Virus record (IMG/VR): IMGVR_UViG_2909298281_000004
Length of the DNA: 15,913 nucleotides
Strand: one strand, 5' to 3'
Origin: a virus
Lineage: Duplodnaviria; Heunggongvirae; Uroviricota; Caudoviricetes
Translations under genes and position numbers: made by a program
The notes under the pieces: model-generated
Seen by the model: only the letters and a program-made list of their open reading frames with translations
Databases searched by the model: none
What the model was told of the DNA's origin: nothing
In this document: piece by piece, positions 1 through 15,913 of the stretch
How the letters are laid out: each line of letters starts with the position of its first letter
How positions within the stretch are numbered: the first letter of the stretch is position 1

Positions 1-1053
1 TTACGGGGTAATGCCAACCGCTGCCGCCACTTTGTCGCCACTTGGCAGCGTTGCCAGAGGATTGAAACGGAGCGCCGTTTCCAGATGATCCGGTGCCAGA
101 TGAGCGTAACGCATAGTCATTTTTATATCGTGATGTCCGAGGATTTTTTGCAAAGCAAGGATATTTCCACCCGACATCATGAAATGCGCCGCAAACGTAT
201 GGCGCAGAACGTGTGTCAGTTGACCGCGAGGGAGCACGATTGACGTTTTTTCCATCACGGATAAAAATTGAAAATAGCAGTCTGTGAAGAAATTGAACCC
301 ATCAAGCGCCATGATCTCTTCATAAAGCTCTTTACTGATAGGGATGCTTCTGTTTTTCTTCCCCTTCGTTCTTACAAAGGTAATTCGGTATTTAGTCACC
401 TGTGATCGGGTAAGGTTTATTGCTTCTCGCCAGCGTGCGCCTGTGCTTAAGCATATCTTGACTACCAGTGCCAGAATTGGGTCCTGACGTTTGCAATCAG
501 CCAGCAGTTCAACAATCTGCTCATGGGTAAGCCATGCCATCTCTTTTTCTGCGATGGTGAATTTTCGCATGTTCTCCAGTGGGTTTGGATACGACCATTC
601 GCCCAGGCGGGATAGTTCGCTAAAAACACTACTTAGATAGCTTTGCTCCAGGTTAATGGTGACCGGGCTTGCTCCTTTCTTCCATTTCTCGCTGAAGTAG
701 ATCTCACCTGTCAGGCGTTTATCTCGATAGTGGGCAAACATTTTAGAGGTGAGATCGGTTGCAAGGGGATTGCCCAGAGCGTCAACCATCAACAGCAATT
801 TATCATAGACATGCTGCCCAGCGGTTAGAGATTTACCATGTAGTTTGAACCATAGCTCAACCACGTCTTTCAGTGTTCGACGATCCACTGATTCTCCCAG
901 CCAGGGCTTTGCTTCGGTTTCTTCCATCGTATGGCGCTCAAAAGCCAGAGCTTCGCCTTTGGTGGCGAATTGTTTACGCACACGACGCCCACTACGTCCG
1001 GCGGGGTAACATTCGCAAAGCCATTTTCCTGTGGTGAGTTTTCGTACTGCCAT
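1..1053 (-). CDS. int: Tyrosine integrase, P2/186 family
   Basis: ORF 1..1131(-) has the N-terminal and C-terminal pattern of 186/P2 integrases (MAVRKLTTGKW...KQFATKGEALAFE... and ...LTHVLRHTFAAHFMMSGGNILALQKILGHHDIKMTMRYAHLAP). I place the start at the internal ATG at 1051-1053 (MAVRK), which has a GGAGGG Shine-Dalgarno just upstream on the minus strand. The stop codon is at 1-3, so the gene is complete but attL is outside the window. Confidence 0.85.
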   Translation of the reverse strand: MAVRKLTTGKWLCECYPAGRSGRRVRKQFATKGEALAFERHTMEETEAKPWLGESVDRRTLKDVVELWFKLHGKSLTAGQHVYDKLLLMVDALGNPLATDLTSKMFAHYRDKRLTGEIYFSEKWKKGASPVTINLEQSYLSSVFSELSRLGEWSYPNPLENMRKFTIAEKEMAWLTHEQIVELLADCKRQDPILALVVKICLSTGARWREAINLTRSQVTKYRITFVRTKGKKNRSIPISKELYEEIMALDGFNFFTDCYFQFLSVMEKTSIVLPRGQLTHVLRHTFAAHFMMSGGNILALQKILGHHDIKMTMRYAHLAPDHLETALRFNPLATLPSGDKVAAAVGITP

Positions 1054-1239
1054 AAAAAATGCCCTCCAATAGAGAGCATTTTTACTGTATGTATAACCAG
1101 TGTCAATGTATGAAATCCTGCGACCATACATCTCACTGAAGCCATAATGAAGTTGGCTATTTTTTGCTATGTGAGTATGTGACTTTTGCGGTTAGCCTGC
1201 GACTCATTGTTATATTAGGCGCAGATATAAAAGCAAAAT

Positions 1240-1431
1240 TTATCGCGAGTTTTTAGTACAGATTTTTTTTGATTTACTAATAGTTCCATCATTGCAAACG
1301 AACTTTCCATCGGAGGTACAGTGAGAGACACCTCCCTTTTTCCCAGAACAAGGATAATTTTTAGCATAGGTAGTTAGTGGGTTTAATAACAAAGAGCATG
1401 ATAAAACCACAAAAAATACCTTACCAAGCAT
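1240..1431 (-). CDS. Hypothetical small secreted cysteine-rich protein (63 aa), candidate moron
   Basis: ATG at 1431(-) is preceded by a GGAGG Shine-Dalgarno at about 5 nt spacing. The N-terminus [23 protein letters not shown] looks like a signal peptide, followed by a roughly 40-aa lysine-rich segment with 4 Cys. The locus is markedly AT-rich compared with the tail genes. No homolog recognised. Confidence 0.45.
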
Positions 1432-1446
1432 AGTTTCCTCCCGGTA

Positions 1447-2016
1447 TTACCTAACGTACTTAATTGTTAAACTTATAATTTTCCCAATTATTTCAACATC
1501 TTCTATCTTGCACTCGAAGGCTCTGTTTCCACCTTCAACGAAGATTCTTCCACCGGGTAAACGAGTAATGTCGCGGATTGTTATTTCGCCATCAATACTT
1601 ATTACCCATTTACCGTCACGTATATCATCAAATTCTTTATCACAAATAAATTCAGAATTGTTATCTGTGATGACAAAAGGTTTTTTAAACGTAGAGGGTA
1701 GAAATCCCTTATCAAAAATATAAAAACCGTCTTCACGCAAGGCACCATCAGATAATACATATTTAGCAACTTCCATAGTATTTGTATTACCTGAAGTTTG
1801 CTTTGAACCATGTCCGGTTGTGAGCCAATTAAGCGAGGTGCCCGTTTCAAGGGCGCACTGGATTACCCATTCTGCTGGGAATGAGTCACGCATGTAGCGT
1901 GTGGCGAGTGTACTTTTAGAGATTCCTAAATGATCGCACAACGCCTGTCGAGTTTTGAATCCATAAGCTTCTACCATGCGCTCTATAGCGCCTCGTCCGC
2001 CTTTCTCCAAATTCAT
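1447..2016 (-). CDS. cI: Immunity repressor, 186 CI-like (about 189 aa)
   Basis: 191-aa ORF divergent from the early operon, similar in size to phage 186 CI and much longer than P2 C. The N-terminal region (ERMVEAYGFKTRQALCDHLGISKSTLATRYMRDSFPAEWVIQCALETGTSLNWL) looks like a helix-turn-helix repressor. The ORF track starts at GTG 2022; the ATG at 2014-2016 with an upstream GGAG is the more likely start. Confidence 0.75.
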   Translation of the reverse strand: MNLEKGGRGAIERMVEAYGFKTRQALCDHLGISKSTLATRYMRDSFPAEWVIQCALETGTSLNWLTTGHGSKQTSGNTNTMEVAKYVLSDGALREDGFYIFDKGFLPSTFKKPFVITDNNSEFICDKEFDDIRDGKWVISIDGEITIRDITRLPGGRIFVEGGNRAFECKIEDVEIIGKIISLTIKYVR

Positions 2017-2040
2017 GGTCACTCCAAGTGAACTTTTATC

Positions 2041-2069
2041 TTGACGATTTCACTGTGCGATCGTATGTT
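2041..2069 (+). promoter_or_regulatory. Candidate early rightward promoter pR (sigma70-like) for the apl-cII operon
   Basis: TTGACG at 2041-2046, a 17-nt spacer, then TATGTT at 2064-2069, about 70 bp upstream of the apl/cox start. GTGAAC (2028-2033) and GTTCAC (2076-2081) form an inverted pair flanking it, with a TTCAC half-site at 2049-2053; these may be operator half-sites. Confidence 0.4.
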
Positions 2070-2141
2070 TATGGTGTTCACAAAATACAAACGATCCGTA
2101 TTCGTCCTGATTAATCATCATTAAACGAGGAATGTTGCATC

Positions 2142-2363
2142 ATGAGACCTAACATTTCAATCACTCTTACCACGCCTCATGTGACTATTGAACGCTATAG
2201 CGAGCTGACAGGGCTGTCCATCGATACCATCAATGACATGTTGGCTGACGGACGCCTTATCCGTCACCGTCTGCGCAAAGATAAAAAACGTGAAAAAGTG
2301 ATGATCAACATAGCAGCCATGACCGTTGATGCGCTTTCAGAATGCAATCTAAACCTTAATTAG
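2142..2363 (+). CDS. Apl/Cox-like excisionase and early-switch regulator (73 aa)
   Basis: First gene of the rightward operon, divergent from cI, small and basic. The call rests on position in the P2/186 genetic switch, not on recognised sequence identity. Confidence 0.55.
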
Positions 2364-2395
2364 TTCGATTCTGAAATACATCAGAGGCATTGACC

Positions 2396-2905
2396 ATGTT
2401 TGATTACCAAGTTTCCAAACATCCACATTTTGATGAAGCCTGTCGTGCATTCGCATTGCGCCACAACCTAGTGCAACTGGCAGAACGTGCAGGCATGAAT
2501 GTGCAGATTCTGCGGAACAAGCTGAACCCAGCTCAACCTCATTTATTAACCGCACCAGAAATCTGGTTGCTTACCGATCTGACTGAAGATTCAACGCTGG
2601 TAGATGGCTTTCTGGCACAGATTCACTGCCTGCCATGTGTACCGATTAATGAGGTGGCAAAAGAGAAACTGCCGCATTACGTCATGAGTGCAACTGCAGA
2701 GATAGGGCGTGTCGCGGCAGGTGCGGTTTCTGGCGATGTAAAAACCAGTGCAGGCCGTCGTGATGCGATCAGCAGCATTAACTCTGTTACACGACTGATG
2801 GCGCTGGCTGCTGTTTCATTGCAGGCCCGTTTACAGGCTAATCCTGCGATGGCGAGTGCAGTTGATACCGTGACTGGCCTCGGTGCTTCATTCGGTTTGC
2901 TGTGA
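2396..2905 (+). CDS. cII: CII-like lysogeny-establishment activator (169 aa)
   Basis: Second gene of the early operon. Using the ATG at 2396 (AGAGG Shine-Dalgarno 8 nt upstream) gives 169 aa, the size I recall for 186 CII. Assignment is by position and size. Confidence 0.6.
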
Positions 2906-2912
2906 GGTGCTT

Positions 2913-3113
2913 ATGCTGACGAAAGAACCATCATTTGCATCGCTGCTGGTAAAACAAAGTCCGGCAATGCACTACGGTCACGGCTGGATCATGGGTGAGG
3001 ATGGTAAACGCTGGCATCCGTGCCGTTCACAAGATGAATTGCTGGCAGAACTATCTACGAAAAAACGGGGGAACAAATGGCTATTGAAGGCGCTGCGGCG
3101 ACTGTTCCATTAA
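2913..3113 (+). CDS. Small early protein, possibly Fil-like (about 66 aa)
   Basis: ORF 2883..3113; the likely start is the ATG at 2913 (MLTKEPSF...) preceded by GAGGTG. It sits where 186 carries fil, directly after cII. Function not established from sequence. Confidence 0.45.
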   Translation: MLTKEPSFASLLVKQSPAMHYGHGWIMGEDGKRWHPCRSQDELLAELSTKKRGNKWLLKALRRLFH

Positions 3114-3418
3114 GACCCGGTGAACGCCTGAATGGACTTAATCATATTGCGGAGTTAAGGGCGAAAGTTTTTGGTTTGAATATTGAGTCAGAGCTTGAGC
3201 GGTTTATTAAAGATATGCGTGATCCTCGGGATATCAATAATGAACAAAATAAACGGGCACTGGCTGCCATATTCTTTATGGCAAAAATTCCAGCTGAACG
3301 TCATAGCATCAGCATTAATGAGCTGACCACTGACGAAAAGCGGGAGTTGATTAAAGCAATGAATCATTTTCGTGCAGTGGTGAGCTTATTTCCCAGACGG
3401 CTAACCATGCCGAATTAA
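3077..3418 (+). CDS. Hypothetical early-region protein (113 aa), possibly Dhr-like
   Basis: ORF overlapping the end of the preceding gene as in a translationally coupled operon. No motif recognised; the position matches 186 dhr. Confidence 0.45.
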   Translation: MAIEGAAATVPLRPGERLNGLNHIAELRAKVFGLNIESELERFIKDMRDPRDINNEQNKRALAAIFFMAKIPAERHSISINELTTDEKRELIKAMNHFRAVVSLFPRRLTMPN

Positions 3419-3485
3419 CCAACTAATGAAATTAATGGCGTAAACCCGCCGGGCATCCCTTTATCTAAATTCAGGAGAATTGCTT

Positions 3486-3719
3486 ATGCGTAATATTGAA
3501 ACCCTCACGACCAAAACCGGACCGGATGATGCAGGTCTTAATCTTTTACTGACAGAGGCTCGTCTGGAAGAACGCCGGGCAAGGGCTGAAGCAATGGCTG
3601 CTCGCCTCGATAGCTTGGCGTGTCATATCACCTCCCGCCAGCTAAACCACGTCGAAGCGGCAGAACTGCTGCGTGTGACTGCTGAAGCAATCCAGAACGA
3701 AGCGCAGGAGATCCACTGA
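3486..3719 (+). CDS. Hypothetical small early protein (about 77 aa)
   Basis: ATG at 3486 with AGGAG at 3473-3477. The protein is charged and predicted helical (LEERRARAEAMAARL). Its stop overlaps the next start (ATGA at 3716-3719). Confidence 0.5.
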   Translation: MRNIETLTTKTGPDDAGLNLLLTEARLEERRARAEAMAARLDSLACHITSRQLNHVEAAELLRVTAEAIQNEAQEIH

Positions 3720-3946
3720 TGGCTGATGCAATGGATCTCGTACAGCAGCGCGTTGAAGAAGAACGCCAACGCCATATCCGTGCTGCCCGTGCCAAAACGC
3801 CGGGCGTGTCCCGCGTGCTTTGCGTTGAGTGTGAAGCGCCAATTCCGCCAGCACGCCGCCGTGCCATTCCGGGTGTGCAGCTTTGCATTACCTGTCAGGA
3901 AATCGCAGAGCTGAAAGGCAAACATTACAACGGAGGTGCTGTATGA
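3719..3946 (+). CDS. TraR/DksA-family C4 zinc-finger protein (75 aa)
   Basis: Contains CVEC-x17-CITC, a four-cysteine zinc finger in a small protein, typical of phage TraR-like proteins. AGGAG lies 8 nt upstream. Confidence 0.7.
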   Translation: MADAMDLVQQRVEEERQRHIRAARAKTPGVSRVLCVECEAPIPPARRRAIPGVQLCITCQEIAELKGKHYNGGAV

Positions 3947-4153
3947 GCACCATCCTGAAATGGGCAGGAAATAAAACCGCCATAATGTCCGAACTGAAAA
4001 AGCATCTTCCTGCTGGCCCGCGACTGGTTGAACCTTTCGCGGGTTCCTGTGCAGTGATGATGGAGACGGATTATCCCAGCTATCTTGTTGCGGATATTAA
4101 TCCTGATTTAATCAACCTCTATAAAAAGGTTGCTGCTGATTGTGAGGCGTTTA
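3943..4153 (+). pseudogene. Phage dam-like N6-adenine DNA methyltransferase, N-terminal about 70 codons, truncated by IS1
   Basis: ILKWAGNK...LVEPFAGSCAVMMETDYPSYLVADINPDLINLY aligns with the N-terminus of Dam-family methyltransferases (E. coli Dam: FLKWAGGK...LVEPFVGAGSVFLNTDF..ILADINSDLISLY). The reading frame runs into the IS1 left end and stops at 4156-4158. Confidence 0.75.
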
Positions 4154-4208
4154 GGTGATGCTGCCAACTTACTGATTTAGTGTATGATGGTGTTTTTGAG
4201 GTGCTCCA

Positions 4209-4484
4209 GTGGCTTCTGTTTCTATCAGCTGTCCCTCCTGTTCAGCTACTGACGGGGTGGTGCGTAACGGCAAAAGCACCGCCGGACATCAGCGCTATCT
4301 CTGCTCTCACTGCCGTAAAACATGGCAACTGCAGTTCACTTACACCGCTTCTCAACCCGGTACGCACCAGAAAATCATTGATATGGCCATGAATGGCGTT
4401 GGATGCCGGGCAACTGCCCGCATTATGGGCGTTGGCCTCAACACGATTTTACGTCACTTAAAAAACTCAGGCCGCAGTCGGTAA
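4209..4484 (+). CDS. insA: IS1 InsA
   Basis: 91-aa [46 protein letters not shown]... matches IS1 InsA as remembered. Confidence 0.9.
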
Positions 4485-4906
4485 CCTCGCGCATACAGCC
4501 GGGCAGTGACGTCATCGTCTGCGCAGAAATGGACGAACAGTGGGGATACGTCGGGGCTAAATCGCGCCAGCGCTGGCTGTTTTACGCGTATGACAGGCTC
4601 CGGAAGACGGTTGTTGCGCACGTATTCGGTGAACGCACTATGGCGACGCTGGTGCGTCTTATGAGCCTGCTGTCACCCTTTGACGTGGTGATATGGATGA
4701 CGGATGGCTGGCCGCTGTATGAATCCCGCCTGAAGGGAAAGCTGCACGTAATCAGCAAGCGATATACGCAGCGAATTGAGCGGCATAACCTGAATCTGAG
4801 GCAGCACCTGGCACGGCTGGGACGGAAGTCGCTGTCGTTCTCAAAATCGGTGGAGCTGCATGACAAAGTCATCGGGCATTATCTGAACATAAAACACTAT
4901 CAATAA
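4403..4906 (+). CDS. insB: IS1 InsB reading frame (expressed as InsAB' transposase by -1 frameshift)
   Basis: ORF with ...[18 protein letters not shown]...[12 protein letters not shown]..., characteristic of IS1 InsB. The A6C slippery run lies at 4460-4466 near the end of insA. Confidence 0.85.
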
Positions 4907-4921
4907 GTTGGAGTCATTACC

Positions 4922-5175
4922 AGCATGGCGCAGTCCACTTTTTTAGGAAAAGGGATGCTGAATGTAATTCTCATTGTTTGCGTCGATAATGTCGGCGTAA
5001 CCGCACCACGACCATATTGCAGGATTTTCCCGTTGGGTAATTTCATCCATCCATCACCACTGGCAAAAGAGGCCATGTCCGGTATCTGATTTTCCCCTGT
5101 CCCCACATCCCGTTTTGCCGCTTCTCCCAAACCAACGTTTAAGAAAATGCAGAGGTAACAGCTAACTGGCATCAT
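4922..5175 (-). pseudogene. Fragment of a tail-fibre variable segment (alternative C-terminal cassette), truncated by IS1
   Basis: The minus-strand ORF starts at 5175 and runs into the IS1 right end. It contains DGWMKLPNGKILQYG, which resembles the motif I recall at the start of variable C-terminal domains of Mu/P1/e14-type tail fibres. It is opposite in orientation and adjacent to the invertase, as S'v is to gin in Mu. Confidence 0.4.
5122..5147. other. Candidate Gin/Hin/Pin-type recombination crossover site (single copy)
   Basis: TTCTCCCAAACC-AA-CGTTTAAGAAAA is a 26-bp imperfect dyad resembling hixL (TTCTTGAAAACC AA GGTTTTTGATAA) and gix sites as recalled. It lies just inside the 5' end of the tail-fibre fragment, about 55 bp from pin. 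No partner site is present in the window. Confidence 0.35.
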
Positions 5176-5202
5176 CTCCGGTTTTTATTCAGGGGGATGA
5201 TC

Positions 5203-5769
5203 ATGCTTATTGGCTATGTACGCGTGTCAACAAATGACCAGAACACCGATTTGCAACGTAATGCACTGAACTGCGCGGGATGTGAGCGGATTTTTGAGGA
5301 CAAAATCAGTGGCACTAAGTCCGACAGACCGGGGCTGAAAAAACTACTCAGGACACTATCGGCAGGAGACACGCTGGTTGTCTGGAAGCTGGACAGGTTG
5401 GGGCGCAGTATGCGGCATCTTGTTACGCTGATAGAAGAGTTGCGCCAGCGTGGTGTGAATTTCAGAAGCCTGACTGACAGTATTGATACCAGTACCCCAA
5501 TGGGCCGTTTCTTTTTTCATGTCATGGGTGCCCTGGCTGAAATGGAACGCGAACTGATAGTTGAACGTACCAGGGCAGGGCTGGCTGCAGCTCGTGCCAA
5601 AGGCAGAGTAGGTGGACGCCGTCCTAAGTTGACCACCGAACAGTGGGCACAGATTGGGCGTTTACTCGAGGCCGGAGAATCAATACAGCGTATTGCACTG
5701 ATTTTTGATGTAGGCGTTTCTACCATTTATAGAAAATTTCCGGCAAATAAGATCAATGAATCCCCCTGA
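5203..5769 (+). CDS. pin: Serine DNA invertase, Gin/Pin/Hin/Cin family
   Basis: MLIGYVRVSTNDQNTDLQRNAL...LVVWKLDRLGRSMRHL...FRSLTDSIDTSTPMGRFFFHVMGALAEMERELI..., near-identical in pattern to Mu Gin with the catalytic Ser in YVRVSTNDQ. Start chosen at ATG 5203 (GGGGG 6 nt upstream) rather than the ORF-track ATG at 5197. Confidence 0.9.
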   Translation: MLIGYVRVSTNDQNTDLQRNALNCAGCERIFEDKISGTKSDRPGLKKLLRTLSAGDTLVVWKLDRLGRSMRHLVTLIEELRQRGVNFRSLTDSIDTSTPMGRFFFHVMGALAEMERELIVERTRAGLAAARAKGRVGGRRPKLTTEQWAQIGRLLEAGESIQRIALIFDVGVSTIYRKFPANKINESP

Positions 5770-5817
5770 ATCAGCATTATGTTGATTATCCCTGCAAGCA
5801 GACAAATACCGTTATTT

Positions 5818-5835
5818 TGTGTGAATAACGACACA
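5818..5835 (+). promoter_or_regulatory. Candidate Ogr-dependent late promoter element (TGT-N12-ACA) upstream of the tail operon
   Basis: TGT at 5818-5820 and ACA at 5833-5835 are separated by 12 nt, centred about 85 bp upstream of the FI ATG. This is the dyad that P2-type late promoters carry near -55. It sits within a larger palindrome CGTTATTttgtgtgAATAACG (5810-5830). Confidence 0.45.
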
Positions 5836-5911
5836 ACTGCGCTTAGCTGTTTGTCAGGCACAATCACTTCAACATAGGGCGAAGCCTAATCCAATCAGGA
5901 GGTTCGCCACT

Positions 5912-7084
5912 ATGGCTCAGGATTACCACCACGGGGTGCGCGTTGTTGAAGTCAACGAAGGCACCCGATCTATTACCACGGTGAGCACCGCCATCGTGGG
6001 TATGGTCTGCACGGGCGATGATGCCGATGCAAAAATGTTTCCTCTTAATAAACCCGTGCTGATCACTGATGTGCTGACTGCCAGCGGTAAAGCGGGTGAG
6101 TCAGGTACTCTGGCCCGTTCGCTGGATGCCATCGCTGACCAGGCAAAACCCGTGACCATTGTTGTGCGTGTGCCGCAGGGTGAAACGGAAGACGAAACCA
6201 CGACCAATATCATCGGCGCAGTGACTGCTGAAGGTAAAAAAACAGGTATGAAAGCCCTGTTATCTGCCCAGTCACAGCTCGGCGTTAAACCGCGCATTCT
6301 CGGCGTGCCAGGCCACGACACCAAGGCGGTAGCTACTGAGTTGCTGAGCGTGGCGCAAAGCCTGCGTGGATTTGCTTACCTGTCAGCGTATGGCTGCAAG
6401 ACAGTGCAGGAGGCGATCACTTACCGCGAAAACTTCAGCCAGCGCGAAGGGATGCTGATCTGGCCTGACTTTACTGGCTGGGACACGGTGCTGAATGCCG
6501 AAGCAACGGCATATGCCACCGCCCGTGCGCTTGGTCTGCGCGCCAAAATTGACGAGCAGACCGGATGGCACAAAAGCCTGTCCAACGTGGGCGTGAACGG
6601 TGTCACCGGAATTTCTGCAGATGTGTTCTGGGATCTGCAGGACCCGGCAACCGATGCAGGTCTGCTGAACCAGAACGACGTCACCACGCTTGTGCGTAAA
6701 GACGGTTTCCGCTTCTGGGGTTCCCGCTGCCTGAGTGATGACCCGCTCTTTGCCTTCGAAAACTACACCCGCACGGCGCAGGTGCTGATGGACACGATGG
6801 CAGAAGCACACATGTGGGCGGTGGATAAACCGCTTAACCCGTCGCTGGCCCGCGACATTATCGAAGGTATCCGCGCCAAAATGCGCAGCCTGGTCAGTCA
6901 GGGCTATCTCATTGGTGGTGATTGCTGGCTGGATGAGTCGGTGAACGACAAAGACACGCTGAAAGCCGGAAAACTCACCATCGACTACGACTACACGCCA
7001 GTGCCGCCACTTGAAAACCTGATGCTGCGTCAGCGCATCACCGATCAGTACCTGGTGAATTTCGCCAGCCAGGTCAGCGCGTAA
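5912..7084 (+). CDS. FI: Contractile tail sheath protein (P2 FI-like, 390 aa)
   Basis: [19 protein letters not shown]...[15 protein letters not shown]...[25 protein letters not shown]...[24 protein letters not shown] aligns along its length with P2 gpFI as remembered. CAGGAGG Shine-Dalgarno upstream. Confidence 0.92.
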
Positions 7085-7093
7085 GGGGACAAC

Positions 7094-7609
7094 ATGGCTT
7101 TACCACGCAAATTAAAACACCTGAACCTGTTTAACGACGGGAACAACTGGCAGGGGATCGTTGAGTCGCTGACGCTGCCGAAATTTACCCGCAAATATGA
7201 GAAGTATCGCGGCGGCGGAATGCCGGGTGCGGTGGATGTGGATCTGGGGCTTGATGACAGTGCGCTGGACACAGAATTTTCCATTGGTGGTACTGAATTG
7301 CTGCTGTTTAAACAGATGGGTAAAGCCACGGTGGATGGCATCCAGCTGCGCTTTACCGGCTCTATTCAGCGTGACGATACCGGGGAAGTGCAGGCCGTGG
7401 AGCTTGTCGTGCGTGGACGTCACAAAGAAGTGGATTCCGGCGAGTGGAAGACGGGCGAAAGCAACACCACCAAAGTGACCAGTACCAACAGCTACGCGAA
7501 GCTGACCATCAATGGTGAGGTGCTCTATGAAGTGGACCTTATCAACATGGTGGAAATTGTGGACGGTGTGGACCTGATGGAAGCGCACCGCAACGCCCTC
7601 GGCCTCTGA
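7094..7609 (+). CDS. FII: Tail tube protein (P2 FII-like, 171 aa)
   Basis: Immediately downstream of the sheath gene with the size and position of P2 gpFII; begins MALPRKLKHLNLFNDG. Confidence 0.88.
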   Translation: MALPRKLKHLNLFNDGNNWQGIVESLTLPKFTRKYEKYRGGGMPGAVDVDLGLDDSALDTEFSIGGTELLLFKQMGKATVDGIQLRFTGSIQRDDTGEVQAVELVVRGRHKEVDSGEWKTGESNTTKVTSTNSYAKLTINGEVLYEVDLINMVEIVDGVDLMEAHRNALGL

Positions 7610-7663
7610 TATATCTGAACGGCGCGGGATACCGCGCCAGAACCCAATTGACAGGACAGCAAA

Positions 7664-7966
7664 ATGAGCGATAAGCAGACTGAAAAGACCATTCAACTGG
7701 ATACCCCCATCAAGCGCGGTAAAACAGAAATCACCGAAATTGTGCTGCGTAAACCGCAGTCCGGTGCGCTGCGCGGTACACGCCTGCAGGCCATTATGGA
7801 TATGGATGTGAACGCGATGATGACCGTGATCCCCCGCATCTCCAGTCCGGCACTGACTGCACAGGAAATTGCAGAGATGGACCCGGCAGATCTCACTGCC
7901 ATGTCGGTTGAGGTTGTCACTTTTTTGTTGAAGAAGTCGGTGCTTGCCGGTTTACCGACAGCCTGA
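7664..7966 (+). CDS. E: Tail assembly chaperone E (P2 gpE-like)
   Basis: Small ORF between tube and tape-measure genes. It contains the slippery heptamer T_TTT_TTG at 7921-7927 and stops at 7964-7966. Confidence 0.85.
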   Translation: MSDKQTEKTIQLDTPIKRGKTEITEIVLRKPQSGALRGTRLQAIMDMDVNAMMTVIPRISSPALTAQEIAEMDPADLTAMSVEVVTFLLKKSVLAGLPTA

Positions 7967-8100
7967 CGGTTGACGATCTGGTGGCAGATATCGCCACCAT
8001 TTTTCACTGGCCGCCATCCGTTACTGACGTTATGCCGCTGACCGAAGTGCTGGAATGGCGGTATAAAGCGATTCAGAGAAGCGGGGCCAACGATGAGTGA
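7664..8100 (+). CDS. E+E' tail assembly chaperone made by programmed -1 frameshift
   Basis: After a -1 slip at 7921-7927 the frame stays open to TGA at 8098-8100, overlapping the T start at 8093. This matches the conserved gpE/gpE+E' arrangement of P2-like phages. Predicted from sequence, not shown experimentally. Confidence 0.7.
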
Positions 8101-11100
8101 TAACAACCTGCGTCTGCGGGTCATTCTTAATGCGGTTGACAAGCTCACCCGCCCATTTCGATCTGCGCAGGCCAGTTCAAGAGAACTGGCTGCTGCTGTC
8201 AAAAAATCCCGCGATGCAATAAAGCAGCTTGATCAGGCCGGGAGCAGTCTGGACAGCTTCCGAAAGCTGCAGGCAGAAAATCAGAAATTAGGCGACAGGC
8301 TGAACTATGCCCGCCAGCGTGCAAATTTGCTCAGTCAGGAACTGGGAGCGATGGGGCCGCCTTCGCAACGTCAGGTTGTTGCTCTGGGCCGTCAACGGCT
8401 GGCTGTTCAGCGCCTGGAAGAACGCCAGAAAAAGCTGCAGCAGCAGACGGCGCTTGTGCGTGCTGAACTGTACCGGGCGGGAATTTCTGCGAAAGACGAT
8501 GCGGGAGCAACTGCCCGTTTAGCCCGTGAAACATCACGTTATAACCAGGAACTTTCGAAACAGGAGGCGCGGCTGAAGCGACTGGGGGAAGCTCAGCGCA
8601 GGATGAATGCAGCGCGTGCCAGTTATGCCCGTTCGCTGGAGGTGCGTGATCGTATTGCAGGTGCCGGAGCCACCACCACGGCTGCAGGGCTGGCAATGGG
8701 TGCGCCAGTGATGGCGGCAGTAAAAAGCTATACCAGCATGGAAGATGCCATGAAAGGTGTGGCAAAGCAGGTCAATGGTCTGCGTGACGATAATGGCAAC
8801 CGCACTGCACGTTTTTATGAAATGCAGGATGCCATCAAGGCTGCCAGCGAACAGTTGCCGATGGAAAACGGTGCGGTGGACTTCGCTGCACTGGTTGAAG
8901 GTGGTGCGCGCATGAACGTCGCAAACCCTGACGACAGCTGGGAAGATCAGAAACGTGACCTGCTGGCCTTCGCCAGTACGGCAGCAAAGGCGGCAACAGC
9001 CTTTGAGCTGCCAGCGGATGAACTGTCAGAAAGTCTGGGGAAAATCGCCCAGCTCTACAAAATCCCCACCCGCAATATTGAACAGCTCGGTGATGCGCTG
9101 AACTATCTGGATGATAACGCCATGTCGAAAGGGGCAGACATCATTGATGTGATGCAACGTCTGGGCGGTGTGGCTGACCGTCTGGATTATCGTAAAGCGG
9201 CGGCGCTGGGTTCCACCTTCCTGACACTGGGCGCTGCGCCAGAGGTTGCAGCCAGTGCAGCAAACGCGATGGTGCGTGAATTGTCCATTGCCACCATGCA
9301 AAGCAAGAGTTTCTTTGAAGGGATGAATCTGCTGAAACTCAATCCTGAAGTGATTGAAAAGCAGATGACGAAGGATGCGATGGGAACCATCCAGCGCGTG
9401 CTGGAGAAGGTAAACGCGCTGCCGCAGGACAAGCGCCTGTCTGCCATGACTATGTTGTTTGGTAAAGAGTTTGGCGATGACGCGGCGAAACTGGCAAACA
9501 ACCTGCCGGAACTGCAGCGTCAGTTAAAACTGACAGCGGGCAATGATGCGCTCGGCTCCATGCAGAAAGAATCCGACATCAACAAAGACTCACTTTCTGC
9601 TCAGTGGTTGCTGGTCAAAACCGGAGCGCAGAACACCTTCAGCAGCCTGGGCGAAACGCTGCGCCAGCCGCTGATGGATATTCTGTACACGGTGAAAAGC
9701 GTCACGGGGGCGTTGCGTCGCTGGGTGGAAGCTAACCCGGAACTGACAGGCACACTGATGAAAGCATCGGCTGTTGTGGCTGCGGTTACCGTCGGCCTCG
9801 GCACCTTAGCGGTGGCGCTGGCTGCAGTGCTGGGGCCGCTGGCAGTGATCCGTCTGGGATTCTCTGTGTTGGGTATCAAAACGTTATCTTCCGTTACGGC
9901 AGCAGTAACTCGAACCAGCAGCGCGTTGTCCTGGCTGGCTGGCGCACCACTGGCACTGCTGCGACGCGGGCTTGCTTCATCGGGCAACGCCGCAGGTTTA
10001 CTTACTGCGCCGTTGTCGTCTTTGCGCCGCACGGCATCACTGACGGGAAATGTCCTGAAAACTGTAGCAGGTGCGCCGGTTGCACTTTTGCGGTCTGGAT
10101 TATCCGGTTTACGTGCTGTTGCTGTGATGTTTATGAATCCTCTGGCGGTACTGCGCGGTGGACTGGCCGCCGCAGGCACGGTGCTGCGAGTACTGGCATC
10201 TGGTCCACTGGCGATGCTGCGCGTTGCCCTGTATGCCATATCTGGTCTGTTAGGTGCTCTGCTCAGTCCGATAGGTCTTGTGGTTACTGCACTGGCGGGC
10301 GTGGCGCTGGTTGTCTGGAAATACTGGCAACCCATCACCGCATTTCTCGGTGGCGTGGTGGAAGGATTCAAAGCGGCGGCAGGTCCCATCAGTGCAGCGT
10401 TCGAACCGCTTAAGCCCGTGTTCCAGTGGATTGGCGACAAAGTGCAGGCGCTGTGGGGCTGGTTTACTGATCTGCTGACGCCCGTTAAGTCGACCTCTGC
10501 CGAACTGCAGAGCGCAGCGGCAATGGGGCGGCGATTCGGGGAGGCACTGGCGGAAGGGCTGAATATGGTCATGCATCCGCTGGACTCCCTGAAATCCGGC
10601 GTTTCCTGGTTGCTGGAGAAGCTCGGCATTGTCAGTAAAGAGGCCGCAAAGGCAAAACTGCCGGAAAGCGTGACGCGTCAGCAACCTGCGACGGTGAATG
10701 CAGACGGTAAAGTGATGATGCCATCGGGTGGTTTTCCATCATGGGGATATGGCTTTGCGGGGATGTATGACAGCGGCGGGTATATCCCGCGCGGGCAGTT
10801 TGGCATCGTCGGTGAAAACGGGCCGGAAATTGTTAACGGCCCGGCAAATGTGACCAGCCGGAGAAATACAGCTGCACTGGCTGCCGTTGTTGCCGGAATG
10901 ATGGGCGTTGCTGCCGCGCCAGCAGAGCTTCCACCGTTGCACCCTTTGGCACTTCCCGCGAAAGGTGGAGAAGCAATTGTGAGTCGCGCAGCCACTGTGC
11001 CGCTCGTTCAACGGATTGAGGCACCGACGCAGATCATCATTCAGACGCAGCCAGGACAAAGTGCGCAGGATATTGCGCGGGAGGTGGCACGCCAGCTTGA

Positions 11101-11170
11101 TGAACGTGAACGCAGGCTGAAGGCAAAAGCCAGGAGTAACTACAGCGATCAGGGGGGATACGACGCATGA
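8093..11170 (+). CDS. T: Tail tape measure protein (P2 gpT-like, 1025 aa)
   Basis: Very long ORF after E/E' with an N-terminal coiled-coil-like region, a hydrophobic Ala/Leu-rich repeat region and a C-terminal domain; its position is conserved in P2. Confidence 0.9.
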   Translation: MSDNNLRLRVILNAVDKLTRPFRSAQASSRELAAAVKKSRDAIKQLDQAGSSLDSFRKLQAENQKLGDRLNYARQRANLLSQELGAMGPPSQRQVVALGRQRLAVQRLEERQKKLQQQTALVRAELYRAGISAKDDAGATARLARETSRYNQELSKQEARLKRLGEAQRRMNAARASYARSLEVRDRIAGAGATTTAAGLAMGAPVMAAVKSYTSMEDAMKGVAKQVNGLRDDNGNRTARFYEMQDAIKAASEQLPMENGAVDFAALVEGGARMNVANPDDSWEDQKRDLLAFASTAAKAATAFELPADELSESLGKIAQLYKIPTRNIEQLGDALNYLDDNAMSKGADIIDVMQRLGGVADRLDYRKAAALGSTFLTLGAAPEVAASAANAMVRELSIATMQSKSFFEGMNLLKLNPEVIEKQMTKDAMGTIQRVLEKVNALPQDKRLSAMTMLFGKEFGDDAAKLANNLPELQRQLKLTAGNDALGSMQKESDINKDSLSAQWLLVKTGAQNTFSSLGETLRQPLMDILYTVKSVTGALRRWVEANPELTGTLMKASAVVAAVTVGLGTLAVALAAVLGPLAVIRLGFSVLGIKTLSSVTAAVTRTSSALSWLAGAPLALLRRGLASSGNAAGLLTAPLSSLRRTASLTGNVLKTVAGAPVALLRSGLSGLRAVAVMFMNPLAVLRGGLAAAGTVLRVLASGPLAMLRVALYAISGLLGALLSPIGLVVTALAGVALVVWKYWQPITAFLGGVVEGFKAAAGPISAAFEPLKPVFQWIGDKVQALWGWFTDLLTPVKSTSAELQSAAAMGRRFGEALAEGLNMVMHPLDSLKSGVSWLLEKLGIVSKEAAKAKLPESVTRQQPATVNADGKVMMPSGGFPSWGYGFAGMYDSGGYIPRGQFGIVGENGPEIVNGPANVTSRRNTAALAAVVAGMMGVAAAPAELPPLHPLALPAKGGEAIVSRAATVPLVQRIEAPTQIIIQTQPGQSAQDIAREVARQLDERERRLKAKARSNYSDQGGYDA
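9932..10262 (+). repeat. Degenerate tandem peptide repeats inside the tape-measure gene (about five copies of PLAxLRxGL)
   Basis: The translation shows APLALLRRGLAS / APLSSLRRTASL / APVALLRSGLSG / NPLAVLRGGLAA / GPLAMLRVALYA in series. Coordinates are approximate. Confidence 0.5.
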
Positions 11171-11652
11171 TGATGGTGCTGGGATTGTACGTGTTTATGC
11201 TGCGCACCGTTCCGTATCAGGAACTGCAGTATCAACGCAGCTGGCGACATGCGGCAAACAGTCGGGTAAACCGACGTCCGTCCACGCAGTTTCTGGGACC
11301 GGAAAACGACATGCTGACGCTTTCCGGTGTTCTTATGCCGGAAATAACAGGCGGCAGGCTGTCGTTGCTGGCACTGGAGCAGATGGCAGAACAGGGGAAA
11401 GCATGGCCCCTGATTGAAGGCAGCGGCACGATTTACGGCATGTATGTGATTGAGGGACTGAATCAGACTAAAACGGAGTTTTTCCGCGATGGTATGCCGC
11501 GCCGGATTGAGTTCACCCTGTCGCTCAAACGGGTGGATGAATCCCTGTCCGATATGTTCGGTGATCTCAGTGCGCAGCTGAATAATTTGCAGGATACGAC
11601 AACGTCTGCCTTAAGCGATATCAGTAAAACGGTGGGAGGGCTGCTGTCGTGA
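11167..11652 (+). CDS. U: Tail protein U (P2 gpU-like, 161 aa)
   Basis: ATGA overlap with the T stop; size and position match P2 gpU. Confidence 0.85.
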   Translation: MMMVLGLYVFMLRTVPYQELQYQRSWRHAANSRVNRRPSTQFLGPENDMLTLSGVLMPEITGGRLSLLALEQMAEQGKAWPLIEGSGTIYGMYVIEGLNQTKTEFFRDGMPRRIEFTLSLKRVDESLSDMFGDLSAQLNNLQDTTTSALSDISKTVGGLLS

Positions 11653-12749
11653 ATTTCAGCTCTGAACTGCTTAACAAAGGCAACAAAACTCCGGCATTCA
11701 GCATCAGTATTGAGGGTAAGGATATCACCACTGTGCTGGATAACCGCCTGATGAGTCTGACGCTGACGGACAATCGGGGCTTTGAAGCGGACCAGCTTGA
11801 TCTGGAGCTGGACGACGCCGACGGAAAAATCGTGCTGCCGCGCCGTGGTGCGGTCATTACGCTGGCGTTGGGCTGGAAGGGGCAGTCGCTTTTCCCGAAA
11901 GGAGCATTCACGGTGGACGAGATTGAACACACTGGCGCACCGGACCGCCTGACTATCCGGGCGCGAAGTGCTGATTTTTGTGAAACCCTGAATATCCGCC
12001 GTGAAAAATCGTGGCACAAGACCACCGTTGGGGAAGTGGTGAAGGAAATAGCTGTGCGGCACAAACTGAAGATGGCATTGGGTGAAGACCTGTCGGATAA
12101 ACCTGTGGAGCATATAGACCAGACCAATGAGAGTGACGGCAGTTTTCTGATGCGGCTGGCGCGCCAGTACGGTGCTATTGCGTCGGTGAAAAATGGCAAT
12201 CTGTTATTCATCCGGCAGGGACAGGGTAAAAGCGCCAGCGGTAAACCACTACCGGTTATCACTATCACACGTAAGGACGGCGACAGTCACCGCTTTACCC
12301 TGGCAGATCGCGGAGCCTACACGGGCGTAATTGCCAGCTGGTTGCATACCCGCGAACCCGCGAAGAAAGAAAGCACCACGGTGAAGCGTAAGCGCAGGAC
12401 TAAGAAGCAGAAGAAAGAGCCGGAAGCGAAGCAGGGCGATTACCTGGTGGGTACAGATGAAAACGTGCTGGTACTTAATCGCACCTATGCCAACCGGAGC
12501 AACGCCGAACGGGCGGCGAAAATGCAGTGGGAACGCCTGCAACGTGGCGTTGCGTCATTCTCGCTACAACTGGCAGAAGGTCGGGCGGATCTCTACACGG
12601 AAATGCCAGTGAAAGTCAGAGGCTTTAAACAGCCGATAGATGATGCGGAATGGACTATTACCACCCTGACGCATACTGTCAATCCGGATAACGGTTTTAC
12701 GACCAGTCTGGAGCTTGAAGTGAAGATTAATGATTTCGAAATGGAATGA
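11649..12749 (+). CDS. D: Tail protein D (P2 gpD-like, 366 aa)
   Basis: GTG start overlapping the U stop, with GGGAGGG upstream. It is the last late gene before ogr, as in P2. Confidence 0.85.
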   Translation: MNFSSELLNKGNKTPAFSISIEGKDITTVLDNRLMSLTLTDNRGFEADQLDLELDDADGKIVLPRRGAVITLALGWKGQSLFPKGAFTVDEIEHTGAPDRLTIRARSADFCETLNIRREKSWHKTTVGEVVKEIAVRHKLKMALGEDLSDKPVEHIDQTNESDGSFLMRLARQYGAIASVKNGNLLFIRQGQGKSASGKPLPVITITRKDGDSHRFTLADRGAYTGVIASWLHTREPAKKESTTVKRKRRTKKQKKEPEAKQGDYLVGTDENVLVLNRTYANRSNAERAAKMQWERLQRGVASFSLQLAEGRADLYTEMPVKVRGFKQPIDDAEWTITTLTHTVNPDNGFTTSLELEVKINDFEME

Positions 12750-12839
12750 TTCTTCGTAATAGAGAACTTTTAAGTTTTCAAAATGGAATAATGCGGTATC
12801 ATTATTGTGAATTTAGCAAAAATGGGGAGAACTCGAAAA

Positions 12840-13058
12840 ATGATGATTTGCCCACTGTGTGGAAGTGCCGCCCATACTCGCAGCAGTTTTCAGGTATCTT
12901 CATTGACCAAAGAGCGTTACAACCAGTGCCAGAACATTAACTGCAGCCATACTTTTGTTACCCATGAAACTTTTGTTCGTTCGATTGCAACGCCAAAAGA
13001 GTCAAATCCGGTTCAGCCGCATTCAATGAAATCAGGACAGGTGGCGCTCTCTCTTTGA
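12840..13058 (+). CDS. ogr: Ogr/Delta-type zinc-finger late-gene transcriptional activator
   Basis: MMICPLCGSAAHTRSS...KERYNQCQNINCSHTF matches the P2 Ogr pattern (CPLC...KERYHQCQNVNC). The ORF track extends to GTG 12807; I prefer the ATG at 12840 by analogy with P2 Ogr, which begins MFHCPLC. Confidence 0.8.
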   Translation: MMICPLCGSAAHTRSSFQVSSLTKERYNQCQNINCSHTFVTHETFVRSIATPKESNPVQPHSMKSGQVALSL

Positions 13059-13138
13059 CTCTGCCGCCAATTTGTCGCCATCGTTAAAAAACAGTGCTTC
13101 TAACATCATGATTTTAAACGGCATAAATTTCAGGCAAC

Positions 13139-13181
13139 AAAAAACCCATCAACCTTGAACCGAAATGGCGGGGTTGATGGG
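13139..13181 (-). terminator. Candidate Rho-independent terminator downstream of ybjL (minus strand)
   Basis: CCCATCAACC (13145-13154) pairs with GGTTGATGGG (13172-13181), and the plus-strand A-run at 13139-13144 gives a T-run 3' of the stem on the minus strand. It lies about 110 nt past the ybjL stop. The loop is long (17 nt), which weakens the call. Confidence 0.4.
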
Positions 13182-13293
13182 CTCCACAAAATGGGGACAT
13201 CAAAGAAAAGCAGTGGCACTAATTAAGACTGATGCCCTGCGGAAAAGTTCTGCGGTTGTGCAAAAAAATTTCATTTTCAGGGCAACTTCAGTT

Positions 13294-14979
13294 TTATCCT
13301 AATCCTGGCCATACCATGACGATGATTGTCCCTGCCAGCGTCAGCAGGACGTTGGCGATTGCGTAGGTGCCCGCGTAGCCCAGCGCAGGGATGTTACTGC
13401 GAGCTGTATCACTGATGATCTCCATTGCCGGCGCGCAGGTGCGTGCGCCCATCATTGCGCCGAACAACAGTGCGCGGTTCATTCGCAATACATAAGCACC
13501 GAACAAGAAACAGATAACCACGGGCACAAGACTGACAATTAATCCGGCAATCAACATCTGACCGCCAATCGCGCCCAGGCCGTTATTAATACCGCTACCG
13601 GCGCTCAGACCAACGCCTGCCATAAACACCATCAAGCCGAACTCTTTCACCATGCTTAATGCACCTTGCGGAATGTAACCGAAGGTCGGGTGGTTAGCAC
13701 GCATAAAGCCCAGCATAATTCCGGCGAATAACAACCCGGCAGCGTTCCCCATGCCGAAACTGAATGTGCTGAACTGGAAGGTGATCATCCCGATCATCAG
13801 CCCAATAACAAAGAAGGCGCAAAATGCCAGCAGGTCAGTGACCTGGCTGTGAATCGAGATAAAGCCGATGCGATCGGCGATGGTTTTTACGCGACGGGCA
13901 TCACCGCTGACTTGTAAAACGTCACCTTTGTTAAGCACGACGTTGTCATCTATCGGCATCTCAATCTGGCTACGAATGACGCGGTTAAGGAAGCAACCGT
14001 GATCGGTCAACTTCAGTTGTGCGAGACGTTTACCTACAGCGTTATGGTTTTTAACGACCACTTCTTCAGTGACGATACGCATGTCGAGAAGGTCACGATC
14101 GAAAACTTCTTTACCGTTACGGAAGCTGGGATCGAGTCGGGCATGGGCGTCGGGATAGCCTACCAACGCTATTTCATCGCCCATTTGTAGCACGGCATCA
14201 CCGTCTGGATTTGCCAGAATCCCGTTACGTCGAATACGTTCAATGTAGCAGCCGGTTTGTCGATAAATACCCAGTTCACGCAGATTTTTGCCGTCGGTCC
14301 AGGCCACCAGCTCCGGGCCGACGCGATAGGCGCGGATCACCGGTAAATAAACCTTACGGTTGGCATCAGTGTCCAGGCCACGTTCGCGGGCGATTTGCTG
14401 GGCGCTGGTCTGTAAGTCCTGATGCTGCAATTTCGGCAAGTAACGCGCACCAACAATCAAACTCACCAGACCGATTAAATAGGTTAAGGCATACCCGAGG
14501 CTCAGATTATCCAGTGCCAGTGAGAGCTGCCTGCTTTCCATGCCGGAATGACGCAGTGTATCGCCAGCACCGACCAGAACCGGTGTCGACGTCATAGAGC
14601 CTGCTAACATACCGGCCGTCAGGCCAATATCCCAGCCAAACAGCTTACCTAACCCTAAGGCGATCACCAGCGCACTGCCAACCATCACCAGTGCTAACAT
14701 TAGGTAATTTTTCCCATCGCGAAAAAAAATGGAAAAAAAGTTCGGTCCGGCTTCGACCCCGACGCAGAAAATAAACAGCATAAAGCCAAGATTAAGCGCA
14801 TCGGTGTTAATGCTGAAATGTTGTTGGCCTAATAACAGCGATACGACTAAAACGCCAATGGAATTACCCAGTTGGATCGAACCAAGTCGTAACTTTCCGA
14901 GACATAGCCCAAGCGCGAGGACCACAAATAATAACAGAATGTAATTCCCATTTAACAATTCGGCGACGTTTATATTCAC
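13294..14979 (-). CDS. ybjL: Putative transport protein YbjL (YidE/YbjL family, 561 aa)
   Basis: The 561-aa polytopic membrane protein [51 protein letters not shown]... matches E. coli YbjL as remembered. Confidence 0.9.
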
Positions 14980-15248
14980 GGAGGCTAACTTCTTGTTTAC
15001 TAGTAAGCTGTTGAAAGAAATGGTAATTTACGATAATGTTTTTTACCAGAATTCAGGGCGCAGATTCATTCAGCGCACCTAAACGATAGTAAAGTAACAA
15101 TATATTTTACTAGTGTAATCACATTAGGTATCAACGGCTATATGAATTGCGTTGGCCTATATTAGCATGGAATGCGAAGCGGCTTTATCTTACTGAACGC
15201 CACACTGGCGAAAAATGTGTTCGATAGACGCAGTGTCAGGAGGAACGA

Positions 15249-15626
15249 GTGAAACATAAACAACGTTGGGCGGGGGCAATCTGCTGTTTTGTCCTCTTCA
15301 TTGTGGTGTGCCTTTTTCTGGCGACGCACATGAAAGGCGCTTTTCGGGCTGCCGGGCATCCTGAAATCGGCTTGCTATTTTTCATTCTTCCTGGAGCAGT
15401 CGCCAGCTTCTTTTCACAGCGTAGAGAAGTCCTGAAACCTCTGTTTGGCGCAATGCTGGCGGCACCCTGTTCGATGCTCATTATGCGGCTGTTTTTTTCA
15501 CCGACGCGCTCATTCTGGCAAGAGCTGGCATGGTTACTAAGCGCGGTGTTCTGGTGTGCGCTGGGGGCACTGTGTTTCTTATTTATCAGTAGTTTGTTTA
15601 AACCACAGCACAGAAAAAATCAGTAA
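15249..15626 (+). CDS. ybjM: Inner membrane protein YbjM (125 aa)
   Basis: GTG start with AGGAGG 5 nt upstream; hydrophobic 125-aa protein at the position of ybjM between ybjL and grxA. Confidence 0.8.
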   Translation: MKHKQRWAGAICCFVLFIVVCLFLATHMKGAFRAAGHPEIGLLFFILPGAVASFFSQRREVLKPLFGAMLAAPCSMLIMRLFFSPTRSFWQELAWLLSAVFWCALGALCFLFISSLFKPQHRKNQ

Positions 15627-15646
15627 AGCCCTCAACGCGAGGGCTT
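15626..15646 (-). terminator. Candidate terminator hairpin between convergent ybjM and grxA
   Basis: AAGCCCTC-aacgc-GAGGGCTT stem-loop; on the minus strand it is followed by TACTGATTTTTT, so it may terminate grxA. Confidence 0.3.
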
Positions 15647-15655
15647 GTCAGACGA

Positions 15656-15913
15656 TCAGGCGTCCAGATTTTCTTTCACCCATGCAGCAAAATCGGTATA
15701 GCCGCCGATATGTTGCTGATCGACAAAAATCTGCGGCACGGTTTCTACGGGTTTACCTGCCTTTTGTTGTAGATCTTCTTTAGTGATCCCTTCCGCACGA
15801 ATATCTACATACTGATACTGAAAATCATCGCGTTCATTGCTCAATTTCTCAGCCAGATCTTTTGCACGCACACAGTAAGGGCAACCCGAACGACCAAAAA
15901 TAACGGTTTGCAT
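15656..15913 (-). CDS. grxA: Glutaredoxin 1
   Basis: 85-aa MQTVIFGRSGCPYCVRAKDLAEKL... with the CPYC active site matches E. coli GrxA. The start codon is the last three bases of the window, so the promoter is outside it. Confidence 0.92.
   Translation of the reverse strand: MQTVIFGRSGCPYCVRAKDLAEKLSNERDDFQYQYVDIRAEGITKEDLQQKAGKPVETVPQIFVDQQHIGGYTDFAAWVKENLDA

Follow-up and report, generated by a model that had tools for sequence, protein, structure and literature searches.

Positions 1-13149 of the window, as we call the whole 15,913-nucleotide stretch that was analysed, are in our estimate (probability about 0.9) what is left of a temperate myovirus belonging to the Fels-2/Elveevirus lineage (Peduoviridae), which sits at rybB and has lost about 20 kb with an IS1 element; being a remnant, it cannot be placed in a formal genus. 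The element is an already catalogued kind of P2-family prophage, truncated by IS1, rather than a hybrid between phages 186 and P2. The normal full genome of this lineage already pairs a 186-family switch (CI, a divergent Cox/Apl-like gene, CII and Fil) with a tail module in the order invertase-FI-FII-E/E'-T-U-D-ogr.

Integration site and the deletion at IS1

By sequence comparison, the window matches CP024252.1 perfectly over 14158 bases; this record comes from E. coli ETEC strain D181 (PMC8281228). The defective Peduoviridae prophage (1-13149) lies at the 3' end of rybB, with rcdA and ybjL on either side, and a 14-bp att core is duplicated, one copy at each prophage end. The left copy is found 75-88 bp beyond the window edge, and the right one closes attR (13059..13149, the phage arm plus the core AACAAAAAACCCAT at 13136-13149), the core being present also in attL and in the empty K-12 site. 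An attP reconstructed from the two arms agrees at 178 of 182 positions with contig KP12_3, in which ogr and int flank an uninterrupted spacer. The gene rybB itself, which encodes a host sRNA (13136..13214, minus strand; Rfam RF00110, matched over model positions 1-79 of 79 at 105 bits; K-12 annotation), remains full length, its 3' end forming the attachment core. The preliminary description rightly recognized a P2-family prophage but confined it to positions 1-13058; its right end is instead the att core at 13136-13149.

An IS1 of 768 bp (4154..4921, plus strand), with insA and insB (InsA and DDE_Tnp_IS1 Pfam matches) and with both ends, read from the sequence, intact, now joins dam, at about codon 70, to an alternative tail-fibre segment. 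What remains of dam, the Dam methylase gene, is its 5' part, cut by IS1 (3943..4153, plus strand; about 70 codons, positions 1-69 of the 253-position PF02086 profile), and the truncated reading frame stops within IS1, at 4158; the full gene has 858 nt in Cartapus, REL606 and TL012. The last of these carries an intact prophage of 32,965 bp, likewise at rybB, whose genes stand in the same order and which is 96-97% identical on either side of the gap, and the deletion is sized at about 20 kb from the distance between the breakpoints in this sibling. Gone are the rest of dam, replication gene A, the DinI/Tum-like region and cos; the terminase, portal, capsid and lysis genes; and the tail-completion (R, S), baseplate (V, W, J, I), spike, X and most fibre genes (H, G). 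Since the flanking 9-mers AGGCGTTTA and AGCATGGCG differ, IS1 lacks a target-site duplication, a state compatible with an IS1-promoted adjacent deletion and with recombination between two IS1 copies alike. The deletion appears to be recent, because the dam-IS1 junction occurs on just one contig of the public index. The preliminary description contained neither IS1 nor the truncated dam, the tail-fibre fragment, the DNA invertase or the deletion.

That the prophage might instead be intact and inducible, with its other genes elsewhere or with a gap created by the assembly, we regard as virtually impossible: the sole point in favour of such a reading is that the retained genes are intact, whereas both host flanks are contiguous with the prophage within ~13.2 kb of the closed 4.89-Mb D181 chromosome, and a complete IS1 with both of its ends occupies the junction.

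To the right of IS1 lies the 5' fragment of an alternative, invertible tail-fibre C-terminal segment, cut by IS1 (4922..5175, minus strand; Gp53-like_C, and the phrog_1396 and phrog_2557 tail-fibre families). Alignment with TL012 resumes at position 5074 and runs rightwards, starting in that strain at the 5' end of a 492-nt ORF which adjoins the invertase. A candidate gix/cix-like crossover site, TTCTCCCAAACCAACGTTTAAGAAAA (5122..5147, plus strand), was the single match at <=3 mismatches, and the scan at that threshold found no partner site left within the window. The assignment relies on what we take to be the Gin and Cin site sequences, and finds a second basis in the 186 tail-fibre gene, which is annotated with a 'Mu-like inversion crossover site'. 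Next to it, a serine DNA invertase of the Gin/Cin type (5203..5769, plus strand; Resolvase and HTH_7 matches), now deprived of its partner site, is 99% identical to that of Cartapus and 84% to that of Fels-2; P2, 186, PsP3 and Wphi have none.

Relationships of the early and tail genes

The closest known systems are Escherichia phage Cartapus and Klebsiella phage 4LV2017 (Peduoviridae, Elveevirus), which have the same gene order as the element in both arms. The proteins of Cartapus are 93-100% identical to those of the element (T, 88%), nucleotide identity reaches 94-97% over cII-dam and over invertase-D/ogr(5'), and both have a 1025-aa tape measure, the invertase, dam and a switch of the CI/Cox-like/CII/Fil kind; the element differs by its loss of ~20 kb. 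The Salmonella phage Fels-2 (Felsduovirus) also shares with Cartapus and the element the layout that includes invertase, dam and a 186-type switch, and its FI (390), FII (171), E (100), U (161) and D (366) proteins equal those of the element in length, although nucleotide identity is 72-85% and int, cI, apl and ogr differ (38-61% or no match).

The early arm, on the plus strand, starts with cII (2396..2905; PF06892, E=3e-42), the lysogeny-establishment activator, which confirms the 169-aa CII-like protein proposed earlier; the Cartapus protein is 99% identical to it, that of Fels-2 89% and that of 186 69%, and P2 has no match. It is followed by fil, of the 186 Fil family (2913..3113; PF10893), and by three genes with Pfam matches, DUF5347 (3077..3418; 85% identical to Fels-2), DUF2732 (3486..3719) and a TraR/DksA zinc-finger gene (3719..3946), ahead of the dam remnant. 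From cII to the truncated dam, the early proteins are 93-99% identical to those of Cartapus, 80-89% to Fels-2, 46-81% to 186 and 0-47% to P2.

The tail arm, also on the plus strand, contains FI, FII, E/E', T, U, D and ogr in the order described earlier. FI, the tail sheath (5912..7084, 390 aa; Pfam sheath domains), had been said to match P2 FI closely; its identity to P2 FI is only 68%, against 70% for 186 J, 91% for the Fels-2 protein and 99% for that of Cartapus. The tail tube FII (7094..7609, 171 aa; PF04985) follows the same ranking (Cartapus 100%, Fels-2 95%, 186 58%, P2 53%). The tail assembly chaperones (7664..8100; PF10109) comprise E (7664-7966) and E+E' (ending at 8100), with E' (phrog_6416, E=1e-22) in the -1 frame downstream of the TTTTTTG at 7922-7928 (-1 shift). 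Beyond them come the tape measure T (8093..11170, 1025 aa; phrog_28, E=3e-197), which is 88% identical to its Cartapus counterpart of the same length and 68% to that of Fels-2, with P2 and 186 aligning over just 15-19% of T; the tail protein U (11167..11652; PF06995; 98% to Cartapus); D, the tail/late control protein (11649..12749, 366 aa; PF05954; Cartapus 97%, Fels-2 86%, 186 57%, P2 54%); and ogr/B, the late-gene activator (12840..13058, 72 aa; PF04606). The module holds small internal mosaics, as a stretch of 440 bp within T (8193-8634) fails to align with Cartapus, 50EVAW or G3/10.

The preliminary description proposed a mosaic of 186 immunity and a P2 tail, that is, a recombinant that took its immunity region from a 186-like phage and its tail module from a P2-like phage. 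The CI, CII and Fil families were indeed first described in 186, the tail genes stand in the same order as in P2, and GC content does differ, at ~35-44% across positions 1000-2250 and 53-60% across the tail genes. Nevertheless, the gradient recurs in every one of the five reference phages whose tail module is complete (P2, 186, PsP3, Fels-2 and Cartapus), so that the contrast between an AT-rich immunity region and GC-rich tail genes is real but common to the family, and the gene order, read before as a P2 trait, is likewise shared by 186, PsP3, Fels-2 and Cartapus. As for the proteins themselves, FI, FII, E, U and D are 97-100% identical to those of Cartapus (T, 88%) and 85-95% to those of Fels-2 (T, 68%), with P2, 186, PsP3 and Wphi alike at 37-70%; the tail is no nearer to P2 (44-68%) than to 186 (37-70%), and the early genes rank the relatives in the same way. 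Among the five phages named in that description (P2, 186, PsP3, Wphi and Fels-2), Fels-2 is the best match for both modules, the uniform outcome that the description itself named as speaking against a mosaic; Cartapus, at 94-97% nucleotide identity over cII-dam and invertase-D, surpasses it. Fels-2, Cartapus and the intact TL012 prophage each carry the 186-type switch and the tail module together, and for the TL012 prophage identity times coverage is 0.73 with Cartapus and 0.64 with Fels-2, against 0.16-0.18 with P2, 186, PsP3 and Wphi (0.17 for 186). A 186/P2 recombinant is thus highly improbable.

P2, Wphi and P2 Hy dis (Peduovirus), together with P2*B of E. coli B, share with the element the family-wide FI-FII-E/E'-T-U-D-ogr order, the TTTTTTG frameshift and an Ogr-type activator. 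Unlike the element, P2 uses a C repressor of 99 aa alongside Cox and B, and lacks CII and Fil. According to a passage in PMC1904268, the structural genes of P2, Wphi and Hy dis share >96% identity.

The integration and immunity cassette

Relative to Cartapus and Fels-2, the real mosaic joint is one contiguous cassette alone, ogr(3')-attP-int-orf63-cI-apl, of ~2.6 kb and with edges near 12970 and 2393, which is common to prophages at the same rybB site. Against Cartapus, int is 54%, cI 41% and ogr 64% identical, and apl has no BLAST match. The tyrosine integrase (1..1053, minus strand; 350 aa from an internal ATG, the ORF being open to 1131; Int_N and Phage_integrase matches) is 95% identical to that of KP12_3, 54% to those of 186 and Fels-2 as well as Cartapus, and 35% to that of P2. 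At the other edge, ogr is 98% identical to KP12_3 and just 61-64% to Fels-2 and Cartapus, and its product has one protein accession common to REL606, TL012, G3/10, 50EVAW and this element. Between int and cI lies orf63 (1240..1431, minus strand), a small, AT-rich accessory gene for a 63-aa, YdcA-like product with a hydrophobic N-terminus (phrog_6000, E=5e-34; PF27300 YdcA recorded for the product); no homologue was found in P2, 186, PsP3, Wphi, Fels-2, Cartapus or KP12_3, and other cargo adjoins int in Cartapus.

The immunity repressor cI (1447..2016, minus strand; 189 aa from ATG, 191 aa from an upstream GTG) belongs to the 186 family by its Phage_CI_repr (PF07022) and Phage_CI_C (PF16452) domains and matches the 186 CI structure, PDB 2FJR, at E=3e-31, in keeping with the CI of about 190 aa noted before. 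Divergent from it, the Apl/Cox-like gene (2142..2363, plus strand; 73 aa) matches phrog_575, 'Cox-like excisionase and repressor', at E=6e-31. The lysogeny switch is therefore of the 186 type (CI/Apl/CII/Fil), as originally proposed, and not of the short P2 C type. The proposed face-to-face apl/cI arrangement, by contrast, would be no mark of 186: P2 promoters are also convergent, according to a passage in PMC1904263, and face-to-face promoters cannot separate the two phages. Functions in the cI-apl intergenic region (2017..2141) are assigned by analogy with the 186 annotation. A promoter scan yielded a candidate pR-like promoter, TTGACG-17-TATGTT (2041-2069, plus strand), against ~1.5 such sites expected there by chance, so that this one site is not above chance; an imperfect 18-nt inverted repeat (2059-2096) is a candidate operator, and a possible weak pL, TTGAAA (2160-2155) -17- CAACAT (2137-2132) on the minus strand, was read by eye.

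Phage 186 (Eganvirus) resembles the element in its two-domain CI, divergent Cox/Apl-like gene, CII and Fil, but its att site is a tRNA-Ile gene, it has no invertase or dam, and its tail proteins are 37-70% identical. Because the two CI proteins are just 32% identical, the two phages are presumably heteroimmune, and because, in addition, the similarity of the Apl-like protein to 186 Apl is confined to 20 aa across the helix-turn-helix (E=1e-4), 186-like behaviour is here an analogy. The phage probably integrated through its own tyrosine integrase, and CI is probably still made and would repress the candidate pR and confer immunity to homoimmune phages. The element would be incapable of replication, DNA packaging, cell lysis or building a complete tail, and, with the DinI/Tum-like region deleted, of responding to SOS via a Tum-type antirepressor. 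It may still excise, since int, apl and the two att sites have survived intact, and could donate genes to incoming relatives by recombination.

Siblings at rybB and the elements of E. coli B

The Rybb* prophages of E. coli B, W and Crooks, tabulated as Rybb*B, Rybb*W and Rybb*Cr (PMC3032704), share the attachment site rybB with the element, and the parts that they have lost differ per strain. REL606, G3/10 and 50EVAW carry independently decayed siblings at this site. That of REL606, which is Rybb*B, shows 97.2% identity to the element over int-dam and 99% over D'-ogr-attR; the two CI proteins are 97% identical and show no difference in their first 93 residues. The two decayed differently: the D181 element keeps the tail core and lacks dam-to-fibres, whereas the REL606 sibling keeps A, the retron, portal, terminase, baseplate and fibres and lacks FI to most of D. 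The G3/10 sibling has lost FI to part of T.

These losses bear on whether the retained tail genes could have been domesticated as a tailocin, a functional tail-like particle controlled by CI/Ogr, as the full length of FI, FII, E/E', T, U, D and ogr relative to Cartapus might suggest. REL606 and G3/10 have lost different parts, tail genes included, so no common module is being kept; moreover, the baseplate, spike, X, tail-completion, fibre and lysis genes are gone here, and the single-contig junction speaks for a recent deletion. A tailocin is accordingly exceedingly unlikely.

The preliminary description also suspected kinship with a defective P2-related prophage of E. coli B with non-P2 immunity. 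The kinship is borne out by the REL606 sibling at the same site, but there is very little chance that the element is, or is a copy of, the E. coli B prophage that gave P2 Hy dis its immunity, close as Rybb*B is over int-dam and CI. The window comes from ETEC D181 and not from strain B, and its CI falls in another protein family than the P2, Hy dis and Wphi repressors, which form a single family, being 43-63% identical to one another as described in a passage of PMC1904268. REL606 has, moreover, a second element, P2*B, between yegQ and yegR, whose cox and 99-aa C repressor (65% identical to P2 C) fit Hy dis, and Rybb*B and P2*B stand as separate entries (PMC3032704). On these sequence grounds, P2*B, and not Rybb*B, is likely to have been the Hy dis donor in E. 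coli B. Rybb*B carries retron Ec86, which the window lacks, and for this reason is probably the '186-related prophage' named in the title of Dodd and Egan 1996, as cited in the reference list of PMC6868368.

Origin of the switch and tail modules

The gene calls and lengths of the preliminary description are correct, far beyond chance (family E-values 1e-11 to 1e-78), and it rightly recognized a prophage with a 186-family switch; its reading of the element as a mosaic of 186-type immunity and a P2-type tail is not supported. Every gene was compared by tblastn with the complete genomes of P2, 186, PsP3, Wphi, Fels-2 and the Elveevirus Cartapus, and with the contig KP12_3 (OM835953.1). Amino acid identities to Cartapus, Fels-2, 186 and P2, in that order, were 99, 91, 70 and 68% for FI, 100, 95, 58 and 53% for FII, 100, 90, 37 and 44% for E, 98, 85, 49 and 51% for U, and 97, 86, 57 and 54% for D. 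On the switch side they were 99, 89 and 69% for cII, with no match in P2, 95, 81, 46 and 38% for the DUF2732 protein, and 99, 89, 68 and 47% for TraR. At the nucleotide level, identity to Cartapus was 95.7% over positions 2393-4153, 96.8% over 5059-8192 and 94.3% over 8635-12970.

The gene layouts agree with these values. Fels-2 and Cartapus display the entire layout found in the lineage of the window, 186-type switch included; in both, dam precedes A, and FI is preceded by a Gin/Cin-type invertase and an invertible fibre segment. Homologues of both dam and the invertase were found, among the references compared, only in Fels-2, Cartapus and KP12_3, the invertase gene being absent from P2, 186, PsP3 and Wphi; the window keeps the invertase and one crossover site, along with pieces of dam and of the fibre segment. 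In E. coli TL012, rybB is occupied by an apparently complete prophage of 32,965 bp with the same gene order, and each arm of the window matches it at 96-97% identity. The product of identity and coverage for this sibling, a rough measure, is 0.73 with Cartapus, 0.64 with Fels-2 and 0.16-0.18 with P2, 186, PsP3 and Wphi; the ICTV genus threshold is about 70% whole-genome nucleotide similarity. The D181 remnant cannot itself be scored genome-wide, its shared 9.2 kb being 94-97% identical to Cartapus. Taken together, the module identities and the layouts of Fels-2, Cartapus and TL012 indicate that both modules belong to one lineage, about equally far from P2 and 186, and the best matches, uniformly to this lineage across both modules, run contrary to the 186 x P2 mosaic. 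A 186-type switch with a tail in P2 order is what the Fels-2/Elveevirus lineage normally has and is no evidence of a hybrid.

The features that had suggested a P2-type tail were in part real. The right arm does carry FI, FII, E with E' (slippery TTTTTTG at 7922-7928), T (1025 aa), U, D and ogr in P2 order; since 186, PsP3, Fels-2 and Cartapus have the same order, it does not discriminate a P2-type tail. Near-identity to Peduovirus was not found: FI, described as closely matching that of P2, is only 68% identical to it, and T aligns with its P2 counterpart over 15% of its length. For comparison, passages of PMC1904268 give more than 96% identity for the structural genes of P2, Wphi and P2 Hy dis.

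The contrast in base composition is likewise genuine (about 40% GC in orf63-cI-apl, 55.8% in FI-D), although it is no sign of a recent join. In P2, 186, PsP3, Fels-2 and Cartapus, the region from cI or C to apl or cox has 41.5-45.6% GC and FI-D has 55.1-56.6%, while cumulative GC skew tracks gene direction; composition thus gives no evidence for a recent join. Both the gene order and the AT-richness of the immunity region are shared across Peduoviridae and cannot serve to infer mosaicism.

The real variable unit is a different one. Identity to Cartapus and Fels-2 breaks off shortly ahead of cII, at about 2393 (or 2356), and again within ogr, at about 12970-12979; on a circular phage genome these two edges enclose one contiguous cassette of about 2.6 kb, ogr(3')-attP-int-orf63-cI-apl. 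Compared with its counterparts in Cartapus and Fels-2, the cassette shows 54% identity in int, 38-41% in cI and 61-64% in ogr, with apl giving no BLAST match, while among prophages at the same site it is 96-99.9% identical. The unit that varies is therefore the ogr-attP-int-cI-apl cassette. Exchange of an integration/immunity unit is usual among P2-like phages, and Nilsson et al. (2011) reportedly dealt with it.

The T gene also contains a small internal mosaic, a 440-bp patch (8193-8634) without alignment to Cartapus or to the prophages of E. coli 50EVAW and G3/10, and 99% identical in KP12_3. An antisense ORF of 342 aa (9601-10629, minus strand) lies over the repetitive middle of T, rich in Ala, Leu and Gly, where AT skew dips sharply to -0.29 (9750-10250); it seems to result from the codon composition rather than to be a gene. 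The record of KP12_3 ('Klebsiella phage KP12 clone KP12_3') is labelled Vequintavirinae and is actually a circularly permuted P2-family genome with a contiguous attP. This contig matches the tail arm of the window at 99% identity; it probably stems from an induced prophage that was co-assembled with phage KP12 rather than from that phage itself.

The switch region and the rybB attachment site

Genes of the left arm were assigned from Pfam, PHROG and PDB matches. On the minus strand, int (1-1053) is followed by orf63 (1240-1431) and cI (1447-2016). The 189-aa CI has both 186 CI domains, PF07022 (E=3e-33) and PF16452 (E=2e-28), and matches PDB 2FJR over residues 10-183 (E=3e-31); it has the size of about 190 aa, the N-terminal helix-turn-helix and the C-terminal oligomerisation domain of a 186-type repressor. 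Divergent from cI, a Cox/Apl-like gene (73 aa; phrog_575, E=6e-31) opens the lytic operon, and is followed by cII (169 aa; PF06892, CP76) and fil (PF10893), which is the 186-type order, then by the DUF5347, DUF2732 and TraR/DksA genes and, at the end of the left arm, by the first ~70 codons of dam. A PDB search with the Apl-like protein returned as sole match a 'CAP REPEAT' entry, 8VD6, which is not interpretable. The YdcA-like orf63 (63 aa, hydrophobic N-terminus, about 35% GC; phrog_6000) is missing from all seven reference genomes compared and present at the same spot, between int and cI, in E. coli REL606, TL012, G3/10 and 50EVAW. It is likely a lysogenic-conversion cargo gene.

A scan of 1900-2500 yielded a pR-like site at 2041-2069, in a number of hits not above that in shuffled sequence, and no terminator; a weak pL candidate was read by eye. 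These candidates do not establish the face-to-face arrangement, regarded in the preliminary description as typical of 186; convergent promoters are present in P2 too, as a passage of PMC1904263 states. The search for repeats in the switch region gave one imperfect inverted repeat (2059-2096) and no direct-repeat family, so that an operator set is not definable; the inverted repeat is a candidate CI operator.

CI of 186 also represses pB, the promoter of the ogr homologue B, and for this reason CI operators shared by pR and the region upstream of ogr were sought. The sole shared 9-mer, GAACTTTTA, occurs at 2030-2038, beside the pR-like promoter, and at 12764-12772, upstream of ogr; it may represent half of a CI site. 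A single match of this length is close to chance expectation (estimated at about 0.1 or more in AT-rich DNA). No gene for a LexA-controlled, Tum-type antirepressor was found in the window, and the region with a DinI-like gene, downstream of A in TL012, REL606 and Cartapus, falls inside the D181 deletion.

The insertion site is the 3' end of rybB, in the rcdA-ybjL interval. In K-12, rybB is the sole gene between rcdA and ybjL, and the 14-bp core AACAAAAAACCCAT has a single copy, at the 3' end of rybB. In D181 the core is duplicated, with one copy at 13136-13149 of the window and the second 75-88 bp to the left of its start, and host identity ends exactly at both. The attP rebuilt from the two phage arms matches the contiguous ogr-int spacer of KP12_3 at 178 of 182 positions. 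The core positions and the rebuilt attP thus show that the prophage spans from just beyond the left edge of the window to position 13149. Neither att site is damaged, and at attR the host sRNA gene rybB (13136-13214, minus strand; Rfam, 105 bits) is full length, followed by ybjL, ybjM and grxA of the host (13294-15913). Prophages sit at this site in REL606, TL012, G3/10 and 50EVAW as well.

Near-identical motifs, GCCGCCAATTTGTCGCCA and GCCGCCACTTTGTCGCCA, flank the att core in the ogr-side arm (13062-13085) and inside the 3' end of int (1-60, minus strand), and the int-side arm has two copies of a direct repeat, AAAACAATAAGTTAG (locus L008, 6003-6040); they are candidates for Int arm sites and for Apl/IHF sites. 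It was also observed that insertion of the prophage swaps the DNA just past the rybB terminator for phage sequence.

The IS1 junction and the present state of the element

The preliminary description overlooked an insertion sequence, a deletion and the invertase, and missed where the prophage really ends on the right. A complete IS1 of 768 bp (4154-4921), with terminal inverted repeats and with insA and insB (Pfam InsA and DDE_Tnp_IS1), begins with GGTGATGCTGCCAACTTACTGAT at 4154 and ends with GTCATTACC at 4921. It sits exactly at a deletion join, between dam codon ~70 and a tail-fibre fragment, and the 9-bp target duplication is absent, the flanking 9-mers being different. This fits either an adjacent deletion promoted by IS1 or recombination between two IS1 copies, which are indistinguishable here. 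To the right of IS1 lie a 254-bp fragment of the invertible tail-fibre segment on the minus strand, a single gix/cix-like site (5122-5147) with no partner in the window, and the gene of a Gin/Cin-type DNA invertase (5203-5769).

On TL012, window positions 4153 and 5074 map to 8363 and 28671, so about 20 kb are missing by comparison. The deleted stretch comprises the remainder of dam, gene A for replication, the stretch with the DinI-like gene, and cargo genes; genes for portal, terminase, scaffold, capsid and head completion; those for holin, lysozyme and spanin; and those for tail completion, baseplate, fibre and fibre chaperones. The D181 element is thereby devoid of genes for replication, packaging, head, lysis, baseplate and fibres, and it has no region of the Tum/DinI type.

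The window and CP024252.1 are identical over the 14,158 bases compared, and the 71-aa truncated dam product (3943-4158) is recorded only on that 4.89-Mb chromosome, which belongs to the ETEC strain D181 (O182:H21, phylogroup B1; PMC8281228). None of the complete RefSeq E. coli genomes contains the window intact, the best reaching 96% coverage at 96.8% identity. Two hits (H36 and H37) at first seemed to share the IS1 junction; the IS1 piece in them proved to be a different, unrelated copy within or beside ybjC, and these strains have apparently complete prophages.

By analogy with 186, CI is probably still made, keeping the pR-like promoter closed, and would confer immunity against homoimmune relatives. 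With int, apl and the two att sites intact, the element may still be able to excise. The invertase would be deprived of its second site and its substrate. One might imagine that such a remnant is kept for a host benefit and is not simply decaying: CI may exclude homoimmune rybB phages, the phage sequence beside the rybB terminator may alter RybB expression, or the invertase, now without a partner site, and the complete genes of the tail core may act as a recombination reservoir for hybrid phages, as in P2 Hy dis. The junction, however, is strain-specific and the deletions of other strains differ, which points to plain decay and makes retention for the host very improbable. Indeed, the REL606, G3/10 and 50EVAW prophages have lost other parts than D181, and these differing losses, together with a junction recorded once, argue for ordinary, recent decay. 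Truncated by IS1, the element belongs to a widespread lineage already on record and occupies a known attachment site; its kind is already known and, as a routine cryptic prophage of a sequenced ETEC strain, it matters little in itself.

Relation to the remnants of E. coli B

A relationship to the defective P2-related prophage of E. coli B had been suggested. A sibling does exist at rybB in the E. coli B strain REL606; this sibling is neither the source of the window nor the likely donor of P2 Hy dis. As a source, E. coli B was rejected, since no complete RefSeq E. coli genome has the window intact and the exact junction protein is recorded only in CP024252.1. The REL606 sibling is a defective element of 24 kb with the same cI, apl and cII, together with A, genes for head and baseplate, and a retron, and it has no sequence from FI to most of D; the first 93 residues of its CI are identical to those in D181. 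It has been named Rybb*B and carries retron Ec86 (PMC3032704), and the title of Dodd and Egan (1996), as given in the reference list of PMC6868368, places Ec86 in a '186-related prophage'.

A second remnant of REL606, between yegQ and yegR and catalogued as P2*B (PMC3032704), carries cox and genes for a 99-aa C repressor, with 65% identity to P2 C, and for a 396-aa sheath protein. E. coli B thus harbours two distinct P2-family remnants, which can readily be mistaken for each other. According to passages of PMC1904268, pairwise identity among the repressors of P2, P2 Hy dis and Wphi is 43-63%, and they hence form one protein family. A Hy dis donor would carry a short P2-type C repressor and cox, and the CI of the window is of a different family. 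As the Hy dis repressor falls in the P2 C family, the likely donor of Hy dis immunity, judged by these repressor sequences, is P2*B rather than the rybB element.

Both REL606 remnants carry cargo of a defence type: a retron reverse transcriptase and effector in the rybB element (locus L010, 39893-41941), and an 'ABC-three component system' with an AAA ATPase in the yegQ-yegR element (locus L014, 22707-26398).

What the first reader, a model, noticed from the sequence alone, without database searches (positions are those of the whole stretch)
1132..1446. AT-rich ORF for a secreted, cysteine-rich, cationic peptide between int and cI
The 63-aa ORF at 1240..1431(-) has a strong GGAGG ribosome-binding site, a signal-peptide-like N-terminus and a roughly 40-aa lysine-rich mature part with 4 Cys. 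It is co-oriented with cI and int, so it would be expressed in the lysogen. The locus is visibly more AT-rich than the tail genes, as expected for an acquired moron. I do not recognise the protein, so its function (exclusion, envelope modification, toxin or bacteriocin-like peptide) is open. This is the best candidate for something undescribed in the window.
Basis: partly seen in the sequence, partly recalled or inferred. Interest (0 to 1): 0.65.

Follow-up and report, generated by a model that had tools for sequence, protein, structure and literature searches.

The report
Prophage copy of periplasmic mini-protein YdcA
The small gene between the repressor and integrase of this defective P2/186-like E. 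coli prophage is real and encodes an exported, disulfide-rich 40-residue protein, but it belongs to the already catalogued YdcA family, whose function is still unknown.

Summary
ORF 1240..1431(-) has a GGGAGG site 5 nt upstream and starts 15 nt after the cI stop. It encodes a 23-residue Sec-type signal peptide and a 40-aa mature part (8 Lys, 4 Cys, pI 9.6). It is under purifying selection (pN/pS 0.05-0.08). It is not undescribed: it passes the curated NCBIfam YdcA model (116 bits, cut-off 93), is PHROG 6000 and Pfam PF27300, equals RefSeq WP_001321204.1, and occurs in 654 of 5426 complete E. coli genomes. No function is published. Three new leads emerged. (1) The cI-ydcA-like-int order recurs in Yersinia and Pasteurellaceae P2-like prophages, including an unannotated ORF in Haemophilus phage HP2. 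The 32-residue core stays 75-84% identical there, while cI is 31-38% and int 41-49% identical. (2) The domain resembles each lobe of Legionella Dis2, a type IV secretion outer-membrane-cap subunit (E 2e-5). (3) It is fused N-terminally to secreted nucleases of at least three folds. The equivalent slot of Vibrio phage K139 encodes Glo, a periplasmic exclusion protein. My best guess, unproven, is a periplasmic binding module made in lysogens that interferes with incoming DNA or phage. A bacteriocin or toxin reading is unsupported.

The parts
1240..1431 (-). CDS of the 63-aa YdcA-family pre-protein (stop codon 1240-1242)
   Evidence: ORF list. NCBIfam NF007463 scores 116.1 bits against a cut-off of 93. 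PHROG 6000 E 4.6e-34. pN/pS 0.05-0.08.
1363..1431 (-). Predicted Sec signal peptide, residues 1-23 ([23 protein letters not shown]), cleaved after Ala23
   Evidence: Hydrophobic core and T-Y-A at -3/-1. Ala at -1 is invariant in the family while the rest diverges. The Dis2 cryo-EM model starts 2-3 residues after the aligned AFA site. No predictor was run.
1243..1362 (-). Mature 40-aa domain [40 protein letters not shown] (4 Cys, net charge about +7)
Evidence: Invariant P, C, S, K, GG, C, F, C, DG, S, S, K, C columns. Homology to Dis2 lobes.
1437..1442 (-). Shine-Dalgarno GGGAGG, 5 nt upstream of the ATG
   Evidence: Read directly from the sequence.
1114..1446 (-). Variable cargo slot between the int module and the cI stop codon
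   Evidence: Homology to the Klebsiella and Escherichia phage int modules (95-97% identity) ends at 1111-1113. 4LV2017 carries another gene in this slot. HP2 carries a ydcA-like gene plus orf1(S).
1447..2016 (-). 186-type CI repressor, the upstream gene of the same operon (PGAP start ATG 2016; an alternative GTG lies at 2022)
   Evidence: Pfam Phage_CI_repr 2.8e-33 and Phage_CI_C 2e-28. RefSeq annotation of identical loci.
1..1053 (-). P2-type tyrosine integrase, downstream gene (likely start ATG 1053 behind GGAGGG)
   Evidence: Pfam Int_N and Phage_integrase. RefSeq annotates 350 aa.
1055..1083 (-). 13-bp RNA hairpin whose 3' arm is the int Shine-Dalgarno, followed by U6 and the int AUG. It looks like a terminator or an RBS-sequestering element that would separate cI-ORF63 expression from int.
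   Evidence: Inverted repeat I3. Fold of -18.2 kcal/mol, z -5.3. Invariant in 5 alleles apart from one loop base. Function is inferred only.

Best explanation
SHOWN:
- The ORF is a genuine, selected gene of the YdcA family (NCBIfam NF007463, Pfam PF27300, PHROG 6000).
- It starts 15 nt downstream of the 186-type cI repressor gene behind a strong ribosome-binding site, with no terminator-like site on that strand in between.

INFERRED FROM SEQUENCE:
- It is therefore made in lysogens from the maintenance (pL) transcript.
- It is exported by Sec and cleaved after Ala23.
- It is oxidised in the periplasm to a 4.3-kDa, two-disulfide, strongly cationic mini-domain of the same kind as each lobe of Legionella Dis2.
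- A conserved hairpin before int probably ends or gates that transcript.

INFERRED FUNCTION (my commitment):
- It is a lysogenic-conversion cargo that acts in the periplasm as a small binding module.
- It protects the lysogen against incoming foreign DNA, that is superinfecting phage and possibly conjugative or transforming DNA.
- It would do so by binding either the nucleic acid itself or an outer-membrane-proximal entry structure.

I put the identity, export and operon part at about 0.9. The exclusion or anti-DNA-entry function is about 0.3. The overall confidence given refers to the full statement.
For: Family membership.

Purifying selection: 11 synonymous against 2 non-synonymous differences, the latter lying outside the conserved core.

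Extreme conservation of the mature core against freely diverging signal peptides, from Enterobacterales to Moraxellaceae, Pasteurellaceae, Neisseriaceae, Burkholderiales and Rhizobiales. This points to a universal, invariant ligand.

Conserved position:
- The cI-ydcA-like-int order occurs in Yersinia (L089, L090, L101), Haemophilus parainfluenzae (L157, L161), a Pasteurellaceae MAG (L162) and phage HP2 (L001). Buttiauxella (L087) has cI upstream, but no int was detected there.
- In these loci the 32-residue core is 24-27/32 identical, while cI is 31-38% and int 41-49% identical.
- In HP2 the start codon overlaps the cI stop.

Precedents for this slot:
- In Vibrio phage K139 the same slot encodes Glo, annotated 'periplasmic protein; involved in phage exclusion' and described as a soluble periplasmic exclusion protein (PMC3952083).
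- The cI-int slot of K139-like phages is a reported defence hotspot (PMC9122126).

Link to nucleic acids:
- The domain sits directly after the signal peptide of secreted nucleases. These include Endonuclease_NS in more than 100 clusters, SNase and PLD-type, and a weak HNH match.
- A GIY-YIG nuclease is the neighbour gene on a Citrobacter plasmid.
- HP2's next gene in the slot is an exported OB-fold 'tRNA_anti-like' protein.

Link to a trans-envelope DNA/protein conduit: homology to Dis2 of the Dot/Icm outer-membrane cap, E 1.8e-5 to 3.1e-5. Dis2 is also the top Foldseek hit (PMC8486379).
Against: - There is no experimental datum for any family member that shows exclusion or DNA binding.
- Dis2 sits at the periphery of the outer-membrane cap. 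It contacts DotK, DotC and DotD rather than the channel, and its deletion has only subtle effects (PMC12716638).
- The only phenotype reported for E. coli ydcA is sensitivity to 3-hydroxypropionate, plus an acid-stress link (PMC7642389). That fits an envelope or stress role better.
- Nuclease fusions are equally well explained by an envelope-anchoring module.
- The ORF is not in PADLOC.
- Glo is not homologous, so the K139 parallel rests on position and localisation only.
- Genomic contexts outside prophages are heterogeneous: next to cybB, next to DUF2946 genes, on plasmids, in a T6SS cluster.
- Transcription in the lysogen and signal-peptide cleavage are inferred, not measured.
Confidence: 0.3

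Rival explanations
1. Host-fitness (envelope or stress) factor. The prophage carries an extra copy of the host periplasmic protein YdcA. It binds an anionic envelope component (peptidoglycan, the outer-membrane inner leaflet or an OmpA-like protein) and improves envelope robustness of the lysogen, for example under acid or organic-acid stress. It would have no role against incoming DNA.
For: E. coli has a chromosomal paralogue next to cybB. Deletion of ydcA sensitises E. coli W to 3-hydroxypropionate, and ydcA is reported as acid-induced (PMC7642389). Dis2 lies next to the outer membrane and contacts the OmpA-like DotK and lipoproteins. As an anchoring module it would explain the N-terminal position in secreted nucleases and in a VasL-domain fusion. 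The mature domain is strongly cationic.
Against: It does not explain why the gene is kept in the cI-int slot across Peduoviridae whose hosts may already have ydcA. The phenotype evidence is a single study with no mechanism. There is no direct binding evidence.
Confidence: 0.3
2. Accessory subunit or modulator of a trans-envelope machine (type IV or type VI secretion, conjugation). The free domain docks onto a secretion or conjugation apparatus, as Dis2 does, and either supports or blocks it.
For: Dis2 homology. The UniRef name 'Conjugal transfer protein' for this very cluster. A YdcA-domain ORF lies inside a plasmid T6SS cluster, and one family member carries a VasL domain.
Against: No T4SS or T6SS genes are in the window or in the intact relative. 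Most family members are in contexts without such machines. The UniRef name has no traceable basis. Dis2 is dispensable.
Confidence: 0.1
3. Bacteriocin-like, antimicrobial or toxin peptide released by the lysogen (one of the first reader's options).
For: It is small, cationic, Cys-rich and has a leader sequence.
Against: The leader is an ordinary Sec signal peptide, which delivers only to the periplasm. No immunity, processing or export genes are adjacent. A chromosomal housekeeping-like paralogue exists in E. coli K-12. The same domain occurs in tandem repeats and fused to enzymes. A homologous module is a structural subunit of a secretion system.
Confidence: 0.03
4. Neutral hitch-hiker or mere translational spacer. 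The ORF is kept only because it lies in the cI-int operon and influences int expression, and its product has no function.
For: It lies between cI and a structured, conserved int leader. A few genomes carry frameshifted alleles (P0008, P0037, P0053). The window's prophage is itself defective.
Against: pN/pS is 0.05-0.08. The core is 75-84% identical across phages whose cI and int have diverged to 31-49%. The family also occurs in quite different contexts.
Confidence: 0.05

Closest known systems
E. coli K-12 YdcA (57 aa) and the YdcA family (NCBIfam PRK10040 models NF007462-NF007464, Pfam PF27300, PHROG 6000)
   Same: Same architecture: a Sec signal peptide followed by a domain of about 35-40 aa with the motif PCSG-KGG-SHC...G-F-CNDG-S-SKK-C and four Cys. 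The ORF scores above the curated cut-off of NF007463. YdcA is predicted to be periplasmic and has no known function (PMC11340327).
   Different: This copy is prophage-borne and sits in the cI-int operon rather than next to cybB/rydC. It matches the K-12 ydcA model NF007462 only below that model's cut-off (68 bits against 118), so it is a paralogous subfamily.
[quoted passage not shown]
   Different: Dis2 is a two-lobe 14-kDa protein with five disulfides, built into a 13-fold secretion-system ring, and is less cationic. The window has no T4SS. The Foldseek E-value (0.55) is not significant on its own. The Dis2 papers call it Legionella-specific.
Glo of Vibrio cholerae phage K139 (periplasmic superinfection-exclusion protein in the cI-int slot)
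   Same: Same phage family (Peduoviridae), same slot and orientation in the lysogenic pL operon between cI and int, and a cleavable signal peptide giving a soluble periplasmic product.
   Different: No sequence relationship: hhalign probability 7%, with only the signal peptides aligned. Glo is 137 aa and not Cys-rich. The exclusion activity of Glo is experimental, whereas that of ORF63 is conjecture.
Secreted nucleases carrying an N-terminal PF27300 domain (for example the 'endonuclease G' or DNA/RNA non-specific endonucleases of Methylobacter and other Methylococcales)
   Same: The same domain, with the same motifs, follows directly after the signal peptide.
   Different: ORF63 has no catalytic domain. 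It is the module alone.
DUF3761 (Pfam PF12587)
   Same: It is a small exported Cys-rich domain. One three-repeat family member (P0079) carries both the PF27300 and PF12587 labels in the precomputed Pfam column. The resemblance of the C-DG-S-S motif is from my own memory of the family.
   Different: ORF63 itself, and P0079 when rescanned, give no PF12587 hit in the local Pfam scan. The relationship was not tested by profile-profile comparison. DUF3761 also has no known function.

Membership tests
YdcA family (NCBIfam NF007463 / PRK10040.1-2; Pfam PF27300; PHROG 6000) | Score above the curated whole-protein cut-off of the family HMM | tested here: met
   116.1 bits against a cut-off of 93, E 4.2e-34, covering 5-63 of the protein and 1-58 of 58 profile positions. 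PHROG 6000 E 4.6e-34. PF27300 is precomputed for the cluster representative.
YdcA family | Signal peptide plus a single domain of about 35-40 aa with four conserved Cys and the PCSG-KGG-SHC / F-C-DG-S-SK-C motifs | tested here: met
   All invariant columns of the 24-sequence alignment are present in ORF63. 181 of 184 fetched members have a hydrophobic stretch upstream of the PCS motif.
YdcA family | Periplasmic localisation and disulfide bonding of the product | not testable with these tools
   Only predicted: the signal-peptide features and, by analogy, the disulfides seen in Dis2.
Dis2-like module of type IV secretion outer-membrane caps | Detectable sequence homology to Dis2 lobes | tested here: met
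   phmmer E 3.1e-5 and profile E 1.8e-5, with both lobes aligned. Part of the score comes from the signal-peptide region.
Dis2-like module of type IV secretion outer-membrane caps | Same fold | tested here: inconclusive
Dis2-like module of type IV secretion outer-membrane caps | Encoded with, or assembled into, a type IV secretion system | tested here: not met
   No T4SS genes are in the window or in the intact prophage relative.
Prophage superinfection-exclusion proteins of the periplasmic (Glo) type | Encoded in the lysogenic operon of a temperate phage and exported to the periplasm | tested here: met
   The ORF starts 15 nt after cI, on the same strand, with no terminator-like site on that strand in between. 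It has a signal peptide. Expression itself was not measured.
Prophage superinfection-exclusion proteins of the periplasmic (Glo) type | Homology to Glo | tested here: not met
   hhalign probability 6.8%, with only the signal peptides aligned.
Prophage superinfection-exclusion proteins of the periplasmic (Glo) type | Reduces infection by superinfecting phage after adsorption | not testable with these tools
   This needs plating and DNA-entry assays.
Moron (Hendrix-type autonomous cargo unit) | Presence/absence polymorphism between otherwise related phages, and deviating base composition | tested here: met
   4LV2017 has the same int (97%) but different slot content. GC is 33-37%, although the AT-rich tract also covers half of cI.
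Moron (Hendrix-type autonomous cargo unit) | Own promoter and own terminator flanking the gene | tested here: not met
   There is no promoter-like site between cI and the ORF. The only - strand match near it (1427..1398, 9 of 12) lies inside the CDS, and the scan found no more sites than in shuffles. No - strand terminator follows the ORF directly. The first strong hairpin is the one at the int start.
Bacteriocin / microcin | Dedicated immunity and export or processing genes, and a leader of the double-glycine or other dedicated type | tested here: not met
   The neighbours are cI and int only. The leader is an ordinary Sec type ending in Ala.
Bacterial lipoprotein | Conserved lipobox Cys at the end of the signal peptide | tested here: not met
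   Cys12 (VLSC) is only 12 residues from the N-terminus and is not conserved in homologues.
Known anti-phage defence proteins (PADLOC-DB 2.0) | Match to a defence-system HMM | tested here: not met
   No hit at E <= 0.01.

The most novel reading that the evidence does not exclude
The free YdcA-like domain is a periplasmic nucleic-acid (or DNA-entry-apparatus) binding mini-protein. P2/186/HP1-like prophages of Enterobacterales and Pasteurellaceae would express it with their repressor to intercept foreign DNA in the periplasm. That would be a new, very small and widely conserved class of superinfection-exclusion or anti-horizontal-transfer factor. The same module would be what targets secreted nucleases to their substrate, and it would be the evolutionary source of the Dis2 subunit of the Legionella Dot/Icm system.
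Probability: 0.2. Interest if true: 0.7.

Novelty: already known. Interest (0 to 1): 0.33.

Why it matters
As a sequence this gene is catalogued and common, occurring in about 12% of complete E. coli genomes. The finding is therefore not a discovery of a new element.

It still matters for three reasons:
- It is a 40-residue periplasmic domain that is conserved far better than the essential phage genes beside it, yet it has no assigned function.
- It is kept in the lysogenic operon of P2-like phages from E. coli to Haemophilus.
- It connects three things I found treated separately in the papers I could search: the orphan E. coli protein YdcA, the 'Legionella-specific' secretion-system subunit Dis2, and an N-terminal module of many secreted nucleases.

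If the exclusion or DNA-interception idea is right, it would be one of the smallest prophage-encoded defence factors and easy to test with a synthetic peptide. If the envelope-fitness idea is right, it would be a simple example of lysogenic conversion by a duplicated host gene.

Tried and rejected
- The local Pfam-A scan of ORF63 gave only a sub-threshold chance hit (GULLO2-like, E 0.068). PF27300 is not in the local copy.
- Weak PDB sequence hits to potato type-II proteinase inhibitors and lectins (E 0.2-2) were treated as Cys-rich noise.
- The weak NCBIfam lpg1681 hit (E 0.11) was not pursued.
- A lipoprotein reading was rejected, because Cys12 is not conserved.
- PADLOC gave no hit.
- A neighbour census of 75 species-level loci gave no dominant partner: CI repressor 5, cytochrome b561 5, DUF2946 6, integrase 3. 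Gene context alone therefore does not fix a function.
- The IMG/VR scan returned 441 relatives, but the 80 loci kept were all near-identical copies of this same prophage type. It added prevalence, not diversity.
- Literature searches for YdcA family, DUF3761, WP_001321204, PF27300, PRK10040 and phrog_6000 found no functional study.
- Nesper et al. 1999 on K139 Glo could not be read. I cite it only through the GenBank annotation and PMC3952083.
- A communication-peptide (arbitrium-like) reading was considered and rejected. The product is a folded 4.3-kDa periplasmic domain that also occurs chromosomally and fused to enzymes.
- The pL promoter could not be located by the consensus scan.

Full report
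**1. Setting**

The left end of the window is the control region of a P2/186-like (Peduoviridae) prophage of E. coli. The genes are:
- int, 1..1053 (-);
- the 63-aa ORF, 1240..1431 (-);
- a 186-type CI repressor, 1447..2016 (-);
- a Cox/Apl-like gene, 2142..2363 (+);
- cII, starting near 2396 (+).

Segment 1000-2100 is 100% identical to E. coli XH988 and 99.9% identical to many other strains. In those genomes the prophage lies next to rcdA, and RefSeq annotates integrase, then 'hypothetical protein' or 'YdcA family protein', then 'phage repressor protein CI'.

**2.

- The ORF, its coordinates and its strand are as stated.
- GGGAGG lies at 1437-1442, 5 nt before the ATG. The ATG is 15 nt after the cI stop.
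- The product starts MLGK, followed by a 12-residue hydrophobic core, then NPLTTYA|K.
- The mature part is 40 aa, 4265 Da, pI 9.6, with 8 Lys and 4 Cys.
- GC is 33-37% in windows covering 1051-1800, against 42-59% in the rest of the first 5 kb. The AT-rich tract also includes the C-terminal half of cI.

The reading frame is under selection. Against two E. coli alleles that differ by 5-7% in nucleotides there are 7-11 synonymous but only 2 non-synonymous changes (pN/pS 0.05-0.08). This is similar to cI and int.

**3. It is a catalogued family**

- The protein scores 116.1 bits on NCBIfam NF007463 (PRK10040.1-2, cut-off 93). It matches the K-12 ydcA model NF007462 below that model's cut-off.
- It is PHROG 6000, 'unknown function', and Pfam PF27300 in the precomputed annotation.
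- The exact sequence is on at least 1000 contigs. Source names include 'hypothetical', 'YdcA family protein' and a UniRef 'Conjugal transfer protein'.
- The ORF is present in 654 of 5426 complete E. coli genomes.
- A profile search of 1.84 billion cluster representatives finds 461 clusters.
- E. coli K-12 YdcA is a 57-aa predicted periplasmic protein of unknown function (PMC11340327). The only phenotype I found is 3-hydroxypropionate sensitivity of a ydcA deletion, together with a reported acid induction (PMC7642389).
- No paper mentions the prophage protein or the family identifiers.

**4. Anatomy of the family**

In a 24-sequence alignment the signal peptides share no sequence, yet Ala at -1 is invariant. 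The mature core P-C-S-x-x-K-G-G-x-x-x-C...F-x-C-x-D-G-x-x-S-x-S-K-x-x-C is invariant or nearly so.

AlphaFold2 gives a small beta-hairpin-containing knot.

The only solved relative is Legionella Dis2 (Lpg0823).
- Sequence: phmmer E 3.1e-5 and profile E 1.8e-5. Both Dis2 lobes align to the motif.
- It contacts DotK, DotC and DotD, is dispensable for assembly, and has only subtle translocation effects (PMC12716638).
- Those papers call Dis2 Legionella-specific. The present comparison suggests it is a tandem of YdcA-like modules.

**5. Domain fusions**

Among longer family members there are tandem arrays of two or three modules. More tellingly, there are N-terminal fusions to secreted nucleases of different folds:
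- Endonuclease_NS, in more than 100 clusters at 90% identity, mostly Methylococcales;
- staphylococcal-nuclease type (P0108, E 4.8e-24);
- PLD type (P0182, E 5.1e-19);
- a weak HNH match (P0212, E 0.009).

On a Citrobacter plasmid a YdcA-domain ORF lies in a T6SS cluster next to a GIY-YIG nuclease gene. One long member carries a VasL domain. One three-repeat member also bears the DUF3761 label.

**6. Position in phages**

The gene order cI, ydcA-like, int recurs in:
- Yersinia alsatica, Y. aldovae and Y. nurmii;
- Haemophilus parainfluenzae;
- a Pasteurellaceae MAG;
- Haemophilus phage HP2 (and S2).

Buttiauxella has cI upstream of the gene, but no int was detected there.

In these loci cI is only 31-38% and int 41-49% identical to the window's proteins, yet the 32-residue core is 24-27/32 identical.

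In HP2 the 60-aa ORF is not annotated, and its ATG overlaps the cI stop. It is followed by orf1(S), an exported OB-fold 'tRNA_anti-like' protein, and then int.

The slot is variable. Klebsiella phage 4LV2017 has a 97% identical int, but the homology ends at window position 1111-1113, and a different 349-aa gene occupies the slot.

Homologues also sit in other places:
- in the morphogenesis region of Moraxella phages;
- in Acinetobacter and Pseudomonas phages;
- on Acinetobacter, Psychrobacter and Rhizobium plasmids.

Across 75 species-level loci no single neighbour dominates.

**7. How it is probably expressed**

The 15-nt gap after cI, the strong ribosome-binding site and the absence of a terminator-like site on the - strand between the two genes argue for co-transcription with cI from the lysogenic promoter. 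This is the arrangement annotated for HP2 (pL, 'maintenance of lysogeny') and K139 (PL, 'lysogenic operon'). The pL promoter itself was not located here.

The 186-nt spacer before int is significantly structured as RNA (z -3.7). It ends in a 13-bp hairpin (1055-1083, -18.2 kcal/mol, z -5.3). The 3' arm of that hairpin is the int Shine-Dalgarno, and it is followed by U6 and the AUG. The hairpin is invariant in five alleles except for one loop base. I infer that it terminates or gates expression of int, which would make ORF63 the last efficiently expressed gene of the maintenance transcript. None of this was measured.

**8. What it most likely does**

Shown: it is a selected, catalogued, signal-peptide-bearing mini-protein in the lysogenic operon.

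Inferred: it is exported to the periplasm and disulfide-bonded.

For function, two readings are about equally supported.

(a) An exclusion or anti-DNA-entry factor.
- The equivalent slot of the related Vibrio phage K139 encodes Glo, a soluble periplasmic exclusion protein (PMC3952083).
- That slot is a defence hotspot in K139-like phages (PMC9122126).
- The domain is repeatedly attached to secreted nucleases and neighbours exported nucleic-acid-binding or nuclease genes.
- Its relative Dis2 is part of a trans-envelope conduit.
- Many carriers are phages of naturally competent genera.
- Prophage- and ICE-encoded nucleases that degrade transforming DNA are an established precedent (PMC12378983).

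(b) An envelope-anchoring or stress-fitness module.
- Dis2 is peripheral and next to the outer membrane.
- The ydcA phenotypes are stress-related.
- Anchoring explains the nuclease fusions equally well.

I commit to (a) at about 0.3, with (b) also at about 0.3. Bacteriocin or toxin, secretion-system accessory and functionless spacer readings are minor rivals. Glo is not homologous and the ORF is not in PADLOC, so (a) is an analogy and not a membership.

**9. Novelty and verdict**

The entity is already known as a sequence family and is routinely annotated.

The points I did not find in the literature available to me are:
- the conserved cI-int synteny across Peduoviridae;
- the Dis2 relationship;
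- the recurrent nuclease fusions.

These make the family a reasonable, cheap experimental target but not a surprising one. Interest 0.33.

Noticed in passing
window 1055-1083 (- strand), within the 1054-1239 spacer: A 13-bp hairpin lies immediately before the int start codon. Its 3' arm is the int Shine-Dalgarno (GGAGGG), followed by U6 and the AUG. The fold is -18.2 kcal/mol with z -5.3, and the whole spacer has z -3.7. It is invariant in five E. coli alleles except for one loop base. It looks like a terminator or an RBS-sequestering element controlling int. A promoter-like TTGACA-17-AAAAAT (1106..1078, - strand) overlaps it.
   Followed up: partly
window about 3883-5769: The prophage is defective. 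The dam methylase ORF stops after 91 aa and is followed by IS1 (insA 4209-4484, insB 4403-4906). Next come a DNA invertase (5197-5769) and then directly the tail sheath, tube, tape measure, gpU and gpD. Replication, head and lysis genes present in the intact relative (E. coli XH988) are missing. No complete E. coli genome in the collection contains this exact junction.
   Followed up: partly
L001 (Haemophilus phage HP2, NC_003315) 2920-3102, + in locus: A 60-aa YdcA-like ORF is not annotated in the HP2 (or S2) record. Its ATG overlaps the cI stop codon. The next gene, orf1(S), has a signal peptide and a tRNA_anti-like OB-fold domain (Pfam E 2.8e-13).
   Followed up: yes
PDB 7MUC chain AN (Dis2) against alignment A1: Dis2 of the Legionella Dot/Icm system is described in the literature as Legionella-specific with no structural neighbours. 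It aligns to the YdcA-family profile (E 1.8e-5) with both of its lobes. It therefore appears to be a tandem of a module that is widespread in Proteobacteria.
   Followed up: partly
proteins P0228-P0339, P0108, P0182, P0212: The YdcA-like domain (PF27300) is fused, directly after the signal peptide, to Endonuclease_NS (more than 100 clusters, mostly Methylococcales), SNase, PLD-type and possibly HNH nucleases.
   Followed up: partly
L165 (Citrobacter sp. TSA-1 plasmid NZ_CP053574) 5926-7727: A 133-aa ORF with a YdcA-like domain sits at the end of a type VI secretion gene cluster (after tssE). A GIY-YIG nuclease gene follows it, and a VasL-domain gene lies further downstream.
   Followed up: no
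L170 (Klebsiella phage 4LV2017) 1851-2900: This phage has the same integrase module (97% identity) but a different cargo in the int-cI slot. It is a 349-aa protein with no Pfam or PADLOC hit.
   Followed up: partly
window 1215-1367 (- strand) and proteins P0008, P0037, P0053: The overlapping 50-aa ORF in another frame is not a gene. Its sequence appears as the C-terminal part of frameshifted alleles of ORF63 in a few genomes, so the gene occasionally decays.
   Followed up: partly
window 1447-2016 (cI): This CI repressor is at most 53.5% identical to any repressor in 50,697 deposited phage genomes. None of the deposited enterobacterial phages carries the ydcA-like gene, although the cI-ORF63 module is in about 12% of complete E. 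coli genomes. This immunity type seems known only from prophages.
   Followed up: partly
L172 (Vibrio phage K139) 2194-3099: K139 orf2 lies between glo and cI and is annotated as a BRCT-domain protein. It gives a PADLOC candidate-system hit (PDC-S48, E 3e-8). This is consistent with that slot being a defence hotspot.
   Followed up: no

Follow-up and report, generated by a model that had tools for sequence, protein, structure and literature searches.

The stretch of DNA analysed here (15,913 nucleotides, hereafter the window) is 100% identical to the chromosome record CP024252.1, from position 2,317,430 on. The record belongs to ETEC strain D181 (O182:H21, ST4493, phylogroup B1; strain table in PMC8281228). 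From left to right, the window carries an integrase gene, a lysogeny and early region (a YdcA-like gene, CI, a 73-aa ORF, CII, Fil, DUF5347, DUF2732 and TraR/DksA), a dam fragment, an IS1 element, a short minus-strand ORF, a serine invertase gene, the tail genes for sheath, tube, E, tape measure, U and D, and ogr, after which the host genes ybjL, ybjM and grxA close it. The features on which the analysis rests are:

1-1053, minus strand: prophage integrase, 350 aa, at the left prophage end (called gene with Int_N and Phage_integrase Pfam matches)
1447-3946, CI on the minus strand: intact 186-type lysogeny/early region with CI, 73-aa ORF, CII, Fil, DUF5347, DUF2732 and TraR/DksA (Pfam on called genes)
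3943-4153, plus strand: truncated phage dam (D12 adenine methylase), 211 of 855 nt kept (PF02086 positions 1-69 of 253, E = 4.9e-20)
4154-4921, plus strand: complete IS1, IS1A-like, 768 bp, with canonical ends and no target-site duplication
4922-5175, minus strand: remnant of an alternative tail-fibre C-terminal cassette (Gp53-like_C), 84 of 136 codons, C-terminus gone (PF21882 positions 1-35 of 84, E = 1.7e-6)
5122-5147, plus strand: sole surviving invertase crossover site TTCTCCCAAACCAACGTTTAAGAAAA, 26 bp (two inverted copies in intact relatives, one in the window)
5203-5769, plus strand: serine DNA invertase, 188 aa, gene intact (Resolvase and HTH_7 Pfam matches)
5912-12749, plus strand: tail operon with sheath FI, tube FII, E, tape measure T, U and D (ORF lengths, Pfam)
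12840-13058, plus strand: ogr/delta late-gene activator at the right prophage end (PF04606 on the called gene)
13294-14979, minus strand: host gene ybjL, the usual right neighbour of the prophage (same arrangement in OkiPb01711, 372_BP0083, XH988, 95-3322 and APEC O78)

A 186-type lysogeny module, P2-type tail genes and ogr are all present (Phage_CI_repr, Phage_CP76 for CII, Phage_186_Fil, Phage_sheath_1, Phage_tube, Phage_P2_GpU, Phage_GPD and Ogr_Delta), which makes the prophage a member of the 186/P2-type group (Peduoviridae); its nucleotide identity to records of P2-like phages is 93-99%. An earlier note, made from the letters of the window, had called it "P2/186". The first half of this label does not apply, since CI, CII and Fil identify the 186 type rather than P2 proper. 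The same note had listed the lysogeny genes, the sheath-tube-tape-measure-U-D operon and ogr as survivors, and their lengths indeed equal those in intact prophages: the lysogeny and early genes are as long as in the intact prophage of XH988, and FI, FII, E, T, U and D encode the same 390, 171, 100, 1025, 161 and 366 aa. The borders are likewise those of intact lysogens, with rcdA to the left of the integrase gene (outside the window, at a distance of 104 bp in CP024252.1) and ybjL to the right of ogr. Further to the left of rcdA, also outside the window, ybjJ (locus L006 4126-5253) is called with 375 aa in D181 versus 1209 nt (402 aa) elsewhere among the strains examined, which may reflect the choice of start codon or a genuine 5' change.

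Members of the IS1 family are about 768 bp long and end in imperfect inverted repeats of about 23 bp. The element in the window starts with GGTGATGCTGCCAACTTACTGAT and ends with ATCAATAAGTTGGAGTCATTACC, and its inverted repeats (4154-4176 and 4899-4921) match at 18 of the first 23 positions when GGTGATGCTGCCAACTTACTGAT is compared with GGTAATGACTCCAACTTATTGAT, the reverse complement of the right end. Both insA (4209-4484) and the insB frame (4403-4906) are open, an A6C frameshift motif lies at 4460-4466, and the called genes match the Pfam families Zn_ribbon_InsA, HTH_Tnp_IS1 and DDE_Tnp_IS1, as expected of an IS1 transposase. Relative to copies annotated as IS1A in RefSeq, the element has 2 mismatches (99.7% identity). 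Near full-length copies of IS1 occur in 4,951 of 5,426 complete E. coli genomes, at a median of 11 places per genome, and a copy identical to that in the window was found in none of the 5,426. Two substitutions set it apart from the widespread IS1A variant, at IS1 positions 372 and 500 (window 4525 and 4653). Because these two central positions are the only differences from the common variant, the comparison shows no hybrid pattern and the element gives no chimeric signal.

A simple IS1 insertion leaves an 8-9 bp direct duplication of its target. Here, the 9 bp to the left of the element, AGGCGTTTA (4145-4153), and the 9 bp to its right, AGCATGGCG (4922-4930), are unlike, and re-reading the same bases confirmed what had been claimed earlier. 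We moved either end of the element by up to 6 bp and tried lengths of 6-14 bp; no duplication appeared at any offset or length tried, the best correspondence being 5 of 8 matching bases, so that a cryptic repeat does not emerge once the ends are shifted. With the same definition of the ends, four simple IS1 insertions show exact duplications, one in G5 (9 bp), one in QDFD216 (8 bp) and two in CFSAN051542 (8 bp and 9 bp). The absence of a duplication in D181 is thus real and not the product of misplaced ends. IS1 copies in B-1109 and in strain 10, flanked by unrelated genes, also lack one. The absent duplication is a sign of rearrangement after insertion and no argument against the element being IS1.

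The left junction falls within a phage dam-like gene, as had been proposed, and the match to PF02086 covers the first 69 of 253 profile positions. The resulting product has 71 aa, of which the first 70 residues derive from the methylase, and its reading frame ends at the TGA at 4156-4158, 5 nt inside IS1. In relatives the intact gene measures 855 nt, and past the breakpoint it runs on as TATCTCGTGCC... in XH988.

The right junction had been placed in a tail-fibre fragment. This holds, and the Gp53-like_C match allows a more precise description: the fragment is a minus-strand alternative C-terminal cassette of an invertible segment. The remnant is collinear with a 136-aa gene of 372_BP0083 and OkiPb01711. 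In XH988 the cassette lies in the opposite orientation; window 4922-5135 matches XH988 on the opposite strand, and the strand switch falls at 5121-5135. The segment therefore flips in nature. In intact relatives, two inverted 26-bp crossover sites lie ~1.9 kb apart. The window keeps the invertase-proximal one, and its missing partner belongs inside the tail-fibre gene H, within the deleted DNA. The arrangement resembles the Hin/Gin/Cin switches of Mu, P1 and P2-like phages, in which a serine invertase adjoins alternative tail-fibre C-terminal cassettes flanked by inverted crossover sites of 26 bp, and both orientations are seen among the relatives of the D181 prophage. Unlike those switches, which combine an invertase with two inverted sites, the window has lost one crossover site together with the constant part of the fibre gene. 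Since the partner site is gone, the intact invertase would be unable to flip anything at this locus, and the tail-fibre switch of D181 is probably frozen, its invertase being left without a second site to act on.

How much DNA is missing between the two junctions? As references we used the intact prophages at rcdA/ybjL in OkiPb01711, isolate 372_BP0083, XH988 and 95-3322. Aligned to OkiPb01711 and 372_BP0083, the two arms of the window (1-4153 and 4922-15913) share one orientation, and the alignments stop exactly at the IS1 ends, the left arm running up to 4153 and the right arm starting from 4922. The missing DNA amounts to 21,962 bp relative to OkiPb01711, to 22,145 bp relative to 372_BP0083 and to ~22,364 bp relative to XH988 when the flipped segment is allowed for; a comparison with phage KP12 gives ~21 kb. 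In every reference the interval holds the rest of dam, a replication endonuclease, a DinI-like gene and variable cargo genes, followed by the genes for portal, terminase subunits, scaffold, capsid, head completion, holin, lysozyme and spanins, and by those for tail completion, baseplate V, W, J and I, and the tail fibre H with its assembly genes. Among the called genes and ORFs of the window we found no replication, packaging, head, lysis or baseplate gene, all of which are present in the relatives, so the prophage lacks a full functional set. The cos site would be lost as well, because in P2 and 186 it adjoins the portal gene, which is gone.

The alignment of both flanks to intact relatives thus puts 21,962-22,364 bp between the breakpoints. 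It bears out the earlier statement that dam and the tail-fibre region are separated by replication, capsid, lysis, baseplate and fibre genes that are absent here, with cos included by its known position. In no related phage does dam lie directly beside the invertase region. Judged from these sequence comparisons, collinear flanks in the same orientation, with the intervening DNA absent and the outer borders undisturbed, confirm an IS-associated internal deletion. We rejected an inversion or translocation in place of a loss, because the arms are collinear in the comparison with OkiPb01711 and 372_BP0083 and the prophage keeps its usual neighbours, rcdA and ybjL.

As a separate observation, the cargo genes that relatives carry in this interval resemble anti-phage defence genes and encode, for example, an AAA ATPase with an HNH protein, AIPR, TIR-domain, GmrSD and SEFIR-domain proteins (L005 19058-23220; L007 10881-12229; L009 22027-23802; L010 10875-12617; L013 1273-2712). 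They sit between the DinI-like gene and the portal gene or between the tail completion genes and baseplate V, positions that fit known cargo hotspots of P2.

Is the same junction, or a step on the way to it, preserved elsewhere? Probes of 140 nt across each junction had no match in the 5,426 complete E. coli genomes. The sole match in several pieces was B-1109, in which the IS1 lies another 86 bp into dam. The GTDB species representatives contained neither junction as an exact pattern, and JGI metagenome contigs lacked the pattern for the right junction. In an exact-protein index, the dam'-IS1 fusion product occurred on one contig only, the source, and the minus-strand cassette remnant had no record; looking up the 54-aa plus-strand ORF at 4925-5089 turned up nothing further apart from the intact prophage of UMNK88. 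As neither junction recurs in the complete genomes or the species representatives, nor the right one in the metagenomes, the deletion looks strain-specific. The comparison of strains at this locus that the earlier note had called for yielded intact prophages, and neither a second IS1 copy nor a direct undeleted ancestor among complete E. coli genomes. APEC O78, with a left arm 99.95% identical to that of the window, was considered as such an ancestor and discarded, as it carries a different deletion of its own. The collections searched, including the 5,426 complete genomes, contained no ancestor or intermediate with IS1 at one junction and a duplication, or with two IS1 copies. This limits what can be said about the route and does not affect the deletion itself.

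A lone complete IS1 with no duplication forms the joint; each arm extends to one of its ends, and the outer limits of the prophage are unchanged. At the level of the sequence, the deletion is therefore IS1-associated. Our main reading, to which we give a probability of roughly one half, is that ~22 kb of the interior of a 186-type prophage between rcdA and ybjL was lost in an IS1-driven event, by adjacent deletion from a single IS1, and that the element in the window marks the scar. On this account, one IS1 would have inserted into the prophage, more likely in dam. One end of the element would then have targeted another site on the same DNA molecule, within the tail-fibre cassette, in an intramolecular or 'abortive' transposition. 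This second step would remove everything from that end of IS1 to its new target site, together with one copy of the original duplication, and would leave a lone IS1 with two non-matching flanks. The model cited for deletions by IS1 is abortive transposition, and large deletions of a similar kind, associated with IS1, have been described in clinical E. coli (PMC10569738). Those deletions resemble that of D181 in the lone complete IS1 at the junction, in starting from an IS1 end, in the lack of a duplication and in the loss of tens of kb. Unlike them, D181 lost the interior of a prophage and not chromosomal genes under selection, and we infer its one-IS1 route, as well as the order of the two junctions, rather than observe them. 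IS1 adjacent deletions are a classical observation from the gal region.

The same scar would result if two IS1 copies had inserted independently in the same orientation, one into dam and the other into the tail-fibre cassette, and had then undergone homologous recombination. This would loop out the 22 kb and one IS1 and keep the left flank of the first insertion and the right flank of the second. The earlier note had named both mechanisms side by side, and the complete IS1, the lack of a duplication and the ~22 kb gone agree with either. That they leave identical scars speaks against singling out the one-IS1 route, and we regard recombination between two copies as a serious possibility, if short of an even chance. 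IS1 is abundant in E. coli, as its median copy number indicates, and has entered such prophages repeatedly, namely in dam (B-1109), in the tail-fibre assembly genes or the invertible segment (G5, CFSAN051542) and beside the invertase gene (QDFD216). However, this route requires two insertions in the same orientation followed by recombination, compared with one insertion and one intramolecular event for the adjacent deletion. Neither presumed parental insertion occurs in the 5,426 complete genomes, and the IS1 of the window is no mosaic of two variants, though identical parents would leave none. We slightly favour the adjacent deletion by a single IS1 for three weak reasons: it needs fewer events, the dam breakpoint lies in more AT-rich DNA than the cassette breakpoint, and another IS1 lies in dam of B-1109. 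IS1 favours AT-rich targets; the surroundings of the dam breakpoint have 41% G+C versus 55% at the cassette breakpoint, a weak pointer to dam as the site of the first insertion.

Two real copies of IS1 might have been collapsed into one during assembly of CP024252.1, with the DNA between them dropped. Repeats are a classic cause of such collapses and one assembly is the sole record of the junction, but we consider this very improbable: the record is a closed 4.89-Mb chromosome, the genome was presumably assembled from long reads, which easily span a 768-bp repeat, and the artefact would still demand two IS1 copies at exactly these positions, an arrangement that none of the 5,426 other genomes searched contains. 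Alternatively, the 22 kb might have gone first, by some other route, and IS1 might then have inserted in the simple way into the shortened prophage, the duplication having been erased later by mutation. Deletions free of IS elements do occur in this prophage, as in APEC O78, where a portal fragment is joined to a tape-measure fragment. Against this stand the best match of 5 of 8 bases between the flanks at any offset, the fact that the alignment of each arm to intact references ends at an IS1 end, and the agreement of both flanks with these references right up to the IS1 ends, from which it follows that the flanks are unmutated. The best match and the unmutated flanks effectively refute this explanation, to which we attach next to no probability.

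The two arms of the window have different nearest relatives. Window 1-4153 differs from the complete prophage of XH988 at one base (99.98%), and the left arm with its host flank is ~100% identical to XH988, APEC O78 and 95-3322, whose right arms are 91-98% identical to the window. The right arm (4922-13000) is 99.6-100% identical to 372_BP0083, whose left arm reaches 94-97%. No genome matching both arms was found among the matches listed. These identities raise the possibility that IS1 joins the arms of two different 186/P2-type prophages, for example those of a tandem double lysogen at rcdA/ybjL or of an IS1-guided exchange with a second phage. In the tandem form, the deletion would begin in dam of one prophage and end in the cassette of the next, and would span ~56 kb instead of 22 kb. 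Such a union would change what was deleted and not the chemistry of IS1, and it overlaps with both IS1 routes. We nevertheless judge it unlikely. With two thirds of the prophage missing, a single mosaic switch would land in the deleted part in ~65% of cases by chance, and XH988, 95-3322 and APEC O78 share the left arm yet differ from one another in the right arm. Arm exchange is thus common in this phage group without any IS1, and ordinary phage mosaicism would be the simplest reading of the differing relatives. Were the two arms indeed of separate parentage, the immunity region and the tail module of the remnant would differ in origin.

Other prophages at the same site have decayed as well. 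Those of APEC O78, B-1109 and QDFD216 share with D181 the rcdA/ybjL site, the 186/P2-type family and an internal loss of structural or replication genes, and all their breakpoints differ from those of D181. The deletion in APEC O78 is IS-free and joins the portal fragment directly to the tape-measure fragment (L007 12270-13201). B-1109 has, like D181, an IS1 in dam, but at its more distal position and joined to the region upstream of mdfA. Its IS1 copies without duplication lie at L001 2112-2879 and 13165-13932; a unit IS1-mdfA...rcdA-int...dam' recurs every 11,053 bp as a tandem repeat, and the final rcdA lies directly against ybjL, the right prophage arm being absent. In QDFD216 (L013 3776-9771, at the ybjL site), IS903B, a hypothetical gene, a glycosyltransferase and GtrA pair and the IS1 with its 8-bp duplication replace the genes from head to fibre. 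At another site, ssrA, a related prophage in CFSAN051542 carries multiple deletions and IS1 copies. As a lead only, we also liken the D181 remnant to the defective P2-related prophage of E. coli B, a P2-family prophage inactivated in a laboratory or natural E. coli lineage rich in IS1; a search of the literature for an IS1 deletion in that prophage returned nothing usable.

In summary, IS1 deletions and IS-driven prophage decay are already well known, and D181 provides one strain-specific, routine example. Its value lies mainly in annotation; it opens no new biological question and is of little wider interest. The case also illustrates that an IS copy lacking a target duplication reliably points to a rearrangement. 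The D181 prophage should be labelled defective, as it has no genes for replication, cos/packaging, head, lysis, baseplate or fibre, and its invertase should be labelled orphaned. Going by its gene content, the remnant would be unable to replicate, to package DNA, to build heads or baseplates or to lyse its host, and the remaining block of tail genes cannot form a tail by itself. The CI repressor appears intact, so the remnant may still express immunity to 186-type phages. D181 adds one more case to the several independent routes by which this prophage family decays at one chromosomal site.

Follow-up and report, generated by a model that had tools for sequence, protein, structure and literature searches.

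Half of an inversion switch beside an IS1 element in a P2-like prophage remnant of Escherichia coli D181

The locus and its invertase

The window, i.e. the whole analysed stretch of 15,913 nucleotides, carries a P2/186-like prophage remnant that sits in the rcdA/ybjL interval of the Escherichia coli D181 chromosome (CP024252). A published strain table lists CP024252 as D181, a diarrhoea isolate of serotype O182:H21, ST4493 and phylogroup B1. According to the gene calls, the surviving left arm of the prophage encodes integrase, CI repressor, CII, Fil and a truncated dam gene (dam'), and the surviving right arm encodes sheath, tube, tape measure, U, D and ogr. Both arms match the order found in intact relatives and follow the P2/186 gene order from int-CI-early-dam-A-Q to D-ogr. 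Since the middle 22 kb is gone, the D181 prophage is defective. Many complete E. coli genomes harbour intact members of this prophage family at the same rcdA/ybjL site. The following features lie at the locus under study:

3943..4153, + strand: truncated dam methylase gene, the first 70 codons from the ATG at 3943; left edge of the deletion
4154..4921, + strand: IS1, 768 bp, with insA/insB and the terminal repeats GGTGATGCTGCCAACTTACTGAT ... ATCAATAAGTTGGAGTCATTACC
4922..5133, − strand: stub of the silent alternative C-terminal cassette of fibre gene H, 70 of the ~123 codons beyond the crossover point
5122..5147, no strand assigned: invertase-proximal 26-bp crossover site TTCTCCCAAACCAACGTTTAAGAAAA, an imperfect palindrome
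5203..5769, + strand: complete serine DNA-invertase gene of 188 amino acids (open reading frame 5197/5203-5769, conserved ATG at 5203, no stops)
5226..5287, no strand assigned: putative Fis-dependent recombinational enhancer in the 5′ part of the invertase gene
from 5912: phage tail-sheath gene

The invertase starts with MLIGYVRVSTNDQ and carries its catalytic serine, Ser9, in a Y-x-R-V-S-T-x-x-Q motif. It matched the Pfam family Resolvase with E = 2.8e-53 (profile positions 2-144 of 145) and, at residues 138-181, HTH_7 with E = 6.3e-16; its length falls within the ~185-195 amino acids of the family. The protein shares 99% of its residues with the invertase of the intact relative, 85% with e14 PinE and 73% with Mu Gin, the last over 184 residues without gaps. 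Among structures in the Protein Data Bank, those of Gin stood out clearly as the closest, with E = 1.4e-91 for 3UJ3 versus 2.5e-34 for gamma-delta resolvase. The Johnson laboratory describes the Hin residues Gln151, Arg154 and Leu155 and the basic residues 47, 48 and 51, which serve contact with Fis and the enhancer, as restricted in their conservation to Fis-dependent invertases (PMC3798978). Their equivalents in the window invertase are Q150, R153 and L154 and the helix-B residues K46, K47 and R50 (Hin numbering minus 1). The enzyme is a member of the Hin/Gin/Cin/Pin invertase family. The original prediction of an intact Pin/Gin-type invertase, made from the sequence alone, is borne out by the two Pfam domains and by the likeness to PinE, Gin and 3UJ3.

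One crossover site beside the fibre stub

In intact relatives, gene H is followed by an invertible segment of ~1.8 kb, the invertase gene and the tail-sheath gene. The segment holds two alternative fibre tips together with assembly chaperones and is bounded by inverted 26-bp sites. In OkiPb01711 (L001, L018), for example, the fibre region runs in the order H, tfaE chaperone, opposite-strand chaperone, opposite-strand gp53-like cassette, recombinase and sheath. Its inverted sites of 26-27 bp are 1818 bp apart, one located within H and the other just upstream of the recombinase gene, the latter having the same sequence as the window site. Exactly two inverted crossover sites were present in 14/14 intact loci examined, including e14 of K-12, whereas the window has one. 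The inward-facing half-sites of the intact loci examined are inverted copies of each other. Furthermore, the site is in frame in both fibre reading frames, H reading ...LTYL|GLGE... and the silent cassette ...FLNV|GLGE.... As worked out from the sequences, exchange at the central dinucleotide would thus swap the C-terminal tip of the fibre.

The window site at 5122-5147 consists of the half-sites TTCTCCCAAACC and TTTTCTTAAACG with an AA core between them. The right-hand sites of 11 intact loci have exactly this sequence, and in all 11 gene H contains an inverted partner, which lies ~1.8 kb from the site in intact relatives. Compared with the right site of e14, 25 of the 26 bases match.

The site sequence occurs once in the window when up to three mismatches are allowed, and none of 200 shuffles contained a match. 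We also built a half-site profile from eight distinct real half-sites, with the consensus TTCTCNNAAACC, a 2-bp core and GGTTTNNGAGAA. On this profile the window site scored 30.9 bits, within the range of 30.0-33.9 bits for real sites, and the next-best position in the window reached 8.4 bits. In shuffled windows, the top score was 10.2 bits on average and 18.5 at most. No partner crossover site was found within the 15.9-kb window by the search with up to three mismatches, by a loose palindrome pattern or by the half-site profile. The loose pattern matched at 15428-15453, which we considered as a second site and rejected, as its score of 5.1 bits is at chance level. The site at 5122-5147 had been predicted to be the single residual one, with an overlooked inverted partner named in advance as the finding that would speak against this; such a partner is absent from the window.

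The DNA to the left of the site belongs to a tail-fibre gene. All 70 residues of the stub are identical to the gp53-like alternative fibre cassette of an intact prophage (70/70), and the stub DNA is near-identical to that of L001 from position 4922 onwards. The stub matches the Pfam tail-fibre tip domain Gp53-like_C at profile positions 1-35 of 84. Together, the cassette identity and the domain match bear out the earlier placement of the site within a truncated tail-fibre variable segment. The minus strand is open across 4922-5175, where an ATG at 5175 opens a frame of 91 amino acids. This stretch had been proposed as the fibre fragment; the stub is indeed there, but the ATG at 5175 is incidental, as the cassette reads through the crossover site (FLNVGLGE). 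Judging from the reading frame, the cassette would be expressed after inversion only when fused to the constant part of the fibre gene.

The same fragment had been put forward for alignment to the Mu S' and e14 tail-fibre cassettes. The stub showed no detectable similarity to Mu S' or to e14 StfE (E = 1.8 in each comparison), so the specific likeness fell away while the identification as a fibre tip, of the gp53-like receptor-binding family, held. The lack of likeness to StfE and Mu S' is unsurprising, since the cassettes of this system are highly interchangeable.

Inversion by this family requires two inverted sites and the enhancer on the same DNA, and as only one site remains, the enzyme has no local substrate. 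This had been predicted, and the comparison of one site in the window with two in intact relatives agrees with it. What is left at the locus is half an inversion switch, which can no longer invert DNA locally.

The IS1 junction and the missing 22 kb

The element at 4154-4921 shows the characteristics of IS1, i.e. a length of 768 bp, terminal inverted repeats of ~23 bp and an insA/insB frameshift site, with an A6C run at ~4460. Its gene calls match Zn_ribbon_InsA, HTH_Tnp_IS1 and DDE_Tnp_IS1, and matching IS1 copies carry the RefSeq label IS1A family. On its left, dam' matches the Pfam D12 adenine methylase family, MethyltransfD12, at profile positions 1-69 of 253. The end of IS1 contributes one further codon and a stop, so that the open reading frame runs to 4158. 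The resulting 71-amino-acid Dam'/IS1 chimeric product was found by exact look-up on one contig only, CP024252.1.

No target duplication of 8-9 bp flanks the IS1 at 4154-4921, the flanks being aggcgttta on one side and agcatggcg on the other. The differing flanks and the missing duplication point to an IS1-associated deletion and not to a simple insertion. The window is homologous to an intact relative up to position 4153 and again from position 4922, the breaks being exact, and 21,962 bp are absent in between. The deletion spans from dam codon 71 to a point ~210 bp inside the invertible tail-fibre segment. It removed most of dam, a replication gene, cargo genes, the whole set of head, lysis and baseplate genes, H including the left crossover site, and ~1.6 kb of the ~1.85-kb invertible segment (about 88%). 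Thus the homology break at 4153/4922 confirms the earlier proposal that the IS1 event took away the rest of the segment together with the partner site. Two routes could have led to this deletion: intramolecular transposition, giving an adjacent deletion, or recombination of one IS1 copy with another.

The region of the stub and the invertase is up to 100% identical to intact relatives. Since the junction occurs on one contig only and the identity to intact copies is this high, we infer that the deletion is recent. It follows that the intact state of the invertase gene tells nothing about selection; the gene is most likely intact because the deletion is recent and not because it has been selected.

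At two loci in other genomes, H51 and H52, IS1 also seemed to be adjacent. They were rejected, as unrelated IS1 copies had been joined to them by the merging of hits, and both loci are intact prophages.

In strain 50EVAW (NZ_CP138407.1, L002 5217-11330) a prophage of the same family occupies the same rcdA/ybjL site and is broken differently. There, dam is interrupted by IS903B, after which come a gtrA/gtrB-type O-antigen modification module and IS1. Similarity to the window starts at the crossover core, CATTTCATATCC|AACGTTTATGAAAA, and ~400 bp of unrelated sequence extend leftwards from it.

The 21,962 bp missing from the window include the equivalent of one region of L018 (13058-17220, NZ_AP042673.1). 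In L018 an AAA ATPase gene, an HNH endonuclease gene and an AIPR-family gene lie here, with the replication genes on one side and the portal gene on the other, and they resemble anti-phage cargo.

Invertase activity and explanations for the locus

The exact 188-amino-acid protein is found on at least 1000 contigs, including intact prophages in which it lies beside complete invertible segments. Two loci encoding it, L011 and L012, have flanks that are 99.8-99.9% identical, and the entire 1746-bp segment between them is flipped at 99.0% identity. A polymorphic base of the inner half-site travelled along with the segment, leaving the right site for the left one. A half-site polymorphism that travels with the segment is the mark of core-dinucleotide exchange, which makes it probable that the window allele is active. 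In another pair with the identical protein, L013 and L014, 1800 bp are flipped at 99.9% identity. The flips beside the exact protein could also stem from an ancestral allele or from another invertase; on this sequence comparison we regard the window allele as probably active.

Codon 161 (5683-5685), with which the second helix of the DNA-binding domain begins, encodes Ile, whereas Arg occupies the position in 114 of 120 cluster representatives. We considered Ile161 as a disabling change acquired after the loss of the substrate. This was rejected, as the same protein is present on the at least 1000 contigs, in intact prophages and beside the flip isomers.

Two of the loci examined show irregular switches. 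At the invertase-proximal site of L013 (7905-7945; GCA_003583685.1, QXTI01000001.1) there is a tandem 15-bp partial duplication, TTCTCCCAAACCAAC TTCTCCCAAACCAACGTTTAAGAAAA. At the left segment end of L013 (5998-6120) the left site coincides with the end of the fibre reading frame, a separate reading frame of 129 amino acids comes next, and ~107 bp are unlike the flip isomer L014. The whole arrangement in L013 may be an aberrant recombination product. In L015 (5514-7945; GCA_009728565.1, CP023165.1) the two sites are 1373 bp apart, compared with 1746-1945 bp elsewhere, and no fibre gene was called at 5514-7081, which suggests a degraded switch that has kept both sites.

A Fis enhancer is likely to be present inside the 5′ end of the invertase gene. 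Two 15-mers of the form G-N13-C, at 5226-5240 and 5273-5287, are separated by a stretch containing ATTTG and TAATG. In the hin enhancer, ATTTA and TAATG lie between the two Fis sites, of which the proximal one is ~100 bp away from hixL (PMC3798978). In the window, the first 15-mer and the crossover site are ~98 bp apart, measured between their centres. Both 15-mers have their flanking G/C pair kept in Mu gin and e14 pinE, and synonymous-site conservation across the codons of the putative enhancer is only weakly raised.

A simple consensus scan of the plus strand upstream of the invertase gene found no sigma-70-like promoter. IS1 is oriented such that read-through would head towards the invertase gene. 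Between the crossover site and the ribosome-binding site of the invertase gene, at 5164-5190 on the plus strand, a short hairpin is followed by TTTTTATT and resembles a terminator. A TGGCAT.AT ... TTTTA motif here is kept in e14 and Mu. The hairpin could limit read-through into the invertase gene, or it could be part of a promoter region.

Among the closest known systems are the E. coli P2-like prophages, such as that of EPEC E2348/69, which share with the window family the order of H, segment, invertase and sheath as well as the site sequences. The exact window invertase protein was found in them. In EPEC, phase variation of the tail-fibre segment of the P2-like prophage has been seen experimentally. 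In contrast to these prophages, the window is without H, the left site and ~88% of the segment, so that the switch cannot operate. In e14, the right site differs from that of the window at 1 of 26 bases, PinE is 85% identical to the window protein, the spacing from the site to the gene start is the same, and a silent fibre cassette lies beside the invertase. However, e14 is a lambdoid remnant in which both sites persist and flipping continues, and the fibre cassette of the window is unrelated in sequence to StfE. Mu has the same layout of S-G segment-gin, and its Gin aligns with the window invertase gap-free over 184 residues at 73% identity. The Mu half-sites, TTCCTGTAAACC / TTATCCAAAACC, differ from those of the window, whose cassette is without similarity to S' and which has a single site.

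Like the window invertase, PinQ of Qin and PinR of Rac are serine invertases of defective prophages with no adjoining invertible segment. PinQ has been demonstrated to act in trans on e14. Unlike the window orphan, PinQ is 38% identical to PinE, widespread and old; the window orphan goes back to a deletion that is known from one genome. A different remnant is present in BL21(DE3) (NC_012892.2, 891565-891885), where a 321-bp match at 95.6% identity (query 22-342) takes in the crossover site and the 5′ portion of the invertase gene. The match stops inside the invertase gene; the neighbouring annotations read recombinase-family protein and phage tail protein. The E. coli B remnant thus seems to have lost the opposite side of the switch, whereas the window keeps the whole gene and loses the fibre side.

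Taken together, we consider it highly probable that a recent IS1-associated deletion of ~22 kb left half a switch behind, consisting of one site, a probable enhancer and an intact invertase gene. The invertase, if expressed, would act only in trans, on compatible sites elsewhere in the genome. None of the observations speaks against this anatomy. Action in trans had been suggested from the sequence alone and is plausible in view of the precedents PinQ and Fin. That the stranded invertase is in fact expressed and flips a compatible segment in another D181 prophage seems unlikely to us; if true, the invertase would be a second, unlinked controller, just as PinQ controls the e14 P segment and thereby T2 resistance.

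A stronger version of this idea, modelled on PinQ, holds that the invertase has been kept for its work in trans and alters a surface or anti-phage phenotype by flipping the segment of another prophage. PinQ, which is without a segment of its own, inverts the 1797-bp P segment of e14, and this inversion blocks T2 adsorption. The paper on PinQ gives the inverted repeat of e14 as CCTTCTCCCAAACCAA, and this sequence agrees with the window site in its inner half; PinE and the window enzyme share 85% identity. A close relative of the site and invertase occurs in 1769 of 5426 complete E. coli genomes (~1/3), at up to six places in each. A homologue that is 85% identical to the window invertase bears the NCBI name Fin. 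Fin belongs to the Fels-2 prophage and reportedly has a part in Salmonella flagellar phase variation, and it is long established that Gin, Cin, Pin and Hin cross-complement. However, the deletion junction is present in one genome only, which leaves no time for selection to show, and compatible segments usually bring their own invertase, so that the window invertase would be redundant. We therefore hold retention for work in trans to be improbable.

The recent deletion also has to be weighed against two readings that concern the surviving site and the junction itself. The enzyme gene still has the site and the probable enhancer in cis, and the site might recombine rarely with weak secondary sites of the chromosome and generate large inversions or deletions. 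Cin of phage P1 is an invertase that uses such secondary ('quasi') sites. Such events are rare even in the studied systems, the window contains no candidate secondary site, its best other score (8.4 bits) being below the shuffle level, and to the left of the site there is still normal cassette with no sign of rearrangement, so that we regard this outcome as very improbable. The other reading takes the junction for an assembly artefact, in which two IS1 copies were collapsed and the intervening 22 kb lost from the assembly; a single IS1 without target duplication would also be the outcome of such a collapse, and the junction is indeed seen in one assembly only. Against this, the CP024252 record is a single contig of 4.89 Mb, and a repeat of 768 bp is far shorter than typical long reads. 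In addition, the complete genomes of 50EVAW and BL21(DE3) contain independent IS-associated truncations of the same prophage family, which indicates that real events of this kind are common, and an artefact is hardly credible here.

The IS1-associated deletion is ordinary, already understood prophage decay in a thoroughly studied system and brings no new mechanism; it matters chiefly for correct annotation. The locus also offers a clear and datable case of the origin of an orphan invertase, in that one IS1 deletion splits the enzyme, the site and the probable enhancer from the switch. Since orphans of the PinQ type in cryptic prophages act in trans with effects on phage resistance, such genes can reasonably be flagged as possible trans factors and not as dead remnants.

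The prophages L008, L016 and L017 carry an opposite-strand gene for a 610-amino-acid KAP-family NTPase between tail gene S and baseplate gene V (~753-2586). All three of these prophages encode the identical invertase.

Follow-up and report, generated by a model that had tools for sequence, protein, structure and literature searches.

A truncated prophage at rybB

The window is a stretch of 15,913 nucleotides (IMG/VR record IMGVR_UViG_2909298281_000004) and represents a segment of the E. coli chromosome, with positions 2840-15913 being 100% identical to GCA_002741275.1 CP024252.1. It opens at the end of a phage integrase gene, int, and extends through to ybjL, ybjM and grxA. Within it lies what remains of a prophage of the 186/P2 family (Peduoviridae), inserted at rybB between rcdA and ybjL. 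The attachment-site gene, which encodes the RybB sRNA, is full-length (13136-13214, minus strand; Rfam RF00110, 105 bits) and marks the right prophage end. The left end of the remnant carries int (1-1053, minus strand) and the gene for a 186-type CI repressor (1447-2022, minus strand), followed by the early genes apl/cox, cII, fil, those for DUF5347 and DUF2732 proteins and a DksA-like gene. A dam gene, of which the first ~210 bp (about 3943-4153) are left, is cut at 4153 by an IS1 element (4154-4921, plus strand), beyond which are a C-terminal fragment of a tail-fibre gene (4922-5175, minus strand) and a Gin/Cin/Pin-type DNA invertase gene (5197-5769, plus strand) with its stop at 5769. The invertase is now an orphan, with one Gin/Cin-type crossover site left (5122-5147) and the partner site, present in prophage genome 500465-1, falling in the deleted part. 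A 12-nt perfect inverted repeat that brackets the invertase reading frame is absent from relatives and is probably due to chance.

The extent of the loss can be read from strain RM10809-3, whose rybB site holds a nearly full-length prophage on which the two IS1 junctions, in dam on the left and in the tail-fibre gene on the right, align ~22 kb apart. That prophage additionally has the rest of dam, replication gene A, a DinI/Tum-like gene, DarT/DarG, and the portal, terminase, scaffold and capsid genes, as well as lysis genes, R, S, V, W, J, I and fibres. On this comparison, a recent IS1-associated deletion of ~22 kb took the replication, head, lysis, baseplate and fibre genes. The initial annotation described a prophage that cannot make particles, and the gene content bears this out, as no replication, portal, terminase, capsid, lysis, baseplate or fibre gene is found between int/CI and ogr. 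Judged by the gene set that is missing relative to RM10809-3, the remnant is therefore unable to replicate, package, lyse or build a baseplate. Database matches appeared to offer further IS1-truncated remnants of this kind; the one inspected was a false join to an IS1 located elsewhere, and the tail region of TL012 proved to be full.

A complete tail operon remains downstream of the invertase gene, all on the plus strand. FI (5912-7084) encodes a tail sheath protein with Pfam sheath domains, 389/390 residues of which are identical to the 500465-1 protein, and FII (7094-7609) encodes the tail tube. E (7664-7966) contains the slippery site TTTTTTG (7921-7927) that leads into the E' frame (7981-8100), so that the E+E' frameshift product spans 7664-8100. 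The tape measure gene T (8093-11170, 1025 aa), the tail gene U (11167-11652) and the baseplate hub or late control gene D (11649-12749) follow. The sheath-tube-tape-measure-U-D operon named in the initial annotation is thus present as described, with no internal stops in FI, FII, E, T, U or D. The six proteins are 97-100% identical to those of 500465-1, with D matching at 354/366 and U at 159/161 residues and FI, FII, E and T each differing by at most one residue. These products (sheath, tube, chaperones, tape measure, U and D) cannot build a tail by themselves because V, W, J, I, H, G, X, R and S are absent, and with them the baseplate wedge, spike, fibres and tail completion proteins.

A putative activator dyad upstream of the sheath gene

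The 142 bp at 5770-5911 form the exact intergenic region from the invertase stop (5769) to the FI start (5912). Work by Christie, Calendar, Egan and co-workers on P2, 186 and P4 established that late genes of P2-like phages are switched on by the zinc-finger activators Ogr, B and delta. Their binding site is TGT-N12-ACA at about -55, their target in RNA polymerase is the alpha subunit, and they cross-activate one another's promoters. This consensus for the Ogr/B/delta late promoters of the P2/186 family is stated in PMC3931495. The dyad that had been noted here, TGT-N12-ACA at 5818-5835, is a perfect match (TGTGTGAATAACGACACA, centre 5826.5), and its symmetry reaches further than the core, to TTGTGT-N8-ACACAA (extended TTGT-N12-ACAA) at 5817-5836. 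We designate this sequence, TTGTGTGAATAACGACACAA (plus strand), a putative Ogr/B-type activator binding dyad, its position being that of the annotated activator sites of P2 PF and 186 pJ.

The motif by itself carries little information. TGT-N12-ACA is not enriched in the window (6 observed vs 4.4 expected), and the extended form TTGT-N12-ACAA, found once against 0.41 expected, occurred at least once in 69 of 200 shuffles of the window and is thus also at chance level. The identification of a late promoter therefore rests on position and comparison with relatives, and not on the motif count.

For this comparison, the sequences upstream of FI were collected from 80 IMG/VR loci encoding FI relatives, together with the window, P2, 186 and Fels-2 (n=84). 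A TGT-N12-(A/C)CA dyad was centred 78.5-85.5 bp upstream of the FI ATG in 84/84, and was a perfect TGT-N12-ACA in 82/84, the exceptions being P2 and 186. The dyad centre lies 85.5 bp before the sheath-gene ATG in the window, 82.5 bp in P2 P_F, 81.5 bp in both 186 pJ and Fels-2, and 83.5 bp in 4LV2017 and in MLG42, and these six upstream sequences are otherwise not alignable with each other. The expectation that the dyad would sit where a P2 late promoter has its activator site was therefore well founded.

Anchoring the sequences on the dyad brought out a second constant feature. The distance from the dyad centre to the end of a -10-like hexamer, (G/C/T)A(A/C)CAT, is 48.5 bp in all distinct sequences but that of P2, which has 49.5 bp; the corresponding hexamers are GACAAT in 186 and GAACAT in Fels-2 (48.5 bp each), and GAAAAT in P2 (49.5 bp). 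In the window the hexamer is CAACAT (5870-5875, plus strand), which ends 48.5 bp from the dyad centre, agrees with the -10 consensus at 3/6 positions and has no -35 consensus. A scan with the sigma-70 consensus called no plus-strand promoter in 5100-6100, and no plus-strand terminator was called between the invertase gene and FI (5769-5912). Since P2 and 186 have their annotated starts 7-9 nt past the -10 (records NC_001895 and NC_001317), the transcription start in the window is predicted at 5882-5884 (plus strand) by position homology, which would put the dyad at about -56 (centre at -55.5 to -57.5). The curated P2 record NC_001895 places the P_F activator site at 17555-17583, the start at 17626-17628 and FI at 17652, and in the curated 186 record NC_001317 the B site, the pJ start and the sheath gene are arranged likewise.

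Matching dyads are also present at two other late promoters of the full-length RM10809-3 prophage, PO/PP (TTTGTGTGGTTGTCGGTACAAA) and PV (TTTGTATCAGCACTGATACAAG). The PV dyad has its centre 55.5 bp before the ATG of V, a gene whose start site in the P2 record is the first base of its coding sequence. The 142-bp intergenic region itself is widespread, being found at 90-100% identity in 828/5426 complete E. coli genomes, and the RM10809-3 prophage and 500465-1 match the window exactly over the 150 bp before FI. In relatives with a different upstream gene, homology starts a short way before the dyad, with TGT and ACA conserved.

We considered whether the dyad might be something other than an activator site, namely a chance palindrome, a terminator of the invertase gene or a CRP site. 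The chance-level motif count in the window would fit the first of these. For the second, a 7-bp stem, CGTTATT/AATAACG, overlaps the dyad; this stem is A+T-rich and has no T-run, and none was called as a terminator on the plus strand, so we rejected it. For the third, TGTGA-N6-ACACA at 5820-5835 agrees with 9/10 positions of the CRP consensus half-sites; however, the common allele TGTGAATAACGGTACA is a poorer CRP match that still keeps TGT-N12-ACA, and CRP sites of class I are not normally centred near -55.5. All three readings also have to contend with a dyad position and -10 spacing that are constant in 84/84 relatives of otherwise different sequence, and we consider it extremely improbable that any of them is correct.

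Because the dyad position and the -10 spacing are shared by relatives that otherwise differ in sequence, the region 5770-5911 is, with high confidence, an ordinary P_F-type late promoter of a 186/P2-family prophage, which appears intact and competent on paper and whose retention seems to be incidental. The distance of 48.5 bp from the dyad centre to the end of the -10 further offers a comparative rule for locating P_F in any peduovirus.

A potential leader hairpin at the FI start

The -10 hexamer overlaps the beginning of a potential leader hairpin (5873-5914, plus strand), in which CATAGGGCGAA (5873-5883) pairs with TTCGCCACTATG (5903-5914). The hairpin encloses both the Shine-Dalgarno sequence AGGAGG (5897-5902) and the FI ATG. 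Its 5' arm lies upstream of the predicted transcription start, which falls at the end of the arm, and late mRNA would therefore lose the stem. The RNA from -45 to +8 around the FI ATG, representing a read-through form, folds at -19.6 kcal/mol (z = -3.9), compared with -8.7 and -6.1 kcal/mol for RNAs starting at -30 and -26, respectively.

The same hairpin geometry, built from different sequences, is found in P2 and 186, where the mapped starts lie inside the 5' arm, in Fels-2 and in other leader families. When only the 13 nt upstream of the start were permuted, the effect was significant (p < 0.05) in 23/35 distinct leaders, with p = 0.008 for the window-type leader, 0.004 for P2, 0.010 for 186 and 0.002 for the L075-type. 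Several 4LV2017-type leaders showed little permutation effect, and when the 41 P2 genes are ranked by absolute stability, the FI site comes no higher than 10th. Part of the complementarity also comes free, as the CAT of the -10 pairs with the ATG.

These observations suggest a speculative role, which we regard as unlikely on balance, for the FI leader as a translational insulator whose geometry, but not its sequence, is conserved among P2-family phages. The 13-nt stretch that begins with the -10 and stops just short of the transcription start is complementary to the Shine-Dalgarno/ATG region, and an RNA reading through from IS1 or from the invertase gene, which has no terminator, would bury the FI ribosome-binding site in a hairpin. 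Ogr-initiated mRNA would begin inside or after the 5' arm and hence be open. We put forward this translational masking of read-through transcripts as a hypothesis; if true, transcription alone would not suffice for translation of the tail genes, which would also depend on initiation by way of the activator.

The activator gene and its candidate promoter

The late activator gene ogr (ogr/B-type; 12840-13058, plus strand) lies downstream of D and encodes a 72-aa protein with the cysteine pattern CX2CX22CX4C. The protein matches Pfam Ogr_Delta (PF04606) at 78 bits, well above the cut-off of 26.3, over residues 4-49. All four zinc-finger cysteines that the initial annotation ascribed to it are present (C4, C7, C30 and C35). 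The annotation had also called the gene intact, which stands for the full reading frame, the domain and the cysteines, and needs to be qualified at residue 62, where serine replaces a proline conserved in the family. Proline occupies this position in 14/14 other family members, including P2 Ogr and 186 B (~50% identity), and the C-terminal family motif P60-H61-P62...G66-Q67 is broken in the window protein by S62. The protein corresponds to a rare variant, WP_075034102.1, found on 9 contigs. One other genome with S62, L097, still has tail-fibre genes upstream, and P62S is therefore older than the deletion. Judging from the conservation of P62, full activity of the S62 protein is not guaranteed.

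A candidate sigma-70 promoter for ogr, TTTTCA-16-TATCAT, is located at 12775-12802 (plus strand), and its -10 is identical to that of 186 pB. Two dyads overlap the -35 and the -10 of this promoter. No terminator was called between ogr and rybB, and late or ogr transcripts may run antisense into rybB.

An intact promoter in front of the tail operon could belong to a dead circuit, if Ogr were silent, repressed by CI as at 186 pB with the Tum-like gene deleted, or were impaired by P62S. In this case the operon would never be expressed from within, and at most would be switched on by a foreign activator. In 186, pB is covered by two CI sites, which the two dyads over the -35 and -10 of the candidate ogr promoter bring to mind, and 12761-12779 matches the pR region (2027-2045) at 14/19 positions. 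The DinI/Tum-like gene of the full-length relative lies within the deleted segment, so that a CI-repressed ogr would leave the circuit locked off from within, given that this gene is the putative antirepressor. The conservation of P62 in the family points in the same direction. On the other hand, Klebsiella phage 4LV2017 has the same ogr upstream region beside a repressor gene of a different size, and E. coli strains that share the same CI differ from one another in the right arm of the first dyad, such that the assignment of CI operators at the ogr promoter is not supported by the comparison. Similarly, the S62 protein is also found where tail-fibre genes remain upstream, and residue 62 falls outside the Pfam zinc-finger domain (4-49). 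A circuit that is dead for either reason is a serious possibility, which we nevertheless consider somewhat unlikely.

Retained or not yet lost

Intact genes in a defective prophage could mean that the host has kept them because they are useful. With such a domesticated ogr-P_F-tail cassette, an infecting P2-like phage or P4-like satellite might have its late genes boosted or mis-timed by the resident Ogr; alternatively, the invader's activator might turn on the resident sheath, tube and tape-measure proteins, which would then poison the invader's tail assembly. The whole cassette is indeed intact, and T-U-D-ogr is kept by all remnants seen at the rybB site, in several strains. The cryptic ogr genes of E. 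coli K-12 and B are reportedly functional when cloned and capable of trans-complementation. However, the remnant shares 99.5-99.8% identity with full-length prophages found at this site, namely 99.5% with the RM10809-3 prophage over the aligned part and 99.8% with full-length prophages over 5074-15913. With so little time since the full-length state, intact reading frames say nothing about selection.

A sister genome is more informative still. In L101 (GCA_001911845.1, contig LGNB01000086.1), the same IS1 right end is joined to window position 5840, 4 bp downstream of the dyad, and a single mismatch to the window occurs in the 10,074 bp that follow (99.99%). This further IS1 deletion removed the fibre fragment, the invertase gene and the dyad, and left the -10, the tail operon and the S62 ogr in place. 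The loss of the dyad in so close a relative makes its retention in the window look incidental. L101 and the window-type genome thus constitute a natural, near-identical pair without and with the activator site.

Other strains differ in how much of the right end remains, as would be the case with random deletions. At the rybB site of G3/10 the early region is joined to the tape-measure gene, and FI, FII, E and P_F are missing, whereas 50EVAW has IS903B, gtr genes and an IS1 at this site. From these structures, decay at rybB appears to have been independent between strains, which is the pattern of random internal deletions and not of a conserved domesticated module. In addition, sheath, tube and tape measure form no tail by themselves. 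Domestication is thus very unlikely in our view. The promoter and ogr were probably retained incidentally, with no sign in the sequences compared of selection for the module; they would be present simply because a recent IS1-associated deletion happened to end upstream of the invertase gene.

Expected function of the remnant late circuit

In the arrangement that we propose, which is extrapolated from P2 and 186, the 72-aa zinc-finger activator would bind the TGT-N12-ACA dyad ~56 bp upstream of the start and recruit or activate sigma-70 RNA polymerase via the C-terminal domain of the alpha subunit, at a promoter with a weak -10 (CAACAT) and without a -35. Transcription would then proceed from near 5882-5884 across FI-FII-E/E'-T-U-D and probably on into ogr. 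P_F could answer to its own Ogr, or to the Ogr, B or delta protein of an incoming P2-like phage or P4-like satellite. In P2, late transcription normally also requires phage DNA replication, a requirement that is bypassed by P4 delta or by overproduced Ogr. Phage DNA replication genes are absent from the remnant. By analogy, sufficient amounts of the remnant's own Ogr should activate P_F, and so should the activator brought in by a helper or satellite.

The initial annotation had proposed that the remnant could still express the tail operon, or that its Ogr could trans-activate the late genes of an incoming phage, and by the same analogy both appear plausible. Trans-activation by a remnant ogr is a reasonable expectation, but it is not new in kind given what is reported for K-12 and B. 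What can be said is that an E. coli lineage carries a sequence-competent late-gene switch, consisting of activator gene, promoter and tail operon, in a prophage that is no longer capable of replication, packaging or lysis. When P2-like phages and P4-like satellites arrive, remnants of this kind can provide them with an activator or with material for recombination; beyond annotation, the significance is small.

Comparison with P2, 186 and other remnants

Both the kind of element and the kind of remnant are already known. The closest parallels are with P2 P_F/Ogr, which shares the distance from dyad to ATG (82.5 vs 85.5 bp in the window) and from dyad to -10 (49.5 vs 48.5 bp), the lack of a -35, the gene order FI-FII-E/E'-T-U-D-ogr and a 72-aa CX2CX22CX4C activator. 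Unlike the window, P2 has TGT-N12-CCA as its own site, where the window dyad is perfect and extended, and fun(Z) lies upstream of its promoter in place of an invertase gene. There is no alignable sequence beyond the motifs, Ogr is only 50% identical, and the immunity region of the window is 186-type and not P2-type.

In 186, the dyad-to--10 spacing at pJ is identical to that of the window (48.5 bp) and the activator B is a homologue with 53% identity. The CI/Apl/CII/Fil early region of the window is likewise 186-type, and the -10 of its candidate ogr promoter, TATCAT, is that of pB. In contrast, CI is only 32% identical to 186 CI, and while terminator t45 lies just upstream of pJ in 186, the invertase gene of the window enters the promoter without a terminator.

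Among defective prophages, K-12 (ogr-D' at cyaR), the cryptic ogr of E. coli B and the 'Rybb*' prophages of strains W, B and Crooks are likewise members of the P2 family that have kept a right end with ogr (PMC3032704 Table 2). The 'Rybb*' elements are listed there as defective P2-type prophages at the 'rybB ncRNA' and so share the attachment gene of the window, whereas the K-12 'ogr-D'' remnant occupies another site. The K-12 remnant also differs in keeping only ogr and part of D, without P_F or the tail operon; the window remnant has kept the whole F operon and its promoter, plus the early end from int to CI.

A sister genome lacks the upstream part of the FI promoter

An IS1 element (4154-4921) stands where about 22 kb of the prophage has been deleted internally, from within dam (junction at 4153) to within an invertible tail-fibre segment (junction at 4922). 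No co-linear match to the whole window was found among the complete RefSeq E. coli genomes in the collection, and only two of these cover at least 80% of it, both with about 5.5 kb of extra DNA. In the sister genome L101 (GCA_001911845.1, LGNB01000086.1), comparison of positions 1-460 with window positions 4551-4921 and 5840 onward placed the same IS1 directly against position 5840, with a single mismatch in the 10,074 bp that follow. A further deletion beside the IS1 has taken out the fibre fragment together with the invertase gene and the dyad (TGT-N12-ACA, 5818-5835) putatively bound by the late activator Ogr, and left the -10-like hexamer (5870-5875), the tail operon, and ogr (12840-13058) in place. 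L101 is a natural deletion mutant of the upstream part of the promoter of FI, the tail sheath gene.

The window's allele of the dyad doubles, at 5820-5835, as TGTGA-N6-ACACA, which agrees with the CRP half-site consensus at 9 of 10 positions; the commoner allele (…CGGTACA) is a poorer match.

The intact Gin/Cin/Pin-type invertase gene (5197-5769) retains beside it a single 26-bp crossover site, TTCTCCCAAACCAACGTTTAAGAAAA (5122-5147). Because the partner site belongs to the deleted part, the inversion switch is dead. The open reading frame is also flanked by a perfect 12-nt inverted repeat, ATTCAGGGGGAT (5187-5198) and ATCCCCCTGAAT (5760-5771), which could pair the Shine-Dalgarno (SD) sequence of the invertase gene with its 3′ end. 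This repeat has decayed in the relatives 50EVAW and TL012, and is thus probably due to chance.

A predicted hairpin in FI leaders

The SD/ATG of FI can pair with the stretch that runs from the -10 as far as the transcription start, forming a hairpin at 5873-5914 with a predicted energy of -19.6 kcal/mol. Similar hairpins are predicted in P2 (17622-17660), in 186 (about 2154-2192), and in comparison loci L005, L024, L075, L084, and L093. In most leader families z ranged from -2.4 to -4, and 23 of 35 distinct FI leaders reached p < 0.05 in a permutation test. Since the mapped or predicted start falls within the 5′ arm or downstream of it, the hairpin would mask only read-through RNAs entering from upstream of the promoter.

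Related prophages have decayed independently

Three relatives, 50EVAW, G3/10, and RM10809-3, are all located in the same rcdA-ybjL attachment site and have decayed independently. The first, which is almost complete, has frameshifts in its portal and fibre genes and encodes a DarT/DarG pair; another carries IS903B, gtr O-antigen modification genes, and one IS1; and in another the early genes are joined to the tape-measure gene. The int-CI and T-U-D-ogr ends are retained in all three.

The ogr end and comparison with 186

Codon 62 of ogr encodes S, where 14 of 14 other family members have P, within a conserved C-terminal P-H-P...G-Q motif beyond the Pfam domain. Only nine contigs were seen to encode exactly this protein (WP_075034102.1), which is also present in L097, a genome with tail-fibre genes upstream. 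A full-length gene for the RybB sRNA (13136-13214, minus strand) lies 78 bp downstream of ogr, which places the prophage in the rybB attachment site. On the plus strand between ogr and rybB no terminator was called, and thus ogr or late transcripts may extend antisense into rybB.

Between FII, the tail tube gene, and E is a G+C-rich hairpin without a T-run, GGCGCGGGATACCGCGCC (7621-7638), at a place matching that of the partial terminator tI in 186. Two dyads at 12762-12806 overlie the candidate ogr promoter: one, GAGAACT-N4-AGTTTTC, covers the -35 and the other, AATAATG-N6-CATTATT, the -10. As a phage with a different repressor gene has this region too, these are at most candidate CI sites; their arrangement resembles that of 186 pB, which has two CI sites.
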